The notes under the pieces are model-generated. The model saw nothing but the letters and a program-made list of their open reading frames with translations, was not told the origin of the DNA and searched no databases. From sequence record MN850576.1: a stretch of DNA of 64,000 nt; one strand, written 5' to 3'. A program made the position numbers and the translations under genes. How positions within the stretch are numbered: position 1 is the stretch's first letter; every line of letters starts with the position of its first letter. The stretch comes from Escherichia phage ime. Of the stretch, positions 1 through 64,000 are shown in pieces.

Positions 1-237
1 ATTGATGGTATGTATTCAATCATTTGCGCTATCCGTGAACGCTTCGGCAACACAAAAACTATCTGGGTGTACACAGGGTATTTGTTTGAAGAAGTCCCCG
101 ATTACATTAAAGATAGTGTTGATTACATTATGGACGGTAAGTACGAAAAAGATAACCCCACCAAAAAACCCTTTAGAGGCAGTGATAACCAAAGAATGTT
201 TAAAAAGGTAGCAGATGGTTGGGTTCAGGTTGACTAA
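1..237 (+). CDS. nrdG: anaerobic ribonucleotide reductase activating protein NrdG, C-terminal fragment (5' end outside window)
   Basis: Frame open to window start; TIWVYTGY...FRGSDNQR tail resembles conserved NrdG C-terminus (E. coli DIWVWTGY...WRGSSNQ, from memory). Confidence 0.7.
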   Translation: MDGMYSIICAIRERFGNTKTIWVYTGYLFEEVPDYIKDSVDYIMDGKYEKDNPTKKPFRGSDNQRMFKKVADGWVQVD

Positions 238-240
238 TCG

Positions 241-270
241 TTGACAAAGCTTTGTTAAGTCGGTTATAAT
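241..270 (+). promoter_or_regulatory. sigma70-like promoter (TTGACA-18nt-TATAAT)
   Basis: TTGACA 241-246, TATAAT 265-270, followed by GAGGAGG RBS and ATG at 300. Confidence 0.5.
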
Positions 271-299
271 TGTCGTAATGAAAGCAGAGGAGGTGCCAA

Positions 300-413
300 A
301 TGGCTAAAAAAGCCTTGAAGAAGGCGTACAAGAAAGAGATTGCGCTTGAGCTTAAGAAAAAACACAAGCGTGAAAAGAAACATCATGAAGATGAAGAGGG
401 GGTGCAACAGTGA
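300..413 (+). CDS. small lysine-rich protein (37 aa), below ORF-track size cutoff
   Basis: ATG at 300 with GAGGAGG 8 nt upstream; stop TGA overlaps GTG start of next ORF. Confidence 0.4.
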   Translation: MAKKALKKAYKKEIALELKKKHKREKKHHEDEEGVQQ

Positions 414-760
414 CACAAGAACGTATCGATTTGGCTAATAAGTTTGTAGATCTCATTTTGCCACGGTTAGTTACTCAACATGCAGATGCTATTTCCACTA
501 ATCTTGATGGCTTACGCCTAATGCTGAATCGCACAGATGACCCTCGTATTCGGGCTGATTTAGAAGCCTCTGCCAACAAACTGGAAAAGTTCTTGCAAGT
601 AGACACGCAAGAAGCCTTGCACAAGATTATGGTGGAAGGTTTCTCTAAAGAATTTACCATTAAAGAGCTTAAGGAGCTGATCCACCAAGAAGAGATGAAT
701 ATTCGAGTTCAGGCTGTTGCAAGCAGCATGGAAGCGGCTATTGAAAAACTGTTGCAGTAA
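410..760 (+). CDS. hypothetical protein
   Basis: ORF track; GTG start overlapping upstream stop (GTGA). Confidence 0.5.
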   Translation: MTQERIDLANKFVDLILPRLVTQHADAISTNLDGLRLMLNRTDDPRIRADLEASANKLEKFLQVDTQEALHKIMVEGFSKEFTIKELKELIHQEEMNIRVQAVASSMEAAIEKLLQ

Positions 761-798
761 AAGTACTTGGCACATCTCAATCTGAAAGGAGTCCCAAC

Positions 799-1587
799 AT
801 GGGTCGAGCTAAAGAAACAAAACGCATGCGTGATGAAGCTAGAGAGGCTCGCAAATCTGATCGCCTGCGTAAGGCTGCTGAGAAATTTGCTGACGAAAGA
901 GAGCACACCGCTCCAGCTCTCCGACCAATGAATAAGAAGCAGCAAAAGTATCTTGATTATCTAGGGTCACGTAAGATTATTATTGTAAACGGTGTGTTTG
1001 GATCCGGTAAGACATTTATGGCATCTGCATATGCAGGTGATCTTCTGCGTAAGAACGAGATTGATAAGATCATTGTTGCACGTCCTTACGTCCAGACAGG
1101 AAAGACTTCAGGATTTAAACCCGGAAATGCAATGCAGAAACTGTGGCCCTATCTTCGAAGCATGATGGACACGATTTGTCGTCGTGTTGGCAAAGGTGCT
1201 TTTGCCGCAATGCTGGGAGACGGTCAGAACAGTCGTATCGAGATTTGTGAAGTTGAAAGCATTCGTGGTCGTAGTTTCGATGAGCGATGCTTTGTCCTGA
1301 TTGACGAGGCACAGCAAACTAACCCTGAAGAAATGTTGTCAATTATCACAAGGATCTCTGATCAAGCCACCCTTGTAATTATGGGTGATAATAGCCAACG
1401 TGACATCCCTGGTAAATCTGGCCTTGCATGGGTGACGGATTTCTTTACTCGTCATCCAGATCCTGAGGTTGGAATGATCAGCTTTGATAGTCCAGACGAT
1501 GTCGTTCGTTCCGGGTTGGGTCGTCAAATCGCACTCAATCTTATTGAGGATCGTGCAAATCATATTTGGACCCCTGTTTCCGAGTAA
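799..1587 (+). CDS. phoH: PhoH-like ATPase
   Basis: Walker A GVFGSGKT, Walker B VLIDEAQ; RBS AAAGGAG upstream of ATG. Confidence 0.8.
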   Translation: MGRAKETKRMRDEAREARKSDRLRKAAEKFADEREHTAPALRPMNKKQQKYLDYLGSRKIIIVNGVFGSGKTFMASAYAGDLLRKNEIDKIIVARPYVQTGKTSGFKPGNAMQKLWPYLRSMMDTICRRVGKGAFAAMLGDGQNSRIEICEVESIRGRSFDERCFVLIDEAQQTNPEEMLSIITRISDQATLVIMGDNSQRDIPGKSGLAWVTDFFTRHPDPEVGMISFDSPDDVVRSGLGRQIALNLIEDRANHIWTPVSE

Positions 1588-1631
1588 TACAGAAGGGTGG
1601 TTATTCCACCCTTAAATATCTAAAACAGTTG

Positions 1632-1660
1632 TTGACAAATAGGCAAGCTTTAGATATTAT
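1632..1660 (+). promoter_or_regulatory. sigma70-like promoter (TTGACA-17-TATTAT)
   Basis: TTGACA 1632-1637, TATTAT 1655-1660. Confidence 0.45.
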
Positions 1661-1688
1661 TATCGGACAAAACAAAGAGAAGGACAGT

Positions 1689-2000
1689 ATGGCTACAATA
1701 CAAGAGAAACTGAATAAAATATACTGCCTATTTGTCTATAACGGTGAGACAATTTTGGCAAATAAAGGATCCAAGAATGTGTGGACCAAGGACAGCGGTG
1801 GTAATATAATCAACTTAGCGTTGCTACGTGAGCGCCGACACAGATTCTTTATCGAGTCTCGAATTATTGAAAGCAGCACTTGCTACAGAACAGGCGATAA
1901 AGTAATTGTTGACAATGATACGTGGTATGTGGTAGATTGGCAATCATTGAGTTGTGATGCTTCTGACAATCGTAAGTACTCCATAGTGATTGCTAAATAA
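1689..2000 (+). CDS. hypothetical protein
   Basis: Internal ATG of track ORF 1566..2000 placed after promoter, with AGAAGGA RBS. Confidence 0.45.
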   Translation: MATIQEKLNKIYCLFVYNGETILANKGSKNVWTKDSGGNIINLALLRERRHRFFIESRIIESSTCYRTGDKVIVDNDTWYVVDWQSLSCDASDNRKYSIVIAK

Positions 2001-2060
2001 AGGTAAATGTGAATCAGGTTTAAATAAATAGCTTTCAACTTCCAATATTAAGGATTTCTC

Positions 2061-3110
2061 ATGAATTTAACACCTCGCAGCACCATGGTACACGGCATGA
2101 AAGAAAAACAGAACGGTTTCGAACCTATGAGTAATAAAATGTTTGGTATGCCGGGCGGTATCATGGAAACATACAGCTACCCAACACCTGTTGTTGACCA
2201 CGTTCTTTATATCGACGATTTGGAGGACCTGCAGGATCATATGTCTCGTCTGCAGACGATCCGTATGGCTCAGCCGGAAGAAAGCATTCGTGTGATCATC
2301 AATAGCCCTGGTGGTTGCGTGCACATTGCAATGGCCTATCTGCAGGCATTCCGCGAGTCTCAGGCAAGCGTTGTTGCACATGCTGAAGGGATGTGCTGCT
2401 CTGCTGGAACAATCTTATGGCTTGGTTGCAAAGAACGTACTGTGGCTCCGGACACAGAATTTATGTTCCACTACTATCAAGGTGGCACTTATGGTAACGG
2501 TGTTAACATGAATACTCAGGTCAGCTACTGGAAAAAACGTTTTGAACACCTGATCGAAAAATACTACGGTGGGGTGCTGACAGAAGATGAGATAGCATCC
2601 ATCACAGCTGGTGGCGAAGTGTGGTTGGACGGAGAAGAGTTGGCAGCACGCACTGGAGCTATTATTCTGGATGAAGGCAACATACAACGCATCCAGAACG
2701 GACAAAAACCGAAAAAGCTTCTGGCAAAAGGTGATGAAGAAGGCGTGTTAGGTGAAGCAGGTCTTCCGGAGATTCATCAGTGCACATCTTTAGATGAGTT
2801 AGTTCATGCTGTTGAATCTGCAAAAGCGGGTGGTTCGAAAGGTGATGTTCACACTGTGTTCCTGAATCTGCAGATGGAAAGTGGCGAGACCGTCCGAATT
2901 GCCCTGGGTGAGATTACTTCAGAAGATCTGCAGAGATTCTCTGTCGTTGAACTTCAGGATATTCTGTCTCAATTGAAGACTACTCTGAACGGCGGTGAAG
3001 AGGTTAAGGTGAAAGATAAGACTCGCAAGCGTCTTGTGGACAATATTATTAAAACAGCAAAAGAGCTCAATGAAAAAATCCTGGGTGCAGGAATTGTCGA
3101 AGAAGCTTAA
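2061..3110 (+). CDS. ClpP-family (S14) serine peptidase with C-terminal extension
   Basis: ClpP-like core INSPGG...AEGMCCSAG...FMFHY. Confidence 0.65.
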   Translation: MNLTPRSTMVHGMKEKQNGFEPMSNKMFGMPGGIMETYSYPTPVVDHVLYIDDLEDLQDHMSRLQTIRMAQPEESIRVIINSPGGCVHIAMAYLQAFRESQASVVAHAEGMCCSAGTILWLGCKERTVAPDTEFMFHYYQGGTYGNGVNMNTQVSYWKKRFEHLIEKYYGGVLTEDEIASITAGGEVWLDGEELAARTGAIILDEGNIQRIQNGQKPKKLLAKGDEEGVLGEAGLPEIHQCTSLDELVHAVESAKAGGSKGDVHTVFLNLQMESGETVRIALGEITSEDLQRFSVVELQDILSQLKTTLNGGEEVKVKDKTRKRLVDNIIKTAKELNEKILGAGIVEEA

Positions 3111-3123
3111 ACATTAATTCTAA

Positions 3124-3146
3124 AGCCCTCTTCGGAGGGCTTTTAT
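3124..3146 (+). terminator. rho-independent terminator
   Basis: AGCCCTC-TTCG-GAGGGCT stem-loop followed by TTTTAT. Confidence 0.6.
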
Positions 3147-3161
3147 GATCTGGAGATTTGC

Positions 3162-3695
3162 ATGACTTGTGCTAGAAAACCTGATGAACAACGTAACGCC
3201 TACGATGAGTATGTGACACCGGAGTGGTGTGCAGAAGGGCTGTATGACCTTATTCCGTTCCCAGAAGACTGGACCTACTTAGAGCCTTGCAGGAATAGTG
3301 CCTCAGGTGTGTTCTACTCCCGTATGCCGTTAGGATCTGCATGGGGAGAAATCCAAGAAGGTGTTGACTATCTGAATACAGAATACAACCATGTTGACTG
3401 TATTATCACCAACCCGCCGTACAGCCTGGCTCGTGAGTTTGTGGACAAGGCGTTGAAAGATGCCGACGTAGTTATTATGCTTTTGCGTCTTAATTTTCTG
3501 GAAAGCAAGGCCAGATTTGAATGGTGGCTTGATAATGCACCTACCACTGTGATCACAATATCTAAGCGTCCGTCATTCCAATCTAATGGTAGAACGGATG
3601 GGCAGGCATATGCATATTTTGTATGGGACAAGAAAAACCGTCTAGACTTGCCGCCATTTATGTGGTTGGCACCACCAGAGGCAGACTTGAAATGA
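3162..3695 (+). CDS. small DNA N6-adenine methyltransferase (phage Dam-like)
   Basis: NPPY catalytic motif (DCIITNPPYS); 177 aa; GGAG RBS. Confidence 0.6.
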   Translation: MTCARKPDEQRNAYDEYVTPEWCAEGLYDLIPFPEDWTYLEPCRNSASGVFYSRMPLGSAWGEIQEGVDYLNTEYNHVDCIITNPPYSLAREFVDKALKDADVVIMLLRLNFLESKARFEWWLDNAPTTVITISKRPSFQSNGRTDGQAYAYFVWDKKNRLDLPPFMWLAPPEADLK

Positions 3696-3976
3696 AAATG
3701 AGTGCTAAGGACAAGTTGCACCAGTTAGCGCTAAAACGTCCTGTAACGCTTCCTGACGAGCTTAACTCTATTTATGATGCGATTGTTGGGGAGATACAAA
3801 ATAAAGCGTTAGCAGGCTTTCTGGGATGTGGATTTTCGATAAATCTCCCATCACACCTCTCAGACTACTTCCCACACATTGTTGGGGATTTGAGGGCAGG
3901 AGGTCTGCAGGTGGATGTTGTTGGCATCTCTCCGGAGAAAAATAACACAGTTGCCTACTTGACAGTGACCTGGTAG
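3692..3976 (+). CDS. hypothetical protein
   Basis: Internal ATG of track ORF 3623..3976; overlaps upstream stop. Confidence 0.4.
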   Translation: MKMSAKDKLHQLALKRPVTLPDELNSIYDAIVGEIQNKALAGFLGCGFSINLPSHLSDYFPHIVGDLRAGGLQVDVVGISPEKNNTVAYLTVTW

Positions 3977-4011
3977 TAGTGTATTTTGTTTTCAACAAGA
4001 GGGGGCCATTT

Positions 4012-4251
4012 ATGTACAAGTCATTCTCAATCTACTCAAGACAGGCGAAACACTACACAGAGATCCTGATCACTCAGAAAAAGTCTGTAGAAGGTGAGTG
4101 GGAGTATCACCATAAAATGTTGCGTCCAGATTGGGTTTTTGATAGACTTATTGCTATGATCCCTCTTGGAGAAGTATACCCTCTGACAGGTCATAGGGAT
4201 GCTTGGGATTTAATTGATTACATAGATTCATTTAAGGAGCCTAGATTATGA
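4012..4251 (+). CDS. hypothetical protein
   Basis: Internal ATG of track ORF 3979..4251 with AGAGGGGG RBS. Confidence 0.4.
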   Translation: MYKSFSIYSRQAKHYTEILITQKKSVEGEWEYHHKMLRPDWVFDRLIAMIPLGEVYPLTGHRDAWDLIDYIDSFKEPRL

Positions 4252-4646
4252 AGATTGAGATTACTAAAGAAGGTAAGAAAGTGTCCGGCAACTATGCAAC
4301 AGTAATTCGGGATTTAATGTTTGAAGCCACCAAGATCGGTACATCTAAAGTTGGTCAAACTGTTAGTGTGAAAAGTAATATCGCCACAGGAGAGAAGGTA
4401 TTCATTGTGGTCAAAGGGCAGGATCCCGTGGAAGGAACAGTGGGCCGAGGTGGCTACCTGTGCATTTCTGAAGAGCCGCGTATGTTAGTGGCTGACGCTA
4501 CTATGGGTGGGAAACGTGTGTGCGAGGCGGATGAGGTAATGATTATCCAACCTGTTGATCCAGATGACCCAGCAACTTGGGTGGTAGGAAATGAAATCTT
4601 CTCTTTAGAAGAGTTATCCTTCCCAGCACCGCGCTCTGTTCAGTAA
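4248..4646 (+). CDS. hypothetical protein
   Basis: ORF track; TAAGGAG RBS; ATGA start/stop overlap. Confidence 0.5.
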   Translation: MKIEITKEGKKVSGNYATVIRDLMFEATKIGTSKVGQTVSVKSNIATGEKVFIVVKGQDPVEGTVGRGGYLCISEEPRMLVADATMGGKRVCEADEVMIIQPVDPDDPATWVVGNEIFSLEELSFPAPRSVQ

Positions 4647-4683
4647 TAATTTATCTTACCAGGGACGGTAGGTAGGAGGTAGC

Positions 4684-4917
4684 ATGAAAGTTAAATTTCT
4701 TACAGATTTAGGGTACCCTTCCTTGGTTGACTGTGTTGGTAAAATTGTGGAAGCAAAACGGCTATCTGCAAACGAGAATGTTGTCCTGGTTAAAGGGAAT
4801 GATTTACTAGCTGCAGGTGCAGAGTCTGGCAGGATCTCTCCTGATTATATGTATTACCTATCTTTAAGTAATCTGCCAGAGCGAGGCGGTAAAGGCCTTG
4901 AAGTTGTGGAGGAGTGA
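4684..4917 (+). CDS. small protein, paralog family A (MKVKxL ... KGxDLxxAGA ... EVVEE)
   Basis: TAGGAGG RBS; shared motifs with 8329, 8546, 10418, 10686 ORFs. Confidence 0.5.
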   Translation: MKVKFLTDLGYPSLVDCVGKIVEAKRLSANENVVLVKGNDLLAAGAESGRISPDYMYYLSLSNLPERGGKGLEVVEE

Positions 4918-4922
4918 CAGGT

Positions 4923-5447
4923 ATGCTTCTGATTAACTGGGAAGACCTCTATGGGGACAAAGACCCTGTTGCGTTTGTTGATCGTAGGTGGAGATATACT
5001 GAAGAACAACTGGCGGCAAAAAATTTAACTGCAAAACGCAGAAAGATCATCCAGTGCAAGTACAAATACGCACAGTTCGCTGCAAAAGTGTCTCCACAAA
5101 TCGAGAGCTTTGTGCTTAAATTGTATGACGAGTACCTCAAATTCAAATTGGATTTTGTGCAGGTGTACCGTGCACAGGTACGACCAGATACCAACATATG
5201 TAGATGGAAGGTTGTTTGTGAAGGTAAAGATTTGCCGCTCAGCTTGACAATTGAGTGGCGTTATGGGTATCATGAGTGTGGTCTGTATGATATTTGGGAT
5301 GTCATTGTAGATCCTGCTAAGCATCTGAACACAGAGGAGCTGGAATATATCAATAAGGTTATTCTCGATATGTTTTTCAGCTACACACATGAAAACTCTG
5401 AGAAAGAACGGGATAATTTTCTTGACACCCTCAGCGACCATTTGTAG
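4923..5447 (+). CDS. hypothetical protein
   Basis: ATG 4923 with GGAGGAG RBS (track ORF begins at GTG 4914). Confidence 0.55.
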   Translation: MLLINWEDLYGDKDPVAFVDRRWRYTEEQLAAKNLTAKRRKIIQCKYKYAQFAAKVSPQIESFVLKLYDEYLKFKLDFVQVYRAQVRPDTNICRWKVVCEGKDLPLSLTIEWRYGYHECGLYDIWDVIVDPAKHLNTEELEYINKVILDMFFSYTHENSEKERDNFLDTLSDHL

Positions 5448-5477
5448 TGTACAATTTAACCTACAAAGGGAGGACCA

Positions 5478-5705
5478 ATGAGTATAAATGTTGTGCTAAT
5501 AGCTTACCTGGTAATGTCCGTTATAACAGCGGTATTCTTGACAGGTGTATGCATCGTGTCCAGACGAAGGGTGAAGTTTGATGATTTTATCACCATCATC
5601 ACTGCTGCACCTTTTTGGCCTGTTGTTATCTTCATCGTAATAATGTGCCTAGTTGATTACTACAAGAATATCAGGAAGGAGAGTAGGGATGGAGACCGCA
5701 CCTAA
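5478..5705 (+). CDS. small membrane protein
   Basis: AAGGGAGG RBS; hydrophobic segments. Confidence 0.5.
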   Translation: MSINVVLIAYLVMSVITAVFLTGVCIVSRRRVKFDDFITIITAAPFWPVVIFIVIMCLVDYYKNIRKESRDGDRT

Positions 5706-5841
5706 AACTATCTATACTGTTCTTAAAGAGATTGCGTTCTACGCAGATCTTAGCCAGGCACCTTTATGGGAAAAGAGCATGTATTTAAAATGGTGCGTTA
5801 ATTTAGGGAGACCTTCCAGTGTTTCAAGCCATGTTTATTGA
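5689..5841 (+). CDS. hypothetical small protein
   Basis: Internal ATG of track ORF 5653..5841 with GGAAGGAG RBS. Confidence 0.3.
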   Translation: METAPKTIYTVLKEIAFYADLSQAPLWEKSMYLKWCVNLGRPSSVSSHVY

Positions 5842-5906
5842 GATGCTATCTGGGATATTGTTACTGGTAGCCATCTTAGGTGGTGCAGTTCTGATGTATA
5901 ACTATC

Positions 5907-6110
5907 TTGAAAAAGGAGACAGCAATGGCAAAAAATAAATCTTTAGAGCAGGCTGAAAACCTTCTCCACGAGCTGGTAAAGGAGTGGAAAGTTGAATACT
6001 CAGATTTTAATGCACGAGAGGGTGAAGATTATTGGCCTACGGAGCGCTCAGAGGGCGAATGGTATCAAGATTTCATAGAGTGGTTATATCAGACGTGCGA
6101 TGAGGGGTGA
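5907..6110 (+). CDS. hypothetical protein
   Basis: AAAAAGGAG RBS. Confidence 0.45.
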   Translation: MKKETAMAKNKSLEQAENLLHELVKEWKVEYSDFNAREGEDYWPTERSEGEWYQDFIEWLYQTCDEG

Positions 6111-6112
6111 CG

Positions 6113-6568
6113 ATGTTTGTTAAATATGTAAAAACGTGCCTCAACAATCTTGGTAGAGAGCATTGGTACACCTTGCTTGAAAAAGGAGAAATTTTAACAA
6201 AATCTGGAAAGATAACTTTAATACCCTTGGACGATAAAGACCCGTCACTACTTATCATAGATGATTACGTTACAGGTGTGTCGTACGAGGTCTCTGTGGA
6301 GAGGTTAATACGCAGATCTGGAGGTCCTTATGACCGAAGAGAGTATGTTTTCGATTCTATTACAGAGAAGGAAGATCCGTCTCTAATGTTTAGGATGGTA
6401 ATCAGGGATATGAAATCATCTATAAATAGGATCGTAAAGGACATTAAGGAACCTTTTAGAGTAAAAGTTAAGAAGTTTTTCGATTCTAAGATTAACATAC
6501 TCGCCGTTGCACTAGGTGTAGTTCAACTTCTGTTAATTTTGCACTATTTTGGACTACTATTTAAGTAG
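6113..6568 (+). CDS. hypothetical protein with C-terminal hydrophobic segment
   Basis: ATG 6113 after GAGGGGTG. Confidence 0.5.
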   Translation: MFVKYVKTCLNNLGREHWYTLLEKGEILTKSGKITLIPLDDKDPSLLIIDDYVTGVSYEVSVERLIRRSGGPYDRREYVFDSITEKEDPSLMFRMVIRDMKSSINRIVKDIKEPFRVKVKKFFDSKINILAVALGVVQLLLILHYFGLLFK

Positions 6569-6630
6569 TGGTTGAGATATGGCACAAAGGATGTGCCATA
6601 GTGAAATAAACTAAGAAAGAGGTAGAGAGA

Positions 6631-6978
6631 ATGCCAAAGATTAAAACGTTATTAATGTGGGTAGCTGTTTTAGCTTTTATAGGGTACTGGACTTGGGAAA
6701 CTGAATTAAAAGATATCGGATATACCAGTCTTGAGAGCAAGGCGTGCATTGGTATAACCGATGCATTCAGGCAAAATGCTATGGATCACGAATGTGTCGA
6801 TGCAGACATAGATGATAAACTGTCTAAGGACAAAGACTTCTACCACGGGTATGCTTTGCTTGACAGTGGGGACACTGTAGAGTTCTGGTCGTGGTTTCGT
6901 GAAGATGGAACAATAAAAACAGCAGTAAAAATCTCCAACAAAGAGTTAATGCTGTTGCAGCAGAAGGAGGTTCAATGA
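6631..6978 (+). CDS. hypothetical protein with N-terminal hydrophobic/signal segment
   Basis: AAGAAAGAGG RBS. Confidence 0.5.
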   Translation: MPKIKTLLMWVAVLAFIGYWTWETELKDIGYTSLESKACIGITDAFRQNAMDHECVDADIDDKLSKDKDFYHGYALLDSGDTVEFWSWFREDGTIKTAVKISNKELMLLQQKEVQ

Positions 6979-7262
6979 TCTGGATATCCTATGCGGATGG
7001 CACCATGCTGTATACTGCGGGTACCCGATACGAAGTTCAGGAGAACGATAAAAAATTTATCGTAAGAACATTTGACAAGGACGACAACCTTTTGCTAGAA
7101 TTGACTTACAAGGTTGGAGAGGTATCCAATATCCAATTGGATTGTGGTCATAAAGATAACCCACTCAAAAAACCTGGAATAGGCAAGGCTTCAGAAGAAC
7201 GTTTGTCTCGTATTGCAGAAAGCGTTTCTACACAAAAATCTAAGAAGGGGACTAGAAAATGA
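6975..7262 (+). CDS. hypothetical protein
   Basis: AGAAGGAGG RBS; ATGA overlap. Confidence 0.5.
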   Translation: MIWISYADGTMLYTAGTRYEVQENDKKFIVRTFDKDDNLLLELTYKVGEVSNIQLDCGHKDNPLKKPGIGKASEERLSRIAESVSTQKSKKGTRK

Positions 7263-7453
7263 AAAACTTACGTTTTAACACTTATTACTACAACACATTG
7301 AATGATTTGTATTATATTGTTCGAAGTAAAAGTCCTGAAACAGTCCTATTCTGCCGCGAACCTTTCAAAGGGGAGGAAGTAGAGTCTGAGATGAATGTTA
7401 GCCAGATCACCTCTTTGTTGCTCTCAGGTGCAATGGAAGAAGCAATATTCTAA
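7259..7453 (+). CDS. hypothetical protein
   Basis: ORF track; overlap coupling. Confidence 0.45.
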   Translation: MKNLRFNTYYYNTLNDLYYIVRSKSPETVLFCREPFKGEEVESEMNVSQITSLLLSGAMEEAIF

Positions 7454-7470
7454 ACCAGGCGGGGGGTTTT

Positions 7471-7656
7471 ATGAAGCACTATTGCCTGTCTGGTAGAATG
7501 GGTGCAGATTGTGATTGGGTTTTCTTAAAACTTGTCAGCATTCGAGAGTTCATCCCAGAGGAAGAGCAAGAAAGCGAGCTGATGTCATGGATCAACCATT
7601 ACGGTAACACTTTTCGGCATGTTAAGGTAGAAGAGTTGCCAAGCGAGGCTGATTGA
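7471..7656 (+). CDS. hypothetical protein
   Basis: ORF track; G-rich RBS. Confidence 0.45.
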   Translation: MKHYCLSGRMGADCDWVFLKLVSIREFIPEEEQESELMSWINHYGNTFRHVKVEELPSEAD

Positions 7657-7658
7657 CT

Positions 7659-7748
7659 ATGATTGCATCAATATTAACGTTTATGGGTGGCGTGGCATTC
7701 GGATTCATTGTTTGCCTGTTTATAGTGATTATGTCTATGCGAGGCTGA
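7659..7748 (+). CDS. small hydrophobic peptide (29 aa), below track cutoff
   Basis: ATG 2 nt after upstream stop; hand-translated MIASILTFMGGVAFGFIVCLFIVIMSMRG. Confidence 0.3.
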   Translation: MIASILTFMGGVAFGFIVCLFIVIMSMRG

Positions 7749-7751
7749 ATT

Positions 7752-8048
7752 ATGAAACTTTTTGAGTGGTTTAAAAAGTTTAAATATAAAGCTGTAGCCA
7801 TCGTGCCGTGGTCCATTCAGTGGGTTGATGAAGGTGGTCTACCGATACCTGGTGACAAAGATACTGGGTACTGGATTATGATGGAGAACGGGTTTGGAAA
7901 GCGAAAGTATACGTGCACAAACTCTACTCGATCTGCACTTAATAGAGTTCCTGGTTACAAACTTATGGTTGTGTGGAAAATGTCAGGCGTGCCTCCAGCC
8001 AATGCTCAATTTCTTACTGACAATCCGACCACGGTAGAGGGAGATTGA
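7752..8048 (+). CDS. hypothetical protein
   Basis: ORF track. Confidence 0.5.
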   Translation: MKLFEWFKKFKYKAVAIVPWSIQWVDEGGLPIPGDKDTGYWIMMENGFGKRKYTCTNSTRSALNRVPGYKLMVVWKMSGVPPANAQFLTDNPTTVEGD

Positions 8049-8050
8049 TA

Positions 8051-8332
8051 ATGAAAAAGATTAACAGTAGTGAAGTAGAGTTTAAACTTGTCGGAAAAGG
8101 CACTTACTGGGAAGTTCGTCAAAAGGTATATTTGTTCGGTATTATTCCCTACTGGTCTAAATTCTACTGGGGAGCTAACGAGTGGGGAAGATACGCCACC
8201 AAATCAATGGCACTTATTGGTATAGCAGAGTACATTGCAGCCCGAGATAGGGTTGGAACCACTTATTACTACACTGCTGACGATATTCGTAACAGTGTTT
8301 ACATCCCACAACCGCCTGAGGGAGACCGTTGA
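8051..8332 (+). CDS. hypothetical protein
   Basis: ATG 8051 (track ORF starts at TTG 8045). Confidence 0.5.
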   Translation: MKKINSSEVEFKLVGKGTYWEVRQKVYLFGIIPYWSKFYWGANEWGRYATKSMALIGIAEYIAARDRVGTTYYYTADDIRNSVYIPQPPEGDR

Positions 8333-8556
8333 TGAAAGTTAAAGTTTTAGATTCAAGCTTCTATATTGGTCAGGAGCCCTTAGTGGGGAAAGTGTTTACC
8401 GCTATCCCTAACGAAGATTATCCTGACCTTTTAAAAATAAAAGGTGCAGATCTTATTTCCGCTGGTGCATCTCAGGACTGCTTTGACAGCCAGTGGACCT
8501 ACAACTTTGCCCTTGGTGAGGATGTAGAGATAGTGGAGGACGAGAATGAAGGTTAA
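8329..8556 (+). CDS. small protein, paralog family A
   Basis: MMKVKVLD...KGADLISAGA motif. Confidence 0.5.
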   Translation: MMKVKVLDSSFYIGQEPLVGKVFTAIPNEDYPDLLKIKGADLISAGASQDCFDSQWTYNFALGEDVEIVEDENEG

Positions 8557-8800
8557 AATTCTTGATTCTAACGTCTACTTGGGACAATCCTTCCTGAAGG
8601 GAAAGGTCGTTCCTGCGGTATACTTTGAAGGGTTGCCGTGGGATGATCCTGTGCGGCAACATCGCAGTTATGTAGGCCACAACGTGGTGTTTATCTTGGG
8701 ATCAGACCTGATCGCTGCTGGTGCACCGGAATATTATTTCGGGGAAGAATCCTATTATGCCTTTGGGGCAGGGTCAGATGCAGAGATTGTAGAGCTGTGA
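8546..8800 (+). CDS. small protein, paralog family A
   Basis: MKVKILD...GSDLIAAGA...EIVEL. Confidence 0.5.
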   Translation: MKVKILDSNVYLGQSFLKGKVVPAVYFEGLPWDDPVRQHRSYVGHNVVFILGSDLIAAGAPEYYFGEESYYAFGAGSDAEIVEL

Positions 8801-8812
8801 TGGGTAACCGTT

Positions 8813-9211
8813 GTGAAAAATAAACTGTTCAAAGTTACAATGAAAATTCGCGGAGCTTGGAGCGTAAAGCAAGGGCGTATCCCAGAATTTGAGAAAGACT
8901 TCTACGTAGTCTCCACCTCGGAGGAGGCTGCATGCTGGCAGGCTGGCTATGCATATGCAAGAACCTGGTACGAAGGATACCAGACTGGTGGCTATGACGG
9001 AGAAATTATCAGCAAGGGTGTAGAAGAAATTAATGTGTTGACAAGTGAAAAAGTTTTTGTTATAGTGCATCCAGATTCCAGAGTGAAGCATTACTGGAAT
9101 GCCAGAACAAAAACTTGGACACCGTTTGCAGATTCTGCTACACCACTTTTAAACCAGAAAGCTCTTGACTCTGTCCCGAGCTATGGGGTTGTTGAAGAAA
9201 AGCTAAACTGA
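8813..9211 (+). CDS. hypothetical protein (paralog of 11018..11413)
   Basis: Shared FVxxHPxSxxxYW...WTP motif. Confidence 0.5.
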   Translation: MKNKLFKVTMKIRGAWSVKQGRIPEFEKDFYVVSTSEEAACWQAGYAYARTWYEGYQTGGYDGEIISKGVEEINVLTSEKVFVIVHPDSRVKHYWNARTKTWTPFADSATPLLNQKALDSVPSYGVVEEKLN

Positions 9212-9228
9212 AACGGTGAGGTACTAAC

Positions 9229-9519
9229 ATGATTGATTTAGTTCTAGACACTGATAACACCGGAGCGTTTAAAAAGGATGGTGTAACAAGCGTTGACCAA
9301 TCATTCCCTGCCAAGATTGACTCAAAATGGACCTACAAGTTTGATGGAGAGATCTTCGCAAATGATGAGAAGGTTGTAGATGCTGCAGCCATTTTGAACG
9401 CTCTAGGGTACGACCCTGTGAATTCTTTGATCAAGGATCCTGTTGAGTTTGCAGAGTATGTTCGAAAAATGGCAGATCTTGCTGTGGATATTTTAAAAAC
9501 TATCGACAACAATCTGTAA
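9229..9519 (+). CDS. hypothetical protein
   Basis: ORF track; GAGG RBS. Confidence 0.5.
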   Translation: MIDLVLDTDNTGAFKKDGVTSVDQSFPAKIDSKWTYKFDGEIFANDEKVVDAAAILNALGYDPVNSLIKDPVEFAEYVRKMADLAVDILKTIDNNL

Positions 9520-9525
9520 AAACTG

Positions 9526-9554
9526 TTGACACAACGCTTCAGATTTAGTATCAT
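9526..9554 (+). promoter_or_regulatory. sigma70-like promoter (TTGACA-17-TATCAT)
   Basis: TTGACA 9526-9531, TATCAT 9549-9554, upstream of HPF gene. Confidence 0.5.
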
Positions 9555-9601
9555 TGTTTTCAAAGAGGGTTTGGTTCCCTCTTCTTTAAAAGGAACACGT
9601 T

Positions 9602-9919
9602 ATGCAAATTGAAATCACTGGCAACGTAGAAATCACTGAAGGTATGGTGTCTTTCATTTCCCACAAAATGTCTAAGCTGGAGCGTTTGCATCCCTCTGCC
9701 AACTATGCACGTGTGAGTGTAAAAGTTGAAAATGATCACCAGGAAGTTATGGCGTTCATTTTTGACAATTCTGGAAAAGAAGTTATTGCCAAAGCTAAAG
9801 GCAGTGATGCTTACGAGGCAACTGACCGTATGGTAGATGTTGCAGCACGTCAACTGGCTAAATGCGGTGGAAAGAAAGGTAAGGGGAAAGGCAAAGTAAA
9901 GATTGACTTTGGAGAATGA
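9602..9919 (+). CDS. hpf: ribosome hibernation promoting factor / RaiA-family protein (short form)
   Basis: MQIEITGNVEITEGM...KLERL...ARQLAK closely parallels E. coli HPF MQLNITGNNVEITEAL...KLEQY...ARQLTK (recalled). Confidence 0.75.
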   Translation: MQIEITGNVEITEGMVSFISHKMSKLERLHPSANYARVSVKVENDHQEVMAFIFDNSGKEVIAKAKGSDAYEATDRMVDVAARQLAKCGGKKGKGKGKVKIDFGE

Positions 9920-9928
9920 GGTGCTACA

Positions 9929-10030
9929 ATGGGTGTGATCAAGAAATTAGTCCCAAATGTAGAGATTGCATGCTTTGAAATTATGTTTGCAATCGCAGTT
10001 GTAGTTAATGTGTTAGGTTACGGCTATTAA
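9929..10030 (+). CDS. small hydrophobic protein (33 aa), below track cutoff
   Basis: ATG 9929 with GGAGAATGAGGTG RBS; hand-translated. Confidence 0.3.
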   Translation: MGVIKKLVPNVEIACFEIMFAIAVVVNVLGYGY

Positions 10031-10056
10031 TATCAAATAATTGAGGAGACCTCTAA

Positions 10057-10326
10057 ATGAAAATTAAATTATTCAAAACTGAGCTGGCAGACAAAAACTG
10101 TGGACTGGTTGAAGGTATGATTGTCGAAGCACAACCAGTTGACTATATGAAGGTGGTTCGTGATGCCCTGGGTGAAGGTTTTGATCTGATGGAGCCAGCT
10201 CTGCGAGAAGATGTTATCGAGATGGCTAAAAAGCACACACCTGAAGGCATGGTGGTGTTTGTTGCACCGGGTAACGGAGAAGAGTTGATTGTAACTCCGG
10301 ATGTGTATGAGATTGTAGAGGAATAA
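10057..10326 (+). CDS. small acidic protein (family A-related, ...EIVEE)
   Basis: GAGGAGA RBS. Confidence 0.5.
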   Translation: MKIKLFKTELADKNCGLVEGMIVEAQPVDYMKVVRDALGEGFDLMEPALREDVIEMAKKHTPEGMVVFVAPGNGEELIVTPDVYEIVEE

Positions 10327-10417
10327 TCCTGCTTGGATTAGCATACTTCCTCGATAAGGAAGGTTTGTAATTATTTGTGGGAAAGGAATCCCAATCTCTT
10401 ACCAGAGGTGATACTAT

Positions 10418-10681
10418 ATGATTGTTTATTTTAAAACTTCAGGTGGATACCCTGATTCTCAAAGCTTGATCGGAAAAACGTGCACAGCATACTCACCTCT
10501 TGATGAGGAGGTAGGCGATATTCTACGAAATATGTATCGGATTGATCCTCAAGAAGCTTTTGATCAAAACCTTGTATTTGTCAAGGGCTCAGACATGAAG
10601 TCTTTGGGAGCATTCCCTGAAGCAGATGATGATGCCGTTTATTCGTTCATGACCCCTTTTGAAGCTATGGTTGTTGGGTGA
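10418..10681 (+). CDS. small protein, paralog family A
   Basis: LVFVKGSDMKSLGA motif. Confidence 0.5.
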   Translation: MIVYFKTSGGYPDSQSLIGKTCTAYSPLDEEVGDILRNMYRIDPQEAFDQNLVFVKGSDMKSLGAFPEADDDAVYSFMTPFEAMVVG

Positions 10682-10685
10682 TAAT

Positions 10686-11018
10686 ATGAAAGTACGCTTT
10701 ATTGGTGAAACAATTCCTGTGCATCTCCGGTCGCCTGAGGATTCTGCAGATCTTGCATCTCAAAAGGCGAGAGGTTATGATAAGAAAGTAACCTCAACTG
10801 ATGTAGTGCTTGAGGCTACTAGTCTACCTGACCCTGCTGCATTCTTTAATCATTATGGGTACTATTTCAGCAATCTGATGAATATCGGTGAGCTTGTGTT
10901 TATTAGTGGTGGAGAGATTGTTAGCAAGCTTGGCGGCGATCCGGATGTCTTTCATGAAACCTGTCCTTTTGCATTTGTGGTAGGTTCAGATGTGGAAGTT
11001 ATTGAGGAGGTGCGGTAA
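10686..11018 (+). CDS. small protein, paralog family A
   Basis: MKVRFIGE...VVGSDVEVIEE; ATG 10686. Confidence 0.5.
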   Translation: MKVRFIGETIPVHLRSPEDSADLASQKARGYDKKVTSTDVVLEATSLPDPAAFFNHYGYYFSNLMNIGELVFISGGEIVSKLGGDPDVFHETCPFAFVVGSDVEVIEEVR

Positions 11019-11413
11019 TGGTAAGCCTATACCGTGTTGAGTATAGCTCAGATACTGTATACAACGTAAGAAGCAAAGATCGCAGCGACAGAGTGCAAGA
11101 AATGTATGTTCTTGCCGACAGTCCGTTATCTGCAGCGTTCAAGGCAGGGGCTCTTGCATCTCGTTGGAAATTTGAAGGCGGATCTTTCTATGAAGAAACC
11201 CTTGAAGATTCTGTTGTTATTTCTTCTGTAGAGGTTTCAGATGACTACGAAGGGAAAAAGTTCGTAATGCGGCACCCACACAGCAACATTGCGTACTACT
11301 GGGATGTTCTGAACAACGAGTGGACCCCAGATCTTCAGAAGGCTACTGTGCTAACACCGTTTTTGGCAGATAAGTTCCCACCAGAAGGTAATTTATCCGC
11401 ACTGTTTCAGTAA
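11018..11413 (+). CDS. hypothetical protein (paralog of 8813..9211)
   Basis: Shared HPxSNIAYYWD...WTP motif. Confidence 0.5.
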   Translation: MVSLYRVEYSSDTVYNVRSKDRSDRVQEMYVLADSPLSAAFKAGALASRWKFEGGSFYEETLEDSVVISSVEVSDDYEGKKFVMRHPHSNIAYYWDVLNNEWTPDLQKATVLTPFLADKFPPEGNLSALFQ

Positions 11414-11492
11414 TTTTCTTGCACACAGGTGTTGACAACGCCAACCCTGTGTGAAATAATACCTTCATCTTAACAAGACAGGAGACCGATTG

Positions 11493-11750
11493 ATGAAGAT
11501 TAAATTGAAAAACCTTGAAACGGCAGAGATTCAGGACGGTGTTGATTTCCGTTCTAAAGATGGTGACATCTTAGAGGTAAATATTCCAACCTACGAGCTG
11601 ATTAAAGGTTTTGGCAACGTTCCGGAAGAGGATATTACAGAAATTCTTATGATGTTGATTCTTGACGGAACTGTGTTTGTAGGTGAAGGTGAGAACGCTA
11701 TTGCAATCCCAGGCCATTTTTATGAAGTAGTTGACGAAGAGGTGCTGTAA
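11493..11750 (+). CDS. small acidic protein (family A-related)
   Basis: ATG 11493 with AGGAGA RBS. Confidence 0.5.
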   Translation: MKIKLKNLETAEIQDGVDFRSKDGDILEVNIPTYELIKGFGNVPEEDITEILMMLILDGTVFVGEGENAIAIPGHFYEVVDEEVL

Positions 11751-12101
11751 ATGAAAGTAGAAATTACCGGTTTTGATGTGAATGTGGTTCCGGAAGATAT
11801 TTTAGCTAAACTTCCAGAAGGTTTTGGTAACGGCGTTGTGGTGGATGCTGTTCCTCCTACCAAAGACATTCTGCTGCAGTATGGTGTAGCAGAGGAAGAT
11901 GTCGATAAAGTTCTTACAATGATGGCAATCGATCGTGTTGTCGTTGTTAAAGGTCTCGATAATTTTGAGAGTGATCCCCTGATTATTCGTGGAGATGACT
12001 ACAAAATCATCGATAATGAAGGCCAAGAGTTCTATGAACCTTGTGCAGAAGATATTCTTAACTTATTACTGGAAGCAGGCACCGAAGAGGAGGACGAATA
12101 A
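11751..12101 (+). CDS. small highly acidic protein
   Basis: ORF track; abutting upstream stop. Confidence 0.5.
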   Translation: MKVEITGFDVNVVPEDILAKLPEGFGNGVVVDAVPPTKDILLQYGVAEEDVDKVLTMMAIDRVVVVKGLDNFESDPLIIRGDDYKIIDNEGQEFYEPCAEDILNLLLEAGTEEEDE

Positions 12102-12430
12102 TGAAGATTGACCCGTTACTGAAGGCTCGTGCAGAAAAAGCGTACACTATTAAGCTGACTAATCTGGTTCCTACTTGTCATCCGGATGTAGGTTGGCCCG
12201 AAGGTCTGGTAGAGGGAACTGTAACAGCTGCATACCTTCCTAACATCAAGTACCTTATGGAGATCTTAGAGATGGATGAGGAAACTGCAGAACAGTTCCA
12301 GTTAGATATGAAACAGAGTGGGACTCTGGTTATTCACGGGTGGTATAATACTAAAGATGCAGAAGACCCTCTGGTAACTTCTAATCTGGCATATGAAATC
12401 TTAGGGCCTTTGAACCTGGAGGAAGACTAA
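12101..12430 (+). CDS. small acidic protein
   Basis: ORF track; TAATG overlap. Confidence 0.5.
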   Translation: MKIDPLLKARAEKAYTIKLTNLVPTCHPDVGWPEGLVEGTVTAAYLPNIKYLMEILEMDEETAEQFQLDMKQSGTLVIHGWYNTKDAEDPLVTSNLAYEILGPLNLEED

Positions 12431-12717
12431 TGAAAGATCTGGTTAAGATTAAGATTAAAGATACCAATGGAGAACTCAGCCATTTTGGAATTAATGATGG
12501 TGACGAGCTGATCGCACACCTGCCTACTAAGGAGGTTGTAAGCAAAGCAGTTGCCGGAGAAGAAGCTGCAATGCAGGCTGCAGGTGTGGATGAAAACTAT
12601 GTAGCTATGTGCATGTGCCGAGATCAGGTTGTTCTGTATAAAGCGTATCGACCAAACGGAGCCACGGAGTGGCTTGTATTCCGACCCGAAGGATATGAAA
12701 TCTTAGAGGCACTATGA
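12430..12717 (+). CDS. hypothetical protein
   Basis: ORF track; TAATG overlap. Confidence 0.5.
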   Translation: MKDLVKIKIKDTNGELSHFGINDGDELIAHLPTKEVVSKAVAGEEAAMQAAGVDENYVAMCMCRDQVVLYKAYRPNGATEWLVFRPEGYEILEAL

Positions 12718-12806
12718 TAAATCTTGCCAAGGTTGCAACGGCACTGTTAATTATTTGCTGGTCTGTAACCTTAACACTGTGTCTTGTATTTCAGTGAGGT
12801 GCTTGT

Positions 12807-13070
12807 ATGAACATCCTGATGTGGGTTATAGCAGTGGCGTTTGTTGCATGTTTTTGCTGCTGGGTTGCGGTGAGGATTTCTGTAGCTACCCTTCGGAAGT
12901 TGGGGTTCTCAGAATGGGATATTAATATCCTTTCTTTTCGCAATGAAACAATCTCAGCCGCCCTGCTTTGTAAGAAATTCAAGTGGGAACCTTGTGAGGT
13001 CATGAGCTATCTAAGAACAGGCGATATCCCTGAAAGATTTAAAAAAGTTCTTGACGGCAAGGATAAATGA
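12807..13070 (+). CDS. small membrane protein
   Basis: ORF track; hydrophobic N-terminus. Confidence 0.45.
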   Translation: MNILMWVIAVAFVACFCCWVAVRISVATLRKLGFSEWDINILSFRNETISAALLCKKFKWEPCEVMSYLRTGDIPERFKKVLDGKDK

Positions 13071-13225
13071 CAGTATAGTGACTAACAAGAGGTGAGGAGT
13101 GACTGATTTTACTGAAGCTTTAATGATGGCCTTGTCTGTTTTAGCGCTATCGGTGTGTTTTGGGGCGTTATTCACATCTCTGGTTAAAGTTTTACATACA
13201 GTATTATTACCCAAGGAGCGCAGTA

Positions 13226-13477
13226 ATGACGAAGATTGACTTGAATGCTGGCGACCATGTTGTTGTCAAATGCATCGGAGATTATCTTGGATTCACAATC
13301 GGTAATACTTACGAGGCGGTAGTGGCGAAGGTTTATCATGATAAAGTCCTCAGTCTTGTATTTGACTGCGATGATGATGGAGATGACCGATACGTCTGTG
13401 AGGTGCTGGCACGAGACGACAGTGAAGACCAGAAATTCTTGGTTATTGAACTGAACGGTATTTTTGTAGAACGTTAA
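13226..13477 (+). CDS. hypothetical protein
   Basis: ATG 13226 with CAAGGAG RBS. Confidence 0.45.
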   Translation: MTKIDLNAGDHVVVKCIGDYLGFTIGNTYEAVVAKVYHDKVLSLVFDCDDDGDDRYVCEVLARDDSEDQKFLVIELNGIFVER

Positions 13478-13505
13478 TTTAAAACAACATAAGGGGACTC
13501 TTACT

Positions 13506-13811
13506 ATGGCTAAATCTAAAGTTGAACTGTTCACCTCTCTTCCTTCTGACACTGCAGAGCGTGATCGCCTTCGCAAGACAATCGAAGAACTGGTGGAACT
13601 CCAACTTCAGATTAAAGATCTGAAAGATGCCATTAAGGATATCATTCTCGTTGAGAAGCAGGATCACCTGTATTCTCCTAAATTCATCAAATCTCTGGTG
13701 GCTACCGAGTTCGATATTCGCTATGAGGCTGAAAAACGTCGAGCTAAAATCGAAGAAGAGGTTGAGCACATGTCCGAGGCAGACATTCTGTTCAAACGCT
13801 CTGTAGAATAA
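13506..13811 (+). CDS. hypothetical coiled-coil protein
   Basis: TAAGGGGA RBS. Confidence 0.5.
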   Translation: MAKSKVELFTSLPSDTAERDRLRKTIEELVELQLQIKDLKDAIKDIILVEKQDHLYSPKFIKSLVATEFDIRYEAEKRRAKIEEEVEHMSEADILFKRSVE

Positions 13812-13820
13812 TGACAAAAA

Positions 13821-13845
13821 GAGGGGCCCAAGCCCCTCTTTTTAC
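13821..13845 (+). terminator. rho-independent terminator
   Basis: GAGGGGC-CCAA-GCCCCTC followed by TTTTT. Confidence 0.6.
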
Positions 13846-13866
13846 TATCTATGAAGGAGATTTGAG

Positions 13867-14199
13867 ATGGGTATACCGATCACTGTAAAAGAATTGAATG
13901 AACGTGATGCAGGTGGTCTATGGCCTGCACGAAAAATACGCTGCATCCGTATGAAAGAGAACCTTGAGCATCTTGAGCAACAGAAACGGATTGAGGTTGG
14001 TGATATTTTCGAAGTATTTTATTCTGATCGCCGTAACTGGGAAACCATTCAACCTTCCGGTTTTGTTCTTGCTAAGCTTGACACTGGAGAAGTGATTGTT
14101 CCTGGGTTGGATATTGTCTTCGAAATTATCCAGGAGTGGGATCCGGACAAGATTAGATACGAAGAGCTATTCGGTGAAGGTATTATCAAACCTGTGTGA
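13867..14199 (+). CDS. hypothetical protein
   Basis: AAGGAGA RBS. Confidence 0.5.
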   Translation: MGIPITVKELNERDAGGLWPARKIRCIRMKENLEHLEQQKRIEVGDIFEVFYSDRRNWETIQPSGFVLAKLDTGEVIVPGLDIVFEIIQEWDPDKIRYEELFGEGIIKPV

Positions 14200-14207
14200 G
14201 GTGGATT

Positions 14208-14507
14208 ATGTCTACAAAGGCGGCTAAATACTCCTACATGCCATCAACCTCTGCAGAGGTAGACTTTAGTTTCGATGTGTTTCCACTGTTTGAGGTGGTT
14301 CTGGCATACCCAACAATACTATCTACTCCTGAATCACTTGTGCCTGTTAAGTTGCAGAACGCTATGCATTCCATGCACTACAACAACAAATGTAGGCACA
14401 GATGGTGTCAGGACGAGGAAAAAGATTTGGATAGTTTGAGAGATTTTGACAGTCACCTTTTGACACCTTTCAGCTACTCCAACCTTGATAAGCCCTCGTG
14501 GGTATAG
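14208..14507 (+). CDS. hypothetical protein
   Basis: ATG 14208 after GAGGTGG. Confidence 0.45.
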   Translation: MSTKAAKYSYMPSTSAEVDFSFDVFPLFEVVLAYPTILSTPESLVPVKLQNAMHSMHYNNKCRHRWCQDEEKDLDSLRDFDSHLLTPFSYSNLDKPSWV

Positions 14508-14531
14508 CAAAATATCAAATTTAAGACACCT

Positions 14532-14558
14532 AGGACGCTCTGTGGCGTCCTTTTCTTT
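14532..14558 (+). terminator. rho-independent terminator
   Basis: AGGACGC-TCTGTG-GCGTCCT followed by TTTCTTT. Confidence 0.6.
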
Positions 14559-14720
14559 ATCTGGTGCACGATTGCATACCTTGGGCAGTTAATCTCATTA
14601 CAGAGCGTTTAAGAGCTCCCTACAAACAACTCCATATTTCGAGCGTAGCGAGAACGCACGTCCGTTTTGACCCAAATCACCATACGCTCGGATTTTAACC
14701 AAACCCTCGCGGCGTTTCTG

Positions 14721-14749
14721 TTGACACATTACCGATCCAGTGATAGTAT
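14721..14749 (+). promoter_or_regulatory. sigma70-like promoter (TTGACA-17-TAGTAT)
   Basis: Consensus -35 and near-consensus -10. Confidence 0.5.
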
Positions 14750-14867
14750 CCACACATAGTTTGTAGAATATGGAGTACACAATGAGAACATTGTCCGAAG
14801 TTTTAGTGGTGATCCTGATGATCATTACGTCCATAGCGGCTGTTGCCGGAATACTCACGGGTGGAAC

Positions 14868-15080
14868 ATGATAAACACACATGCATCTGAAGAGACATCC
14901 AAAGGAGTGACTATATGTCCCTTGGCTGAGCCAGTGAAAGAGGAAAACTTAGATTCTGAAGATTCTCCATCTTCGCTCCAGGTAGATCCTGAGGCTGATG
15001 ACCTAACGTGGGAAGACATCGTAGATATCTGGTTCTCTATTATGCCTGAGCACGAAGAGTTCAGGGGTGGTAGACTATGA
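14868..15080 (+). CDS. small highly acidic protein
   Basis: ORF track; D/E-rich; start context weak. Confidence 0.35.
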   Translation: MINTHASEETSKGVTICPLAEPVKEENLDSEDSPSSLQVDPEADDLTWEDIVDIWFSIMPEHEEFRGGRL

Positions 15081-15201
15081 AGCACCGAGCCCACACAGGT
15101 TCCTCATGCTAAAGCATGGCCTGAAGAGGCAAACGTGCATAATTCCTGTGCATCGGAACGTATAAAACCCTGTTCACACTCTCATTTCCAGAGGAGATTT
15201 C

Positions 15202-15417
15202 ATGAAGATAGAAATATTTGGTGGAGCTGACAACACTCGTGGCCTGATTTACCTTGAATTCGATGAATCATACCTGCCAGAGGTGTTAAATATGGACTCT
15301 GTTGCTGATGCTTTGGGAGTAAGTCCTAAAGATCTCTACTCTGGTGCTGAGATTGATGGTTGGGAGGAGACCATGAACATTGATTTCAGTGAAGTAGGTG
15401 ATGAACCACTGGACTGA
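15202..15417 (+). CDS. small acidic protein (family A-related)
   Basis: GAGGAGA RBS. Confidence 0.5.
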   Translation: MKIEIFGGADNTRGLIYLEFDESYLPEVLNMDSVADALGVSPKDLYSGAEIDGWEETMNIDFSEVGDEPLD

Positions 15418-15546
15418 CACACAATTAGCTGCCAGGCTAAAGTGCTGGAAGCGCACCTATAACACATCTTTCAACTAAATTTCCTACCACCACAATCACT
15501 TACCTCCCACACATGACTGTTTGCTTGTTTAGTGAGCAGTCATGCC

Positions 15547-15574
15547 TTGACATTCTTGCCTATCCTGATAAAAT
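15547..15574 (+). promoter_or_regulatory. sigma70-like promoter reading into ORF-free region
   Basis: TTGACA 15547-15552, TAAAAT 15569-15574; no ORF of 60 aa or more for ~2 kb downstream. Confidence 0.4.
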
Positions 15575-16992
15575 TAAGTTCTTCTCTTTTCTTTTACCGA
15601 GTAATTCGGGTTTTCTGTTCTCTTCGGTTTGAAGGGGTATGGAGATACACCTGAGTGAACAGGGTGAACAACCGAACCATTGGCTATGGCATTAGCATGG
15701 CGAAGCGGACGGGTGACGAAAGAGGGGCCGGAGGACACCAGTCACTGCCATATGGTATATGGGTGATAACCTGAAGAGTCTGAATAAGTGTTTAAGTACC
15801 AGTCAGAGGAAAAGGTGAATGGTAGCCGAAGGGGGAGGGGGGTTTCTTGTATCTTTAATTTGTATATTATGTATACACTTGTAAACCAATCTCATCTGAA
15901 TCTGTTTACCACACAAAGCGGATAGAGACAAATATCACCTATTAAACTTGAATTATTTATAGAAAATACCACAACACCACTTAAGTCTTTGATTTTACAC
16001 ACAAATCCTACAGATATTCAACCTCCATATTTAACATACTTGTAACATATTCCATACTCTACCTGTCTGATCAATCTACCCAACCACATCCTTCATATTT
16101 TCCCTGTCTGTACCACCCCTGCCCCGCCGGGAGTCCCGTCATATCTGGCTTTCCAGTAAATAGCACACCCACAAATATCATTGCCTGAAGAGGGTTTCAT
16201 CCCATAATACATGCCTTACCTGAAGAGCGCTTCATACACCACGTAAATTTTTTAATTGACCTGCAATTTTCCCGTCATGACCCCCCCCCTGCCCCGCCGG
16301 AGAGGTTGGCTTTTCCCACACAGACCTGAAGAGTCAGCCAGAAATATCTGAACAGGTCCAGTTCTGCCTTGTCATGAGCCGTAGCGACTGGAGTGCTGCC
16401 AGGCGGACGGAATGGGAATACTTCTCATTCTTATAATAATTCTCAAATATCGAGGCAGTGAGGCAAATTAATAGGTGAGGCCGTTCACACAGTGGCACAA
16501 CATTTGCAATCTATTTTGTGAGGGTGAATGAGAATACCTATCATTGTGAGAACCTTTATCATTACGGGCAATTTAACATAATACCCATTATGCGCACCAC
16601 TGGCGATACATACAGGGATTGATACCATGAGTTACAGTTTACGCATATAACAATCATATTTCTTACTATTTGTGTGGGATATAGTTAGCAACCAATAGAT
16701 TAGATATTGACCTACAGACTTCCAACCGTCTAGACGTCTAAACGCCCACACACCAAGGGTTATACATACATTACTGAATGTAAACAGGGCCGCAAAAATG
16801 CTACCATACCAGTTTGTAAATTTTTCATGCAGCACTTGACAAAGAGGAGAAAAACTTGTCTGACATAATGTGACCTAACTGACACAACATGACACTTTTA
16901 CACACCTATTAGTTTACACACTGGATTGTTTACATTCCTGATTGTTCACATGCTAACCATTTACATGATTGACTGTTTACACACCGATAATC

Positions 16993-17244
16993 AGCCATGC
17001 CATTCGTTTGCATGACAATAATTATACATGACAATAATCGCACTGATTATAATTAGCATGACATAATATAAAAGCAGGGCAACTATTAGCAGATCTATAG
17101 TTGCCTTGCTTGTTATGTCATGATTAACTAAATACAAGGCAACTATGATCTGATTAATAGTTTGCAGACAAACTATCACGGGGGTGATGGTTACTGCTTT
17201 TATATTATGTCGCGACTCCGTCGCGCCATGCCATTCGTTTGCAT
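16993..17244. repeat. 20-bp direct repeats (GCCATGCCATTCGTTTGCAT) flanking nested inverted repeats; candidate ori/pac
   Basis: Direct repeats at ~16993-17012 and 17225-17244; inverted-repeat arms 17060-17077/17194-17211; palindrome GGCAACTAT-N10-ATAGTTGCC 17078-17105; ATAGTTTG-CAGA-CAAACTAT 17157-17176. Confidence 0.6.
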
Positions 17245-17859
17245 AGTTGCCTTATTGTTACAGATAAAATAATTGTATTGTTAATTATTTCTTATCTTTC
17301 TATTAGTCATCTAATGATTTCAGTTAATATAGTAACGTACAGTAAACATTAGACGACTAAAGATTTCTCTGCTTATGGTAACCTAACGTGACAATTCCAG
17401 ACTGTTTACGAAAAATGTTGACACCTGGGCCGATTTATGTTATGCAGTTTACACGAATAATTATTTTATGCAGGTATTGACTATTCCGTTATTCTATGGT
17501 TGGAATAAATGCTTAGCAGGCTATAGAATGGCGAGCGTACGTAAATTCTGAGATCTGGCGGCTATAGTTATACTCGATTTTTCACGTAGAAAACGCTTTT
17601 GTAGCTATGTAAGTGTATGACTTATAAAGATTTTTAGTTGTTGACAAGATATTGGAGATGTGCATCAGATTAAATTTTGTGCAATAGCTACATTACGTGC
17701 ACTTTTGGAAGAAAAAACGTGTAAAAATGGCCCTGCTACCACACAATGAAAGATTATGCAATAGTTATTTTATATGTATATTTGTACAGTGTGTGGGATT
17801 AATGGCTAGTCAATTATTCCACTTGCCAGGTAGGGCCGTTTATGGTAGGAGAAGAGCAG

Positions 17860-17888
17860 ACAAAAAGAAAGGGGCCTTTAAGCCCCTT
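17860..17888 (-). terminator. rho-independent terminator (minus strand)
   Basis: GGGGC stem-loop; on minus strand followed by TTCTTTTTGT. Confidence 0.55.
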
Positions 17889-17906
17889 GATAATTCAGTT
17901 AAGAAA

Positions 17907-18326
17907 TTATAATGATTCGTATATTTCAAAAATCCGATTTGCCAGGTCGTTACGGTAGCGGAATTTTTCATCACGCTTGATCATTAAATCCTTATAGCCG
18001 TACTCTTTAAGCACTTCATTAACTTTATGGCGGCATACCTGCATATTATCTTGAGCGTCACCAATAAACTTGTTGCTGTGGTGCATTGCTTTAATTTCTT
18101 CTTCCAGGACCAGGGCAACTACCCGGACCGGATCAAGCTGGTAGGCGGTAACATCCATGCGGCATTGTAGACGGCTTTTAACGTCTGCCACCGGATATAC
18201 TGCAACCTCTTCCCCGTCAACATTAACAATAACTAGTTTACCATCGATTTCGAATCCTTTCGCCGCCGGACCGTGACAAAAAGCGTTATCAAAGCTATAT
18301 GCCGGATTATCAGATTTAATGTTCAT
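17907..18326 (-). CDS. hypothetical protein
   Basis: ORF track. Confidence 0.5.
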   Translation of the reverse strand: MNIKSDNPAYSFDNAFCHGPAAKGFEIDGKLVIVNVDGEEVAVYPVADVKSRLQCRMDVTAYQLDPVRVVALVLEEEIKAMHHSNKFIGDAQDNMQVCRHKVNEVLKEYGYKDLMIKRDEKFRYRNDLANRIFEIYESL

Positions 18327-18433
18327 GGTGTTTTTACCTCTTAGTTAATTTTCTTACAACTTCCCTTCAAAAAGAATATAGCAAAACTGCCGATCCCTGT
18401 CAACCAAGGATAGCATAATTTTTATGTGATCAA

Positions 18434-18449
18434 GGGGCTTTATTGCCCC
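18434..18449 (-). promoter_or_regulatory. GC-rich intergenic hairpin (GGGGC-N6-GCCCC)
   Basis: Palindrome seen in sequence. Confidence 0.4.
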
Positions 18450-18469
18450 TGACCATGTAACTTGTTGTA

Positions 18470-18733
18470 TTATTTGTTGCTCATCCAGTTTTCCCAAGCT
18501 GCCTGATAATCTGCCTCACTACGGCGGATCTCTTCTTGTTCTTCACGCCGGATCTCTTCTTCCAGGTACCCCAGTATATCGGCTTTTTTGGTCTGGCGTA
18601 ACATCCAATCATCTTTTTTACGAGTAAAGATCTTATAAGCTTTCTCGCAAACCTCTTTTTTGCTACCTTTCTGGACTTCAAGAATTCTGTAGGCCATGTA
18701 CTGAACTAATTTAAGCTGATCCAGACGTTTCAT
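18470..18733 (-). CDS. hypothetical protein
   Basis: ORF track. Confidence 0.45.
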   Translation of the reverse strand: MKRLDQLKLVQYMAYRILEVQKGSKKEVCEKAYKIFTRKKDDWMLRQTKKADILGYLEEEIRREEQEEIRRSEADYQAAWENWMSNK

Positions 18734-18810
18734 GATGTTTCCTCTTTATGTGGTTCGTTTTGATTAGTTGATAATACAGCAGTTCGCAGATCAGTCTTTA
18801 GCAATTCATG

Positions 18811-19029
18811 CTATTTACTCACAACGGTGTCGAAAACAAATTTTTCTTTATTGTCTAAACTCACGTATCCGATTCGACCACGCAAGCCGCAAGTAGTGCC
18901 GTACTCGTAACCATTAAGGCCTTTAACCTTCCAATCCGTACCCATTAAAACCGCATTATATTCCTGACCAACTACAAAAGCGCCCCCAGTCGATTCAATG
19001 CAAACAACTTTAATTTTACGGGTTGTCAT
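18811..19029 (-). CDS. hypothetical protein
   Basis: ORF track. Confidence 0.45.
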   Translation of the reverse strand: MTTRKIKVVCIESTGGAFVVGQEYNAVLMGTDWKVKGLNGYEYGTTCGLRGRIGYVSLDNKEKFVFDTVVSK

Positions 19030-19089
19030 TTTCTTTCTCTCTTTGTGTGGTTCTGATTAGTGGACCTTTTGGCCCGTGTCATTATCTTA

Positions 19090-19362
19090 TTACTTGCGGC
19101 GGCAGAATTCAAGCGTTTTTAATTGATAATCTTCCTCAGCCTGGAGTACTACCGCCTCGATCATTTCGTTGGCATTGTTAAAGCCATAACCTTTAGCGAA
19201 CTCATCCGCGCCACCTTCGTGATCATGTTCTGCGTTCATCGCTTCCACAAAATGGAATTCCAAATTGTTGAGGTAGGGGCTTGATGTGCCGTCTTCTTTT
19301 TCGATGAGATCCCAAATAGCATTAAAACGTGATTCGACTTCTTGATTAATCCAGCTTGACAT
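19090..19362 (-). CDS. hypothetical acidic protein
   Basis: ORF track. Confidence 0.5.
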   Translation of the reverse strand: MSSWINQEVESRFNAIWDLIEKEDGTSSPYLNNLEFHFVEAMNAEHDHEGGADEFAKGYGFNNANEMIEAVVLQAEEDYQLKTLEFCRRK

Positions 19363-19391
19363 AGTGTTTTCCTCTCTCCTGGTTATTGTGT

Positions 19392-19405
19392 GGGCACTTT
19401 TGCCC
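19392..19405 (-). promoter_or_regulatory. GC-rich 5' UTR hairpin (GGGCA-CTTT-TGCCC)
   Basis: ~30 nt upstream of start at 19362. Confidence 0.4.
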
Positions 19406-19573
19406 CTTCAAGATAAATGTTACCCCACCCCATGGCAGATGTCAACGGTTTTTATAGTTCTTATATGACAGGCAGGCCCGGTGATTGTCTCCACCCGTCG
19501 CCAGGTGCCTGCCGTGAAACAAGTATAACAAAAAACAGGACCATTGCAAGCCCTGTTTTGTAGTTTATAAGGA

Positions 19574-19765
19574 TTATATTTTTTCGCCTATGTAGTCCGG
19601 TCGGTTTTTCTCTGTCATGCGCTTGAGCAATTCTTGCATGTTGCTTATGGCTTGCAGTGTATCCCCTTCCAGACTTGAATCAACATAATCAGGATCGTCT
19701 ATAACCTTTCTATGATTATGATAACGCAGTACCGCCAATACCTTTCTAACTTGTTCGATATTCAT
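19574..19765 (-). CDS. hypothetical protein
   Basis: ORF track. Confidence 0.4.
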   Translation of the reverse strand: MNIEQVRKVLAVLRYHNHRKVIDDPDYVDSSLEGDTLQAISNMQELLKRMTEKNRPDYIGEKI

Positions 19766-19777
19766 TTTTATCGCTCT

Positions 19778-19912
19778 TTAAAACAAGGTGCCAACCGTTC
19801 CCAATAGATCACTGACTACCAGGACAATACTGATCAGCACATACCTAACCATAAGGGGAAAGAGCGCCAGCGATCCAGCCACAATCCCCAAGGTGATGAT
19901 TATCTTTCTCAT
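19778..19912 (-). CDS. small hydrophobic protein (44 aa), below track cutoff
   Basis: ATG 2 nt after upstream stop; hand-translated, stop verified. Confidence 0.3.
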   Translation of the reverse strand: MRKIIITLGIVAGSLALFPLMVRYVLISIVLVVSDLLGTVGTLF

Positions 19913-19914
19913 GG

Positions 19915-20199
19915 TTAACGGTTTACGTAAGCTTTACCGTTTACGGTGATGGGCAGGTCTTCCAGGTCTGGATCTTCCTTAAGGTCGCGAGCAAGCTCAC
20001 CGCACCGGATACCCTCGAATCCGTAGTACTCTGTTGTGCCGTCATTAAAAGTTTTAGCGGCAAGGCATAAGCGATAAGTAACCCCGATTTGATTGACGGC
20101 ATGGATATCCGTTAGATTAACCTCTTTTGCCAGCTCTTTAGCCATTACAGGCGCATTAAGTCCAACAACCAGGGCAACTACTGCGATCATCTTTTTCAT
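19915..20199 (-). CDS. secreted/periplasmic small protein (signal peptide)
   Basis: MKKMIAVVALVVGLNAPVMA N-terminus. Confidence 0.5.
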   Translation of the reverse strand: MKKMIAVVALVVGLNAPVMAKELAKEVNLTDIHAVNQIGVTYRLCLAAKTFNDGTTEYYGFEGIRCGELARDLKEDPDLEDLPITVNGKAYVNR

Positions 20200-20290
20200 T
20201 GTGTCTAGCCTCTTTCTGCTACGTTTAAGGCGGCGGTAACCGCCTGTTTATGATTTATTGGTTAATTTTCAGGTATCGCTATAAATTAAA

Positions 20291-20515
20291 CTATGCTGTA
20301 CGCTCAACTATAACAACGGTTTGAGGGATCTCACCTTCTACCACTATCAAGGCCTTTTTCTGCGTGATGGATATCTTTACCCGTTGCAGCGTGGCGGTGA
20401 AGTCTTTCATTTCGTCACGTGGTGTTTTAGTGCAATGCCAGATCTCAGGCTTACCTATTTGCAAGCCGCGTAAAAATTCTGTTTTACCTGTCTTATTCGT
20501 GATCATTTGATTCAC
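20291..20515 (-). CDS. hypothetical protein
   Basis: ORF track. Confidence 0.45.
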   Translation of the reverse strand: MNQMITNKTGKTEFLRGLQIGKPEIWHCTKTPRDEMKDFTATLQRVKISITQKKALIVVEGEIPQTVVIVERTA

Positions 20516-20516
20516 C

Positions 20517-20720
20517 TTAACCGATACCGTGGGAAGATAGGATCATGTTAGCCATAGTTGCAACCACTCCAACCGATAATGCCAGGCCAACTACTACAAC
20601 CGTGAAAATTTTCTCTAACATGATTCTACCCTCATTAATGGGCGTTGCCTTATTGCCCCGCCCTACGAAATACAGTCTATCAAGTAATAAACTATTGTCA
20701 AGATTTATTTTACTTCCCAA
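20517..20720 (-). CDS. small membrane protein
   Basis: ORF track; hydrophobic C-terminus. Confidence 0.4.
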   Translation of the reverse strand: MGSKINLDNSLLLDRLYFVGRGNKATPINEGRIMLEKIFTVVVVGLALSVGVVATMANMILSSHGIG

Positions 20721-20842
20721 ACGGAAAATTCACTACCTGGCGGAATCATCTTTTTAATCTTGTTTGCTGCTGCTACCAGATCCACGGCTTGTACTGTAAT
20801 AATATAACCAATTGTCGAGGCTGTTGCGTTGAAAGTTTTCAT
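20705..20842 (-). CDS. small protein (45 aa), below track cutoff
   Basis: ATG with GAGGGTAA RBS; hand-translated, stop verified. Confidence 0.3.
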   Translation of the reverse strand: MKTFNATASTIGYIITVQAVDLVAAANKIKKMIPPGSEFSVWEVK

Positions 20843-20861
20843 TAAATTACCCTCATTAATG

Positions 20862-20878
20862 GCGGGAAGTATTCCCGC
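20862..20878 (-). promoter_or_regulatory. 5' UTR hairpin (GCGGGAA-GTA-TTCCCGC)
   Basis: Perfect palindrome between candidate promoter (~20891-20919) and start at 20842. Confidence 0.45.
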
Positions 20879-20924
20879 GCTATGTAGTACACTTTACCAG
20901 ATTGTTGACTGTTGTCAAACTATT

Positions 20925-21104
20925 TTAACGATAATCATCATATGCTTTATTGACCTGGCGAATATAACATTCAAAAGCTAAATCAATAGATTTATATTCA
21001 CGGATATATTCACCATAGGAAACCACATACATTTCTATAGCTTCCTCATATGCGAGGAGAATAGAATCTAAGCCTACGATCTCAGTCTTTGCAATAATAG
21101 CCAT
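20925..21104 (-). CDS. hypothetical small protein (59 aa)
   Basis: ATG with AAAGAGGATAAAAATC upstream; hand-translated, stop verified. Confidence 0.4.
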   Translation of the reverse strand: MAIIAKTEIVGLDSILLAYEEAIEMYVVSYGEYIREYKSIDLAFECYIRQVNKAYDDYR

Positions 21105-21129
21105 GATTTTTATCCTCTTTGTGGTTGGT

Positions 21130-21144
21130 GGGGCTTGTTGCCCC
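21130..21144 (-). promoter_or_regulatory. 5' UTR hairpin (GGGGC-TTGTT-GCCCC)
   Basis: ~25 nt upstream of start at 21104. Confidence 0.45.
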
Positions 21145-21179
21145 CTTTGATTTATATTCTACAGTCTTATAAGGTCATG

Positions 21180-21389
21180 TCAACTATTTTCAAAAAATTT
21201 TTCTGCTGTAATATTTTTCCCGGTAGGGTTCGCTACTTTCAAAATTTTATCATGCACTGGACGCCCAAAAGAATAATCGCCGTCAGGCTGTACTATTACA
21301 GCCGCATAGGGTACGCCTTTTTCGTTTTTGCTGACAAAATAGATCACGTTGCCATTAATAGCCTCGGCGCGTTTAATTTGTTCCATCAT
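21180..21389 (-). CDS. hypothetical protein
   Basis: ORF track; AAGAGAGG RBS. Confidence 0.45.
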   Translation of the reverse strand: MMEQIKRAEAINGNVIYFVSKNEKGVPYAAVIVQPDGDYSFGRPVHDKILKVANPTGKNITAEKFFENS

Positions 21390-21421
21390 GATGATTTGCC
21401 TCTCTTTATTTTCATAATTGG

Positions 21422-21438
21422 GGGGCCTTTTCGGCCCC
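21422..21438 (-). promoter_or_regulatory. 5' UTR hairpin (GGGGCC-TTTTC-GGCCCC), followed by GCCCCGCCAGGTT motif
   Basis: ~33 nt upstream of start at 21389. Confidence 0.45.
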
Positions 21439-21445
21439 GCCAGGT

Positions 21446-21730
21446 TTATTTATTGATAGCGTGCAGCGGGAAAGGTACGCCAGGTTGATAGATAACTTTT
21501 ACAACCTCATCAGAGCAAAAGAAATTACAAAATTCACCCTGGTAAGCCTCATCCTCTTTTAATTCTTCATCAACATACTGGAAAAAGTAGTCAATGCTTG
21601 GATAATCCTGACCGGGATTATATTCAACCATGGTTAATAACAATTCTTGATCATTCCGTATGATATGCATACCAGCTTTTAAGTATTTGGCTTCCATTTC
21701 TACTACATCGCCAACGGTAACAATAGCCAT
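21446..21730 (-). CDS. hypothetical protein
   Basis: ORF track. Confidence 0.5.
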   Translation of the reverse strand: MAIVTVGDVVEMEAKYLKAGMHIIRNDQELLLTMVEYNPGQDYPSIDYFFQYVDEELKEDEAYQGEFCNFFCSDEVVKVIYQPGVPFPLHAINK

Positions 21731-21939
21731 GGTTTTAACTCCTATCTATCCGGTTAATGATTGGAGGCCTCACCGCCCCCCCCCGACACCCTTTATTATC
21801 CATATTGTAGGACTTGATGCAAGTACTTCTTTAAAAATTTTTTAAGCGCCTTGGGGGCCGCTGTAACGCCAAAATAATAAAGGCTATGCAACCGCATAGC
21901 CTTTATGTGATTATATCGCTGCAGGCCCTGCCAGGGGCC

Positions 21940-22290
21940 TTATTTTGCATTCTTTCCTATATTGCCGCTACGGTACCAGCGTTTACGGTGAAAATGGTAA
22001 TAATCACCATCGGCATTAAACATCAGATGATTTTCAATAACCAGCTTACGAAGGTGGGCCGGATCTTGTTCCATTCTTGCCAGATTCTGGCGGCTGTTAC
22101 GTAAGCGGATAAATTCTATATTCAGGCCGTTGATTGCAGCATGGATGTCAAAGTAACCACCTTTGAGACGTTCACGCATGGCGTTAAGCTCAACACAATA
22201 TACAGATTTCTCACAAATCAAGGTATTAGCCAGGGCGCGGACCTGGGCAAGGGGGTTAAGCTCATTAAGGTAATATAGTTTTACTTTCAT
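21940..22290 (-). CDS. hypothetical protein
   Basis: ORF track. Confidence 0.5.
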   Translation of the reverse strand: MKVKLYYLNELNPLAQVRALANTLICEKSVYCVELNAMRERLKGGYFDIHAAINGLNIEFIRLRNSRQNLARMEQDPAHLRKLVIENHLMFNADGDYYHFHRKRWYRSGNIGKNAK

Positions 22291-22307
22291 AAAATCACCT
22301 GCTGAAA

Positions 22308-22628
22308 TTAGTTTGAGAAAACATCGTTCACAATAGCGATCACAATGCCGCCCACCTTGTCACGGTCAACAATGCACAAATCACCATAAATCATGTGGTA
22401 GTCTGGATGATCTTTGACGGAATAGTCGATAAGTGTTTTCTTGTCATCCAGCTTACTAACTTCCATTCTCATAACGATATGAGAATCATCAAAGGCATTA
22501 TTCCGAAAAGTCATAACCTGACCGCCAGGGCACCCGGTGATTTCCACCTCCACGCCGTCTACGATCTGACCATCAAAGAAATAAAGATTATTAGCCTGGA
22601 TAAACATGATCATTACTCCTTTTTGCAC
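22308..22628 (-). CDS. hypothetical protein
   Basis: ORF track; start may be an internal Met. Confidence 0.5.
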   Translation of the reverse strand: MQKGVMIMFIQANNLYFFDGQIVDGVEVEITGCPGGQVMTFRNNAFDDSHIVMRMEVSKLDDKKTLIDYSVKDHPDYHMIYGDLCIVDRDKVGGIVIAIVNDVFSN

Positions 22629-22651
22629 TGATTATTTTAACAGGGTTTAAA

Positions 22652-22696
22652 TTTACTTTATTGATGGCCCTGGAGTCAAGGCCATCTAAAAATAAA
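22652..22696 (-). promoter_or_regulatory. 45-bp repeat copy 1: candidate promoter with palindromic operator over -35
   Basis: Identical to 26367-26411; contains GATGGCC-N10-GGCCATC with TTGACT on the minus strand. Confidence 0.45.
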
Positions 22697-22698
22697 TT

Positions 22699-22899
22699 TT
22701 ACAGGCCTACAATCTCTTTAATTCGTTTTACTGCTGCCTCAGCGCCTTGAGGGTAAAAATTATGGTAACCAATCACGCGAGTGATACTAATCGCCGTTTG
22801 ATGATCTTCATAATCACCTTTAAAGATTTCTTGACCGTCAATCAGCACGGCAATTTTTTCTTCTTTTTTGAAGTTAATAACGCGGATATTGTTGCTCAT
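22699..22899 (-). CDS. hypothetical protein
   Basis: ORF track. Confidence 0.45.
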   Translation of the reverse strand: MSNNIRVINFKKEEKIAVLIDGQEIFKGDYEDHQTAISITRVIGYHNFYPQGAEAAVKRIKEIVGL

Positions 22900-22933
22900 T
22901 TTGTTTCTCCTTTTGGAACTTTGTCTATGCGGT

Positions 22934-22948
22934 GGGGAGTGTCTCCCC
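22934..22948 (-). promoter_or_regulatory. 5' UTR hairpin (GGGGAG-TGT-CTCCCC)
   Basis: ~35 nt upstream of start at 22899. Confidence 0.45.
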
Positions 22949-22995
22949 GTTGATTGTTATTATCCATATTCTGGATCGGATTGCAACACTCAGGG

Positions 22996-23036
22996 AGAAA
23001 AAAATTTGAAAAGTTAGGCCCCCATGATCGGGGGCC
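22996..23036 (-). terminator. rho-independent terminator (minus strand)
   Basis: GGCCCCC-N6-GGGGGCC hairpin followed on minus strand by TTTTTTTCTC. Confidence 0.5.
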
Positions 23037-23040
23037 GTTC

Positions 23041-23160
23041 TTAGTTACTTACAGCGATAAAGTACATCCCTACGCCTAGCAATATTTCAAGGGCGATAAT
23101 CTCAAGCCATACCATAACGCGGCGCACCTTATCGGTGCATGGCTTATCCTTGGTTGTCAT
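23041..23160 (-). CDS. small protein (39 aa) with hydrophobic C-terminus, below track cutoff
   Basis: ATG with GGAAAGGGGGAGACG RBS; hand-translated. Confidence 0.3.
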   Translation of the reverse strand: MTTKDKPCTDKVRRVMVWLEIIALEILLGVGMYFIAVSN

Positions 23161-23269
23161 CGTCTCCCCCTTTCCTTCTGGTAGTAGTGACGCGATCTAC
23201 AATGGCCCCCAGGAGTCCTATCACGACACACACCACAAGAAAAATTATCTCCGCTGTTGTTCGATCCAT
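23144..23269 (-). CDS. small membrane peptide
   Basis: Internal ATG of track ORF 23144..23329 with GAGGA RBS. Confidence 0.3.
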   Translation of the reverse strand: MDRTTAEIIFLVVCVVIGLLGAIVDRVTTTRRKGGDDDNQG

Positions 23270-23379
23270 TGTTATAAAATTCCTCAAGATCAGGCCTGAA
23301 AATAAAGCGTTCGTTATTGAATCCGTCACGCCAGGCGGCTGGCTTCAAATCTCCACTAAAGGGATTAATTAACGTGGCA

Positions 23380-23751
23380 TTATTTAAACGGTTGGCCCAC
23401 ATATTTTCTATTCCTCTCAAATAGGCGATCCGCCTCAGTTAAACAAATCTCATGGGCGTGATCTCTGGTTTTAGCTTCATCGAAAACCTGTTGTGCAAGG
23501 CTGCAACGTAGGGAGACTGGAAGATCACTATAATAGGCGTTGACAAACGTTTGAGCGTCGTACAGGTCTGAAAATACTTTACCCTTTCTATTATTCCCCT
23601 TGTCAACAATTGCAAGGATAACCAATACAATAGTTGCAACCACCCCCAGGAAAATAGATATAATAAACCATAAAAAGGCGGATCTTCCCATCTTGCCAGC
23701 GATCCAGGCGTTAAACAAGGCAACCAATACAGCCAAAATAATAAATTCCAT
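23380..23751 (-). CDS. membrane protein
   Basis: ATG 23751 with AAAAGAGG RBS; two predicted TM segments. Confidence 0.5.
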   Translation of the reverse strand: MEFIILAVLVALFNAWIAGKMGRSAFLWFIISIFLGVVATIVLVILAIVDKGNNRKGKVFSDLYDAQTFVNAYYSDLPVSLRCSLAQQVFDEAKTRDHAHEICLTEADRLFERNRKYVGQPFK

Positions 23752-23815
23752 TCTATGTACCTCTTTTACAGTTCTGATTAACAATAAGGCGGCAAATATG
23801 CCGCCTGCTACCTGA

Positions 23816-24196
23816 TTAAAAATTATCGCCGTAAATCTTTCCGCTTTCTACCCATACCACCACGCGAGGCATACTATCCCACACGTCTTGTTTTAGATTG
23901 AGCGCGTGCAATTCTTCGGTGGTGCTCATACCGGGCACGGGCTGATTGTATACTGCAAAACGACCGCCTGCATAATCATAGGCCAGGGTTAAATCACACT
24001 GGATCATCTTTTTGATCATGGCATTAAGCATGGCGTTAGCCGCATATTGATCACGTTTTAAAGGCAACTCTTTGATTAGTTTGCGATAGTTTTCGATATG
24101 GTCGCACACTGTTTCACGAGGAAGATCTTTCATATCTTCACGGAATGTAACCAGGTTAAACATAACGGTGTCAATAGCCTTGGTAGTGTTTTTCAT
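23816..24196 (-). CDS. hypothetical protein
   Basis: ORF track; AGAGGATAA RBS. Confidence 0.5.
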   Translation of the reverse strand: MKNTTKAIDTVMFNLVTFREDMKDLPRETVCDHIENYRKLIKELPLKRDQYAANAMLNAMIKKMIQCDLTLAYDYAGGRFAVYNQPVPGMSTTEELHALNLKQDVWDSMPRVVVWVESGKIYGDNF

Positions 24197-24221
24197 GATG
24201 TTATCCTCTTTGTTTTGTGTT

Positions 24222-24240
24222 GGGGCAAACGTCTTGCCCC
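24222..24240 (-). promoter_or_regulatory. 5' UTR hairpin (GGGGCAA-ACGTC-TTGCCCC)
   Basis: ~25 nt upstream of start at 24196. Confidence 0.45.
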
Positions 24241-24286
24241 CTTGAGTTTTAATATAGCAGGTTTTTAGGTTATTGCAACACTTTAT

Positions 24287-24910
24287 TTATGAAAAAGTCA
24301 TCTCACCATATTCATCGACATCAAACCGCCAATCATTGGCCTCGATAAGGCCGATCAGGTTTTCTGCGGTGAACTGTTCTAGATAGGCCTCCTCCAGGTC
24401 TACGTAAACCTTGCGGGATAGCTCCCGTACCGTCTCGGTGATCAGTTCTTCCAGGTCTTCCACTTTGTTTTCTTGTTTGGCGGTCAGATCTAGCCAAGTG
24501 GTATCAATGTACCCGCTTACAGTGTTTTCATGGCTGTAATGGCTGTACTTGTCGCGTTCAACACTGGCTGATAACTCGCCATCGTGCATTGTGCCGAACA
24601 AGTGACGAATTGATCGGAACTTGGTCAGGGCCTTTACTTTACGCAAAAATTTTTCTAAATCCACGTTTTCAGCACTGATTGACGCGCCGTCACCCTGGCA
24701 CCAAAAGCCTGACCAATGTACTTCGGTATCTTCAAGGCCATACTCTGGAAAAACATATTCTTTATAGTATTCAATTACACTTTCTGCAAAAAAGTTATCC
24801 CCGCTGTGTTCTTCTCTTTCGCGGACCATTTCAACGGCTTTTTCTTTTTGTTCGTCGGTCAGCACGTCGAAAGATAAATTGTAACCTGCGGTAATGTTAA
24901 CGGTGGTCAT
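24287..24910 (-). CDS. hypothetical protein (207 aa)
   Basis: ORF track; RBS AGGAGAAAA. Confidence 0.55.
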   Translation of the reverse strand: MTTVNITAGYNLSFDVLTDEQKEKAVEMVREREEHSGDNFFAESVIEYYKEYVFPEYGLEDTEVHWSGFWCQGDGASISAENVDLEKFLRKVKALTKFRSIRHLFGTMHDGELSASVERDKYSHYSHENTVSGYIDTTWLDLTAKQENKVEDLEELITETVRELSRKVYVDLEEAYLEQFTAENLIGLIEANDWRFDVDEYGEMTFS

Positions 24911-24938
24911 GATATTTTCTCCTATTTTCTTTGTTAGT

Positions 24939-24957
24939 GGCGGGAAGTTTTCCCGCC
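24939..24957 (-). promoter_or_regulatory. 5' UTR hairpin (GGCGGGAA-GTT-TTCCCGCC)
   Basis: Perfect 8-bp-arm palindrome between candidate promoter (-35 at 24990-24995) and start at 24910. Confidence 0.5.
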
Positions 24958-24984
24958 TGTGTGTTTAAGTATACTTATTGAGGC

Positions 24985-25245
24985 TTACTTGTCAACACTA
25001 TTTTTTAAATTATTGTGGCGCAAAATGTTTAAAATCTCCTCAACGTCATCAACACGGCGGCAATTTTTAAACGCTACCAATTGCCCCATGATTTTAATCA
25101 CTGGGCGGCCTTGCCAGTGCCCCTGAAGAAAGCGCGCCCTGACTTTATCGGTGGAACTATCACGCCACCAAATAGCCTTGTTGTTGCAGTAGTAAAAATT
25201 ATTCAGGATAACATCAACTTTATCAAAATTTTTTAATTTACGCAT
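24985..25245 (-). CDS. hypothetical protein
   Basis: ORF track. Confidence 0.45.
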   Translation of the reverse strand: MRKLKNFDKVDVILNNFYYCNNKAIWWRDSSTDKVRARFLQGHWQGRPVIKIMGQLVAFKNCRRVDDVEEILNILRHNNLKNSVDK

Positions 25246-25435
25246 GGCGTTTACTCCTTTCTCTCTTTGATGTGGTTAGTATAGCTAACCTGTTGACGAT
25301 GTCAATGATATTTTTAACGCCATGAAACGGCCCTGGGCGATGTTTTCAGGTTAAGGGGGGCGATTGCATAGGTGGGGGCCTTTTTGGCGCTTACAGGGCC
25401 AACCAGGGGCGCTATTCGTAGGATAGAAATAAAAA

Positions 25436-25455
25436 GCCCCGCACAATGGCGGGGC
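25436..25455 (-). terminator. rho-independent terminator (possibly bidirectional)
   Basis: GCCCCGC-ACAATG-GCGGGGC flanked by A-run and T-run. Confidence 0.5.
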
Positions 25456-25463
25456 GTTGGTTG

Positions 25464-25661
25464 TTATTTGTCTTTATGGCGGTATCGTTCTGCCTGTCGT
25501 TCACGTTCCAAAAGTAGGCCGGGCAATTTACGATCATAATGATTACGCCAGATCTTCCCAAACCTTTTTGGCTTATTCAGTTTATTGTTACGCTGGCGGC
25601 GTTCTGGCAGCTCTTCGGAATCATGAGGGCGCTTTACAATTTTCTCGAAATTAATTTTCAT
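25464..25661 (-). CDS. small highly basic protein
   Basis: ATG 25661 with AAGGGGGG RBS; K/R-rich. Confidence 0.45.
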   Translation of the reverse strand: MKINFEKIVKRPHDSEELPERRQRNNKLNKPKRFGKIWRNHYDRKLPGLLLERERQAERYRHKDK

Positions 25662-26004
25662 ATATTCCCCCCTTGCTAACTTCAATATTGGCCTGAATAG
25701 CCCGGATACGGCGCTTTATAACTTCCTGATCTGTGTGGTCGTATCCCCAAAAGTCTACAATTTTTGCGCCCCCCGCCTTCAGGCGGTATAGTGTTTCCTG
25801 CATTTTGTAAGCCGGGATCGGTCGCGGTGTTACTTGGTCACCTTCTTTATTTTTATACTTTATAATATAATCTTCGTTATCGTTGAATGCCCAAAATGGA
25901 TATTCTGCAAGGGCGGTACTTCCTCTTTCCTTTTTATCCTGGATCTTATTTACAATTAAAGCCGTAGCAATAGCGCCAATAATAAAACTTGCCCCGCTGA
26001 TCAT
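25651..26004 (-). CDS. membrane-anchored protein
   Basis: ORF track; N-terminal TM. Confidence 0.5.
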   Translation of the reverse strand: MISGASFIIGAIATALIVNKIQDKKERGSTALAEYPFWAFNDNEDYIIKYKNKEGDQVTPRPIPAYKMQETLYRLKAGGAKIVDFWGYDHTDQEVIKRRIRAIQANIEVSKGGIYEN

Positions 26005-26077
26005 GTACTTTCTCCTTTCATGGTGTTAATAAATTATCTTTATAGATGGCCCTGCAACCAGGACCACCGAAAAATAA

Positions 26078-26323
26078 CTATTTCACAATGCCTACAAAAC
26101 AGATCCCGCCTTCACCTATATAAGCAATATCGGTCACTTTATAACTTGTCAAGATCTGCTTATTTAGTTCATTAATAAAATCGGTCATTGCGTTGGTGTA
26201 GTTGTCTTCCGTGTCTAAGGCATAATCCCAGGTGTACACCTTTTTACGTCCGAAGCCTTTTACCATGATACGGGCGCTTTTGGTGTTGGTAGGGGCATAA
26301 TATTTGGTGATTAGTGCTGCCAT
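26078..26323 (-). CDS. hypothetical protein
   Basis: ORF track. Confidence 0.45.
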   Translation of the reverse strand: MAALITKYYAPTNTKSARIMVKGFGRKKVYTWDYALDTEDNYTNAMTDFINELNKQILTSYKVTDIAYIGEGGICFVGIVK

Positions 26324-26366
26324 GGTTTTAACTCCTATGCATTAGTTCAGTGTTAACAGTATAAAG

Positions 26367-26411
26367 TTTACTTTATTGATGGCCCTGGAGTCAAGGCCAT
26401 CTAAAAATAAA
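26367..26411 (-). promoter_or_regulatory. 45-bp repeat copy 2: candidate promoter with palindromic operator
   Basis: Identical to 22652-22696. Confidence 0.45.
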
Positions 26412-26412
26412 C

Positions 26413-26808
26413 TCAATAAGTTTTTAGTACTTTCCCGTCCAATCTGTCAAGCTGGATCTCGATAGCTGCAGAAAACCTATTGTAAACCACATCGCCCAGG
26501 GAGTCCAGCCAATCTATGACGTTATATACCTGCTCTTTATTCTTGCAAGTCCGGATCCGTTTCATTACGTAAGACGGATCAATATTAGCGCTCTCGTTGT
26601 TGTGGTCCTGCGCCTGGCCTGCTGCGCTAGTTATAGATTTTACAACCACCTGAAAGGGCTTTAAGGTGCCTTTTGCGTTCATCTCACGCGCTTTTGCGGC
26701 GCGGTTGTTATATGTTACACAACGGCGGCAAATGTTGACCAAATGCATATCAATAATTTTTTCATCGTTTGCCAGTTCGTTCATGATGCGGCGTACGTTC
26801 TTATTCAT
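26413..26808 (-). CDS. hypothetical protein
   Basis: ORF track. Confidence 0.5.
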   Translation of the reverse strand: MNKNVRRIMNELANDEKIIDMHLVNICRRCVTYNNRAAKAREMNAKGTLKPFQVVVKSITSAAGQAQDHNNESANIDPSYVMKRIRTCKNKEQVYNVIDWLDSLGDVVYNRFSAAIEIQLDRLDGKVLKTY

Positions 26809-26827
26809 GATCTTTTTCCTTTGTGCT

Positions 26828-26846
26828 GGCGGGAAACATTCCCGCC
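26828..26846 (-). promoter_or_regulatory. 5' UTR hairpin (GGCGGGAA-ACA-TTCCCGCC)
   Basis: Same arms as 24939-24957; ~20 nt upstream of start at 26808. Confidence 0.5.
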
Positions 26847-26890
26847 TTTTGTGTCTAGTTTACTTAAATTTTGCAGCGTGTCAATGATTT

Positions 26891-27289
26891 TTATTCGTGG
26901 GCGCATGTTACAATGTGTTTTTTATAGCCCAGGTGGTCAGCAAGTGCCGACAAAAACTCTTCTTCGTAGATCCAGCCGTCGGCAGTGATCCCCATAGCAT
27001 TTAATGCGCTCTCAAGTGCTGCGTTAGCTTTATCGTAACCGTGACCGCTCGCCTTGCCGCCAGTATAACCGTACTTATTGTTCTTGTTGTCGTGAATCCA
27101 AAACACGCAGTAGTGAGTGTTCCCGCTGGCGGCGGCATAATACCGGATCTCAGCTACTTCGTGCAAATTATTGTCATCGTCCAGGCCCACCAGATTATAA
27201 GCCTTGTAAAATCCACGATCACGGCGGCAGTTCTTGACATCAGAAAAAGAAAAGTCCGCATTATCAAAATTAAAGGTGGTGGTTTTCAT
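26891..27289 (-). CDS. hypothetical protein
   Basis: ORF track. Confidence 0.5.
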   Translation of the reverse strand: MKTTTFNFDNADFSFSDVKNCRRDRGFYKAYNLVGLDDDNNLHEVAEIRYYAAASGNTHYCVFWIHDNKNNKYGYTGGKASGHGYDKANAALESALNAMGITADGWIYEEEFLSALADHLGYKKHIVTCAHE

Positions 27290-27353
27290 GATTTTATCCT
27301 CTTAGTGTCTTTTGTGCTTTTAGTGTATTTGGTGTCGGACTATATGTCAATAC

Positions 27354-27551
27354 TTATTTTTTATTAAACCAGTGGTTGATCTGTCCTTTTGTCAGGGCGC
27401 AACGATTAAGCTGTTGCCGGGTATAGCTCTGACCGCGACGGAATTTATAAAGGCCTTGCCCGTTGTTGATGGTTACGTCCACCTGGCAAACCATTTGATC
27501 GGTGACCACCTGGCGAGTGTTGCGACGTACTTTGATCCCGTATGCGTTCAT
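27354..27551 (-). CDS. small basic protein
   Basis: ATG 27551 with AAAGAGGATAA RBS. Confidence 0.45.
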   Translation of the reverse strand: MNAYGIKVRRNTRQVVTDQMVCQVDVTINNGQGLYKFRRGQSYTRQQLNRCALTKGQINHWFNKK

Positions 27552-27647
27552 AAATTTATCCTCTTTACTGGTTAGTGCGGTGTTGTTCACCTTGTAGGGT
27601 AATAATACCATGATTAACCTTGTTGTCAACGATTATTTTAAATTATT

Positions 27648-27773
27648 TTTATGATAGAATCCACCTGCCGCCCCCGCCAGGTTAACCACCATTTTTTCGT
27701 ACTCTTCTTTATGTTCCCGCGCTTCTGTATCATTAATCACTACATTTCCCAGGTGAGTAGCATTACCTTTCAT
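27648..27773 (-). CDS. small protein (41 aa), below track cutoff
   Basis: ATG with GAAGAGGAGG RBS; hand-translated; overlaps GCCCCGCCAGG motif. Confidence 0.25.
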
Positions 27774-28030
27774 TTTTGTACCTCCTCTTCAATTGTTTAC
27801 CCTACAGCATGGGCCTACCAGGTTTGCAAGATTTCACCCTCTCCCACCTGGTCAGTTAGGTCCTGCCAGGCTGGCCCCGCCAGGTTGCAACGGTTAGCGC
27901 ATCAGGTTAGAAAAATTTTTTGAAAAGGTGTTGACAGCGGCCCCGCCAGGGGGCACAATATACCTATCGAAAGGACGGCAGGCACCGGTGACGGTGGAGA
28001 CAACCACCGGGGATGGGCGCTGCATAAAAT

Positions 28031-28053
28031 GAGAACGGTTATCATTATCATTT
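28031..28053. promoter_or_regulatory. Fur-box-like sequence A
   Basis: GAGAACGGTTATCATTATCATTT; about 15/19 match to GATAATGATAATCATTATC by eye. Confidence 0.3.
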
Positions 28054-28165
28054 AAAAATTTATGCAAAAAATCCTTGCCTTCTTTGTCCTGTGTGATACT
28101 ATAATAACAAGCCGGGGCAACAGGGGCCGGGAGACAATCACCGGGCCTGCCCGTTATTCTGCAAA

Positions 28166-28184
28166 CGAGAATGATTATCATTCA
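28166..28184. promoter_or_regulatory. Fur-box-like palindrome B
   Basis: GAGAATGATTATCATTC; core AATGATTATCATT versus consensus AATGATAATCATT. Confidence 0.35.
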
Positions 28185-28300
28185 AAATTCTAAATGAGAA
28201 CTCCTCGCATTTAATAAATTTAATTAGCATGCTAATTACCCTCCGTAACAATTTCCTATAAAACAGTATCCCATAAAATATTCCCATATAGAAATTTTAA

Positions 28301-28482
28301 AAATCCATTTCTGAAAACGAAAAATCGATTTCGTCCCCAAAAATTTCAGGTCGAGAGCTGGAACGATTTCCAGAAAATCCGATTCAGAAAACGAAAAACA
28401 GATCGAGTACTTGGAAATTTATCGAGAAAAATTTTCAGAAAATTCAATCTTTGAAACGAAAAACAGATCGAGTACTTGGAAA
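28301..28482. repeat. degenerate tandem iterons (~65-75 bp period), AT-rich
   Basis: GAAAACGAAAAACAGATCGAGTACTTGGAAA twice (28385/28451) plus variant at 28311; AAATCCATTT motif recurs to 28760. Confidence 0.5.
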
Positions 28483-28787
28483 GCTGTACCGCAACTTCAA
28501 GATAGTGGCTGGATTATTGCCATAAAAGGCCAAGGGCGAGTGGGAAAGTTCTGGTAGAAGGATGTGAGCATGTGTGGGAAAATCTATAATGGTGGCCTGG
28601 AATATGGTGCAAACGATAGGATGAGTTATTCAGCTTGTCGCGCCTACTCTGAAAAATCCATTTTAGTTTTCGATCCATTTTCTGATTTTCTAAGAATTTT
28701 AAAATATCCAGCCCGGTGAAATATCAAAAGGAGGAAATCCATTTTAGAAATCCCCCTTATACTTGATATGCCAGGAATTTTCAAGTA

Positions 28788-29117
28788 TCAGTTGTCTTTG
28801 TTTTTAGGTTTGTACATGCGCAGAGGTATGGTCTTTGTAACATTCCATTTCCTCAACCCTTCCCAGCTCCAGTTGTGGGCGTGGTATCCGGTTATGCATG
28901 CACTACTGGAGTGATCGTAAGCATAAGAGAACGCTAAGCGCACCAGGTGGGGCCAGTCCTTCCATGGTTGTGGACCGTAAGCTTTTCTCCAACACCGACA
29001 CAAACTAAATGTCTCAAGGATAGGAAGGATAACAAACCCATACACTGTCACCAAAATAGTCAGTGCAATGATTGTCAGGAACACATACCCTGCAGTTGAA
29101 ATGATGATCTCTGTCAT
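28788..29117 (-). CDS. membrane protein
   Basis: ORF track; hydrophobic N-terminal half. Confidence 0.45.
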   Translation of the reverse strand: MTEIIISTAGYVFLTIIALTILVTVYGFVILPILETFSLCRCWRKAYGPQPWKDWPHLVRLAFSYAYDHSSSACITGYHAHNWSWEGLRKWNVTKTIPLRMYKPKNKDN

Positions 29118-29317
29118 TTGTCGTCCCCTTTCTTACGGATATAGATGTGAGAACCTGCCTGTATATAAATTTCTCGACCATCTTCTGCGAAGATGTGGAA
29201 TACACGGTCACCTTCGTACTCAATACGAGATATCTTCATAATGGTCTTTCCACCTGGGATACGGATCTCGTCCCCCACAGCGATGTTCCATGCAGATTTA
29301 AGCTTAAACATCTGCAC
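29114..29317 (-). CDS. hypothetical protein
   Basis: ORF track. Confidence 0.45.
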   Translation of the reverse strand: MQMFKLKSAWNIAVGDEIRIPGGKTIMKISRIEYEGDRVFHIFAEDGREIYIQAGSHIYIRKKGDDK

Positions 29318-29549
29318 CCTCCTTTGGGAACTTGAACTCTGGCATAGCCATATACGCTACAACAGGGTTGTGATCAAAGTAGAACTGACCGTTAATTATC
29401 CCGGTTTTACTCACATAGTTACCAGATCCTGCAAGAACAACCTCGCAAGCTCCGAAATCTACATTGCCATCCTCATCAGCCATGGCTACGATATACTTTC
29501 CTAGAGGCATGTTTTTAACGCCGTCTACAAATGTCCACCCTTTGTTCAT
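29304..29549 (-). CDS. hypothetical protein
   Basis: ORF track. Confidence 0.45.
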   Translation of the reverse strand: MNKGWTFVDGVKNMPLGKYIVAMADEDGNVDFGACEVVLAGSGNYVSKTGIINGQFYFDHNPVVAYMAMPEFKFPKEGADV

Positions 29550-29569
29550 ACTTTATCTCCTGCACTTTT

Positions 29570-29902
29570 TTAAGGTAACCAGTAAACAATCTCGCCTTTC
29601 AGCTTCATGTCGTTTCCAACATAAATTTCCCAGCCATCCATCTTAGCAACTGTAGGCCCAAAGTCATCCGCACCCCTTACCTCTTTCCAGGCTCCGTAGT
29701 CAGGTTGCCAGATATAGAATCCACCTTCTTTGTCCCATGCTCCGTACACTACGTTTAACAGGTTTCCCATTGCAACAATGGTGGGCCGTGGGAATAATAC
29801 ATCTACAGATGCGCCACAATTTCGGGTATCTTTTAAGTTGCAATCCCAAAAGATGTCTGCCAGTGTGGCGGCGATAGCTTTACGTCTTTCCAATGTTACC
29901 AT
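29570..29902 (-). CDS. hypothetical protein
   Basis: ORF track. Confidence 0.5.
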   Translation of the reverse strand: MVTLERRKAIAATLADIFWDCNLKDTRNCGASVDVLFPRPTIVAMGNLLNVVYGAWDKEGGFYIWQPDYGAWKEVRGADDFGPTVAKMDGWEIYVGNDMKLKGEIVYWLP

Positions 29903-29912
29903 GGCACGATAC

Positions 29913-30104
29913 TCACTTGTTGTTAATAAGTTCTAAAACTTTCTGTCTTACTTTGTCAAGGTCTGTTGATTCAAAAACTGTGCGATATCCCCAACTTTGC
30001 CCATAGGAGTGACTGCAATCCCCGTAGCACCATTGCTCAATTTGATAGTATTCAAGGAACGGGTGCTGTCTAACTATGATACCATCCCGGTTAAAAATTA
30101 CCAT
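29913..30104 (-). CDS. hypothetical protein
   Basis: ORF track. Confidence 0.4.
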   Translation of the reverse strand: MVIFNRDGIIVRQHPFLEYYQIEQWCYGDCSHSYGQSWGYRTVFESTDLDKVRQKVLELINNK

Positions 30105-30167
30105 AATACATCGCTCTCTGTTAGTTTATGCGTATATTATACACTGCAGTTTTCAGATGTCAACCTC

Positions 30168-30419
30168 TTACAGATTGCTCCAGTACAATCGGCATTTACA
30201 TTTTTGGCAATGAGGTTCTTTTATGTAATAACCGTCAGTCTTTGGAACACTTTTTGGTGCAGTTTTAATATTGTACCTGGTAAAACATCGGAAGCAGGTT
30301 ACCTCTCCGATCTGTTGATCGTTAATCCACTCGCCAGAGTGAAGCTCTTTCTTGTTTCTCATAATTCTCTTCAAAATCCTCTGCAATCTTATACCAAAAT
30401 CTCCAGCCAGAAAGCACAC
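30168..30419 (-). CDS. Cys-rich zinc-ribbon-like small protein
   Basis: CFRCF...CQKCKC cysteine pairs. Confidence 0.45.
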   Translation of the reverse strand: MCFLAGDFGIRLQRILKRIMRNKKELHSGEWINDQQIGEVTCFRCFTRYNIKTAPKSVPKTDGYYIKEPHCQKCKCRLYWSNL

Positions 30420-30613
30420 GGGAACACTTTGAGGATTGAATCTTTACTTGGCTCGGAAGTTCTTTTTCCGTATGGTAGGTAGAAATACCCTCCTGCAGAT
30501 TCGAATATAGCTCCTTCGGTTGTATCTACCACAGCAAGAATTAAGATTTTAGTCTCCACAGTGCTCCCCTCTCTTAGTTGTTGTGGTGACTATACCATCT
30601 CAAAAACCAGCTG

Positions 30614-31111
30614 TCAACACTTTTTGTACTCCACCACGATAATATCCATATCAAAAGTGGCAAGGTTAATAACGTCCTCTACGTGCTCCCACTTCAAACC
30701 GCCTATGCCGCACCCGATCTTAGGGATGTAGAATGGTAAAGTCGATCCACTGAATACCTCATTGACTAGCTCAAAGCCTTTCAGGATTGAGAAATATTCA
30801 GCATTAGGTCCTGGGTAGAACTGAGTATACAGATTGATTCCGTAGACAATACCTCTCGGAGATAAGTGCTCCCATCGGGAGAACGCACCCAGTTTACTTA
30901 GGCAACCATGTCTGGTCTCTTTGTCAGCTGCCAATGCTTGAGGGAACTCACGGGTAATCTGTTTTGCTATCCCCTTGCCCATTGTGTGGAAGCAGTTACA
31001 ACCGTGGATCAGGTGACCAGCACCACTCTTAAAAAGGGAGATTAAATCTCCCTCTACAGTATCAATAATCACGGTATGCCAGCTCCTCTTCCACAATTTC
31101 AAAAAACTCAT
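30614..31111 (-). CDS. macro-domain protein (ADP-ribose binding/hydrolase family)
   Basis: HGCNCFHTMGKGIA and IPKIGCGIGG motifs; start set at internal Met, uncertain (track ORF extends to 31171). Confidence 0.55.
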   Translation of the reverse strand: MSFLKLWKRSWHTVIIDTVEGDLISLFKSGAGHLIHGCNCFHTMGKGIAKQITREFPQALAADKETRHGCLSKLGAFSRWEHLSPRGIVYGINLYTQFYPGPNAEYFSILKGFELVNEVFSGSTLPFYIPKIGCGIGGLKWEHVEDVINLATFDMDIIVVEYKKC

Positions 31112-31487
31112 CCCAACCTTGTGGCATATTTGAGTTGCCGAAGTGGCTTTCATAGTAAAGGTTCTCACCACTTGGGAGATAGAAATCTGTTACCTCGTAG
31201 AGTCCACAATCGTCGCACTCACCTTCTTCGAACTTGGCCTCAACCTTAATACCTAGGAAGGTGAAAAGTTTATGGATATCTTCAGTTTCGAACTCCCAGC
31301 AGATATTGTTTTCCGCATCGGTGTAGAACTGGATCAGCAGACCATTATCCAGTTTACCAAAATATTCTGTGAAGTAACTACCTTCCCAGAAATCTTTATG
31401 ACAAATAATATCCATGCGCTTGCCCATGATAAAGGTGTGGGCGTTTTGGGCATCGTCACGAATCAGTTTTGGCATTTCATAGATCAT
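31062..31487 (-). CDS. hypothetical protein
   Basis: ORF track. Confidence 0.5.
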   Translation of the reverse strand: MIYEMPKLIRDDAQNAHTFIMGKRMDIICHKDFWEGSYFTEYFGKLDNGLLIQFYTDAENNICWEFETEDIHKLFTFLGIKVEAKFEEGECDDCGLYEVTDFYLPSGENLYYESHFGNSNMPQGWDEFFEIVEEELAYRDY

Positions 31488-31555
31488 CTTAGTTCTCCGG
31501 GTTCAACAGGTGGTGGTGCTACAGGAAGATCATAAAACATAGCTATCACAGTCTC

Positions 31556-31753
31556 TTACACAGGAATTGCTTCAAACAGGCCGTTATCTATACCGTCCTT
31601 CAGATAGAGATTATATTCTATGTCGGTATCTGTATAAAGGGCAGCATCCAGCATTCTATCTGTGAGTCCATCCATTGGGTGGAGAAACCACCACCCACGC
31701 CAGTCAAAGTAACAGCCTGGTGCATCTTCTCTTACACGGATTCGATAAATCAT
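31556..31753 (-). CDS. hypothetical protein
   Basis: ORF track. Confidence 0.4.
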   Translation of the reverse strand: MIYRIRVREDAPGCYFDWRGWWFLHPMDGLTDRMLDAALYTDTDIEYNLYLKDGIDNGLFEAIPV

Positions 31754-31849
31754 GGGCAGTGGCCTCCTGTTAGTTATACATCCCAGTTTTCTTCGTTCAT
31801 CACGTCCTCCCGTTCTATGAAGTTATAATTGCACACCTTTCCACCTGTG

Positions 31850-32266
31850 TCAACAGAAAACTTCAACAAATTCTTCCACAGTTTTAATGTCGTGTGAAAA
31901 AGGTTTACGGCTATAACGGGCAATAGCACTATCAACCACCGCCCGGTACTCCAAATCTTCAGAATATTTCATGAAGCATTGCAGCGTCTCTGGGCAGATA
32001 GCTAAATAGCTCCACCACCCCTCTTCAGATTGGTAGTCGAATCCCATACTCTCCAACCATGAAGCATATACGCCTGCACCCTCAAGCCAGTGAGTATTTT
32101 CATCCAGAAACTTGTTAATAGACATGTGAGCTTCTAAGCATTTATCCAGCTCTTTTCCGTTAACCAGCCACGCACTGACCGTGGCGCATCCAAAGTCTAC
32201 AGATTGAGTTGACAGGTTGTATTGGTCATAGTTCTCAGGTTTAACAATGATATCTTCTAATGTCAT
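31850..32266 (-). CDS. hypothetical protein
   Basis: ORF track. Confidence 0.5.
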   Translation of the reverse strand: MTLEDIIVKPENYDQYNLSTQSVDFGCATVSAWLVNGKELDKCLEAHMSINKFLDENTHWLEGAGVYASWLESMGFDYQSEEGWWSYLAICPETLQCFMKYSEDLEYRAVVDSAIARYSRKPFSHDIKTVEEFVEVFC

Positions 32267-32328
32267 TTTTCAGATCTCCTTATACAAAAATGCCCCACCC
32301 TTTCGGGCAGGGCTATGTTAACTAGATG

Positions 32329-33555
32329 TTAGAATGGGATGTCATCATCAAAGGCGTACTGTGCTGGATTCTGATCCATCGGGTCATCTTCCTCGTCATT
32401 TACAGGAGGAGCGTCTACAGTATTTTGCTGTGAAGCAGCTTCCTGTTTGGCAGCTTGAGGTTCTTGATGGTCAGTGGACCCAGCACCGTTCTTGATCCAA
32501 TCGTACAACGGCTCAGCCAGATTAGTCAAGACATCTTTTGCTTCTGCAGTAATTGCCGCTGCAAAATCATCAACTTTCGTTTTCTTGTCAATACGGCGAC
32601 AAGCGTTCAACACCGCATTACCGACACTGGCACCTACTTCATCTTCAGTTCGGTTGGTGGCTTGAGCATACTCTTTCTTAAGCTCAATAGTGACTACGTG
32701 CAGTGTTTTAGCCACACCTAGTGGGTCGTCTACCTTAAACCCGCGATCCAGGATGATTTGCAACGCATTGATGCTATGTCCCGTCTCCACACCAATAGGG
32801 TCGTAAGAGGATTTACGCTTGCCACCAGAGCCTTGAGTGCCGTTCTCTGCCTTAGGTGGATAGGCTTTGAAACCACTGATAATGTTTCCGGTGTCTTTGT
32901 CAACAATGGCTGCAACACGACCACCTACCACCAGGTCTTTAAGCTGCTCATCAGTAACAACCATGGCACCTTCGCCAATCTTGTGGTCATTAACAGTAAC
33001 CACGTTGCCAACAATCTGAGTCACATCGCCATAGATGCGTAAAACGTCCTGATTGGCATTCTGCTGAGGTTTCTGCTTCTGGCCTTGTGATTGTGCACCT
33101 TGTTGCTGTTTTTGCTGCTGAGTCGCTGCTGGAGCCTCTCCTGCACCCAGCTTGACCATCTTAGCCAGTGAGCCTTTGTAATAGGTCTTACCGTTATGCT
33201 CGTTTGCCTTCAAAGGGATATTTACGATCCATCCCGGCGTTACGGTTTCCCACTTGTCATCAATCTTAACAGAGACAGAGTCTTGATGACCAGGTTTAAG
33301 CAGCTTATCACCCATACTGATCCAAACTTCTTCACCACCTTGAAGCAGGTTATCAGAGGAATCCAGTTCAGAAATCAGTAAAGAGATGGTGTGGCTGGAT
33401 TCAATTTTCTTACCTTGCCACACAGTGGTTTTAATACCTGTTGTAGGATCAGCACCTTTGATAGGTTTGATGCTGACACGTTTAATCATGCCGTGAGCCA
33501 GTAAAACAGTTTCACGCGGATTCATCGGGTTAGCGAATTGTTGAATAACGCTCAT
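32329..33555 (-). CDS. putative ssDNA-binding/replisome protein with host-SSB-like acidic C-terminal tail
   Basis: C-terminus ...AFDDDIPF matches the E. coli SSB tail; Q-rich linker. Confidence 0.55.
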   Translation of the reverse strand: MSVIQQFANPMNPRETVLLAHGMIKRVSIKPIKGADPTTGIKTTVWQGKKIESSHTISLLISELDSSDNLLQGGEEVWISMGDKLLKPGHQDSVSVKIDDKWETVTPGWIVNIPLKANEHNGKTYYKGSLAKMVKLGAGEAPAATQQQKQQQGAQSQGQKQKPQQNANQDVLRIYGDVTQIVGNVVTVNDHKIGEGAMVVTDEQLKDLVVGGRVAAIVDKDTGNIISGFKAYPPKAENGTQGSGGKRKSSYDPIGVETGHSINALQIILDRGFKVDDPLGVAKTLHVVTIELKKEYAQATNRTEDEVGASVGNAVLNACRRIDKKTKVDDFAAAITAEAKDVLTNLAEPLYDWIKNGAGSTDHQEPQAAKQEAASQQNTVDAPPVNDEEDDPMDQNPAQYAFDDDIPF

Positions 33556-33920
33556 TATTTGTCTCCTTGTTCTTCGTTAGTGTTTGCCGTGTGTGCAAAC
33601 CCTGCTTGAATTAATTTGTCCTGAACTTGAGCCAACAGGCCCATTGCAAAACTTGTGGTCCCAGAGAGGGCCATCAACATATCTCGTTGTTGAGCTACCC
33701 AACCTAAGGCATAGTCCAAACGACGATATTTTTCTTCTTCACGCAGAGCCTGAAATAATTGTTCAGCCTCCGGTTGTTGTGTGAGCTCCTGAAGTCTTCC
33801 CATGAAAGAAGAAAGCACTAGCAAAAGAGACACTTGATCTTTACTTAACCCTAAGAAAAATTCTTGAGGTTGTTCTTGCTCGTTCATCGCAACCGACGCT
33901 TGATCGTTCATTTGTTCCAT
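33555..33920 (-). CDS. hypothetical protein
   Basis: ORF track; ATGA overlap with downstream gene. Confidence 0.5.
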   Translation of the reverse strand: MEQMNDQASVAMNEQEQPQEFFLGLSKDQVSLLLVLSSFMGRLQELTQQPEAEQLFQALREEEKYRRLDYALGWVAQQRDMLMALSGTTSFAMGLLAQVQDKLIQAGFAHTANTNEEQGDK

Positions 33921-34003
33921 TATGGAATCTCCGATTTTATTTGAACAACATAGAAGGAGACACTATTTTAGCATCCCCTTCTGTAAATTACAATAGATAT
34001 TTG

Positions 34004-34249
34004 TTAGCCAATCACTTCAAAAGTTCCCCAATTCCCGTCCAGCAGGCAGGTGATCGGATCCCCATCGTCGTCAAAGATTTCAAAGTTTTCAGCATCCAGG
34101 ATGTGGCCCTCGAACACAATACTTTCGTCGCCACCACCAGAAATAACAGCGTATTCCTTACCTTGAGTCAAGTTTTGACACCCTTTGCCACCAAAACCTA
34201 CTTCAACACAACGTACTTTCTGTCCTGCGCGAGCAACTACTCCAGTCAT
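34004..34249 (-). CDS. hypothetical protein
   Basis: ORF track. Confidence 0.45.
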   Translation of the reverse strand: MTGVVARAGQKVRCVEVGFGGKGCQNLTQGKEYAVISGGGDESIVFEGHILDAENFEIFDDDGDPITCLLDGNWGTFEVIG

Positions 34250-34266
34250 CTTAAGGTCTCCTGATA

Positions 34267-34587
34267 TTAATCGTCAAGTTCAAAATAGATTTTAACAGCT
34301 TCATCAAAGATTGGAATCCCGATGTTGTTGATAAGCTGCCAAACTACCATATCTTTACCTGGGTCTGGGAGAATGTCAACCTTTCTCCATGCGCTGTATA
34401 TCCAGTTCGGACCACCTTCTGCACTAACTGGCAGATTTTCACCAGCCTCCTGCAGATACTTATACAGCAAAAGATATTCTGGATACTCTAGAACACTGTC
34501 CTCTGTAGTATATAGCAGTTCACGGTATACTTTTAAGAACCCTGCGGGGGTGATGTTTTCAGTCTTCATTTGCTGCTTCTCCTGCAT
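34267..34587 (-). CDS. hypothetical protein
   Basis: ORF track. Confidence 0.5.
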   Translation of the reverse strand: MQEKQQMKTENITPAGFLKVYRELLYTTEDSVLEYPEYLLLYKYLQEAGENLPVSAEGGPNWIYSAWRKVDILPDPGKDMVVWQLINNIGIPIFDEAVKIYFELDD

Positions 34588-34948
34588 TCATCAGATCTGC
34601 CATAGCGTCACCCACGAAGAGAACAACCACATCGTTGATCGCGTCAGCATCATCTTTGTTGACGTTGCTGAATTTAGGACACACAGCAATGATCATATAG
34701 ACACCGTTACCAACCTGGACTGTCCGTGTGGTGCACATCATGGCGGTATTTGTGCCTTCTTTGAAGGCGAAGCCTTGAAGACGCTCCTCTAAAGTGTTAC
34801 CGGTAGATTTCAGAAGCGCCAGCTCGTCCAAGGCATAGATGATATCTCCGGAAGTTAGTGTTGCCTTGCCATCAGACACCATAATCACTCCATCAGCACC
34901 GTCAAGCTTAGAGGCTTCAAAGATATCAATATCCCAAATATTTTTCAT
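34559..34948 (-). CDS. hypothetical protein
   Basis: ORF track. Confidence 0.5.
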   Translation of the reverse strand: MKNIWDIDIFEASKLDGADGVIMVSDGKATLTSGDIIYALDELALLKSTGNTLEERLQGFAFKEGTNTAMMCTTRTVQVGNGVYMIIAVCPKFSNVNKDDADAINDVVVLFVGDAMADLMNAGEAANED

Positions 34949-35220
34949 TACGCTTCCTCGTCGTCTAAGTAATCATCAAGAGAGGTGAAGATTTCACCGA
35001 AGTATTCTAAGATTTCTAGCTCACGTGTGGTGCAGCAAACATAATCGCCTTGGTCGTCCTTAATAGTGGCCTCTTTACCCAGAACATGCACTTCAAATTC
35101 ATCGTTCAGCAGGACGGCCCCTGTGTAAACTTTGTCAGCTGTGCAGTCCCGAAAAGCAGAGTCCTTTTCCAGATAGTCTGGCTTAACCTTGGCTTTAATT
35201 CGTTGATATTGTTTGGTCAT
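34948..35220 (-). CDS. small protein, paralog of 35284..35538 (AF[RK]DCT motif)
   Basis: ATG 35220 with AAAGGGGA RBS; start chosen by paralog alignment. Confidence 0.45.
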   Translation of the reverse strand: MTKQYQRIKAKVKPDYLEKDSAFRDCTADKVYTGAVLLNDEFEVHVLGKEATIKDDQGDYVCCTTRELEILEYFGEIFTSLDDYLDDEEA

Positions 35221-35251
35221 TGCTGTGGTCCCCTTTCGTTTTGATAGGGCC

Positions 35252-35280
35252 ATTATATTAGGCCCTATCACTGTTGTCAA
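35252..35280 (-). promoter_or_regulatory. sigma70-like promoter (minus strand; TTGACA-17-TATAAT)
   Basis: Plus-strand TGTCAA 35275-35280 and ATTATA 35252-35257; -10 sits in loop of TAGGGCC/GGCCCTA inverted repeat. Confidence 0.5.
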
Positions 35281-35283
35281 GTA

Positions 35284-35538
35284 TTAATGTTCAGGTTTTA
35301 CAAAAACTACTTCATTAACAGTGCACCAGACAGAGTCTCCTTCGTCATCTTTAAAGGTAAGGCACTGTGCTGAGTTTTCCAGCTCATCAATCTCTTCTTG
35401 TGATAAAGGGGCCCCTTCTTCCAGAAGGGCTTTTACCAGAGGGTTCTCACAAAACTCTGCTTCATAAATTGCACCGACTGTGCAATCTTTAAAAGCTCGG
35501 TCATTTGCAACGCATTCTGGCTTCAAAGTAATTTTCAT
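35284..35538 (-). CDS. small protein, paralog of 34948..35220
   Basis: AAGGAGA RBS. Confidence 0.5.
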   Translation of the reverse strand: MKITLKPECVANDRAFKDCTVGAIYEAEFCENPLVKALLEEGAPLSQEEIDELENSAQCLTFKDDEGDSVWCTVNEVVFVKPEH

Positions 35539-35614
35539 CTTGGCAGTCTCCTTAGTTATTTAAAAATCAACGCTCTGTTTGTGTGAAGCATCTTATATCT
35601 AATCTTACTTCTTG

Positions 35615-35986
35615 TCAATGGCTATTTTCAATCATCCACACAGGGTCGAGGTAAATTTGTTGACGTCTTGCCCAATGACAAACTTCATTGTACATCTGAA
35701 TCTCTTTGTCTGTCAATTCACGAATAGGCTCATCTATACCCTCATTTTTGTGGTAATCCCATTCTGCGTCTATCTCCCACAGCCATGACTTGTTGTCACC
35801 ACGCTTACGCACACAGAAGTCACCAGGGCGGCCTGCCAATGCATTTAAGAACTCGTTCTCCGCTCGCTCCTGGAGAATACTAAGGAGCAAAACGTTGGAA
35901 CATGACCGTAAAATATGCTTCAGCTCGCAGTCATCGATCTCAACTTCGATACGTTGTTTGACTGTGTGAGTACCTTTTACTAACAT
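35615..35986 (-). CDS. hypothetical protein
   Basis: ATG 35986 with GAGGAGG RBS. Confidence 0.5.
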   Translation of the reverse strand: MLVKGTHTVKQRIEVEIDDCELKHILRSCSNVLLLSILQERAENEFLNALAGRPGDFCVRKRGDNKSWLWEIDAEWDYHKNEGIDEPIRELTDKEIQMYNEVCHWARRQQIYLDPVWMIENSH

Positions 35987-35996
35987 TCTACCTCCT

Positions 35997-36191
35997 CTAT
36001 ACAAACTCTGCAAGGGTTGTGTCGCTCATTGCACTGTGATAAATAGAATACCCTAACCCGTTAGAGTGCAAAAACCATGGCGTGCCGAAATTATCTTTCA
36101 CGTAGACATCGCCGTTGCTTGTAAATGGCCAATATTCTTCACCAAGGGTGAAATACCTACTCATACCCTCAGCCAGATACTTTACTTTCAT
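35997..36191 (-). CDS. hypothetical protein
   Basis: ORF track. Confidence 0.4.
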   Translation of the reverse strand: MKVKYLAEGMSRYFTLGEEYWPFTSNGDVYVKDNFGTPWFLHSNGLGYSIYHSAMSDTTLAEFV

Positions 36192-36415
36192 AGGTCCTCT
36201 TCAACAGCTACAAACTTGGCAAGCAGGGTGGTTCCGTAGATATGATACTCACCGTTTGCCAGATGGGAGATAAACCAGGCAACCCCTTCCTCGTCTTTAA
36301 TCATTTTATTTGCACGAGCTTTATCGTAATAAACCTCGTAGGTCTTTCCTTCTTTAAAGAATGACAGGTCTGTCATCTTTTCTTCTACAAAGGTAGCTTT
36401 AACCAAAGTCGTCAT
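36188..36415 (-). CDS. hypothetical protein
   Basis: ORF track; ATGA overlap. Confidence 0.45.
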   Translation of the reverse strand: MTTLVKATFVEEKMTDLSFFKEGKTYEVYYDKARANKMIKDEEGVAWFISHLANGEYHIYGTTLLAKFVAVEEDL

Positions 36416-36696
36416 TGATCAGTCTCCTTCTTGTTAAGTCTGAATACTGCAATAATAGCATTCCCAAGGTGCAGTGTCAAATCATTTCCAAGATACCACA
36501 GCATCCCACGGTCATCTTTAATGAAAGGGTAACAATCTGGTGCCTTCCAGACATTGTACACTTTGCCAACCTGAAAGAAATCAGGCCCTGTCGGGATTTT
36601 GGTGCCAGGCCACACTTGAGATACCTGAACACACTCCACCTGCATAATAACAGGAATAGTCATGGATGTAAATGTTTTTGTTGGTTCTACTACCAT
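36412..36696 (-). CDS. hypothetical protein
   Basis: ATG 36696 with AAAGAGGAGA RBS (track ORF extends to 36786). Confidence 0.45.
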   Translation of the reverse strand: MVVEPTKTFTSMTIPVIMQVECVQVSQVWPGTKIPTGPDFFQVGKVYNVWKAPDCYPFIKDDRGMLWYLGNDLTLHLGNAIIAVFRLNKKETDQ

Positions 36697-36745
36697 AAAA
36701 GTCTCCTCTTTGCTCAACAACACTTCCATGTGTTGATAGTTTACA

Positions 36746-37099
36746 TTAGTGACAATCACCCCAATTACGACCACACAAGTATTCACCTGTGATCTGGAAC
36801 GGGACTCCCATCATTTTAGAAGCTTGCCAGAAGCAATGCACCACCATTTCACCCACAGGGCTCCAGATAAGTTCAAGCTTTCCGTCATCGTTCAGGATAG
36901 GATCGTACACCGTGTTTCCGTCTCTGTCAACCACTTCGTTTCCGTTTTCATCCTTGCGTGCCTTTTTGTACTTATGACCGTCAAACACATGAAGTTTGGC
37001 CTCCTGCTCTGCCTTAAATGCTTCCAATTCTTCAATTGTGTCGAAGGTGTACACAGTCTTATACTTAGGCGTGTCAGGGACCTGAAGTTGGTACTCATC
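36746..37099 (-). CDS. DNA polymerase (family A) C-terminal segment: putative exon 2 or C-terminal fragment
   Basis: Begins DEYQLQV directly after a TTG pseudo-start and ends ...NWGDCH like the conserved Pol A C-terminal His; no independent RBS. Confidence 0.55.
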   Translation of the reverse strand, partial: DEYQLQVPDTPKYKTVYTFDTIEELEAFKAEQEAKLHVFDGHKYKKARKDENGNEVVDRDGNTVYDPILNDDGKLELIWSPVGEMVVHCFWQASKMMGVPFQITGEYLCGRNWGDCH

Positions 37100-38001
37100 C
37101 AATAGTTCAGGTAGGTCGTTAAGCTACCCCGCACCATTACGTGCACAGCCATACGGTTTCCTGTATGGATCGGACTATCTCACTACCTTGTTACCAAGGC
37201 ACCTCTCATTTCGACCGCACTTGCTGGCCTACTCTACTCGCTTCTTCACACCAAACTATGTTGGAGCTATGCTTTCGATAGTCTCTGAACGTTACTACCA
37301 GGTGTAGTTTTTAGAGATATGTTTCCACTGTCTTCTTTGCTTTATGGCTCTGACCGTCTCATAAGGATACCCAAGATCCCTAATCTCACATTGTCGTAGA
37401 CCACTCTGCAACAGTTCACAAATCTCCATTACCTCATCCTCGGTCAGCACAGCGTTGGCATTATACTCACCGACTGGCCTTACTCTGAGCTCATTATCGT
37501 AGGCGTGTTTGATATTTTCACCGGGGGTAGTCCATTCCAGGTTCCAGTATGCATTGTTGTACTTATTTCCATCCTTATGGTTCACCCATGTGAGCTTTTC
37601 AGGATCAGGGTTCGGTACAAAGCATTCAGCAACCAAGTGGTGGACACCTTTTGTGCACTGCCTTCCATCGATGAGCATGGTTACGCAAAGGTAACCTCTA
37701 CCATTATCAAAACAAAACATTGTTGTATGATCACGTTTCGATAAAGGTATTGTTCCATCATCAAACACGATATACCCGTGATAATCAGCTGATCTAGCCA
37801 TTTTAACTACACCCCTTTAGTCTTCGCTGCGGATTAGCATATTGAGTTTTTACCATGTTTAGGTGTAAAAGTCAACTTAGCCTTCCCGTCAATTAAAGAG
37901 GTTTTCGACGTGCATCACTGCACGAAGCCACAATGTTATTTATGGTAATAAATAATACGACGAACACCTTCATCGTACCACCCACGCTTCACCATTTGGT
38001 G
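37100..38001 (-). mobile_element. ~900-bp insertion in DNA polymerase gene (putative group I intron carrying an HNH homing endonuclease gene)
   Basis: Interrupts Pol A at motif C (H|DE); stop-rich flanks of 134 and 193 nt around the HNH ORF; last nucleotide G before exon 2. Confidence 0.45.
37295..37801 (-). CDS. HNH homing endonuclease
   Basis: HHLVAECFVPNP...VNHKDGNKYNNAYWNLEWTTPGEN HNH signature. Confidence 0.75.
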   Translation of the reverse strand: MARSADYHGYIVFDDGTIPLSKRDHTTMFCFDNGRGYLCVTMLIDGRQCTKGVHHLVAECFVPNPDPEKLTWVNHKDGNKYNNAYWNLEWTTPGENIKHAYDNELRVRPVGEYNANAVLTEDEVMEICELLQSGLRQCEIRDLGYPYETVRAIKQRRQWKHISKNYTW

Positions 38002-40365
38002 GTGCATGAGTATCCCAACTAAGTCACACAACGATGCACCACCATTTTGTTGGTATGCATTAAGTAAAGAGTGTTTAGATCGGGTCCAGATAGCATGACC
38101 ATCAAAAGAGTAGATAAACTTCTTACCCGTTGCTTCCCAGAATTTCTCCAGATCCTCTTTACGCCCTTTAAGACCAGGGTTGGCATCCCAAAGCGCATCG
38201 ATTACCCTTTGCCCCAACTCTGGGGAGATATCCAGCATGTCTGCAACTTTATCTTTTTGTGCCCCATACATAACCCCGTACGTGATAGGTTTACCGTCGT
38301 TACGAGACACCTCTCTACCTGCTACTTTCGTATATGCCTCAGCATTGTTTTGGTGGGCATCCCCGTTACTTACAACATCGTAATACAGGCCGTTGTCGAA
38401 CTCAAAGGCACCCCAAGCCCCGATAAGCTGCTCTAAGTTGGACCCGTCAATACCGATCTCAAAGTATCCTGGAGGAACACCCCACAGACTGCGCATCTCT
38501 TTACCCATAACCACTTTAGGAGATGGTTTAGGCATGTTTGCACAAATACTGTGTTTCTGTCGGGAAGTGTTTGTTAATCCAGAGCTTTTAGCAGGAAGCT
38601 TATGGTCAATCTTCAAACGTGGGTGATTAAGAAGACCAGTATCAACCTTATCCTCCTTGATTGGATCAAGGACCGATCTGCGGTTTCGCAATGATAACCA
38701 CAAGACGATATCTTTAGCCATCTCTCCGTTCAATTTTTCAAGATTCGGACATAGGTGTCCAAACGTATCTTTCAGTTGCGGAGAAGTAATAAGTGCCCTG
38801 GCTTTTCTGCGTATTTTCCCGAACACTTCCTTTTTAATCCTTTCGGAGTTAGGAAAGCTTCGGAACTTGTGCACTGTTGTCTGAAACTTAGCATCAGTTT
38901 TGTTCCAGAAGTTGATAATTAGGTCACAATACTCTGACTCTAAAAGCTCGTCCATGTATGCATATACTCGTGCATCAACATCTGCATCAGGTAGAGCTTT
39001 CTTCTTGCTGTCCTTAGTTACATCCTTAGTTCTCCACATTGTCGGAAGCCAACCAGCACTGATCAGGTATCGCTTAATGTCGTCCTGGTTGCTGATTTTC
39101 ATAGGTATCTTGCAGTCAGGCATTCGCTTCTGCTGCAGATCACTTATTGCCTGATCCATCAGCTCTTTAGGTAAAGGTTGTGGTGTGGAGGTGCCCTTAA
39201 TATAACCTCTCAAGAAATCAGCCATCTTGTCGGGGTCTTTGCAGCCCATCTCTTCGCACCATTTTATCCCCATCTTGCTGACATCTCCTGTGGAGGTAAA
39301 TGCTCGCTTAGGCGGGGCTTTGAATTCTAAAGCGCTCATGTCTACAGGATAGCCAAGCTTATCTTTTAACCATTTCCAACCATTATTGGAGATTGTCCCA
39401 TCTTGGTTAAACGGCTTTTCAGGGAACTTGGGCCGCTGAGACATTGACAACTCTTTTAAAGGAAGTTGAGGTTCAACACGATCAGCGATCTCTTTCATCC
39501 ACGCATCGCAACGGTCACGTAAAGCAATAGCTCCATCTATGTCGAAGTATACACCCTGACGGGCCTGCAGCTCCATCAGGAAGTGCTGCAGCATGCCTCG
39601 ACGTAATGCGTTCTTCCAGGTGATCTTCTTGAACCCTTTCGGCTTCTCTTTGGCTGGATCGTACATAAAGTTCTGCATGTCAGATTTGCCGTAGAATACA
39701 CCTTTTGATTCCGCTACCAGCTCTTTCCAGAGCAGCTCCTGGATGATAACGTCCTCGAATACACGATCCACATACTTCCACAACGGAAGATCGCGCCAGT
39801 CATCAATTTGAACTTTCTGGTTACCAAGGGCGTAGCCCCATGCCATAAGGCCGTGAGGACCAACAGGCTGCATTTTCTTAGTAACCGGGTTGAATACAGA
39901 GTCCGGACAACCTTTTGGTAAAGGGCGATCAGGCCACAAGATTCTGCTCATCGCCAACGTATCAAACAGGTTAACCTGGTGGTCGTTGATAGTCCCCATG
40001 CATTTAGGATCACGGAACATATCAAAATGAATACCGGATAATCTTTCCATCAGCATAAAGTCATAACTGTAGCAGTTATGGCAGTTCAAAGCTGTTGGTG
40101 ACCAGTCGGAATTGCCTGTAAGCCAACCTTCCAACTCCGAAAAATCTGCTATGCGAACTTCAAAATCTTTATGAAGAGTTTTCTTTGCCAGAATAAAGTT
40201 CTTAGCCTTCTCTATATCCTCTTCGGAGTAGTGTGTGCGGTCATTTAGAGGAAGGAACAGCATAAAACGGTTCTTATTCAGCTCTTTAAACAGGCCGCAG
40301 TGATAATAAAGATCTGGATCTTCCAGCAAACCGGATGACTCAAAGTCGAACGACCACATGCTCAT
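38002..40365 (-). CDS. DNA polymerase, family A (exon 1: 3'-5' exonuclease domain and polymerase motifs A and B)
   Basis: Exo I FDFES; motif A IDGSNLEQL; motif B KPITYGVMYG; frame reads ...GILMH then runs on 21 codons into the insertion to stop at 37936; TAAGGAGA RBS. Confidence 0.8.
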
Positions 40366-40423
40366 ATACAGTTCTCCTTAAAGGGGAGGCGGTTGTACTA
40401 CCCCTCCCACTCTTTGTTAAACA

Positions 40424-42502
40424 TTAAAAAGGTGTTTCATCATCCTCAAAACCAGGGACCGGATCAGAGGATGGATCATCGTATTGGAGGTCTTCCTGCG
40501 TGTCAATAGGCTTGACAGTGGGTGTTACAACCTTATCAGCCACAACCTTGCCCATAGGTGTTTCTACAACTGCATGCTCCTGATCCTCAAACATAGCCTG
40601 AGGTCTCCAAACAACCTCCCCACCTTCTCCGTCTGTAAACATCTGCATTTCTTTGTCCCAGTACCAATTACTGGCATCATGGAACTTACCTGTATGCGGA
40701 TCCATAACTAAAGTGTCAGCAATACCTAAAGTTTTTGCTGGACGGTTTTTAAGACCTACCAGACGGACACGTCCACGAGAACGATCCACCATTTCTTCGG
40801 CCTCGACACCTATGACTACCCAACTCAACTGTTCAAGCCCAGCCGATCCTCGCAAATTCTCTTTTCGCACAGGATACCAGAAAGGTAATGGGTTACCATC
40901 CTTGTCCTTAGGGGGCACAATCTCTGTACGTTTGAGGTGAGCGATCACCAAGATAAACACGTTAAACTGCTTACAAAACGCAGCCAGTTGGGTCATAGCC
41001 ATGTCCAGTTCTTTTCGCTCATCCTTAACATTAAGCCCTGAAATTACCATGGACAGGTGATCCAGCACAATATAACGACAATGGTACAGGCAAACCATTT
41101 GCTTAAGCTTGGTAATCAACTCGTCCACTGGAATAGACCCGAAATGTTTGAACACTTTGATTTTTCCAGCTTTTGCCCATGATTGGTGAATCTCTGCGTG
41201 TTCTTGATCAGTTAAAAACTGGCTAGGATCTTCAACAAACTCTTTAACATCAAACCCTAACTGGTTTGCATACAAGGAGTTAATTGCTTCCTCTGGGTCC
41301 TCCTCAAGATGGATCATACATAGACGATCATCCTCTTCATAGTCATCAGCCTTCGGGCATGTTGGGTCCATTAGGTATCTTGCAATACAATGTTCCAGTT
41401 TTTTAGCTACGGTTGTTTTACCGCCACCTGATGGGCCTGTAAGCATTACAAGTGTCCCCTTGTGCAAGCCTTTTAACATTTTTTGCAGTTTTGGGAACTC
41501 TGCACTGATATCTACCCCGTTGGAAGTCTTTTTCCGCAAAGACTCGATAGAGAAGTCTTCTAAGTCCGACACAGCATCAGGCACGTATTTAACAGGATGC
41601 CGGAACATGTTGACAATATCTTCCAGCTTTTTAGCCTTCAGCATGTCACGGATATCTTTTACCCCGTCAGGGTCATTTACTTCACCAGGGTATTCTACGT
41701 GGTAAACGTTATCAGCCATCAAAAATGCTGCGATATTGTGCGTGGCCTCAACACCTTTAATGACGTGTTTTTGCTTCTCTACCTCGTTGGCTGCATCGTT
41801 ATCCATTGCCAGCACAACTGTTCCATAGCTACGGATAAACTTCTCATTGTTTGCAAAAGTATCTACTGCGTTTGCACATCCACAGTTAATTCCAACAAAA
41901 GGTAGGCAGGGTTTTCCTGCCAGATCACCACCGTTGATAACTGCATCGATCCCGTCCTGGACCTCTTTAGCCCACTGTTTCACCTTTGCCGGGGCTTTAG
42001 CATTGGTGAGAATCCCTTTTACTTGTATCTGATATGCAGCCTGCCATGCTGCAATAACATCGCCTTCCCCCTCACAAACGTTAATCTGCTTACGGTTGTT
42101 AGAAGATGCACACAGCTTTTGCCCAAACATTTGGGAGTTAGCCTTTACGATCCCAACCGTCGTAAAGTGCCCACGTTGCTCTTTGGGGATCGTCCAGTCA
42201 CGCTTTTTGAAACCGGACAGATTCCCGTAGCGGTCGTAATATGGGAAATATGTTGCAGTAACTGTCACACCGTCTTCTTGGGACAATGCTGATCGCACAC
42301 CAAAATATTGTGCAGCCATCAGACCGATATTTTGTTGTGGGACAGGGACAATTTTAGTATTTTCTAAAACAGTCTCTACAGTTTCAACTTCTTTTTCATC
42401 ACGATAGTCTCGTTTCACACTTCCCCCACTTTTATACTTAGTTGCTTTCGGGTTTGGCTCACCGAAACGGTTGTATGCAGATGCCATAAATTTACTTCCC
42501 AT
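40424..42502 (-). CDS. bifunctional primase-helicase (T7 gp4-like: TOPRIM primase plus DnaB-family helicase)
   Basis: TOPRIM-like CEGEGD/AMDNDAANE; Walker A GPSGGGKT; acidic C-terminus ...FEDDETPF. Confidence 0.85.
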   Translation of the reverse strand: MGSKFMASAYNRFGEPNPKATKYKSGGSVKRDYRDEKEVETVETVLENTKIVPVPQQNIGLMAAQYFGVRSALSQEDGVTVTATYFPYYDRYGNLSGFKKRDWTIPKEQRGHFTTVGIVKANSQMFGQKLCASSNNRKQINVCEGEGDVIAAWQAAYQIQVKGILTNAKAPAKVKQWAKEVQDGIDAVINGGDLAGKPCLPFVGINCGCANAVDTFANNEKFIRSYGTVVLAMDNDAANEVEKQKHVIKGVEATHNIAAFLMADNVYHVEYPGEVNDPDGVKDIRDMLKAKKLEDIVNMFRHPVKYVPDAVSDLEDFSIESLRKKTSNGVDISAEFPKLQKMLKGLHKGTLVMLTGPSGGGKTTVAKKLEHCIARYLMDPTCPKADDYEEDDRLCMIHLEEDPEEAINSLYANQLGFDVKEFVEDPSQFLTDQEHAEIHQSWAKAGKIKVFKHFGSIPVDELITKLKQMVCLYHCRYIVLDHLSMVISGLNVKDERKELDMAMTQLAAFCKQFNVFILVIAHLKRTEIVPPKDKDGNPLPFWYPVRKENLRGSAGLEQLSWVVIGVEAEEMVDRSRGRVRLVGLKNRPAKTLGIADTLVMDPHTGKFHDASNWYWDKEMQMFTDGEGGEVVWRPQAMFEDQEHAVVETPMGKVVADKVVTPTVKPIDTQEDLQYDDPSSDPVPGFEDDETPF

Positions 42503-43286
42503 TAATTCTGCTCCTTACTACAGGCTCGTTTGCTAAGAATACGGCTTTTGCCCAGCCACGTGGTGTGAGGCTTCGGATCATCTTCGTTCTTGCACTCTTC
42601 CCACCCAGCTTGGCGTGTTGCATGGAATACCCGCTAACCGCGTCAACTATTTGCGGGACAGGTTTTGTGGCCGGGATTATAAATCCATTACCTATCCAGC
42701 CGCAAGTTATTTTTGGATAGGCATCACGTGGAGCTATAAATTCAGGAAACCAGGGGTTTACATCATCCTCCGGTAAATACCCGCCATAGTCAGAAGGATG
42801 AAAACGGTAATCAGGTTTGCGCCACAGTGTGGACATAACACCAACAGGATTCTCTACATGCCACGGGCAATCGTAAATCTCTCCCAGCTCTTCCGCAACC
42901 CGAGCATCCTTTACAGCATTAATTTGGATCAAAGGATCCTTAGCCAGCTTTTTCTTAAAATGTGCAGCACCTGATACCGCTAAATGCGTGCACGGAGGAA
43001 ATGCAAGAATAAAGTCTGGAGCTGGATACATGCAAAAAGTTTCCTGAGGGAACCATGGGTCAATCCAATAATCCACATAGTGAATGTTAGGATGATCGGT
43101 TATCACCTCTGCATAACTGCCGTGGTCAGCACCTTCTGCATTAAAGCACAGGCACAGGTACCCAGCTTTTGCCCAGTCAATAACTGCACCACCAGACCCG
43201 TCAAATAGACTCCACACAACACCTTTGTGGTAGTGTTCTTTGTAGATGAATTTCAATTTGCTGTCTCCTAATGCAAAAAGCCCCAC
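42492..43286 (-). CDS. DNA cytosine-5 methyltransferase-like protein (atypical)
   Basis: Motif I LFDGSGG, motif IV AFPPCT (PCQ-like, Q to T), motif VI ENPVG; overlaps primase-helicase start by 11 nt. Confidence 0.55.
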   Translation of the reverse strand: MGLFALGDSKLKFIYKEHYHKGVVWSLFDGSGGAVIDWAKAGYLCLCFNAEGADHGSYAEVITDHPNIHYVDYWIDPWFPQETFCMYPAPDFILAFPPCTHLAVSGAAHFKKKLAKDPLIQINAVKDARVAEELGEIYDCPWHVENPVGVMSTLWRKPDYRFHPSDYGGYLPEDDVNPWFPEFIAPRDAYPKITCGWIGNGFIIPATKPVPQIVDAVSGYSMQHAKLGGKSARTKMIRSLTPRGWAKAVFLANEPVVRSRINGK

Positions 43287-43307
43287 CCTTTCGGGCAGGG
43301 CCTAGTG

Positions 43308-43790
43308 TTAAACCCGGATACCTATTGTATACTCGGTGGATACCAATGTCAAATCTAAATTTAAAATTTCTTGCATCTCATAATATGCGTCCAGGGTTAG
43401 ATACATTTCCCCATCCTTTTCTACATACTTGTCCAAGTGCTTGAGGCATTTCGGATAACTATCAAGTGCAGCTTTCAGGCACTCAAACTCTGTGCTGTTG
43501 ATGAATCCTTCCATCTTGGCTACCCGTTCTGGGGTAATGATAGCACTGTAGTGAGATTTAGCTTCCTGAATGCAATGGGTCCAAGCATCAACCTTCTCTT
43601 CGAAAAGTCCAAAGAACTTCTTTTTGGTGAGCTTCAGATTCTTTAAGTGCTTAAGCACTCGGTTGCCGATTACAGCCACATCACGAAACTTAAGGATCAC
43701 CTTGTCGATATCCTCGCGGCCTATTTTCACAAAGCAGGCTTCGCACATTTCAGGGGCTGCGTAACCTACTTTCCACATAAAATCTGACAT
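43308..43790 (-). CDS. hypothetical protein
   Basis: ORF track. Confidence 0.5.
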   Translation of the reverse strand: MSDFMWKVGYAAPEMCEACFVKIGREDIDKVILKFRDVAVIGNRVLKHLKNLKLTKKKFFGLFEEKVDAWTHCIQEAKSHYSAIITPERVAKMEGFINSTEFECLKAALDSYPKCLKHLDKYVEKDGEMYLTLDAYYEMQEILNLDLTLVSTEYTIGIRV

Positions 43791-43802
43791 ACCGCCTTCT
43801 CC

Positions 43803-44198
43803 TTATTCCTTAAAAGCTATGATATCATAGGAACTTGCAGATGATTCTGGTGAAGAATGACTCCAGTCCAGGTCATCAGAATAGTCAGCGTACTGTGCAC
43901 CACTACGTAGTTTATATTTTACCCACTTACCTGGTGCAGGGTTTTCACCACCTTCCCATACTTCCCAGCCTTCTGGCAGGCCGTCCTGGGGATAGTCATC
44001 CACCTCACTAATAATCTTAGGGTTTGGCACCAAGATCCCTGCAGGCTCTTCCTTCCGGATAAGTGTCCACACAACGTAGGTGTCTGAGCAGGCGCATGAT
44101 AGCAAAGTATATCCACTATTCAGAACTTCTGCAAGCTCTTTTTCAGCATCTTCCAATTTGGTTAAGTGGTATTGGATAATCTTCACACCTGTAATCAT
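43803..44198 (-). CDS. hypothetical protein
   Basis: ORF track. Confidence 0.5.
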   Translation of the reverse strand: MITGVKIIQYHLTKLEDAEKELAEVLNSGYTLLSCACSDTYVVWTLIRKEEPAGILVPNPKIISEVDDYPQDGLPEGWEVWEGGENPAPGKWVKYKLRSGAQYADYSDDLDWSHSSPESSASSYDIIAFKE

Positions 44199-44503
44199 CA
44201 GAAACCTCCCACTTCTTCAGCAAATGCAGCTGCTGTCGTCGCTGCATCCAGATAGGACTCTAGTTCACGGGCTGCACGTTTGTAAATTGAGTGGCGCATA
44301 TCGTTTGGCAGTTGGTGGAAGTCCACCTCTTCACCGTTGTGGTAAACATGCACATCGGTGATTTGTCTAAATCCGTAACAGTCAACATCAGAATCCCGGC
44401 ACTCCGGATCTGGCAACTGAACAACTGCCTGAGCTTCCACAGTAAACATATCGTCAAGTTCGAAATCGATTTCAAAAGTGTATGGTTTATAACGTTTCAT
44501 CAT
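44198..44503 (-). CDS. hypothetical protein
   Basis: ORF track. Confidence 0.5.
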   Translation of the reverse strand: MMKRYKPYTFEIDFELDDMFTVEAQAVVQLPDPECRDSDVDCYGFRQITDVHVYHNGEEVDFHQLPNDMRHSIYKRAARELESYLDAATTAAAFAEEVGGF

Positions 44504-44516
44504 TTGATTGTACTCT

Positions 44517-45842
44517 TTATTGATCAGAATTATCTTTCGTAATTAAGGTCTGGGTAAGTTTGTAATAGCGGAAGCCACCGCCACCTTGCCAGCTTGCAGA
44601 CTTAGAAATACCACCTTGATCTTCACCATCAATCACTTTTTGCAAGCGAGGGATAATATGGGTATGACAATGATCACCCAGTTCGATCAAGATCCAACGT
44701 CTTTTCATCTTGTGGGCTACAGCAGCAGTAGTTCCCGAACCGCCGAATGAATCCAATACCAAATCACCTTCTCGCGTACACATTTCGAGAATCCGCTTCA
44801 AAAGCGCTTCTGGTTTTTTTCCATTTTTGAAACTAACGCCGCCTTCATTTGCTATTCCATTCCAACTAATGTCTGTCCAAACATCAGTTATTAGTTCCGC
44901 AGGTTGCATCTCACCGTCAATTTCCAAAAGCCTGTTGGAGTAAAAGACCATTTGCCTACCATTTGCGATATAAAATCCTTCAACATCCTCATTCGGATGT
45001 GCATAAACCTTATCCCTATCTTTCTTTGACTTCTCGATAGTTTCTTTTCTCTTTATTTTAGCGCCACCACCAATTGCAACAGATTGAAATACACGTTCTG
45101 CATTATCAATTGCGAATTGTGCTAATTCATCATCGAATGTGTCAGGCAGTTTTTTCTTAGCTTCTTTTGCATCTTTATAGCCATTGGCCTTTGCAAACGC
45201 ATCGGCAATACCGCACCACGTCCAATTTTTATAATGGTCATCCGGGTTTAATAGGTATTTGTTATATCCTGTATCATACCCTTTAGGTATATAGATTTTG
45301 TTAAGCGGTTTCTGGGTGCGATCTTTTGCATATACAAGCAAAAAGTTTGCTGTGGAGAAAACTGTGGCTCCTGTTGCCTTAAATCCCGAAGGGGAATTTG
45401 TGGTCATCGATATGGTATTTAACTGATTTGCACGACCAAAAATCTCGTCCATCAAAACTTTTAAATACGCCATTTCGCAATCATCTAAGTGAACGAATAT
45501 TACCCCATCATCACTTAGAAGATTACGAATTATTTCTAACCTATCCCTCATTAAGCCCAGCCAAATGGAATGCTCAAGGCTATCATCGTAGTGCTCAAAA
45601 GCCCTTCCAGTATTGAATGGTGGGTCTATGTAAACACATTTCACTTTGCCTGCATACTCTTGCTCTAGCGCCTTCAATGCTAATAAGTTATCTCCAAAAA
45701 TCAGTTTATTATCAAAAATATCGTTTTCGGTCACTTTCTGGCTGTGGTAAGACTTGCTAGAATCTTCTAACAAAATGTGCGGCTCTAACTTTTTGCGCTC
45801 GTTTTTACCTATCCAGGTTAGTTCTAATTTGGTTTTACTCAT
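44517..45842 (-). CDS. DNA methyltransferase, beta-class (N6-adenine or N4-cytosine)
   Basis: Motif IV VYIDPPF N-terminal, motif I FGGSGTT C-terminal. Confidence 0.7.
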   Translation of the reverse strand: MSKTKLELTWIGKNERKKLEPHILLEDSSKSYHSQKVTENDIFDNKLIFGDNLLALKALEQEYAGKVKCVYIDPPFNTGRAFEHYDDSLEHSIWLGLMRDRLEIIRNLLSDDGVIFVHLDDCEMAYLKVLMDEIFGRANQLNTISMTTNSPSGFKATGATVFSTANFLLVYAKDRTQKPLNKIYIPKGYDTGYNKYLLNPDDHYKNWTWCGIADAFAKANGYKDAKEAKKKLPDTFDDELAQFAIDNAERVFQSVAIGGGAKIKRKETIEKSKKDRDKVYAHPNEDVEGFYIANGRQMVFYSNRLLEIDGEMQPAELITDVWTDISWNGIANEGGVSFKNGKKPEALLKRILEMCTREGDLVLDSFGGSGTTAAVAHKMKRRWILIELGDHCHTHIIPRLQKVIDGEDQGGISKSASWQGGGGFRYYKLTQTLITKDNSDQ

Positions 45843-45903
45843 CGTTTGGTGCTCTCCTTAGTTTTTGTGGGGAGGAGTGCCTCCCCTTTATACTCACATC
45901 TTA

Positions 45904-46245
45904 CTACTCAAGGTCTTCAGAGTCAAGCTCAAAAAGAATCAAACTGTGCATACCTGCAGAGAGATTAACACACCCTGCAACAATAAGGGTTTGATAGTAA
46001 GGTTCAGCACCCTCAATGTCTTCGTTAAAATCCACAACAAGGTAGTCACCTTTGTTAAAGGTGTATTTGTCCGATGTAAACGCAAAACCTGCCCAGTCCC
46101 CTACTGCAGGATCTTTATCAGTCACCTTTGTTAGCAGTAGATCTTTTTCACGAGATCTTTTAGTAAAATCGTGAATCACAACATCCTTCTCTTCAGGAGT
46201 CGGATTGCCACACACGTAGTTAACGATATTTCTCCACAAACTCAT
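45904..46245 (-). CDS. hypothetical protein
   Basis: ORF track; ATGA overlap. Confidence 0.5.
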   Translation of the reverse strand: MSLWRNIVNYVCGNPTPEEKDVVIHDFTKRSREKDLLLTKVTDKDPAVGDWAGFAFTSDKYTFNKGDYLVVDFNEDIEGAEPYYQTLIVAGCVNLSAGMHSLILFELDSEDLE

Positions 46246-47612
46246 ACGTCCCCCTCTTCTGCTCTGGTTTCAAAATCTTTCCTGACAATTTTGTCTAAGT
46301 CAGGGAATGTTGTATTGTAAAACTCTACTACTCGCGGGTCAACAATAATGTCAACTTCTCTTAGGGGACGCAACAAGTTTATTCCTTGTATTGTCTTAAC
46401 TCTACTCAAAGCGACATACGTCATCCCAGGAGAGAAAGCTCCGTTCTTTCCAAGGTCTAGGTTGTAACAATCTAGCGTAAGTCCTTGACTTTTATGAGAT
46501 GTTACGGCGTACCCAGATTTCAGAGGAAGTTGCTTGTATGACCCAATCACTACCCTCTCTATAAACTTCTCCATCTTCCTTTCTGCAATGTTGTATCTCT
46601 GAGAGGGCTTATACTCGTTATTCTCCCACAACCTCTGCTCTATGTCAACCTGTGTTCCATCTTCAAGCTCTACCACCACCGCCTTGTTCTTAAATTTAAC
46701 AATTGTGGCACGTGTTCCGTTAACATAATAAGGTACTTTGTGCGTCGGGTCAACATCGTTGGCGGTTATCATAACTTTCATGCCAATTTTCAACTTCATC
46801 TCCTGCTCAACTGGCAGGGTGGAGGGAAACTTACCCTTCATTTCACCAGTGTATACCTTCTCTGGGGCGTTGATGGCATCATAGAACCTTCTGTTTACTT
46901 CCTCTGCTTGTTTGTTGGTGGCGCAAATTGTGAGAGCATCTGTTGGTACACCACCTTTGTAACAGCGAGCATTAAGTTCTGCTACAACCTCTTTTATGCG
47001 ACGACCCTCACGAACACAGTTGAGCATTGTGGCAAATCGAATAGACTCCTGTCGGAACTGATCTATTAGGGCTATGTTGTGGAGGTCAAGCTCTTTCCAA
47101 GATTCGGTGTAGCAACACAGGTCCGTATGGTAGAAGTTGAAGTAGGCTTCCTTCTCCATAGAAGAGACAACAGGAGGTGCCTGGTAAAAATCGCCAAACA
47201 ATATGACCTGTATGCCTCCGAAAGGTTTGTCATTTTTTCGAAGGAAGCGGAGTTTCCTATCCATCTCTATAAACTTATCAGCACGGATCATAGAGATTTC
47301 ATCGATAATTAGGATGGTAAATGCCTTGCTTTTCAAAGGCTTTGCTGTTTTTGCCCTTATTGCGGTCCAGTCCGACTCCATGCTCACACCTGCTGCAAGA
47401 TCGAATGTTCGGTGTGCTGTTGCTCCATTAACGTTTAAAGCGGCTACCCCTGTCGGGGCAACCGTTATGCAAGAGTCTCCATACATTGACTGGATCATGT
47501 TGATGAGATACGTCTTCCCACAACCTGCAGGTCCTGAAACGAAGACATTCTCACCACTCATGATTGCAATGAGGGCAGCATCTGTGCCTACGTCATACTG
47601 CCCTTTTTCCAT
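46242..47612 (-). CDS. SF1 DNA helicase (Dda/RecD/Pif1-like)
   Basis: Walker A GPAGCGKT; Walker B IIDEISM; YVALSRV motif. Confidence 0.75.
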   Translation of the reverse strand: MEKGQYDVGTDAALIAIMSGENVFVSGPAGCGKTYLINMIQSMYGDSCITVAPTGVAALNVNGATAHRTFDLAAGVSMESDWTAIRAKTAKPLKSKAFTILIIDEISMIRADKFIEMDRKLRFLRKNDKPFGGIQVILFGDFYQAPPVVSSMEKEAYFNFYHTDLCCYTESWKELDLHNIALIDQFRQESIRFATMLNCVREGRRIKEVVAELNARCYKGGVPTDALTICATNKQAEEVNRRFYDAINAPEKVYTGEMKGKFPSTLPVEQEMKLKIGMKVMITANDVDPTHKVPYYVNGTRATIVKFKNKAVVVELEDGTQVDIEQRLWENNEYKPSQRYNIAERKMEKFIERVVIGSYKQLPLKSGYAVTSHKSQGLTLDCYNLDLGKNGAFSPGMTYVALSRVKTIQGINLLRPLREVDIIVDPRVVEFYNTTFPDLDKIVRKDFETRAEEGDV

Positions 47613-48817
47613 TACGCCTCCTCGTAGATAATGTCGATGATGTTACCATCACGGTCAACTACGTATTCAATCGGATCGCCATCTTTGCGTGATTCCGGTG
47701 CTGCTACGATTTCGTAGCGGCATGCACGGCACTTAGCACTGTTGTGTTGGTATGGCACACTAACCACATCCGCAGGGTCAACCATAACCATCATTATAGT
47801 GCCATAGCCCGCTGCATACTCTTTGCTGGCGCAGTGCAGGCCATAAGAACACGCAGCTTCCGGATCATCTTCTACAAAGTTACGAGGCATGGACACAAAA
47901 GCACCCTGGTATTGTGGAACTTTACCGCTGTGCCAATCCACCCACCTGCTCCCGTTAAACTGAACCCCCTTATAGCAAATGATTCGACCATCTTCTGCAA
48001 CCTGGATGTCATTAGCCTGCATGAAATCGTAGAGCATGTTCACAGATTTTGCAGACGGGTTGCGTAGCAGACGGACAAGGAATTTAACATATCGGTCGTC
48101 CAGTGTTCCATCTACATAATCTTCCTCAATTTTCTTTGCAATGGTGGATCGCATCTCTACACCGTAGTAGTAGAGCTTACCATCTTTCATGATCAGGTTG
48201 TCTGCAAGTGTGGTGAACTCATTCTTGCGTTCCAGCCAGACAAGGATTTCACCAATTGCCTCATCATATTCCTGAACAGAAATATGGTCGAAGACTTTCT
48301 GGTAAACTTCCTCACTTTCGCTGCGGCGAATTTCAAAAATGCCTTCGTTGCAGGTGATCTGGAGGAGTTCCCCGCAAATAACTACCAAAGGCTCGATGCT
48401 TCGAGACTGTTGCTGAGACACACTGCTCACCACTTCCAGCACCGGATCTTTGACTTCTACTAAAGGTTCTTCTGACTTGATTGCTACCCCAGTGACCCCC
48501 GCACCGTGAACAACACACAGTGGGTATACCACGCCCCAACGTTTAACGGAACCTTCACCTGAATCTAAGATCATGGCGTACTTACCGTTGTCTTCCAGTC
48601 CGTAGCGGAATAAACGGGCCTCTTCGCGGGTTTCAAAATCCTCACGGGTATAGCAGACACTGTCTCGGTCAGGATCAAACAGCTCTGGGGCACCTACTGC
48701 CAGTGTCCATGTTGTAGTACCTTTCTCAATAGCACATGTGAAACCCTTCTTCTCAAGTTCTGCACGGCGGTCGCGTGCTTCTTTACGAGTTTTGAAATGT
48801 TCGTAGATGAAAATCAT
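47612..48817 (-). CDS. rIIB-like protein (tentative)
   Basis: Immediately downstream of GHKL rIIA-like gene; C-terminal motifs recalled as rIIB-like. Confidence 0.4.
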   Translation of the reverse strand: MIFIYEHFKTRKEARDRRAELEKKGFTCAIEKGTTTWTLAVGAPELFDPDRDSVCYTREDFETREEARLFRYGLEDNGKYAMILDSGEGSVKRWGVVYPLCVVHGAGVTGVAIKSEEPLVEVKDPVLEVVSSVSQQQSRSIEPLVVICGELLQITCNEGIFEIRRSESEEVYQKVFDHISVQEYDEAIGEILVWLERKNEFTTLADNLIMKDGKLYYYGVEMRSTIAKKIEEDYVDGTLDDRYVKFLVRLLRNPSAKSVNMLYDFMQANDIQVAEDGRIICYKGVQFNGSRWVDWHSGKVPQYQGAFVSMPRNFVEDDPEAACSYGLHCASKEYAAGYGTIMMVMVDPADVVSVPYQHNSAKCRACRYEIVAAPESRKDGDPIEYVVDRDGNIIDIIYEEA

Positions 48818-48827
48818 AGCTGTCTCC

Positions 48828-50810
48828 TTATTTGGTGTTATTCTTTGCGTCGATCAGTTCACGGTATTCAATCATAGCAGGAGTGTCCCAATATTTCAAG
48901 CCCACATGCTTCAAAAGTGGATATTTCTTTTCCAATCTTGCAATATAGGCCTTCCCGCACTTGACTCGGTTGGCGATTAAGATTTTGGCACGATGATTTA
49001 GCTCACTGTGCTTCCACGCGGTGTTACCTTCCCACTTGTGGAAATGTGGCCGATAATTTCCAAAATCTTGCATGGGGATAATTTTCCCTAATTGTCTATA
49101 CAGGCTGTCATATGAAGTTTCATTTGCTGCGCGAGTCAGTAAGAATTTCCAGGCGTCCTCTTTCAACAAATGTTCCACATTTTTCTCTGTAACATACTGG
49201 CAATCAGGATCAGTCCAAAGCAGACGAGATTCTGATACCAGGTACAGATCTTCCCCTTCAGGAATCTGGAGTGCCGCACGCACACGGTCATAATTTTGCT
49301 GGTAGATGTTACTTAGCTGTCCCAGCCAACAACTTCCACGTTGGATATCACCCTCATAAGGAATGCAGTGCTTAATCTTCTTGAACTCTGCCTTAGTAAT
49401 ACGTTCACGACGGAAGTAACCATCCTTCTCAAGCTTTTTAACCCAATAACCTGGCTCGTAATGAGTTTTTGTTTCACCTTTCTTCGCAGGTCGGCGAGGG
49501 AGCTCTGATAACAATTTGACAGTATCTGCAAAGAACGGATGGTGTGCCGCCTCTTTAAACTCTTTCACCAGATCCGTGTTCCGGCAATAGAAAACGTTGC
49601 GTCCGGTGATTTCGCTTAAGTAGTTACACTTATTTCGGTTATATTTACCATCTCCGTCGTTAAATACAAGGTATACACCTCGTAAGAACTCCGACTTTCC
49701 GTAACGAGCATAGCCTATGCGGTCTTTATTTAAGCCGCCAGCGAAAATTTCACAATCGCCTAAGTCGCCAAGCCCTGTTTCTTCCCAACGGTTCCACATA
49801 AAGTTTTTGCCGAAGATGTGTCCGAACACTCCACTATTCTTCATCATTTCACGTGCTTCTGCGGAGGTTTTTGCCGTCTCCAGTTCTGCAATAACTTCTG
49901 CCCCGCGAAGACGTATACCTTCTTTGACAAAGGCCTCCAGGCGATCCTGGAATCCACCGTCGTCATGGCCCTCTATGGTCCATTCACGCCCAGGGTTAAT
50001 ATTGCAATCCCCAATAGGAATTTCCACGCAGATTGCAGGGTAATCGGTCAATGTCTCCAGGAACTTGGAGCGGTAAGGTTGGTGACCCATCACAACACGG
50101 CTCTCATCAGAACTGGTATAACCTTTCAGGATGGTCATTTTCCAGCCATCCTTCTCGTAATGATACTGTGCCTCAACCTTGTCACCTTCTAACATCTTAC
50201 TGGTCATAGGATCGGTGACGATGAACGGAAACTTCGCATAGCGTAAGCACGATGCAATAGCAGTGCGATATTTCAGGACATGCTCTTTCTTAACATGGAA
50301 CTGAACTTTTACCCCGTTGTGCTCTTCAGTCTTCCGCTCACGGATCTTGGTAACGTTTGGGATACCCTGATCCAAGAACAATAGATATGTGCTTTCAACA
50401 CCATTGTGCACACTGATAACATCGAAAGTGTCCACCATACTGAACGGAGCCTTTGAACCAACACCTTTATTACCTACCAGAGCGTTGCTGTTGCGCTTGG
50501 TTGACTCCCCGAGATTCATGAAAGTGTTGCGGACCATCTCTTCTGACATGCCCAATCCAACGTCCTGCACAAAGAAGTATGGTTCAAGGTCTGTAGGAGA
50601 GTGAATGATGATCGGTACATCACCCCGTCCAGACTCAACATGGGAGTCCACAGCATTGAAGATTGGTTCACGGCAGCTTGCCAGCACCTTATCTTCGTAA
50701 ATCCCTTTAATGATTAGCCCAAAAGTCTCTTTGTTCAGAGAAATTGAGCCCCTGGTGACCTCCATATTTCCGGTCAGCACTGCTTTAGTTTCATTACTGT
50801 TTACAATCAT
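48828..50810 (-). CDS. rIIA-like protein with N-terminal GHKL (histidine-kinase-like) ATPase domain
   Basis: N-box FNAVDSHVE, D-box QDVGLGMS, G-box GNKGVGSKAPFS; AAGGAGCG RBS. Confidence 0.6.
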   Translation of the reverse strand: MIVNSNETKAVLTGNMEVTRGSISLNKETFGLIIKGIYEDKVLASCREPIFNAVDSHVESGRGDVPIIIHSPTDLEPYFFVQDVGLGMSEEMVRNTFMNLGESTKRNSNALVGNKGVGSKAPFSMVDTFDVISVHNGVESTYLLFLDQGIPNVTKIRERKTEEHNGVKVQFHVKKEHVLKYRTAIASCLRYAKFPFIVTDPMTSKMLEGDKVEAQYHYEKDGWKMTILKGYTSSDESRVVMGHQPYRSKFLETLTDYPAICVEIPIGDCNINPGREWTIEGHDDGGFQDRLEAFVKEGIRLRGAEVIAELETAKTSAEAREMMKNSGVFGHIFGKNFMWNRWEETGLGDLGDCEIFAGGLNKDRIGYARYGKSEFLRGVYLVFNDGDGKYNRNKCNYLSEITGRNVFYCRNTDLVKEFKEAAHHPFFADTVKLLSELPRRPAKKGETKTHYEPGYWVKKLEKDGYFRRERITKAEFKKIKHCIPYEGDIQRGSCWLGQLSNIYQQNYDRVRAALQIPEGEDLYLVSESRLLWTDPDCQYVTEKNVEHLLKEDAWKFLLTRAANETSYDSLYRQLGKIIPMQDFGNYRPHFHKWEGNTAWKHSELNHRAKILIANRVKCGKAYIARLEKKYPLLKHVGLKYWDTPAMIEYRELIDAKNNTK

Positions 50811-51307
50811 TTATTGCGCTCCTTGTAGTAGATATGGCTCCCGAATTGAGCTGTCCTCTGCATCTTTTTTGCCCATTTCGGTCGTACTTTGGTTGTATGG
50901 TAGTGTGTTGCTCCACCTGTTATGTCCATAGCCATGTATGCAACATGGTTGTTATTATAGACCTTTAGAAGCATCTTTGCAAGACTTTTAGCGTGATCCC
51001 ATGAATCTTTTTCTGTCACCTTAAAAGTTTTGCCGTGGTTTGTCCACGAAAACTGGTTAGGTTGGTAGACAATCTTTCTTATAGTGTCTGGGTATTTAGG
51101 GTGGGATTTCCTGTTTAGTGTGGCAAACCCAGATGCCAGCATACCCATCGTGCCATCTCCTCTAGCTTCCCTGTAGATATTGCATGCCAGAATGTTTTCC
51201 TTAGTATCTGATGGCTTGCAAGTATGATATACTTTTTGTTTTTGTGCTGCAACAACAGGCAGCGATAAAAGTGCGCTCAAAATAATAGCAAAGATCTTAA
51301 TTTTCAC
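50807..51307 (-). CDS. SleB-type cell wall hydrolase with signal peptide
   Basis: NIYREARGDG...YQPNQFSWT motif; hydrophobic N-terminus; GTG start with GGAG RBS. Confidence 0.7.
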   Translation of the reverse strand: MKIKIFAIILSALLSLPVVAAQKQKVYHTCKPSDTKENILACNIYREARGDGTMGMLASGFATLNRKSHPKYPDTIRKIVYQPNQFSWTNHGKTFKVTEKDSWDHAKSLAKMLLKVYNNNHVAYMAMDITGGATHYHTTKVRPKWAKKMQRTAQFGSHIYYKERNK

Positions 51308-51319
51308 AATGACTCCAAA

Positions 51320-51343
51320 TAGAAAATCCCCGCCGAAGCGGGG
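51320..51343 (-). terminator. rho-independent terminator (minus strand)
   Basis: CCCCGC-CGAA-GCGGGG hairpin followed on minus strand by ATTTTCTATTT. Confidence 0.5.
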
Positions 51344-51356
51344 GAGGTCTTAGAAA

Positions 51357-51737
51357 TTAATCGTAGTGTGCCAAAATCTCTCCATCGTTGCAAGTTCCCT
51401 CTACAAAGTTATGAAGATTCATGCACTCATCTTGATAGAAGAATTTACCGCTTTTCAGCCGTAGGCCAAACAACTCCGCATCTCCACGATGGCAAGCCTC
51501 TACAAGTTCATAGATTTCATACGGCAACTCTCCGTCGTCATGGAAGAATCCAGCCTTATCGTTGACATAAATGAAGAAATAATCACTGCTATCGCAAGCG
51601 TCCAATATTTTAAACCAGACTTCATCTACATCTTTTTCTCGGATATCGATCACGCAAGTGGAGCTGCATTCGTACTCCTTCTCCGGCTCCTCGGTCAATA
51701 CCACCAGGTAGTTTCCCCGCTTACCTACTTTAGCCAT
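51357..51737 (-). CDS. hypothetical protein
   Basis: ATG 51737 with AAGGGGGG RBS. Confidence 0.5.
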   Translation of the reverse strand: MAKVGKRGNYLVVLTEEPEKEYECSSTCVIDIREKDVDEVWFKILDACDSSDYFFIYVNDKAGFFHDDGELPYEIYELVEACHRGDAELFGLRLKSGKFFYQDECMNLHNFVEGTCNDGEILAHYD

Positions 51738-51747
51738 ACAACCCCCC

Positions 51748-52932
51748 TTAAGCTTTAGCCAAAATGGCGCTAAACTCTTCACCAAACTCTTTTACAATCT
51801 TCATCAGGTTTGGGTATGCTTTGATCAGCTGAGCAACAATCTTGTCACGCCCTTTACCGATAAGCAAGGCATTTCCTAAGGCATTAGGTTTCATCATCGC
51901 CATAAAGACTGAGAATACAAAATCTCGGTTCTCGTCCTTGAAGTTTTCCCAAAGGAAATCGAGGAAGTTTGCCACGCAGCTGACAAGATCTTCGTCTGAG
52001 ATACTTGCATTTTCCATCATATTGCGAATAGCGATACAACCTTCAGATCCAAGAATCCACAAAATGTCTGGCTGCTTAGGACCTACGTATTCTTTGCAGC
52101 CACCTGCCATAATCCGACCGATTTCCGGTAAATTACGTTTCTTGGTGTGGTAAGTCCAGATCTCTACCGCTGCAGTGTGACCAATAGCACCTTGTAGAAG
52201 AACACGGGCCATAGCGTCAGAAATAATACCGCTGTCAAAATCGTGCAAGATGTCAGATGCAGCAACCCAAGATCGTGGTGTGGCAAAAGATGGACAATTA
52301 ATCTCAGCCATAGCCTCATAATTATCAATAGCTGATGGAACTCTTTTCAGATACCCAATTACAGAGGAGTGAACCCCGTTGAGGAATGCGTAGTCCTCAA
52401 TAAACACCTCTGCATTGCTTGTAACCTCTACAATGATAAAACGGTTAGCCAGAGGGGCTTCGAGCGCCGAAAGAACCGCACCATCTGTAGAACGGTTACC
52501 CGCAGCCACAAAAACAGAACCCTTAGGGAATGCATAGGTGCCGCACTTGTGGTCAAGCATAATTTGCATTGCAACCTTTTGCAGGTAGTTATCTGCATGA
52601 GTGAGCTCATCCAGAAAGATAATTCCGCTCCAGTCAGGATCCGCAGGCCAAAATTCTGGAATTGCAAACACTGTACGTGTAGTTCCATCCGCTTCTACAG
52701 GGATAGGTAGCCCAGATAAGTCGGCAGGATCTTTATCTGACAGTCGCACGTCAACAAGGTTGTCATCTCGCTCACCGAACATATTATCAGCGATCTGCTT
52801 CATCACCTGGCTTTTACCCACACCCATTGGTCCCAAAATTAGGACAGATCGGCTATGACGTTGGGCAAACTGAATAATAGCTGGCAACTCACGGACAGTG
52901 ATTTGACCACTTTCGAATACGTTTCTTGACAT
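51748..52932 (-). CDS. AAA+ ATPase, MoxR-like
   Basis: Walker A GPMGVGKS, Walker B IIFLDEL. Confidence 0.7.
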   Translation of the reverse strand: MSRNVFESGQITVRELPAIIQFAQRHSRSVLILGPMGVGKSQVMKQIADNMFGERDDNLVDVRLSDKDPADLSGLPIPVEADGTTRTVFAIPEFWPADPDWSGIIFLDELTHADNYLQKVAMQIMLDHKCGTYAFPKGSVFVAAGNRSTDGAVLSALEAPLANRFIIVEVTSNAEVFIEDYAFLNGVHSSVIGYLKRVPSAIDNYEAMAEINCPSFATPRSWVAASDILHDFDSGIISDAMARVLLQGAIGHTAAVEIWTYHTKKRNLPEIGRIMAGGCKEYVGPKQPDILWILGSEGCIAIRNMMENASISDEDLVSCVANFLDFLWENFKDENRDFVFSVFMAMMKPNALGNALLIGKGRDKIVAQLIKAYPNLMKIVKEFGEEFSAILAKA

Positions 52933-53201
52933 TAGTAAAAGTCCTCTACTTGTGTGTAAGTGTTTTCAAAGTTTTCCAAAACAGATATCACATCGAATCT
53001 GTCAATATCATACGTGACTCTCCAGTTGTACGCAACCCTTTCTGCTGTTGCCTCTTCTGGCGCTAGTCGTCTGCTGGCATAAAAGAGTGTTGGAGTACAC
53101 TTTCTTGCTTGCCCTCTAACTTTCCCATAATAATATCTGTGAATATCTTTGTCAAAATTTAACTCTTTTTCTGCACGAAGTTCATATTGCTGGTATAACA
53201 T
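52932..53201 (-). CDS. hypothetical protein
   Basis: ORF track. Confidence 0.45.
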   Translation of the reverse strand: MLYQQYELRAEKELNFDKDIHRYYYGKVRGQARKCTPTLFYASRRLAPEEATAERVAYNWRVTYDIDRFDVISVLENFENTYTQVEDFY

Positions 53202-53245
53202 CTCTACTACTCCTTAAGCAGCATCCTTGCCGCCATTCCTGCCCA

Positions 53246-53626
53246 CTAAAATGCAGTCCGAATCCAGACAAGGTTCTTATCTGCCCAATCATAGAGGCAA
53301 GTCATTGCACTATTGAATTGCTCACACGGAGGATAATCTTCTTCCATCTGGCGCATAGCAGAGCCTTGTGGGTAAAGCTCCCGTGCTGCAAACCACGCGT
53401 CGTAGTCATCAACGGTGTCGAAGTAGTATACAACATCCTCTAACTCAGGATCGAACTTTGAACTATCAGGATCCAGTTGTTCAGGGAACTTGGAGCGTAA
53501 CTTGCCAGCCACAATACTTGCCAACTCGCTAACATGCTTATTGTCCCACTCCACTAGCTTCCCGTCTTCAGTGATGCGTCCTAACCACTGATCATGAAGG
53601 TCAACTGTTGTCTTCCACTGAGCCAT
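53246..53626 (-). CDS. hypothetical protein
   Basis: ORF track. Confidence 0.5.
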   Translation of the reverse strand: MAQWKTTVDLHDQWLGRITEDGKLVEWDNKHVSELASIVAGKLRSKFPEQLDPDSSKFDPELEDVVYYFDTVDDYDAWFAARELYPQGSAMRQMEEDYPPCEQFNSAMTCLYDWADKNLVWIRTAF

Positions 53627-53628
53627 TA

Positions 53629-53889
53629 TCAGTCCACCTCTTCTTCTCGTTGTAGTTCAAGATACCCGTAGGTCTGGACATCTTGAAGGGTGTGGAACTC
53701 CCCCCCCTCTGCCGCTAAGGCACGAACAACTTGGCACAAAACCTTATGAGGAACTTCATCCAAACCTAGATTCAGTGCAGGAAACACCTTATCTAAGTCA
53801 ACAAAATAAACGAACTGTAGCTCACCAGCTTCAAAAGGTGTATCTTCAATAAACATCTTCTCGGCATTAGTCAAGATCTGCACTTTCAT
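53629..53889 (-). CDS. hypothetical protein
   Basis: ORF track. Confidence 0.45.
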   Translation of the reverse strand: MKVQILTNAEKMFIEDTPFEAGELQFVYFVDLDKVFPALNLGLDEVPHKVLCQVVRALAAEGGEFHTLQDVQTYGYLELQREEEVD

Positions 53890-54245
53890 TATTCTACCTC
53901 CTCTTCTTTTTCTTCGGCATTAGTTTCATGGCTACCCCACTCGGGAGTTTCCACCTCGATAGTAAACTCACGCACTACACGGTAATTGCCCATGAAGCGC
54001 TCTACTTCGTCAAGGCTTATGGAGAGGCCATTGGCAACCAGGTCTGCAGCACCCTCTTCTACCAGGTAGTCCAGATTGGCTTCCAGAGCCTCAGGTTCAA
54101 ACCCTGTCAATGCAATCAGATAACCTTCCCCTTCATCAGGGAGGACAATACAGCCCAATTGATTTTCTTTAAAAAGGCAGTGACCATCATTATTGATTGG
54201 GTGTTCATTGCAGTAAATAGCTGCACGATAAGTAACTTTAGACAT
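53889..54245 (-). CDS. hypothetical acidic protein starting MSKVTYRA
   Basis: ATG 54245 with TAAGGAGA RBS; first 8 codons lie in the 29-bp inverted repeat. Confidence 0.5.
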   Translation of the reverse strand: MSKVTYRAAIYCNEHPINNDGHCLFKENQLGCIVLPDEGEGYLIALTGFEPEALEANLDYLVEEGAADLVANGLSISLDEVERFMGNYRVVREFTIEVETPEWGSHETNAEEKEEEVE

Positions 54246-54250
54246 CGGTA
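54222..54250. repeat. 29-bp inverted repeat, copy A
   Basis: Reverse complement identical to 56085-56113 (TACCGATGTCTAAAGTTACTTATCGTGCA). Confidence 0.7.
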
Positions 54251-54258
54251 AGGTCTCC

Positions 54259-54537
54259 TTAGGCAATTGTCGTTTTACATTCTTGAAATTTTAACACAAG
54301 ACGGTGATTGTGTCTAGTGTCTAAAAAGATTTTTTCAACCATCAGGCACACGGTATAACCGTCAATCTTGTTGACAACAAAATCTCCAGGATGAGGGAGG
54401 ATGTCTCCCGGATTGGGGAAACATAGTCCACTCAGAAAGGCATCGTCAGTGGTGGACTTAATAGATTTCCACACACTGTCTGCCTGAACATGTTCACCGA
54501 CGTAATATACATTACCACATGCCTTCATCATAGTCAA
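54259..54537 (-). CDS. hypothetical protein
   Basis: ORF track. Confidence 0.45.
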   Translation of the reverse strand: MTMMKACGNVYYVGEHVQADSVWKSIKSTTDDAFLSGLCFPNPGDILPHPGDFVVNKIDGYTVCLMVEKIFLDTRHNHRLVLKFQECKTTIA

Positions 54538-55433
54538 ACCCTCGCATAAATTAAACTTGTATCAGTATACTTCTTTAATGGGTAAATATCCTGTCCATAG
54601 ATGCAATCATTAAACACCTCATCTACCCAAAGGCTACACTTATATCCCATCATTTCTAAAACACCCATCTCTTCTTCGGTAAACTTATCACCGCTCTTGC
54701 AAGATGTCAATACCTCATTCTGAACTCTTGCTACCTCGAAGCGGTTATTGGCAATATCGCTATTGGCGATCAAATACTCACCTAGAGGGTGTGCGGCATT
54801 AAAGATGCACAGTGGACGGCTGACGTAATAGTCTCCAGGTGTATAAAAATTGTTGAGGTCTTTCACTAGAACATTCTTATCAGTCACTTCATTTATAACA
54901 TCATGCATATCGCACATCTTTATATGTTTGAGGATTCCATCCCCCATCACAAAATAAAAACTTGCTGAGACACTTTCGGCATAGATCTTACTAGATCCGT
55001 TGTAGTTGTATTTTACTCGGATGCTAACGGGGGTTTTTCCTGTCGCGTTAGCCATCATCCAAAGAAATGGCAGCTCATACTTCTCCTCTGAGGAAACAAA
55101 AGGTGAGGTAGCCAGAGATCGAAAACCTCCAGAGAAGTTGAAAGTTACAGAACCGCTCCGGCGGTATGATACCGCGTATTCTACTTTTATATCGACATAC
55201 CCATTGGAATAGGTGTGTCCTTCATTATCTAAATATGTCCACTTATCAGACCCAGATACCAATCTACGCTCAATAACCTTCATCACTATAGGAATTAATG
55301 GGTTGGTACAAACCGCTTTTGAAGTAGCTTTATCATCTAAAGCCTCGTAAATTGCAGAAAGGATGTCCCCAGCTGAAAGATTGGTTGTTATGTCCTGTTT
55401 CCACCGCGTACTAAAACTGTTAAGATTTGCCAT
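54534..55433 (-). CDS. hypothetical protein (299 aa)
   Basis: ORF track; first gene of leftward block. Confidence 0.55.
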   Translation of the reverse strand: MANLNSFSTRWKQDITTNLSAGDILSAIYEALDDKATSKAVCTNPLIPIVMKVIERRLVSGSDKWTYLDNEGHTYSNGYVDIKVEYAVSYRRSGSVTFNFSGGFRSLATSPFVSSEEKYELPFLWMMANATGKTPVSIRVKYNYNGSSKIYAESVSASFYFVMGDGILKHIKMCDMHDVINEVTDKNVLVKDLNNFYTPGDYYVSRPLCIFNAAHPLGEYLIANSDIANNRFEVARVQNEVLTSCKSGDKFTEEEMGVLEMMGYKCSLWVDEVFNDCIYGQDIYPLKKYTDTSLIYARV

Positions 55434-55515
55434 AAGTAAGTGCTCCTATGTTAGTTTTCTTTCGAATGGGTGCACTATATTGTGGAGTTAGAGTAAAGTC
55501 AACACGTTTTTGATG

Positions 55516-55544
55516 TTGACATCTGTTGAGACAATTGATACGAT
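55516..55544 (+). promoter_or_regulatory. sigma70-like promoter (TTGACA-17-TACGAT)
   Basis: Divergent from leftward block. Confidence 0.5.
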
Positions 55545-55575
55545 TTCTTCACTTACAGAGCACGAGAGACGACTC

Positions 55576-56553
55576 ATGAATCTTGAAAAATATTATACAC
55601 CAGAAGAGTTAGAGCGCTTGCTCAAAAAATATAGACGCAAACAGAATAACGCACGGAAACGAGATATAGAGTTCGACCTGTCATGGGAAGAATACCTCCT
55701 ATTTGGTAAAAAACTTTTAGGAGATGGAGTATGCGACTATACCCTTATACCTTTTGACATGCACACAGATGAAAACGGGCTGGGGAATCCTTTCTACCCA
55801 TCTCTGGAGCGGATAGATGATGAAGGTCCTTATGCGGTTGATAACTGTTGTGTGGTGGGATTGAGATGCAACTCTCTAAAGGACTGTCTGGTAGATAAAA
55901 AGACTGCAGTCTTGATTAAAGACGAAACTGATCGAAAAATTGTCCAGCAGATGATGCTCCACCTGAGCGAAGAGCGTATGGAGAAATTGAAAGGTGATTA
56001 TACTTTTGAAGATTTCATCTTGCAATATGGAACGGAAGAGGATAAACTAGCACTCTTTGACGAAGAAGAGGAGGAAGATATGCTACCGATGTCTAAAGTT
56101 ACTTATCGTGCACCCAAGAAGCACATTTCCGACATTGTAAACGAGCCTATCACAGAAGAGATTGAAGAAATGACGCAACAGGTGCATGAAGAGGAAAAAG
56201 AGACTCAGGAGGTCGAAGAGGAGCTTACAGAAGAGGTTCCTGCACTACCTGATGATGTTGAGATTGCCAAAGCTTACACTTTCTATTGTCAAACGTTCTA
56301 CGATGTAGGTATGAAAGTTGATCTGTCGTTCAGCCAATTTAAGAGTTCGTATATTCGCAAATGCTGTGCTTTAACTGGTGAACGTCTTGGAGCTGGACTT
56401 AAACCCCTGTTGGTGACCGACTGGAATAAAGGTTTCACTAAAGGAAACTTTATGGTAGTATCTCCAATTATGGAGAAAGCTATGACAGATCTTATGAAGA
56501 CCACCCGCATGACAATGACCGAGTTGGCAGGTATTTTCAAACACGTTAAATAA
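55576..56553 (+). CDS. hypothetical protein (325 aa) with possible internal start at 56091
   Basis: ATG 55576 downstream of promoter; in-frame internal GAGGAGG RBS plus ATG at 56091 inside 29-bp repeat. Confidence 0.5.
   Translation: MNLEKYYTPEELERLLKKYRRKQNNARKRDIEFDLSWEEYLLFGKKLLGDGVCDYTLIPFDMHTDENGLGNPFYPSLERIDDEGPYAVDNCCVVGLRCNSLKDCLVDKKTAVLIKDETDRKIVQQMMLHLSEERMEKLKGDYTFEDFILQYGTEEDKLALFDEEEEEDMLPMSKVTYRAPKKHISDIVNEPITEEIEEMTQQVHEEEKETQEVEEELTEEVPALPDDVEIAKAYTFYCQTFYDVGMKVDLSFSQFKSSYIRKCCALTGERLGAGLKPLLVTDWNKGFTKGNFMVVSPIMEKAMTDLMKTTRMTMTELAGIFKHVK
56085..56113. repeat. 29-bp inverted repeat, copy B
   Basis: Identical to reverse complement of 54222-54250. Confidence 0.7.
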
Positions 56554-56565
56554 TGACAGGGGCCA

Positions 56566-58047
56566 ATGGCCCCTTCTGGAGTTTTAATGGATAGTAGAAG
56601 TTCAGAAATCATTGCCTCGCAGAAAGATGATGCCCTGAGAATGTTGCAGGCTGCACGTATGTATCTCCTTGAAAAGCTGCCGTTTTATGGCACACTACTG
56701 TCAGGGTTGCAGTTCGTAGAAAACCACACATGGTGCTCCACCATGGCAACCGACCATAAACGCATCTATTACAGTCCTGAGTTCATTATGGGATTGGCTG
56801 ATGAACGCAAGGCTATTCTTAAGGCTTCTCTAACTGACGAGCAGTTTGAGATGGCTGAAGTTTTCTATTCCCCAAAATCTGTGAAAGAGGTGGCCTTCCT
56901 TCTGTCACATGAGGTGGGGCATATTATCTGTGATCACCTAGTCCGTGGTAAAAGCTTTGAGCCGGAACTGTTCAATATTGCTTGTGATCACGTTATCAAC
57001 ACAGGCCTTGTGGTTGACTTTAGCAAACCTCCTTGTGTTTTCTTCCCGAAGGGGAAAAGCACTACGTTCATGAAAGGTAAGCCTTTTGGCTTCTTAGCCA
57101 GCTGCTACTGCGACATGAAGTTTCATGGATGGATTGCTGAGAACGTTTATGCAGTTCTTGATAAGCAAAGAGATCAGAATAACGGTAAAAGTAAGAACGG
57201 TAAAGGTGAGAACTCTCAAAGTGATAAGCGACAAACCGATGATCACATGAGTGGGAACGGTGGCACCAGTGATAATCTTGGAAAGGCTATGAGGTATGAT
57301 CAGCCACAACCTGTAATCAGCCAATCTGATAAAGATCAGGCCATGCAGGACTCTGGTGATATGCTGGAGGCAGCAATGCAAGCGTCCGGAGGCCGTTGCC
57401 CTGAGGCGGTGCGTGAGTTTGTCAAGAACAGAGGTAAGCCTGTAATCAACTATATAGACATCATTAAGCAACGTATGTTGTCTAAAAGAAAGGCCGAACT
57501 GACCTACAGAAAACCTGGTCGCCGATCTGGGTCTTTGACCAGCACAATGCGAAAAGTTGGGGCTATAAACAAGAACCAGCACGTTATTGTTCCTGGTCGT
57601 AATCCGGAAAACACTATAGATATTGTGGTGGCTTTAGACGTTTCTGGCTCGATCTCTCAAAGAACTTTAAAGAAAATGTTCAATGAAATCACCGGATTGT
57701 GCAATCTGTATAAAGAGTTTAAGGTTACAATGTTCTGTTGGTCAACTGAGGTTGGAGAGGTTAAAGTATACACTCGCGGCAACATAGACGAGATGGTCAA
57801 CTATGAGGTCCACTCAACATGGGGCACAACAGCTGCTTGCGTGTTCGAGTATCTGGATGCCAACATACCTAATGCAAAAGATGTCATCGTCCTGACCGAC
57901 CTATACTTTGAGCATAACTTTGAACAAAAGGTTGTTGACAACAAGTGGAAAAAGTACGATACTCTATGGGTCCTCACTGAGGGGTATAATAAAAATTATA
58001 TCCCGAGCTTTGGGAAAACTGTGGAATTAATCGAGTACGCTAAGTAA
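56566..58047 (+). CDS. VWA-domain protein with N-terminal HExxH metallopeptidase-like domain
   Basis: HEVGH; MIDAS-like DVSGS; alternative start ATG 56587. Confidence 0.7.
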   Translation: MAPSGVLMDSRSSEIIASQKDDALRMLQAARMYLLEKLPFYGTLLSGLQFVENHTWCSTMATDHKRIYYSPEFIMGLADERKAILKASLTDEQFEMAEVFYSPKSVKEVAFLLSHEVGHIICDHLVRGKSFEPELFNIACDHVINTGLVVDFSKPPCVFFPKGKSTTFMKGKPFGFLASCYCDMKFHGWIAENVYAVLDKQRDQNNGKSKNGKGENSQSDKRQTDDHMSGNGGTSDNLGKAMRYDQPQPVISQSDKDQAMQDSGDMLEAAMQASGGRCPEAVREFVKNRGKPVINYIDIIKQRMLSKRKAELTYRKPGRRSGSLTSTMRKVGAINKNQHVIVPGRNPENTIDIVVALDVSGSISQRTLKKMFNEITGLCNLYKEFKVTMFCWSTEVGEVKVYTRGNIDEMVNYEVHSTWGTTAACVFEYLDANIPNAKDVIVLTDLYFEHNFEQKVVDNKWKKYDTLWVLTEGYNKNYIPSFGKTVELIEYAK

Positions 58048-58062
58048 GAGAGGAGGTTATTT

Positions 58063-58326
58063 ATGGCAACAGAGTTAAAATTTGCATCAAACCGTAAAAC
58101 TAAGAAGTATCTGTCCTCAGTAGCTCCAGGCACTGTGGTGATGTTTGTTGATGAACTTGGGGATGTGAATACAGCACTTGTTGTAAAATCACATCCTGCA
58201 AACATATATGTTGGGGTATTTGACCTGTTCAGAAAGGTGTTTGTAGAACTGCCTCACAGTTTGGTTGTTACAGAAATGGATGCCTGCATAGAAATTCTTG
58301 GCGAAGTTATGGTGGAGGAACAATAA
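58063..58326 (+). CDS. small protein, tandem paralog 1 of 4
   Basis: GAGAGGAGG RBS. Confidence 0.5.
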   Translation: MATELKFASNRKTKKYLSSVAPGTVVMFVDELGDVNTALVVKSHPANIYVGVFDLFRKVFVELPHSLVVTEMDACIEILGEVMVEEQ

Positions 58327-58589
58327 TGGCTACCAGCATTGTATTCAATTCTAAGGTGAAGAACAAAAAGCGTGCAGACAGTTTTCCGTGTGGGACCGTG
58401 GTAAGTTGCGACGGAGACGGCATTCAAAACATAGTTATGATTGTCAAAACAGGAGAACATTGTGTGTGGGGGTTCGATTTAGAAAATAATGAGTTGTACG
58501 ATCTGCCGCCAAACATGAAAGTTACAGAGCTTGACACCAAAATTACCATCCTTGGAGAGACAAGCTATTCAAAAGAAGGAGGAGAATAA
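58326..58589 (+). CDS. small protein, tandem paralog 2 of 4
   Basis: TAATG overlap. Confidence 0.5.
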   Translation: MATSIVFNSKVKNKKRADSFPCGTVVSCDGDGIQNIVMIVKTGEHCVWGFDLENNELYDLPPNMKVTELDTKITILGETSYSKEGGE

Positions 58590-58852
58590 TGACCACAAAA
58601 ATCACTATCGCAGAACCGAAAGCTAACACTCAGCCTATCGAAAAGTTTAAGTGCGGTGAGGTGGTAACATTCACACCAGATAATGAAGATGCTAAGATTT
58701 TCGCAATGGTCACAGCTGAGTGGATGTGTGACAACACCACACAGGTTCTGCGTTTTGACACCTATCTTACCGATGAAATCAGGAACGACAAGATTGTGAC
58801 TGGTGTGGATACTGAGATTGTTTTCTACAAGAGCTTTTTAGAGGGTTTCTGA
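58589..58852 (+). CDS. small protein, tandem paralog 3 of 4
   Basis: TAATG overlap. Confidence 0.5.
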   Translation: MTTKITIAEPKANTQPIEKFKCGEVVTFTPDNEDAKIFAMVTAEWMCDNTTQVLRFDTYLTDEIRNDKIVTGVDTEIVFYKSFLEGF

Positions 58853-58853
58853 T

Positions 58854-59087
58854 ATGGCAAAAATTAGAAAATTATCTAGCAATCAGGTTGTGAAAGACTT
58901 CGAATCTGGAGAGATTCTTTATGTTCGTGATGCAGATGACGAAGGTGAAGATCTCGTTATGTTGGTGGGGCACGCTGAGGACGGATGCATCCAAGCTGTT
59001 TTTCTTGAAACAGCTATGGTGCACTGGATAGAGCTGGACCTGAAAGCACGAAAACCTAAAGCAGAAATCCTGATTTACGAAGATTAA
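58854..59087 (+). CDS. small protein, tandem paralog 4 of 4
   Basis: ORF track. Confidence 0.5.
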   Translation: MAKIRKLSSNQVVKDFESGEILYVRDADDEGEDLVMLVGHAEDGCIQAVFLETAMVHWIELDLKARKPKAEILIYED

Positions 59088-59103
59088 CAAAAAGGAGATA
59101 GCC

Positions 59104-59553
59104 GTGTTGAGCAAACGTGAATGCGACAGCATTAGCCTGAATTCTTATAAGAAACAATGGTTTGGGGTGGAAGTTTGCCGACTGCGGCTAGGCTCCTACC
59201 TGAACTTCGTTTATTATGAGAGTGACAGTCGTATCGTTTCTTATGAAGTGTTCTACACTAAGAACACATTCGAACTGCGCCGTAAAGTAGATGGCGGGAG
59301 AACTACCACCCAGAATAATTGGGAAACTATTCTGCCTCCAGATGTTATAGGAAGTCCCCTGAATGTATCTGAAGATGAAAATCTTATGGTTCATGCTATG
59401 ATGGGACTTGACAGCTTAGAGCTGGCAATCTATGATATGTCCATCGAAGCAGTTAAGCTGGACTACATCGAAAACACTTTAGAGGAAGGTATCAAGAAGT
59501 TTCTCAGTGAGAAATTAAAAGACCACTTTCATAAGGAGCTATATCTGTTATGA
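59104..59553 (+). CDS. hypothetical protein
   Basis: GTG start with AAAAAGGAGA RBS. Confidence 0.5.
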   Translation: MLSKRECDSISLNSYKKQWFGVEVCRLRLGSYLNFVYYESDSRIVSYEVFYTKNTFELRRKVDGGRTTTQNNWETILPPDVIGSPLNVSEDENLMVHAMMGLDSLELAIYDMSIEAVKLDYIENTLEEGIKKFLSEKLKDHFHKELYLL

Positions 59554-59795
59554 AGACCCGTAAAGAACGTAACAAAATTTTACCTGGAGCTCTCGAACAC
59601 CTGATGAAGTGCAGATCTATTTGGCACTCTGCCAAGGAAGGGCAGAAGGTGGTTGTGGTTAGTGACAATACCAACCCGTTTGGAGATTATACCACCATGA
59701 TGGCTCCATATGTCCGTGATGGCGTTGTAGAAGTGGTCCCTTACAACGGTTTGCATGAACGGCACTTTGAAAGCACTTTGCTAGTGGAGCTATAG
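59550..59795 (+). CDS. hypothetical protein
   Basis: ORF track; ATGA overlap. Confidence 0.45.
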   Translation: MKTRKERNKILPGALEHLMKCRSIWHSAKEGQKVVVVSDNTNPFGDYTTMMAPYVRDGVVEVVPYNGLHERHFESTLLVEL

Positions 59796-59797
59796 TC

Positions 59798-60364
59798 ATG
59801 GCGGTCAATGTGGCTTACAACACAGGAAAGCTTGACAGAGACATTGGGTGTCTTGTCCTTTCAGATACAGAAGAGTATTGGGGTTATGGGTTGCTGTCAG
59901 ACCCACACCCGAGCAACCTTGTATCAACAGTGCTATACCGCTACGACCCTGTGCCAACGGTACACGACAGAGACATTCACGACCTTCGGATCAAGTGTCT
60001 GGAAGATCTGCTGAACAATGGTTGCAACGATCTGCGGGTAGCCAAGGAGAAGCTTACAAACATTCACAAAGAGGAAGTGATGAGTACCCTCAGTAAAAGA
60101 TCAGTGCACAAAAAGATGATGCTGAACTTTGCAATGGGTATCTACATGGATGGGTATAAGGGAGGGGATCCGATCCTCAAGCTTCGCTGCCCGACACTGT
60201 GGGAAAGAGTGGTTGACAGTAAGGACGGTACTGCCCTGCTCGAACTCCACACTGCAGGTTGGATTTGGCGGTATGTAGACGGATACCCTCTGTGGGCATG
60301 TGGACCTGGGGAATTTGTTGACAGACCTAGCGCGGTGGTGGACTTACTATTGCAGTTTGAATAA
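59798..60364 (+). CDS. hypothetical protein
   Basis: ORF track. Confidence 0.5.
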   Translation: MAVNVAYNTGKLDRDIGCLVLSDTEEYWGYGLLSDPHPSNLVSTVLYRYDPVPTVHDRDIHDLRIKCLEDLLNNGCNDLRVAKEKLTNIHKEEVMSTLSKRSVHKKMMLNFAMGIYMDGYKGGDPILKLRCPTLWERVVDSKDGTALLELHTAGWIWRYVDGYPLWACGPGEFVDRPSAVVDLLLQFE

Positions 60365-60421
60365 AAAGGTGAGTTATAAGGTATTCATACACCTACCAAC
60401 AATACAACAGGAGAGACTAAG

Positions 60422-60697
60422 ATGACGAAAGAAGAGGCCGACGTATTAGATTTTGCACTAGAGGCTACGCAGGAGGCTTTGGTGTTAGCTTGGAAAATGA
60501 ACCAGCGTGCTGCAGAATGCAACCGCCGCATCAATGAGATCTTGGGCATGTCTATGTATGATTTCACCATGCATGCCGGAGAGATTCCTGAATTAACTGC
60601 CGAGATGAATGATCTTGACGATAAAATTAATATCATTCTGAAGACAGCAGAAACAACTCACCAAACCGCCCGTAAATTTATCAACGAGAAGGTGTGA
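60422..60697 (+). CDS. hypothetical protein
   Basis: ORF track; GGAGAGA RBS. Confidence 0.45.
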   Translation: MTKEEADVLDFALEATQEALVLAWKMNQRAAECNRRINEILGMSMYDFTMHAGEIPELTAEMNDLDDKINIILKTAETTHQTARKFINEKV

Positions 60698-61164
60698 ATA
60701 TGGACTACAGCTACTGCGGGGAAGAAGTCCCTTTTAATTACAGCAATCTTACCACGAGCAATCCATATGAGACTCGCCACGGCACGCACATCATTGCCAT
60801 CGACTTTGATGGAACGTTTAATGCGAGCCCTTTCATCTTCTCCAGCCTGATCAGGGATCTGAAGAAGGAGGGGTGGACAGTCTACCTTGTGACTTTCCGA
60901 TTCATTACTCAAGACAATGTAGACATTGAGTATTGGCGCAAGGAGCTCGATGTTGGTGTGTTCTACACAGGTGGTGTTCAGAAGGCAGCCTACCTGGCGC
61001 AGTTTGATATCTACCCAGATATCTGGATTGATGATTCTCCGGCATGTATTCCGGCTAAGAATCAGTTAGAGTTTGCAATGAAGGAGATTGAGTATAAGTC
61101 TGAGGCTAAGCGGAACGGATGGCCCTTTATTATTGAAGATTACCCAGATCCTGAACCGGAGTAA
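60694..61164 (+). CDS. HAD-superfamily hydrolase-like protein
   Basis: HAD motif I IAIDFDGTF. Confidence 0.55.
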   Translation: MNMDYSYCGEEVPFNYSNLTTSNPYETRHGTHIIAIDFDGTFNASPFIFSSLIRDLKKEGWTVYLVTFRFITQDNVDIEYWRKELDVGVFYTGGVQKAAYLAQFDIYPDIWIDDSPACIPAKNQLEFAMKEIEYKSEAKRNGWPFIIEDYPDPEPE

Positions 61165-61169
61165 GAGCC

Positions 61170-61340
61170 ATGAGGCGAAGATATCATTACCTGATGTGGA
61201 AGTTATATCAAAATGCTGCCAAAGCCTATCATATCATGTTTGGCAATGACGATCACTACATCATGTTACATCTCACCGCTATTGAGCATCACAATGAGTG
61301 GATTCATGCAATCGTGGCAGGTGATAAAGACTTTAAGTAA
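61170..61340 (+). CDS. small protein (56 aa), below track cutoff
   Basis: ATG with GGAG 8 nt upstream; hand-translated. Confidence 0.35.
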   Translation: MRRRYHYLMWKLYQNAAKAYHIMFGNDDHYIMLHLTAIEHHNEWIHAIVAGDKDFK

Positions 61341-61390
61341 AGTATACCTCAAAAACGTATAGTGCGGCTTTCTAGACGGAGACTGATTAA

Positions 61391-61771
61391 ATGTGCAAGT
61401 GTAAATCCTATAATTGGAAAGTGAAAGGTGCCAAGCATCCAAATGTTATCGTTGATGTGCCTAAAAATCTTCGTGACGGCAAAAAACGTGTGTGCCTTGA
61501 TAAGTGTATGGCTAAGCCTATCATGAGTTTGTGGGCAGCAGGTTTGAAAACGCTAAACTGCTGCTGTGGTCATAACAAAGATATTCCAAGCATCATTATC
61601 CCAGAAGATGCAGATCCTAAAGCTTATGCCAAAATACTGACCCGCTATCCCAGCACCTTCCTGATCGGAAAATGGTGTCACGATGAACTCCAATGGTGGA
61701 TAGCCTATGGTAGTATAGGCACTACTTTTGGCTTCCCAGCTTTGTCAGAGCGCTATGTCAAAGTGCCATAA
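61391..61771 (+). CDS. Cys-rich hypothetical protein
   Basis: ORF track. Confidence 0.5.
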   Translation: MCKCKSYNWKVKGAKHPNVIVDVPKNLRDGKKRVCLDKCMAKPIMSLWAAGLKTLNCCCGHNKDIPSIIIPEDADPKAYAKILTRYPSTFLIGKWCHDELQWWIAYGSIGTTFGFPALSERYVKVP

Positions 61772-61875
61772 TAGAATTTAAGGCCTCAAACGAGGCCTGT
61801 GCCTTCATAAATTTCTCCACCCTGTGCGATTGCCTTCCTGAATAAAATACCCTCTCAGATCTCTTAAAATTAAGC

Positions 61876-61904
61876 TTGACACCACCACCAGATCTATATA
61901 TAAT
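61876..61904 (+). promoter_or_regulatory. sigma70-like promoter (TTGACA-17-TATAAT)
   Basis: Consensus hexamers. Confidence 0.55.
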
Positions 61905-61932
61905 TCTCACCAACCAAACAGAGGAGATCGTC

Positions 61933-62340
61933 ATGGATAATCTTGCAGATGTAAATGTCGAAATTGTTAAACTAAAGTTCTTGGGCTTTCGAGACCCTTA
62001 TTCTTTAACAGCCATACTAATGGATACTCACTTCACACCAGGTAAAGAGTACACTGCCTTCCGTTATATTTGCGGAGATCACGAATCAGCTTACAGTGTG
62101 AATACAAACCTCGGCGAGGGATATTTCATCAGAGATATCACAGATCACTTGTGGGGTATGTGGGAGTTGGTGGAGGAAGAGAATAAATCCCTTCCTAAAG
62201 AGATTTGGGTGCACACCTTCCACACAGGTAAGTTTGGAGGTACGGAACATAAGTCTATCCACTATGATGAAGAAAGTGCCATCAAACAACAAGCTGTGCT
62301 TGGTGGATCTATAGAAAAATTTGTTAAATGCGAGGACTGA
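61933..62340 (+). CDS. hypothetical protein
   Basis: ATG 61933 with AGAGGAGA RBS. Confidence 0.5.
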   Translation: MDNLADVNVEIVKLKFLGFRDPYSLTAILMDTHFTPGKEYTAFRYICGDHESAYSVNTNLGEGYFIRDITDHLWGMWELVEEENKSLPKEIWVHTFHTGKFGGTEHKSIHYDEESAIKQQAVLGGSIEKFVKCED

Positions 62341-62343
62341 GAA

Positions 62344-62544
62344 ATGGCTGATTTTTGTAAAGATTGCTCTGAAGAGTTGTTTGGCTTTGACTGCAAAGAT
62401 TTGGAAGGTCTGATCACTGAGGATCAGTGGAAGGAAGGCTATGCAGCACCTGTTATTTGTGAAGGTTGTGGCTATACCTATGTTGACCATAAAGGTAAGC
62501 GCGTCAAGCCGTCTGAAGATGGGGCATGTTGGGAGTATTACTAA
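62344..62544 (+). CDS. Cys-rich zinc-ribbon-like small protein
   Basis: CKDC...CEGCG cysteine pairs. Confidence 0.45.
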   Translation: MADFCKDCSEELFGFDCKDLEGLITEDQWKEGYAAPVICEGCGYTYVDHKGKRVKPSEDGACWEYY

Positions 62545-62548
62545 CTAT

Positions 62549-62580
62549 AAAAAGAAAGGGGCCGTTTGGCCCCTTTTTAT
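62549..62580. terminator. bidirectional rho-independent terminator
   Basis: GGGGCC-GTTT-GGCCCC flanked by A-run and T-run, between convergent genes. Confidence 0.6.
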
Positions 62581-62591
62581 TTACCACCTTG

Positions 62592-64000
62592 TTAACGAGA
62601 AAAGGTTGCGTAGGCTTCTAGACGATACTGCTGGTCACCAGGGAACATAACACCTATAGAGGCTGTCCCTAGAATCCTGCCTTCCTTTCCAGACTCCATT
62701 CTGAACCCTACCCATCCTGAACTCCTTGCAGCCTCGATGTTGTCGCTATACCCGAAAGTGGCAAGATCGTCAACACCAGCCCCAAACAGCAACTGAAGCT
62801 GACTTCTCGGAAGCCCTATAATTTCAGGAATATACGCACCAAAGTACACCATCTGCCCTACCTTAGGACCGCTGCCGTACTCCATCGGTTTGCTTGTAGA
62901 GAAAGTCTTCATACCAGAAGTACCTGCCGGATTAGGGTATGCCCCGTTTGTTGCTGTACCTATCCACATTCTCCACTGTGGTGCCATCTGTTTGACAGTA
63001 AAAGATGTTGAAGACGTTTTGCGCCCTGCATCATCTGTAACTACAAACTTTATGGTGACATTCCCAGTAGCTTTAAATGTTACCAGTCCTGTGGTGGCAT
63101 CCACTGTTGCAATGTTGGTATTACTACTTTCCCAAGTCTTTCTAATCCCGGATACGTTGGAAGGGGTAATAGAAGGTTCCTGCATCTGCAGTTTACCACC
63201 CACAATCCCTATGCCGTTGCCCGGATTATACAGCACACCAACCTCGTCTATAATGTTCCCTGCTTTGAGACTATACTTCCTTGAGAAGTTGTAGGTTCCG
63301 TTATAAGTGTGTGTCCCTGAGAAGGTGACATCTGCCTTCCCGTAAGAGATGCAAACCAAAGCATACTTCCTGTCAGGCAACGTTTCTCCAGTCTCTGGGT
63401 GAGTTTTACCTACCTGGAACACACTCGGGTCAGTAGAGTCGTGACTATCACTAACGGAGCTTGGACCGCCCATCAACTGTGACAAACAATTCCTTACCCA
63501 TGTCCAGTTATTATCGCTGGAGAAGTCCACAGTCAAATCAAACACAACCCACTCATTTGGCTTCCACACAGGTGTTGTAATGGACTTGCCTACACCACCT
63601 CCTTGGAGTGTTGCCGACTGTTCGGTGATCAGGGCCGTATAGGCCAGAGTTCCTAAACTCAGAGTCTGGCTTGCTGTCCTCACTACCTTAGAATCAGCAT
63701 CTGTGAAGTTGTTGATGATTTGGAATGTGCCATAAGTGTTTTTACAGGTAATTCTGGCGTTCAGCGTGTCAATCTTCCTCACATCTGCCATAGCAGTGTT
63801 AGACACAGAGAAGTCAGAAGCTTTAGCTGAGTTTGCCGCAACAGCAGGATCAACGTTAAGAGTTGCGTTGAACTGACAGGCAGGGGTAACCAGCAGCTTG
63901 TTATCACCTATTTGCTTCCATGAAATACTTTGGACAGGTAGATTCCATTTAATACCTGAGAAAACTTTAGCAACCCTTGGCCCCAAAGCTCCAGTCCTGT
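62592..64000 (-). CDS. virion structural protein with bacterial Ig-like (Big_2-type) domain; 5' end outside window
   Basis: TNIATVDATTGLVTFKATGNVTIKFVVTDDAG Ig-like segment; frame open to window end. Confidence 0.6.
   Translation of the reverse strand, partial: RTGALGPRVAKVFSGIKWNLPVQSISWKQIGDNKLLVTPACQFNATLNVDPAVAANSAKASDFSVSNTAMADVRKIDTLNARITCKNTYGTFQIINNFTDADSKVVRTASQTLSLGTLAYTALITEQSATLQGGGVGKSITTPVWKPNEWVVFDLTVDFSSDNNWTWVRNCLSQLMGGPSSVSDSHDSTDPSVFQVGKTHPETGETLPDRKYALVCISYGKADVTFSGTHTYNGTYNFSRKYSLKAGNIIDEVGVLYNPGNGIGIVGGKLQMQEPSITPSNVSGIRKTWESSNTNIATVDATTGLVTFKATGNVTIKFVVTDDAGRKTSSTSFTVKQMAPQWRMWIGTATNGAYPNPAGTSGMKTFSTSKPMEYGSGPKVGQMVYFGAYIPEIIGLPRSQLQLLFGAGVDDLATFGYSDNIEAARSSGWVGFRMESGKEGRILGTASIGVMFPGDQQYRLEAYATFSR

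Follow-up and report, generated by a model that had tools for sequence, protein, structure and literature searches.

How does Escherichia phage ime (sequence record MN850576.1) make a complete family A DNA polymerase from a reading frame that ends before the catalytic motif C? The window analyzed here is a stretch of 64,000 nucleotides from the genome of this phage, a Vequintavirus (an rV5-like coliphage) with 98% identity to published genomes. Its minus strand carries three ORFs exactly where the initial annotation had placed them: an 809-aa Pol A ORF (40365..37936), a 168-aa HNH ORF (37801..37295) and a 118-codon ORF (37102..36746) that reads (L)DEYQLQV...NWGDCH. The 809-aa ORF taken alone has no HDE motif C, and joining a His to DEY restores it, as had been observed from the outset. 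From the evidence set out below we conclude that the polymerase is, with little room for doubt, one gene broken by a mobile and presumably self-splicing group I intron, of subgroup IA2, that lies within HDE, after the His codon and before that of Asp.

The exact limits of the interruption were given by relatives in which the gene is continuous. In the intron-less phage PMBT16 the DNA at the site is TACCAT|GATGAG and the protein is TATTACCAT|GATGAGTAC, i.e., ...RRIIYYH|DEY. Based on this alignment, exon 1 (minus strand, 37942..40365) has 808 codons, from the ATG at 40365 to the CAU of H808 (37944..37942), which is the penultimate codon of the 809-aa ORF; only the last codon of that ORF (AAA) and its stop (UAA) are intron. 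Exon 2 (minus strand, 36746..37099), 117 codons plus a stop and contiguous with exon 1 in the intron-less alleles, opens with GAU GAG, which supplies the D and E of motif C, and finishes ...NWGDCH. Exon 1 to H808 followed by exon 2 from its D gives a single-piece match to intron-less phages including PMBT16 (100% over 235 aa), and the spliced product of 925 aa has the length of the PMBT16 polymerase CDS. The predicted ligated junction is ...UAUUACCAU|GAUGAGUAC, with the junction-spanning peptide IIYYHDEYQLQVPDTPK, and the uninterrupted site of the PMBT16 type is TATTTATTACCATGATGAGTACCAAC. The initial annotation had set the junction at H788 (GILMH|DEY) and taken the 21 codons beyond it for read-through, but the intron-less alleles, and likewise the alignment with T7, move it 21 codons downstream to H808; those codons (HQMVKRGWYDEGVRRIIYYH) are true exon, aligned with ...EKGLKHGWDGDFAYMAWVH of T7 gp5.

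So joined, the predicted product is a T7-like family A polymerase with motifs A, B and C, including the catalytic Asp of HDE. The 925-aa product matched T7 polymerase with E=7e-16 (residues 633-813), its HDE falling on T7 H653-D654-E655 (joined ...RRIIYYH|DEYQLQV vs. T7 ...AWVHDEIQV). Against an approximate T7 sequence, the motif C segment across the junction gave a BLASTP E=2e-6 and the C-terminal NW..CH region a weak alignment (E=0.057). In the alignment to Pol A HMMs, which had been suggested as a check, the Pfam DNA_pol_A match extends past the junction and reaches position 349 in a profile of 381, but with scores of 27.9 and 20.7 bits it stays under the cutoff of 34.3 bits, and exon 2 alone had no significant match among solved Pol A structures. 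The long tail after HDE, which had been noted as a caveat, is real, and since the intron-less relatives share it, it is a feature of the lineage that stands apart from the split.

The intervening 842 nt (minus strand, 37100..37941), recognized by RF00028 and covariation and delimited by the intron-less alleles, begin with AAAUAA and therefore carry an in-frame stop one codon past the splice site, and they end in ...UAUUG, with the terminal G at 37100. This terminal G is found right before GATGAR in all 12 introns examined. At the other end, exon 1 ends in the canonical U (37942), paired with G in P1, a U.G pair present in 10/10 introns; because the corrected exon ends in U, the earlier objection that the 5' exon ended in C falls away. 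P1 (minus strand, 37928..37945) is formed by exon CCAU (37945..37942) and intron AA with the guide UUGUGG (37933..37928). Its six pairs are all invariant in 10 introns, so that covariation speaks neither for nor against it. As read from the sequence, the GAUG of exon 2 can also pair with intron nt 7-10, CAUU (37935..37932), to give a P10 of 4 bp.

Every Vequintavirus allele seen has a start-type codon immediately ahead of exon 2 (TTG in the window, ATG in JLBYU08 and Mangalyan). This could be taken as a sign that the intron no longer splices and that an N-terminal fragment of 809 aa and a C-terminal one of ~117 aa, begun at the TTG at 37102, associate non-covalently. Such a gene in pieces has a precedent in the NrdA of phage Aeh1, split by the mobE HNH gene and cited in the report on Pectobacterium phage CB7, which itself describes one HNH-associated intervening sequence as unspliced (PMC7344957). 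The conservation of the codon, however, is accounted for because the intron must end in a G and the G of this codon is that last base, and the 25 nt upstream (GCUUAACGACCUACCUGAACUAUUG) hold no Shine-Dalgarno sequence. Two separate chains would also part the catalytic Asp and Glu of motif C from the remaining active site, and the compensatory changes and the covariance-model scores described next count against them too; we regard this arrangement as very improbable.

The group I covariance model Rfam RF00028 (gathering threshold 50 bits), also among the checks first envisaged, gave the window intron 31.9 bits, i.e., under the threshold (E=8e-6 in a 2-kb region and E=2.7e-4 in the whole window), because a 528-nt ORF insert in P6a forces misalignment. 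Alleles at the same site that lack the ORF all exceed the threshold: JLBYU08 scored 72.5, JEP1 73.7, rV5 64.7, 19-1-2 91.2 and Vibrio K412 77.3 bits, with E-values from 1e-14 to 1e-22, and the intron-less PMBT16 locus had no match to RF00028. With E-values of this order, in the window as in the ORF-less alleles, chance is a most unlikely source of the signal. The same alleles rule out Rfam's own alignment of the window, in which the HNH start codon takes the position of the 5' strand of P7 and P3' comes to lie within the ORF; they place the ORF in P6a and the true J6/7-P7 strand, UUCAGAGACUA, downstream of it. No other intron or known RNA was found in the window at the Rfam gathering thresholds or at E<0.1.

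Covariation was assessed for a hand-drawn structure of 70 pairs, from P1 to P9.2, in a neutral alignment of 10 introns made with MAFFT. Across the 10 introns the drawn pairs were 96.7% paired, vs. 34-40% with slid partners, and compensatory double changes occurred in 29 of the 70; none of 500 shuffles reached the observed values. That the ribozyme core has been kept by these changes implies selection on the folding of the RNA, which argues against a gene in pieces. Every helix that varies among the relatives contains covariation (covarying pairs: P3, 2; P4/P5, 2; P7, 2; P8, 4; P9, 4; P9.1, 1; P9.2, 3), and an independent run of RNAalifold recovered P1, P2, P3, P4, P5, P7.2, P8, P9, P9.1 and P9.2. 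As regards the choice originally left between a group I intron with a homing endonuclease gene and two polypeptides from a split gene, the intron is thus strongly favored by RF00028, the U.G pair and terminal G, the covariation and predicted ligated exons that equal the intron-less gene, and the two polypeptides are disfavored.

The helices, all on the minus strand, are as follows. In the P2 hairpin CGUGCA-GUGA-UGCACG (37909..37924) compensatory double changes affect 6/6 pairs and 100% of cells are paired. The 5' half of the core (37825..37902), where P3 and P4/P5 are supported by covariation, holds the 5' strand of P3 (37902..37896; 3' strand 37207..37201), P4 (37891..37885 with 37833..37828), P5 (37882..37880 with 37838..37836) and the 5' strand of P6 (37827..37825; 3' strand 37291..37289), together with a P5a/b arm (37875..37842) that was drawn by eye and stands outside the pair count. 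The 3' half (37172..37291), with compensatory changes in P7, P7.2, P3 and P8, contains P7 (5' strand GAGACUA, 37285..37279; 3' strand UAGUCC, 37177..37172), P7.1 (37278..37238), a GUA linker (37237..37235), P7.2 (37229..37213; 100% paired and covarying) and P8 (37200..37185). P7.1, drawn by eye, is a hairpin in each variant, i.e., UCG...CGA in the window, UUCC-GAAA-GGAA in rV5 and GCC-GAGA-GGC in LTH01. The peripheral 3' helices (37110..37168) are P9 (37168..37149; one A.C mismatch in the window), P9.1 (37145..37130) and P9.2 (37128..37110). The criterion for subgroup IA2 is a pair of additional helices, P7.1 and P7.2, with G-U-A linking them, in the stretch from P7 to P3' (PMC3428280), and with P7.1, the GUA linker and P7.2 in that position the window intron is an IA2 intron.

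The HNH ORF (minus strand, 37295..37801) lies in the P6a loop and encodes a putative I-HmuI-like homing endonuclease of 168 aa, an identification drawn from the ORF list, Pfam and a structure match. Its Pfam HNH_3 score of 22.7 bits (E=7.9e-5) just missed the cutoff of 24.8 bits, and the best solved structure was I-HmuI (1u3e), a match (E=6e-5) in which VNHKDGNKYNNAYWNLEW aligned with VDHKDGNKDNNLSTNLRW; the HNH motif residues are present, with the HKDGNK..NN..NL core conserved vs. I-HmuI, but the Pfam and structure matches both fall short of curated strength. A search of NCBIfam with the protein gave nothing useful. The leader of the ORF (minus strand, 37805..37821) is the 5' strand of P6a, holds the Shine-Dalgarno-like GGGGUG and has its pairing partner at the end of the ORF (37309..37294), and ViennaRNA folded leader and tail into a stem of 4 + 10 bp; Av-05 and LTH01 build equivalent P6a stems from different sequence. 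In JLBYU08 and JEP1, otherwise identical introns have the hairpin CAUCC-GAGA-GGAUG in place of the ORF. A scan within the intron for a promoter of the HNH ORF found nothing over background. An intein was also considered for the window and rejected, as the HNH ORF is in another frame with stops on both sides. JEP1 and Mangalyan do have a true intein-like insert, at another site, which the window is without.

Near-identical phages (92-100%) thus exist in three allele states: intron-less, with the intron but no ORF, and with the intron plus the HNH ORF. This presence/absence polymorphism amends the view that an HNH insertion splits the polymerase: since sister phages carry the ORF-less intron (276-329 nt) at the same site, it is the intron that does so. 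It bears equally on whether the HNH gene might be free-standing, inserted between two pieces of a gene in the absence of a ribozyme and with the flanking non-coding DNA as cargo of the endonuclease, a notion in whose favor Vequintavirinae genomes are rich in such genes (the 21 HNH genes of CB7 are mostly free-standing; PMC7344957). The ORF-less copies, however, of 254-329 nt and at the same site, score 65-91 bits as group I introns, and the flanks of the ORF form P1-P6 and P6-P9.2, so that we give the free-standing gene hardly any credence. The lack of motif C when the 809-aa ORF is read literally might, lastly, point to an assembly error or a decaying pseudogene, with a broken and non-functional polymerase. 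Against this, the identical arrangement recurs, at 92-98% identity, in dozens of plaque-forming phages that were isolated independently, the polymerase is the replicative enzyme of the phage, and the joined exons are intact and in frame; the probability of such an artifact or decay is negligible.

With the locus read as an intron-bearing gene, splicing in the window phage, which we infer from the conserved structure and the homologues, would proceed along familiar lines. In the unspliced transcript P1 would arise where CCAU, the final four bases of exon 1, pairs with the internal guide, and the splice site would be marked by a U.G wobble; an external guanosine, lodged in P7, would attack after the U of exon 1, and the freed 5' exon would then attack after the terminal G (37100), aided by the 4-bp P10 with exon 2. 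The ligated mRNA would encode the 925-aa polymerase reading ...YYHDEYQLQV..., and the UAA one codon into the intron would keep ribosomes off the ribozyme core. The I-HmuI-like HNH enzyme presumably nicks or cuts intron-less polymerase alleles in mixed infections, after which repair would copy the intron into them, and with its ribosome-binding site held in the long P6a stem, translation of the enzyme is probably limited.

Much of this has counterparts in other phages. The td, nrdB and nrdD (sunY) introns of T4 are also IA2 introns, with a homing-endonuclease ORF looped from a peripheral helix (P6a in td) and endonuclease translation limited by RNA structure; they differ in their host genes and in their endonucleases, the GIY-YIG I-TevI and I-TevII, which are of other families. 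As here, HNH-bearing group I introns interrupt the family A polymerases of SPO1, SP82 and Bastille (with the nicking enzymes I-HmuI, I-HmuII and I-BasI) and of the cyanophage Pf-WMP3 (I-PfoP3I). These four introns, however, lie at site 674, in the fingers subdomain, and that of the window at motif C; the Pf-WMP3 intron is likewise IA2, its ORF begins in P6a, and a stop codon stands right at the beginning of the intron (PMC3428280). Closer in position are the introns of the T7-like phages PhiI and W31 (AY769989 and AY769990), compared here through a secondary description: according to PMC3428280, they are IA2 introns with an HNH ORF in P6a, at polymerase site 881 (E. coli Pol I numbering), and they share with the window the interruption of a T7-type family A polymerase, the subgroup and the place of the ORF. 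Based on that literature and on residue numbering, in which site 674 is the Pro|Asn junction, our reading is that site 881 falls directly after the His of HDE and is the site of the window intron. The host phages differ, PhiI and W31 being 40-kb podoviruses and the window's phage a ~137-kb myovirus.

Relatives with a described intron are CB7 and phiTE (Certrevirus, Vequintavirinae), which have the subfamily and the insertion site (...IIYYH|) in common with the window. The CB7 polymerase intron (CB7_51/CB7_50/CB7_49) was reported, from RT-PCR and Sanger sequencing, to be spliced (PMC7344957), and it scored 46.6 bits against RF00028. P1, P2, P3 and P7-P9.2 are homologous between the CB7/phiTE intron and that of the window, whereas the P4'-P6 region is not recognizable by eye and the HNH protein is a different and shorter one (127 aa), preceded by a promoter-like TTGACA-16-TATGAT. 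Further afield, the first ~21 intron nt with their exon context (CCAU|AARYAAHAUUGUGGCUU) recur in IMG/VR contigs, at ...H|D sites of NrdD-like genes and of several Pol A lineages unrelated to one another. Together with the similar introns reported at motif C in PhiI and W31, this raises the tentative and rather unlikely idea that one lineage of introns, or the P1/guide module of that lineage, has repeatedly crossed between essential genes, and between phage families, that are unrelated. It would have done so by recognizing the short CCAU|GAU target, e.g., by reverse splicing, and not through endonuclease-driven homing alone. The shared 5' end may instead reflect convergence or modular exchange.

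An HNH-bearing group I intron at motif C of a phage polymerase is, then, ordinary, and has already been described and annotated. Phage polymerase genes with group I introns that carry HNH endonucleases have been known since SPO1 (1990), and the motif C site since PhiI and W31 (2004); with splicing of the CB7 homologue reported in 2020, the biological significance of the window intron is small. Its practical value lies in the curation of Vequintavirus records: the polymerase is already a joined CDS in at least one GenBank record, from a near-identical phage, but many records, including the RefSeq type genome of rV5, list it as at least two separate proteins, and many have small spurious ORFs annotated inside the intron. 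The exact boundaries (the CAU of H808, the 842-nt intron and the GAU) give the correct joined CDS of 925 aa. In addition, the three allele states among near-identical phages offer a handy natural system in which to measure intron homing in coliphages.

The polymerase region of the window (36700-40400) is 98% identical to published genomes of Vequintavirus, the rV5-like E. coli myophages (such as I29, isim, HeinrichReichert and APECc02), with its genes on the minus strand throughout. Sixteen unannotated "Campylobacter phage" records (MG0656xx, host C. jejuni) share 86-99% identity with E. coli vequintaviruses over the same region, and may reflect a wrong host label or mixed preparations. A T7 gp4-like primase/helicase (42502..40424) is followed by an 809-aa ORF matching the Pfam family DNA_pol_A (40365..37936), a 168-aa HNH homing-endonuclease ORF (37801..37295) and a 118-codon ORF, (L)DEYQLQV...NWGDCH (37102..36746). 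The ORF listing placed all three where the initial annotation had them, and the split that it reported at catalytic motif C is real, HDE being absent from the 809-aa ORF. The second polymerase part, exon 2, shares its last ~40 nt with a 124-aa ORF (36412..36786, minus strand), whose counterpart in sister genomes is annotated as a hypothetical protein.

The exact junction came from relatives in which the gene is whole. Exon 1 to its next-to-last codon (H808), fused to exon 2 from Asp, gave one uninterrupted match to PMBT16 at 100% identity over 235 aa, and aligned without a break to bov11CS3, rV5_ev168, naam and ECP26 (98-99.6% identity). The PMBT16 DNA reads ...TATTTATTACCAT/GATGAGTACCAA... 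at this point, and its 925-aa polymerase CDS is exactly 808 + 117. Because of that junction, that CDS and the uninterrupted sister matches, exon 1 is set to end with the U of CAU at 37942, the intron to occupy 37941..37100 (842 nt) and exon 2 to begin at 37099 with GAU, all on the minus strand. The junction originally proposed, GILMH/DEY, fell 21 codons too early; intron-less sister phages and the T7 alignment place it at H808/D. The 21 codons in question (HQMVKRGWYDEGVRRIIYYH) truly encode polymerase and align with T7 gp5 ...EKGLKHGWDGDFAYMAWVH, the joined HDE aligns on T7 H653-D654-E655, and the Pfam DNA_pol_A match crosses the junction. With them restored to the exon, the worry that the 5' exon ended in C is therefore gone, as exon 1 ends in U (37942).

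The interruption is a group I intron, the first of two possibilities raised in the initial annotation (the other being a gene split into two polypeptides), as borne out by covariance-model matches, covariation, splice-site rules and intron-less alleles. RF00028, the Rfam group I intron model, matched the window at 37951..37150 with 31.9 bits (E = 8e-6), under its 50-bit gathering threshold because the model must thread through the ORF, as is visible in the alignment. JLBYU08 and JEP1 have the same intron with a 14-nt hairpin, CAUCC-GAGA-GGAUG, where the window has 528 nt of ORF plus flanks, and score 72.5 and 73.7 bits; the ORF-less introns of rV5 (276 nt), 19-1-2 (317 nt) and Vibrio phage K412 (254 nt) score 64.7, 91.2 and 77.3 bits, and RF00028 found no match in the intron-less PMBT16 locus.

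Introns at the motif C site were taken from 12 phages, and 10 distinct ones, drawn from four genera of Vequintavirinae plus one Vibrio phage and stripped of any ORF, were aligned by MAFFT, which is structure-blind. Helices P1, P2, P3, P4, P5, P6, P6a, P7, P7.2, P8, P9, P9.1 and P9.2 were drawn by hand. Across the 10 introns, standard pairs filled 96.7% of 665 cells, falling to 34-40% when 3' partners were slid by 1-3 columns, and compensatory two-sided changes occurred in 29 of the 70 drawn pairs, with all six P2 pairs covarying; none of 500 shuffles equalled the observed pairing or covariation. An independent RNAalifold run recovered every hand-drawn helix but P6, P6a and the P7 pseudoknot, the last of which it has no means to represent. 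In P1, UUGUGG pairs with exon CCAU and intron AA, which places the canonical U.G at the 5' splice site; the last intron nucleotide is G, and a P10 is possible between intron nt 7-10 and exon 2 GAUG. Between P7 and P3' lie P7.1, a GUA linker and P7.2, the published IA2 signature (PMC3428280), by which the intron is assigned to subgroup IA2. Judged from these comparisons, the ribozyme is clearly under selection, which counts against an unspliced gene in pieces like Aeh1 NrdA. Such an arrangement, to which a TTG or ATG codon directly 5' of exon 2 lends something, is highly unlikely, since the G of that codon is the one with which the intron must end, and no Shine-Dalgarno sequence was found in the 25 nt upstream of the exon 2 TTG.

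The HNH ORF of this group I intron sits in the P6a loop, where its leader (37821..37805) pairs with its last codons (37309..37294, minus strand) in a 14-bp extension of P6a that, as modelled, closes the ribozyme around the insert. A Shine-Dalgarno-like GGGGUG in the leader lies inside this stem, which would probably restrain endonuclease translation until the structure opens; Av-05 and LTH01 have equivalent stems built from different sequence. The best solved structure for the protein is I-HmuI (E = 6e-5), the endonuclease of the SPO1 polymerase intron; the catalytic His/Asn core is kept, and the Pfam HNH_3 score is slightly below cutoff. Relatives at or below ~55% identity (e.g., Cronobacter phage PBES 02, 54.6%) are found in this intron in further genera of Vequintavirinae, and the intron ORFs of LTH01, SSE121 and CR9 close with the same C-terminal motif.

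Phages whose flanking exons are at least 95% identical show all three allele states: intron-less (a contiguous junction in at least 22 records), intron without ORF, and intron with HNH (~30 records encode an HNH at least 90% identical). This is what a homing intron with gain, ORF loss and precise loss usually looks like. The ORF-less alleles rule out a free-standing HNH gene, an extremely improbable reading, and recurrence in dozens of independent isolates rules out an artefact or pseudogene, for which we see practically no chance. IMG/VR loci L018, L019 and L025 have the same 21-nt exon/intron start, CCAT/AARYAAHATTGTGGCTT, at ...HFH/ sites; their intron bodies differ from that of the window, and their genes, judged by eye, look NrdD-like (anaerobic ribonucleotide reductase) in the N-terminal part. 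This start is also found in family A polymerases of unrelated lineages, at motif C (L027, L028 and L030).

T7-like phages PhiI and W31 are reported to have IA2 introns at polymerase site 881 (E. coli numbering), with an HNH ORF in P6a (PMC3428280). Site 674 in that paper is a Pro/Asn junction, so site 881 follows His881 of HDE and is the site of the window intron, a likeness drawn from published description and residue numbering. The CB7_50 polymerase intron, found here to be the homologue of the window intron, is reported to splice, by RT-PCR and Sanger evidence (PMC7344957). Unlike the window's 168-aa HNH, that of Certrevirus phages CB7 and phiTE is unrelated and shorter (127 aa), and is preceded, inside the intron, by a sigma-70-like TTGACA-16 nt-TATGAT (phiTE, L009 ~700-785; CB7, L014 ~470-557). 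The P4'-P6 region of the Certrevirus intron is unrecognisable by eye, though CB7 is reported to splice.

Exon 1 of JEP1 (L002) and Mangalyan (L003) carries a different insert, 323 aa in frame (~2549-3517 in each locus), which is missing from the window polymerase; the equivalent position there follows H671 (~38353, minus strand). Reading NGDAH/CYSGDTQIL...VAVCGN/CNNAK, with Cys first, Asn last and Cys at +1, and weakly matching Pfam Hint_2 (E = 1e-4), it resembles an intein. A similar intein C-terminus occurs in a different Pol A on IMG/VR contig L027, together with the motif C intron.

In the 2013 rV5 paper, terminase introns are the only ones described and the polymerase has 775 aa. RefSeq rV5 (NC_011041, L006 533-3484) has that 775-aa polymerase and a separate polymerase piece, "ORF 225", with two small hypothetical ORFs, 226 and 227, that fall within or extend across the ORF-less intron of 276 nt, an arrangement that looks like a mis-annotation copied into many records; in MZ501073 (BASEL collection), the polymerase is already a two-part joined CDS with the homing endonuclease inside. 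The window element is an ordinary mobile intron, its kind and site both already described, and the chief value of finding it is correct annotation.

Follow-up and report, generated by a model that had tools for sequence, protein, structure and literature searches.

The primase-helicase and its gene neighbourhood

The window, meaning the whole stretch of 64,000 nucleotides of Escherichia phage ime (MN850576.1), an rV5-type coliphage (Vequintavirus), that was analysed, encodes a T7 gp4-like primase-helicase on the minus strand (40424-42502; 692 aa followed by a TAA stop codon). The protein matches PHROG 239, 'DNA primase/helicase' (E 7e-160), as well as the Pfam families DnaB_C (E 2e-13) and AAA_25 (E 2e-15), and is 100% identical to a CDS of LR699804 annotated as 'DNA replicative helicase/primase'. 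A HMMER alignment shows it to be collinear with T7 gp4 across the primase and helicase domains. The best PDB matches in Foldseek were T7 gp4 chains (5ikn and 6n9x; E about 1e-30), with target-normalised TM-scores of 0.77-0.81 against T7 helicase-domain chains, and Twinkle, the mitochondrial gp4 homologue, was the second-best structural match. Judged by sequence and predicted fold, the protein is a genuine relative of T7 gp4.

Its SF4 (DnaB/gp4-type) helicase domain (40598-41515, minus strand; about residues 330-635) was delimited by the DnaB_C match (residues 332-589) and the HMMER alignment to T7 gp4 (residues 393-545). The P-loop GPSGGGKT aligns with SGSGMGKS of T7, and the pLDDT of the AlphaFold2 model is mostly 75-90 in this domain. 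The TOPRIM RNA-polymerase (primase) domain (41588-42385, minus strand; about residues 40-305) is modelled with a pLDDT of about 90 or higher over most of its length. Its EGEGD and DND motifs align with EGEID and DMD of T7 and the KD motif is aligned too; the T7 counterparts of the three motifs are E157, D207/D209, and D237. The residues E144, D234, D236, and D283 are invariant among 38 homologues. No zinc finger precedes the domain: disorder is predicted for residues 1-36, the first Cys is residue 131, and CxxC was found in the first 120 residues of none of 24 diverse homologues, whereas the zinc-binding domain of T7 gp4 reads CDNC...CYVC. In missing this Cys4 domain the rV5-type protein is akin to gp4B, the short form of the T7 enzyme. 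Metazoan Twinkle, which shares the gp4-family primase-helicase fold, has lost the primase catalytic residues that are invariant in the rV5-type family, and it also lacks the Pro-Phe (PF) tail of the rV5-type helicase described below. A functional zinc finger is absent from metazoan Twinkle as well (PMC2241861).

In every locus examined, in the window and in relatives, the helicase gene lies directly upstream of a gene for a family-A polymerase (PolA). In the window this T7-like DNA polymerase, a candidate docking partner of the helicase, is split into two exons on the minus strand, which give a product of 925 aa when spliced. Exon 1 (37942-40365) was recognised by Pfam DNA_pol_A, PHROG 17, and an alignment to T7 gp5. 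Exon 2 (36746-37099) reads DEYQLQV...NWGDCH and ends with a stop codon; the junction that joins YYH to DEYQLQV agrees with the unsplit polymerase of Mydovirus (...IYYHDEYQLQVP). A gene for a phage RNase H, which was considered as a tail partner, is found just upstream of the helicase gene in relatives, and this candidate was dropped because the window contains no homologue.

Further along the minus strand (32329-33555) lies the gene for a 408-aa protein that is labelled hypothetical in the rV5-type records examined. It ends with ...NPAQYAFDDDIPF, followed by TAA, and consists of an OB-like domain (residues 1-138), a second beta domain (171-232), a four-helix bundle (253-355), and a disordered acidic tail (363-408). 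The OB fold was revealed by fold search alone, sequence searches being uninformative: a Pfam search with the 408-aa protein gave no match, and phmmer against all PDB sequences with E values up to 10 retrieved only two unrelated matches at chance level. The PDB targets of this search presumably included T7 gp2.5, a protein of solved structure. The 408-aa protein is likely an SSB and is referred to here as SSB-like.

Acidic Pro-Phe tails

The primase-helicase terminates in ...DPSSDPVPGFEDDETPF, followed by TAA. Residues 639-692 (54 aa; 40427-40588, minus strand) form a predicted disordered acidic linker that closes with the tip FEDDETPF (residues 685-692; 40427-40450, minus strand), and their pLDDT in the AlphaFold2 model is 30-41. 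Over residues 611-692, acidic residues outnumber basic ones by 20 to 5 and Pro occurs 8 times, and the last 32 residues alone contain 10 acidic residues against 1 basic. In a comparison of 74 distinct helicase tails from homologues that are 42-99% identical, the last residue is Phe in 72 and the penultimate residue is Pro in 69. The entropy is 0.21 bits at position -1 and 0.46 at -2, compared with about 3 bits over the preceding 30 residues, and the linker ahead of the tip is hypervariable. Acidic residues alternate with other residues at -4, -6, and -8 (69-74% of the tails), and position -3 is occupied by Thr, Ser, Glu, or Cys across the family, so that the consensus of the tip is [D/E]-x-[D/E]-x-(T/S/E)-P-F-COOH. 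To judge from these sequence comparisons, the tip is under purifying selection. An 'RNR small subunit' annotation that carries the motif is in fact a misannotated helicase fragment.

The SSB-like protein ends with FDDDIPF (32332-32352, minus strand), the same tip as that of E. coli SSB, for which the SSB-Ct consensus is DDDIPF (PMC3632105). All 35 homologues compared keep P407 and F408, several relatives carry EPPMDFDDDIPF at the tail, and all SSB-type tails have Ile, Val, or Leu at -3. In the AlphaFold2 monomer the pLDDT is below 50 at residues 363-403 and 406-408. The six frames of the window contain 329 ORFs of 50 aa or more. Three of these end with PF, and only the primase-helicase and the SSB-like protein also have three or more acidic residues among the six before it. 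The original prediction, which described an acidic helicase tail ending with FEDDETPF and acidic Pro-Phe tails on both proteins, was correct in both respects.

It had also drawn a parallel to T7, and its statement on the T7 proteins is correct: gp4 ends with ...SESTDWSNDTDF (...NDTDF) and gp2.5 with ...DEDGDF, and both tails are acidic, Phe-ended, and polymerase-binding (PMC8472574, PMC12339929). The rV5-type helicase resembles gp4 as a homologous TOPRIM-plus-SF4 protein that has a disordered acidic Phe-ended C-terminus and an adjoining family-A polymerase gene, and the phage SSB bears a tail matching that of the helicase, as gp2.5 does. The tail of T7 gp4 extends 17 aa past the helicase core, whereas that of the rV5-type protein is about three times longer (roughly 54-80 aa) and ends with Pro-Phe instead of Asp-Phe. 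The SSB-like protein likewise recalls gp2.5 in pairing an OB fold with an acidic Phe-ended tail in a phage with a replisome of the gp4/PolA kind. However, it shows no detectable sequence similarity to gp2.5 and has only the generic OB fold in common with it, and its 408 residues include the second beta domain, the conserved four-helix bundle, and a tip of the bacterial type.

With bacterial SSB-Ct the tails share a disordered linker that closes with an acidic run, Pro, and Phe, and the suggestion that they mimic the host SSB tail applies fully to the SSB-like protein, whose tip is exact. For the helicase it stands only in part, as the tip has Thr, Ser, Glu, or Cys at -3 where SSB-Ct has Ile. 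The helicase tip also sits on a motor protein and not on an OB-fold ssDNA binder, and in Mydovirus relatives the PF is internal. A PF-type tip on a phage SSB that serves a phage partner is also known from HK620, where the last six residues of the SSB tail NDYPPF are required to load the phage-encoded Sak4 (PMC5928155). The partner in that case is a recombinase on SSB-coated ssDNA, and no helicase tail is involved. The wider gp4 family was sampled through 147 cluster representatives. Phe is the last residue in 48 of them and Tyr or Trp in 29, which is far above background, but PF terminates only 8 (5%). As Phe and Pro are conserved in the rV5-type helicases, and gp4-family proteins often have aromatic ends but rarely PF, a T7-type helicase tail appears to have been rewritten in the format of SSB-Ct.

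In some relatives PF is not the end of the protein. Many phage SSBs and the Mydovirus helicases continue past PF with a conserved add-on of 15 aa, AP[I/V]GLQY... with a hydrophobic end, which buries the PF. The phage of the window has plain PF on both the helicase and the SSB-like protein (both genes read PF-TAA), Mydovirus Seu621 carries PF plus the same add-on on both, and in the rV5 type strain only the SSB-like protein, not the helicase, is extended in this way. Other relatives combine helicases ending with ...GSF or ...QEF with SSB-like proteins ending with ...EEVPF or ...DDDIPFN. Strict covariation of the two tips, considered as a test for a shared partner, was thus only partial. In L002 and in rV5 ORF213 an endonuclease ORF begins inside the extension; the phage of the window has no such endonuclease next to the gene. 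An origin of the peptide as a by-product of homing-endonuclease insertion was nevertheless rejected as a general explanation, because the peptide is found in 48 viral contigs whose downstream genes are unrelated, because it is kept while codon third positions vary freely, and because a synonymous TAT-to-TAC change in Mydovirus destroys the ATG of the endonuclease frame. Read-through into a group I intron was discarded as well, since Rfam gave no match in L002 and L003.

Possible partners of the tails

Given its strict conservation, the helicase tip is probably a docking hook that links the replication proteins of the phage in the manner of T7, and the same kind of tip on the SSB-like protein implies that both proteins probably address the same site or sites. 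In the reading favoured here, to which we assign a probability of roughly 0.55, the flexible helicase tail acts as a tether for the family-A polymerase of the adjacent gene and has this docking function in common with the SSB-like tail. The last ~54 residues of rV5-type primase-helicases would be a disordered, strongly acidic leash, with the conserved tip as a short linear docking motif, and the six tails of the helicase hexamer most likely hold the polymerase at the fork. Capture would be electrostatic, and the terminal Phe would enter a basic-rimmed hydrophobic pocket. The tips of the helicase and the SSB-like protein may compete for the same polymerase site or sites, permitting hand-off. 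In T7, the gp4 and gp2.5 tails bind basic patches of the polymerase (PMC8472574, PMC12339929), gp2.5 docks at K587/K589/R590/R591 (PMC12339929), and removal of the gp4 tail reduces processivity threefold (PMC8472574). By homology of the helicase with gp4, the polymerase is the most likely target in the rV5-type phages. The occurrence of matching tips within one phage, with plain PF on both proteins in the window and PF plus add-on on both in Seu621, also suggests a shared docking site.

The polymerase itself offers candidate docking sites. Its GKKF sequence aligns with R590/R591 of T7, and GKK[F/Y]I is conserved in all four rV5-like polymerases compared (window and three relatives). However, the loop that corresponds to the front basic patch is shortened by 12 residues relative to T7 and retains two of the four basic residues. 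A larger, Lys-rich insertion in the thumb is found where T7 has its thioredoxin-binding domain, to which it has no evident homology. Either the GKK[F/Y]I loop or the thumb insertion is a possible docking site, but the partial retention of the front patch and the lack of demonstrable homology between the thumb insertions weaken the case for the polymerase, as does the incomplete covariation of the two tips among relatives. The internal PF in Mydovirus is a further point against this reading: in E. coli, a single extra Gly on SSB-Ct abolishes pocket binding (PMC3632105), so that a free Phe carboxylate cannot be a universal requirement. The T7-style replisome proposed in the original prediction is thus borne out with regard to gp4 homology and the adjacent T7-like family-A polymerase, and departs from T7 in the half-kept front patch, the missing zinc-binding domain, and an SSB-like protein that by sequence is not a gp2.5 homologue.

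The host-type tip of the SSB-like protein would suit host targets equally well. Alternatively, the helicase tip might mimic SSB-Ct and attract SSB-interacting proteins of the host to the replication fork of the phage, with the hexamer acting as an SSB-like hub for DnaG primase, the chi subunit of Pol III, PriA, RecQ, Exo I, or RNase HI. Recruited DnaG would compensate for the zinc-binding domain that the phage primase lacks and that is absent from the homologues examined, and E. coli DnaG contains a pocket for SSB-Ct in its helicase-binding domain (PMC3632105). The essentials of SSB-Ct (acidic run, penultimate Pro, and terminal Phe) are kept in the helicase tip, some helicase homologues end with DFDDDTPF, one residue off DFDDDIPF of E. 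coli, and the SSB-like protein has the exact host tip, with EPPMDFDDDIPF in relatives. Furthermore, the rarity of PF in the wider gp4 family implies that convergence on the SSB format was specific to the rV5-type clade. On the other hand, the phage has its own polymerase, and the invariant TOPRIM catalytic acids argue for self-priming by the phage protein. The polar residues at -3 of the helicase tails, as opposed to Ile, Val, or Leu in SSB-type tails, suggest a tuned, non-identical specificity, and some relatives have lost the Pro yet retain the terminal Phe, as in T7. In addition, the add-on variants bury the carboxylate needed by host pockets (PMC3632105). Taken together, recruitment of host proteins by the helicase tip seems rather unlikely. 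A more specific form, in which a hexamer with six SSB-Ct-like tips is an 'SSB impersonator' that recruits DnaG, and the 15-aa add-on is a cap that switches the tips from host-type to phage-only recognition, is quite doubtful.

The tail might also act on its own protein, as a DNA mimic that folds onto the DNA-binding surface of the helicase or onto the OB fold of the SSB-like protein and gates ring loading, oligomerisation, or ssDNA affinity instead of recruiting a partner. In both T7 gp2.5 and E. coli SSB, the tail binds to the DNA-binding cleft of the protein that carries it: an AlphaFold2 model of gp2.5 places the tail in its own groove (PMC12339929), and the DNA-binding domain of E. coli SSB inhibits its own C-terminus (PMC3632105). 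The marked acidic excess in the last 32 helicase residues would fit such a role. However, neither tail is confidently self-docked in the AlphaFold2 monomers, as the low pLDDT values given above indicate, and a pure charge mimic would need no invariant Pro-Phe while the acidic linker drifts. Self-regulation is accordingly judged improbable. Finally, disordered acidic C-termini are frequent in phage proteins and acidic runs end several other ORFs in the window, but a chance or compositional origin of the tail has a negligible probability and is effectively refuted by conservation, which is a stronger test than chance expectation (two endings, both in replication proteins, against 0.02 expected from composition or 0.06 from the internal 8-mer pattern frequency), since Phe and Pro are near-invariant down to about 42% identity among neighbouring positions saturated with change, and aromatic terminal residues are enriched throughout the gp4 family.

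Significance for rV5-type phages

Cohesion of the T7 replisome depends on acidic Phe-tipped tails, and bacteria recruit their genome maintenance proteins mainly through SSB-Ct. In the Vequintavirinae and their relatives, a large and therapeutically used group of phages, the T7 tail and SSB-Ct appear to be merged, in that a gp4-type helicase bears a tip of the bacterial format and so does an OB-fold SSB of a non-canonical type. Literature searches on the rV5 tail, on SSB-Ct mimicry by phage helicases, and on the add-on peptide retrieved no report, and the 15-aa add-on, if it indeed acts as a cap, would be previously undescribed. Should both tips dock at a single site of the polymerase, these phages would represent a second, independent system for the hand-off between helicase, polymerase, and SSB. 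If the tips also reach host SSB partners, they would open a new phage route into the replication and repair factors of the host.

Two acidic Pro-Phe tails

The original prediction of an acidic, Phe-terminated tail on the primase-helicase was exact in both coordinates and sequence: the gene (40424..42502, minus strand) encodes 692 aa ending in ...DPSSDPVPGFEDDETPF, followed by TAA. Over its 2,079 bp the sequence agrees 100% with that of Escherichia phage rV5_ev146 (LR699804, Vequintavirus), whose annotation reads 'DNA replicative helicase/primase', and dozens of rV5-like coliphages have the gene at 97-98% identity. The second protein claimed to carry such a tail is likewise present, as a 408-aa SSB-like ORF (32329..33555, minus strand) with the end ...NPAQYAFDDDIPF, then TAA. 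The PF-TAA sites lie at 40424-40429 (helicase) and 32329-32334 (SSB-like). No other ORF among the 329 of 50 aa or more in the six frames ends in PF with at least three acidic residues in the preceding six; the number expected by chance is 0.02-0.06. Conservation is more telling than this estimate as evidence that the tail is non-random. In 120 database homologues, which represent 74 distinct tails and share 42-99% core identity, Phe is terminal in 72 of the 74 tails and Pro penultimate in 69 (entropy 0.21 and 0.46 bits), and positions -4, -6, and -8 are acidic in 69-74%. The 30 residues before the tip are essentially saturated (approximately 3 bits). At the sequence level, a conserved tip behind a drifting upstream region marks a short linear motif that ends a spacer of irrelevant sequence. 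The tail observation on the helicase is solid, and we assign a probability of about 0.85 to the tip being a functional docking motif.

The SSB-like protein matches nothing in Pfam or PDB by sequence. Its structural model comprises an OB-like barrel, a Gln-rich disordered linker, a second small beta domain absent from shorter relatives, a conserved four-helix bundle (G259, H260, N263, G312, and L316 invariant; motifs ...ETGHxxNA... and ...VGNAVLNACRR), and a disordered acidic tail of 45 residues. The tip is invariant, with relatives reading EPPMDFDDDIPF, and the consensus of the E. coli SSB C-terminal tip (SSB-Ct) is DDDIPF (PMC3632105). Because of the model and this SSB-Ct-type tip, the name 'SSB-like' is reasonable, and the protein would bind ssDNA. 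The rV5-type records examined list it as a hypothetical protein. In the rV5 genome paper, gp230 appears as no more than a 'possible helicase', and an SSB is not identified (PMC3606486), and no description of the rV5-type tail or the SSB-like protein was found in the literature searched; the mechanism class is already well known from T7 and bacterial SSB. The CDS at L004 496-1584, from Klebsiella phage K45PH128C2 (OY978796), is misannotated as 'ribonucleoside diphosphate reductase small subunit' and represents the C-terminal half of the primase-helicase. Putative G+C-rich hairpins, read from the sequence only, lie 3' of both tail-bearing genes (32280-32325 and 40375-40415, minus strand). The one after the SSB-like gene, GCCCTGCCCGAAAGGGTGGGGCATTTTT, looks like a terminator, and the other, GGGAGGGG...CCGCCTCCCC, would fold between the helicase gene and the polymerase ribosome-binding site.

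Helicase architecture and the gp4 family

According to HMMER, the helicase is collinear with T7 gp4 as far as T7 residue 545 (EGEGD aligning with EGEID, DND with DMD, then the P-loop and the helicase motifs). Past the end of the T7 helicase core it has approximately 80 extra residues, including 20 acidic, 5 basic, and 8 Pro. An AlphaFold2 model built from 38 homologues contains a confident primase (TOPRIM) domain (residues ~40-305) and helicase domain (~330-635), while residues 1-36 and 639-692 are predicted to be disordered (pLDDT 30-47). The top Foldseek matches in the PDB are the gp4 chains of T7 replisome structures (E ~1e-30, ~575 columns), followed by Twinkle. In contrast to T7 gp4A with its zinc-binding motif CDNC...CYVC, the rV5-like family lacks a Cys4 zinc-binding domain (ZBD) in the primase-helicase N-terminus (residues 1-40; 42385-42502, minus strand): the N-terminal regions of 24 diverse relatives are devoid of CxxC, and the first Cys of the helicase is residue 131. 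Many relatives (P0006-P0008, P0047-P0095; 975-1025 aa) carry an intein of 308-323 aa in the helicase domain, which begins with Cys, ends in ...TGN before a Ser, and is inserted after ...NLRG|SAGLEQ. The window helicase lacks it; the insertion point is residue 552 (about 40847-40849).

The T7 tails invoked by the original prediction were read in NC_001604 (gp4 ...DWSNDTDF, gp2.5 ...EEADEDGDF). These tails dock on basic patches of the T7 polymerase, and processivity falls threefold when the gp4 tail is lost (PMC8472574). In the wider gp4 family, HMMER run exhaustively against 1.84 billion cluster representatives retrieved 147 further representatives, which end in Phe in 48 cases and in Tyr or Trp in 29, but in Pro-Phe in only 8. 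As judged from these sequences, aromatic C-termini are thus a theme throughout the gp4 family, while a PF ending is peculiar to the rV5-like clade and a few others. The best description of the rV5 tail is a gp4 tail recast in the format of the bacterial SSB-Ct. However, SSB tips have Ile, Val, or Leu at -3, whereas helicase tips systematically have a polar residue, and this difference points to tuned, not identical, recognition.

Candidate partners of the tail

By analogy, a T7-type tether would be the most economical model. Six flexible acidic leashes, each anchored by its terminal Phe, would hold the polymerase at the fork and might also hold the SSB-like protein there; the SSB-like tail would share the docking site of the helicase tail. 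The analogy is well founded by homology, and the phage polymerase is somewhat favored as the candidate main target.

A T7-like family-A polymerase is encoded by the next gene downstream, and this synteny is kept in every relative examined. At motif C (YYH|DE), the gene (36746-40365, minus strand) is interrupted by an intervening sequence of 842 nt (37100-37941, minus strand), which contains an HNH endonuclease ORF (37295-37801) and matches the Rfam group I intron model RF00028 below its gathering score (31.9 bits, E 3e-5). Exon 2 (36746-37099) is a 'Phage protein' in the public record. Joining ...IIYYH to DEYQLQV... yields a 925-aa polymerase ending in NWGDCH (T7, NWAICH), and the unsplit Mydovirus polymerase confirms the junction. 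On the other side of the helicase gene, a DNA methyltransferase-like gene (42492-43286, minus strand; PHROG 757) overlaps its start by 11 nt, and a second N6/N4 methylase (44517-45842, minus strand; Pfam N6_N4_Mtase) lies upstream. More distant relatives encode RNase H just upstream of the helicase (L054 9558-10004; L056 9480-10001), and no RNase H homologue was found within the window.

The gp2.5 tail is anchored on T7 polymerase by K587/K589/R590/R591 (PMC12339929). Four rV5-like polymerases share a conserved 'GKK[F/Y]I', which aligns with R590/R591, and a Lys-rich thumb insertion occupies the position of the T7 thioredoxin-binding domain. However, the T7 basic loop is shortened and only half conserved, which weakens the case for the polymerase as target. 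Further support for the tether comes from the HK620 SSB, a precedent for a PF-type tip on a phage protein serving a partner encoded by the phage itself (PMC5928155), and from the two tails of a phage, whose formats tend to match: plain PF in the present phage, PF with one and the same 15-aa add-on in Mydovirus Seu621. This covariation is incomplete, as relatives with helicases ending in ...GSF or ...QEF still have SSB-like ...EEVPF or ...DDDIPFN, and the rV5 type strain has the add-on on the SSB-like protein only.

Alternatively, the tails might target host SSB-interacting proteins, which are still plausible given that the SSB-like protein ends in a tip identical to that of the host SSB. In E. 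coli, DDDIPF is read by DnaG, chi, PriA, Exo I, and RecQ, all via a pocket requiring the free Phe carboxylate (PMC3632105). More speculatively, the helicase might recruit DnaG in support of its ZBD-less primase, but the TOPRIM acids E144, D234, D236, and D283 are invariant among homologues and argue for self-priming by the phage.

An add-on after Pro-Phe in relatives

In many relatives, PF is followed by 14-15 further residues, AP[I/V]GLQY, x2-4, and a hydrophobic end (e.g., ...PALLMCM, ...GKSRIHAL, ...AKHAIYVI), giving the pattern ...DDDIPF-AP[I/V]GLQY-x2-4-[LIF][LIM]x[CAVS][MIL]-COOH. The carriers are many phage SSBs, rV5-type SSB-like proteins, and Mydovirus helicases (records L002, 4228-4272; L003, 5017-5064; L004, 1537-1584; L059, SSB-like C-terminus; L006-L053). 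A degenerate DNA pattern recovered 48 viral contigs (IMG/VR), mostly with ordinary phage SSBs of 150-250 aa that contain both EPPMDFDDDIPF and the add-on, and with tblastn the motif matched 478 phage records, 215 of which cover most of the 26-aa query. No description of the motif was found in the literature searched.

Between the last codon and the stop of the SSB-like gene, rV5 proper and many relatives have a Cys-rich endonuclease ORF, MAKVESTHCKRCIKCGEV...DGHLNKCKEC (L002, 4244-4867; L005, 1544-2167, rV5 ORF213 'endonuclease VII'); in at least five viral contigs, comparable ORFs lie behind SSB genes with the add-on. Compared with the window, the add-on/endonuclease block sits exactly between Phe codon and stop (window site 32329-32331), and rV5_ev146, the window phage, has neither element. 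The start of the endonuclease ORF within the add-on in rV5 proper and L002 suggested a homing-endonuclease artefact, which fails as a general account: the 48 contigs mostly have unrelated downstream genes, third codon positions are free to vary although the peptide is conserved, and the Mydovirus helicases contain no endonuclease start. By burying the Phe carboxylate, the add-on shows that a terminal position of PF is not obligatory in all lineages.

Follow-up and report, generated by a model that had tools for sequence, protein, structure and literature searches.

A MoxR-class AAA+ ATPase and an HExxH-VWA protein of Escherichia phage ime are vequintavirus copies of a conserved two-gene module

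The closest described relatives of the gene pair analyzed here are N4 gp24, an AAA+ ATPase, and gp25, a vWFA-domain protein, which are core middle genes of the N4-like phages (Schitoviridae) (PMC4193335; PMC7650795). The N4 genes are adjacent, co-directional and 167 nt apart. The phage RNAPII transcribes them as middle genes (PMC4193335). A chaperone-cochaperone pair consisting of a MoxR AAA+ protein and a metallopeptidase-vWA protein is described in the group 2.2 jumbo phages by Iyer, Anantharaman, Krishnan, Burroughs and Aravind (2021, Viruses 13:63; PMC7824862), where the genes are adjacent and a role in virion assembly is proposed. The p618 (MoxR) and p892 (vWA) proteins of the Acidianus two-tailed virus (ATV) are another virus-encoded pair of this type and the precedent for a morphogenetic role; their description sets them apart as proteins of an archaeal virus with no peptidase domain (PMC7824862). 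The mechanistic template is NorQ-NorD, which assembles with 6:1 stoichiometry and in which a finger occupies the ATPase pore, the MIDAS binds the target and the linker is essential (PMC9976466; PMC13036017). The finger-like extension entering the ATPase pore is described by Kahle et al. (2023, 2026). The clients of NorQ-NorD and CbbQ-CbbO are metalloenzymes or Rubisco.

The window is a 64,000-nucleotide stretch of Escherichia phage ime (MN850576.1), a Vequintavirus with 99.8% identity to phage Murica. The ATPase gene (394 aa, rV5 gp4) lies on the minus strand at 51748..52932 and the gene for the HExxH-VWA protein (486 aa, rV5 gp12) lies on the plus strand at 56587..58047, so that the two genes diverge and are separated by 3,654 nt. 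The first-pass annotation reported both reading frames, and both are present, with the second start moved from 56566. The true VWA gene start is almost certainly ATG 56587, which has GGAG 5 nt upstream and matches both the LL12 annotation and the amino termini of homologues. The ATG at 56566, 21 nt earlier, has no ribosome-binding site and falls within the loop of the hairpin AGGGGCCAATGGCCCCT. The pair is not new. GenBank records of this phage species annotate a MoxR ATPase and a metallopeptidase/VWA-like protein, and pairs of the same kind are in the literature. Profile-profile alignment with hhalign matched the ATPase to N4 gp24 (99.9%, E 1e-34, 279 columns) and the VWA protein to N4 gp25 (100%, E 4.5e-51, 359 columns). 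The two pairs are homologous although identity is only about 23-27%, gp25 retains the HExxH, NxAxDxxIN and MIDAS residues, and rIIA is nearby in both genomes. The window pair differs from the N4 pair in its divergent arrangement and in its location behind predicted host-type promoters. The jumbo-phage pair shares the domain architecture and the kind of pairing, and the RaK2 pair matches both window proteins; the setting here is instead a 135-140 kb genome with a split pair in an early-gene context.

The ATPase matches phrog_1297 (E 2e-110) in a PHROG search and all of its catalytic motifs are intact. These, at checked coordinates, are Walker A (GPMGVGKS, 52810-52833), Walker B (IFLDE, 52606-52620), sensor 1 (N146, within 52492-52503), the arginine finger (R164 of LANRF, 52438-52452) and sensor 2 (ATPRSW, 52267-52284). 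Residues G34xxGxGKS41, L107-D-E109, N146, R164 and P219-R220 are invariant in an alignment of 36 sequences extending down to 29% identity. The AF2 model (pLDDT 84) analyzed by DSSP has strands 76-81/84-89 between β2 and the Walker B strand, in the helix-2 insert region (52657-52752), and a short pre-sensor-1 β-hairpin at approximately residues 129-134; both hairpins are read from a predicted, not solved, structure. Ranks 1-16 of a Foldseek search with this model are NorQ/CbbQ2 structures (E 2e-8 to 4e-7, TMt 0.60-0.66), and Cytophaga MoxR (2r44) and cso-CbbQ are also among the matches. The ATPase scores 16.7 bits against a Pfam cut-off of 22 for AAA_5 (PF07728) and has no AAA_3 (PF07726) match, so that the MoxR assignment relies on transitive homology together with the motifs and the predicted fold. 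Homologues with ~34% identity (E ~1e-44) carry PF07726/PF07728, mostly marked weak. On sequence grounds, the window ATPase is a divergent branch of the MoxR class tied to it by transitive homology, in agreement with the class given by the first-pass annotation.

The VWA protein contains DUF2201_N (PF13203; E 3e-28, 99.7 bits against a Pfam cut-off of 23.2) followed in amino- to carboxy-terminal order by the VWA-like DUF2201 (PF09967; E 2e-11, 44.3 bits against a cut-off of 26.4). Both exceed their gathering scores and place the protein in the DUF2201 family, which comprises 5,485 clusters at E ≤ 1e-3. In Pfam, the HMM assignment proposed for both proteins succeeds for this one and falls short for the ATPase. 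The zincin-like motif HEVGHIICDH (56908-56937, coordinates checked) sits on helix 99-118 of the predicted model and is followed by NIACDHVIN at residues 130-138. His108 and His112 are invariant among 31 diverse sequences and Glu109 is at least 90% conserved. Pfam M48 is the sole other family match at the motif and is weak (E 0.0085), as are the PDB matches to the minigluzincin MJ1213 and to an M48 peptidase. A few homologues lack the catalytic glutamate or the entire HExxH (P0025, with HAVCH, and P0026), leaving room for an essential activity other than proteolysis. The carboxy-terminal domain has the VWA (Rossmann-like) fold with a complete MIDAS formed by DVSGS (57637-57651, coordinates checked), GT (57823-57828) and TD (57895-57900); residues D351, S353, S355, G413-T414 and T437-D438 are invariant in the 31 sequences. 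The metallopeptidase-like and VWA domains named in the first-pass annotation are therefore both borne out. A linker predicted to be disordered (residues 201-228, 57187-57270) separates the amino-terminal and VWA domains in the same tripartite layout as the NorD template. A basic hairpin segment at residues 303-340 (within 57493-57606) contains the conserved sequence TYRKPGRRS, shows at least 90% conservation at each of R312, R313 and P336, and is a candidate pore finger. NorD and CbbO differ from the VWA protein in having unrelated amino-terminal domains without HExxH.

The VWA gene lies directly downstream of the ATPase gene, 61-575 nt away, at 66 of 68 loci that carry both, a set drawn mostly from one aquatic lineage. 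A more diverse set has both genes within 10 kb at 66 of 75 informative loci, adjacent in 31, and includes nine ATPase loci with no VWA gene within the sequence examined. Adjacency also occurs in CR9, 2L372D, RaK2, a 578-kb megaphage, a 1.25-Mb cellular contig and N4. The genes are at least 37 kb apart in one relative (L008/L106), and in phage G no ATPase lies closer than 4 kb to the VWA gene. The module is present in phages of Bacillus, cyanobacteria and Proteobacteria and also in cellular genomes. Divergence of the two proteins is correlated (Mantel r = 0.955, a value reached by 0 of 2000 permutations), which is expected of any two vertically inherited genes. These results place the ATPase and VWA protein as vequintavirus members of a conserved, self-contained two-gene module that many virulent phages carry. 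The expectation that a MoxR ATPase sits next to a VWA partner holds, and the synteny comparison that had been suggested finds the same partner gene adjoining the ATPase gene, in the same direction, in most other lineages.

Rearrangement, offered by the first-pass annotation as a possible explanation for the split arrangement, is what the comparison reveals. Certrevirus, in the same subfamily, retains the adjacent ATPase-VWA order, and the block bounded by the HD-phosphohydrolase and ATPase genes is inverted in Vequintavirus, Seunavirus and Mydovirus relative to Certrevirus and all outgroups. Inversion of this block split the two genes. A perfect 29-bp inverted repeat (54222-54250/56084-56112) brackets the divergent promoter region as described in the first-pass annotation, and by our own rough arithmetic the number of such perfect 29-mers expected by chance in 7.5 kb is about 1e-10. 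The window and the near-identical LL12 alone carry the repeat; relatives with 94-98% identity lack it, as do all distant genomes sharing the split. It is recent, unrelated to the split, and rejected as its cause.

The 142-nt intergenic region at 55434-55575 contains predicted back-to-back σ70-like early promoters (55474..55544, both strands). The leftward promoter (TTGACT-17-TATAGT, 55502 to 55474) and the rightward promoter (TTGACA-17-TACGAT with an extended TG, 55516-55544) each match the consensus at 10/12 positions, their -35 boxes fall in the palindrome GTCAACA...TGTTGAC, and they are identical to P010/P011 predicted in the rV5 paper. A terminator scan located an intrinsic-terminator-like hairpin, CCCCGCTTCGGCGGGG plus a T-run (51328..51343, minus strand; t003 of the rV5 paper, ΔG -16.0 kcal/mol), at which the leftward early unit (genes 10 to 3, ATPase included) would stop ahead of the SleB-like hydrolase gene. 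The strongest σ70-like match in the region (TTGACA-17-TATTAT, 11/12; 53127..53155, minus strand) lies within an 89-aa ORF ~195 nt upstream of the ATPase start, is absent from rV5 Table S4, and is speculatively an extra promoter for the ATPase. Promoters and terminator alike were called from consensus matches only, and the region has 20 promoter-like sites compared to 14.4 ± 3.9 in shuffles. The rightward early unit begins with the gene for an Srd-like 'anti-sigma factor' (rV5 gp11; 55576..56553, plus strand), identified by phrog_3118/phrog_1400, annotations and the rV5 paper, which is directly upstream of the VWA gene. Synteny blast shows that this linkage is common to Vequinta-, Seuna- and Mydovirus and L008, and absent in Certrevirus. 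Both module genes are near the Srd-like anti-sigma and rIIA genes and distant from the late structural module. Judged from this layout, the ATPase and VWA genes probably share a temporal class, as each belongs to the first operon on its own side of a predicted bidirectional host-type promoter, an arrangement in which the inversion would not have uncoupled their expression.

It is very unlikely that the vequintavirus genes are no longer partners, each working alone or with something else after the inversion. Such a loss would fit their location on opposite strands 3.65 kb apart, the greater distance in L008/L106 and the ATPase loci with no nearby VWA gene. However, the split clade keeps both genes with catalytic and MIDAS residues intact down to 45-53% identity, the proteins co-diverge, both genes adjoin the same bidirectional early promoter, and comparable splits arose independently in other lineages with neither gene lost. 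It is improbable that the module inserts metals or cofactors as a chaperone in the manner of NorQD, CoxDE, CobST or BchID, with the HExxH domain binding metal or recognizing the target and no protease activity. Most characterized MoxR-VWA pairs do insert metals or cofactors (PMC9976466; PMC13036017), NorQ and CbbQ are structurally closest to the ATPase, and certain family members have lost the glutamate or the whole motif. Against this role, the HExxH residues are conserved in the manner typical of an active zincin, M48 is the one further Pfam family matched there, and no obvious metalloenzyme client gene recurs near the module in the neighbor survey.

Virion assembly or host manipulation, the roles raised in the first-pass annotation, are conjecture. 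A virion-assembly chaperone or protease that folds or processes structural proteins, like ATV p618/p892, is possible but rather doubtful. It is the role proposed for the group 2.2 jumbo phages with ATV cited as precedent (PMC7824862), the RaK2 pair comes immediately after three genes whose products are annotated as structural proteins of the virion, portal and terminase genes are near the module in a few lineages, and a chaperone is compatible with absence from the virion proteome. The predicted early operons at host-type promoters beside the Srd-like and rIIA genes, far from the late structural module, argue against assembly, as do the placement of the N4 middle genes next to dCTP deaminase and the neighbors in 14 lineages, which are mostly DNA/nucleotide-metabolism genes with no recurring structural gene. 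Those same surroundings fit an early or middle intracellular remodeler-protease directed at a host protein (takeover or counter-defense) or at replication-associated protein complexes, a role that deserves tentative consideration on what is purely contextual evidence. ThyA, a 5′-3′ exonuclease, PIF1, RecA, RNA ligase and dCTP deaminase are neighbors in N4 and many lineages, and the megaphage pair sits in a proteostasis cluster among HSP20, ClpS and ClpP. This role finds no known anti-defense homology: the PADLOC models gave only P-loop-level matches to the ATPase (E > 0.002) and zero matches to the VWA protein. Retention of the module across phages of Bacillus, cyanobacteria and Proteobacteria also counts against this role, since hosts this diverse argue for a phage-encoded or universally conserved target and not a strain-specific defense protein. 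The early operon here, the middle genes in N4 and the absence of both proteins from those listed in the rV5 virion proteome together point to a module that acts inside the cell in early or middle infection and not as a virion component.

If the module resembles NorQ-NorD and CbbQ-CbbO, the ATPase would assemble as a hexamer on which a single VWA protein docks, inserting a finger-like element into the central pore; identity between the window ATPase and NorQ is 16-18%, and the finger-in-pore contact is an analogy. The MIDAS face would grip an acidic residue of the target protein, and the linker would be stretched as the VWA domain, driven by ATP, rotates relative to the amino-terminal domain. 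This motion may open a gated HExxH site or bring the target to it for cleavage. FtsH is a membrane-anchored protein that carries an AAA+ motor of the classical AAA clade and an HExxH zinc peptidase (M41) on one chain and threads substrates through its pore. The coupling of an AAA+ motor to an HExxH peptidase makes FtsH a functional analogy only, with no homology, and unlike FtsH the window pair has separate polypeptides for these activities, combining a VWA adaptor with a motor of the MoxR clade. The reading that best joins these observations, and that we consider probable, is that the two proteins are homologues of N4 gp24/gp25 forming a conserved module that was split by inversion, is predicted to be co-expressed early and may carry out NorQ-NorD-like remodeling. 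This rV5-like coliphage thus carries a widespread, previously annotated two-gene module split by an old inversion around a predicted early bidirectional promoter.

The ATPase gene (51748-52932, minus strand) encodes a 394-aa protein assigned to phrog_1297 (E 2e-110). Its own matches to the Pfam AAA families fall below threshold, and PF07726/PF07728 are present in homologues of ~34% identity. An alignment of 36 sequences extending down to 29% identity defined the invariant residues as the Walker A motif G34xxGxGKS41, the Walker B LDE109, the sensor-1 residue N146, R164 within LANRF, and P219-R220 of sensor 2. The AlphaFold2 model (pLDDT 84, pTM 0.73) contains a β-hairpin (residues 76-89) between β2 and the Walker B strand and a second short hairpin ahead of sensor 1. 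As modelled, these two hairpins are the inserts of the MoxR/chelatase/McrB/dynein clade.

The partner protein scores above the cut-offs of two Pfam families, PF13203 (DUF2201_N, putative metallopeptidase; E 3e-28) and PF09967 (DUF2201, VWA-like; E 2e-11), and the only other signals in the HExxH region are weak matches to M48 and the minigluzincins. In the model (pLDDT 82), a helical N-terminal domain predicted with confidence is joined to a C-terminal α/β domain by a disordered linker of low complexity (residues 201-228). Residues H108, H112, N130, D134, N138 and Y188 are invariant across 31 sequences, as are the MIDAS residues D351, S353, S355, G413-T414 and T437-D438, while E109 and H117 are conserved in at least 90% of the same set. 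NCBIfam and PADLOC searches returned no informative matches, and a PDB sequence search found no close structure for either the ATPase or the VWA protein.

The first-pass annotation placed the two genes on opposite strands, and both are present, divergent and 3,654 nt apart; the start of the VWA gene had to be moved from ATG 56566 to ATG 56587, giving a 486-aa product (56587-58047, plus strand). ATG 56587 is preceded by GGAG 5 nt upstream and agrees with the annotation of the near-identical phage LL12 and with the amino termini of homologues. The rejected ATG sits in the loop of a GC-rich hairpin without a ribosome-binding site. This perfect hairpin, AGGGGCCAATGGCCCCT at 56558-56574, lies between the stop codon of the preceding Srd-like gene and the VWA ribosome-binding site and could act in read-through attenuation or transcript stabilisation. 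Directly downstream of the VWA gene are four abutting small ORFs (58063-59087; 87, 87, 87 and 77 aa). Of these, the first and second are clearly paralogous (38% identity; both assigned to phrog_10698), and the other two are similar in size and weakly similar in sequence (15-22%).

A marine phage ATPase that is 34% identical to that of the window is followed directly by a DUF2201_N+DUF2201 gene. Both genes were found on 68 of 80 viral contigs sampled through the ATPase, most of them loci from one aquatic lineage, and on 66 of the 68 the VWA gene comes next after the ATPase in the same orientation, at a distance of 61-575 nt. All 12 contigs lacking the VWA gene end within ~1.1 kb of the ATPase. 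In a second, more diverse sample of 77 loci (75 informative), both genes lie less than 10 kb apart at 66 of the 75. They are adjacent on the same strand at 31 of these 66 loci; at 11 the VWA gene is 1-9 kb downstream on the same strand, at one it is upstream on the same strand, and 23 are divergent, 17 within the Vequintavirus, Seunavirus and Mydovirus clade and six in other lineages. ATPase-then-VWA adjacency also occurs in Certrevirus CR9, Aeromonas phage 2L372D, RaK2, N4, a 578-kb megaphage contig and a 1.25-Mb cellular contig. The similarity matrices of the two proteins are correlated over 54 non-redundant pairs (r = 0.955, reached by 0 of 2000 permutations) and over distant pairs alone (r = 0.92), which excludes partner swapping and is also the correlation expected for any co-inherited genes. 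N4 gp24 and gp25 are homologous to the window pair (hhalign E 1e-34 and 4.5e-51); both belong to the ~14 N4-like core genes and are middle genes (PMC4193335, PMC7650795). Exactly this combination of MoxR and metallopeptidase-vWA proteins was described in group 2.2 jumbo phages (Iyer et al. 2021, PMC7824862), and the window pair is of the same kind. Adjacency, co-divergence, the N4 homology and the jumbo-phage precedent support the proposed MoxR-VWA module. Different syntenic partners in relatives, which the first-pass annotation had named as evidence against the pair, were not seen. One vequintavirus-like contig (IMGVR_UViG_3300045988_163358, 136 kb; L008/L106 in our comparison set) carries the ATPase at ~4-5 kb and the VWA gene at ~103-105 kb, at least 37 kb apart even under circular permutation, a separation that reflects either further rearrangement or misassembly. 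Its classification as a VWA locus without an ATPase was rejected, the ATPase being encoded far off on the same contig.

The divergent arrangement is shared by Vequintavirus (3.6 kb between the genes), Seunavirus LNA4 (4.3 kb) and Mydovirus (4.6 kb). In Certrevirus CR9, another member of the Vequintavirinae, the ATPase gene (18696-19919) and the VWA gene (19989-21539) come one after the other in that order on a single strand. When CR9 was mapped gene by gene against LNA4 and Mydo, the left flank (a SleB-like hydrolase and a phosphatase) and the right flank (the VWA gene and the genes downstream of it) proved colinear with strands unchanged, and the block from the HD-phosphohydrolase to the ATPase proved reversed in both order and strand. 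The CR9 arrangement is taken as ancestral because the genes are adjacent in all outgroups. On this comparison of gene orders, one inversion in the ancestor of Vequintavirus, Seunavirus and Mydovirus explains the split; the VWA gene is today separated from the new switch point by the Srd-like gene (55576-56553, plus strand). The earlier suggestion that the split may reflect rearrangement is supported by the reversed block.

The 29-bp inverted repeat that had been associated with the split is real and perfect, with inverted arms at 54222-54250 and 56084-56112, and has a different history. Both arms encode 5 nt plus the residues MSKVTYRA; one arm is the amino terminus of a 118-aa gene (53889-54245, minus strand) and the other lies inside the Srd-like gene. 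Only the window and LL12 contain the inverted repeat. The second arm is missing from relatives with 94-98% identity, which carry a different 14-aa segment at the Srd-like site, where their protein reads ...MSPMQDFKNFMANRGANKH... and that of the window reads ...MLPMSKVTYRAPKKH..., and the repeat is absent from the comparison genomes L002 and L003 and from all distant genomes that have the split. Given this distribution, the repeat was rejected both as the cause of the split and as its footprint. The first 8 codons of the 118-aa gene appear to have been copied recently, as a short inverted patch (micro-conversion), into the Srd-like gene. If the two arms recombined, the promoter region would be flipped and the 5′ parts of the genes exchanged; no invertase gene was seen near the repeat.

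Two sigma-70-like promoters stand back to back in the 142-nt intergenic region, each with 10/12 matches, and their -35 boxes make a palindrome. The rV5 paper independently predicted both as P010 (55474-55502, minus strand) and P011 (55516-55544, plus strand), and it places terminator t003 (51328-51343) just downstream of gene 3. These elements predict a leftward early unit that would include the ATPase (gene 4) and a rightward early unit in which the VWA gene (gene 12) would be second. No transcript data were found. The best sigma-70-like match of the region (TTGACA-17-TATTAT, 11/12) is at 53127-53155 on the minus strand, within an 89-aa ORF and ~195 nt upstream of the ATPase start; this candidate promoter is absent from the rV5 promoter table.

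The 7.5 kb around the gene pair shares 99.8% identity with Escherichia phage Murica and, among the matches listed, 97.7-99.8% with 24 further records of rV5-like coliphages (genus Vequintavirus). These records label the genes 'MoxR ATPase' or 'ATPase' and 'putative metallopeptidase' or 'VWA-like domain containing protein', and the 2013 rV5 paper named gp4 'MoxR - ATPase' and gp12 a DUF2201_N protein. The gene pair is already annotated and this kind of system already described, and the locus adds little that is new. Sixteen records titled Campylobacter phage also match the region, 15 of them with Campylobacter jejuni as host; the one listed, Campylobacter phage C12 (MG065635.1), is 99.5% identical to it. 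These are probably mislabelled or contaminating coliphages. In the rV5 record DQ832317 the VWA gene is annotated in two pieces, gp12 (441 aa, 7756-9081) and gp13 (81 aa, 8972-9217), unlike the single intact 486-aa ORF of the window and other relatives; either an isolate frameshift or a sequencing error produced this split. PHROGs names the VWA/zincin family, phrog_1314, 'HNH endonuclease', a name that has been carried over to N4 gp25 (2165-3307 of the N4 sequence compared), RaK2 gp481 (4010-5395 of the RaK2 sequence compared), phage G gp576 and numerous RefSeq records of phages. Neither the sequence nor the model supports an HNH nuclease, and the PHROG-derived name is a propagated misannotation. 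The Srd-like family, phrog_3118, bears the same doubtful label.

The best-supported general model for MoxR-VWA pairs comes from NorQ-NorD (PMC9976466, PMC13036017). In this model a single VWA protein docks on the ATPase hexamer and inserts a finger into the central pore, where the finger touches the helix-2 inserts; the client is bound by the MIDAS face through an acidic patch. Hand-over-hand steps powered by ATP turn the VWA domain relative to the N-terminal domain, and this rotation stretches an essential disordered linker. The three-part layout of the phage VWA protein is the same, except that its N-terminal domain is zincin-like. By analogy, this combination suggests that the ATPase would be an ATP-driven remodeller whose VWA adaptor may also cut, or at least grip, the client.

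Virion assembly is the only published functional proposal (Iyer et al. 2021, PMC7824862). The pair lies in predicted early operons in the window and among the middle genes in N4, and its neighbours in 14 lineages are mainly DNA and nucleotide-metabolism genes, with portal, terminase and tail genes occasional. The virion-assembly proposal is weakened because this usual company is early or nucleotide-metabolic rather than structural, and the genomic context argues weakly against it. The mass-spectrometric list of rV5 virion proteins includes neither the ATPase nor the VWA protein, an absence compatible with any non-structural role. No conserved third partner recurred among 121 neighbouring ORFs from the 14 lineages. 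The sole contextual hint seen towards protein quality control is a 578-kb contig (JGI 3300046660, a probable megaphage) in which the pair lies among HSP20, ClpS, ClpP and T4-type RNA ligase 1 genes. A rIIA-like gene lies ~1-3 kb from the module both in the window (48828-50810) and in N4 (rIIA/rIIB, 6461-10001 of the N4 sequence compared); this proximity in two unrelated phage families may be coincidental or may mark an early/middle 'host-interaction' neighbourhood common to both. Literature searches returned nothing on MoxR in rV5 or on COG3864 and only a genome announcement for DUF2201 in phage, and the CRISPRi-ART paper that includes the vequintavirus EdH4 describes only rII knock-downs for that phage. 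A more specific reading, which we consider rather unlikely, is that the module would be a distinct two-polypeptide ATP-gated protease in which the MoxR motor twists the VWA adaptor and thereby switches on or feeds the adaptor's own HExxH domain. Such a protease would work early or midway through infection on a conserved target inside the cell, for example a protein of host takeover, counter-defence or replication, and would have its role outside virion assembly.

The locus indicates that the module tolerates being split by inversion, provided both genes remain under the same predicted early bidirectional promoter. Interest in the locus itself is low, the pair being already annotated and described in kind, and what remains of interest is the function of a very widespread phage module. 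Searches with tblastn found the VWA protein in 618 and the ATPase in 812 of ~50,700 phage records, the VWA family comprises 5,485 protein clusters at 50% identity, and the module extends from the N4-like core genes to jumbo phages and cellular genomes. If the two-polypeptide ATP-gated protease were real, it would provide a function for two of the ~14 core genes of all N4-like phages.
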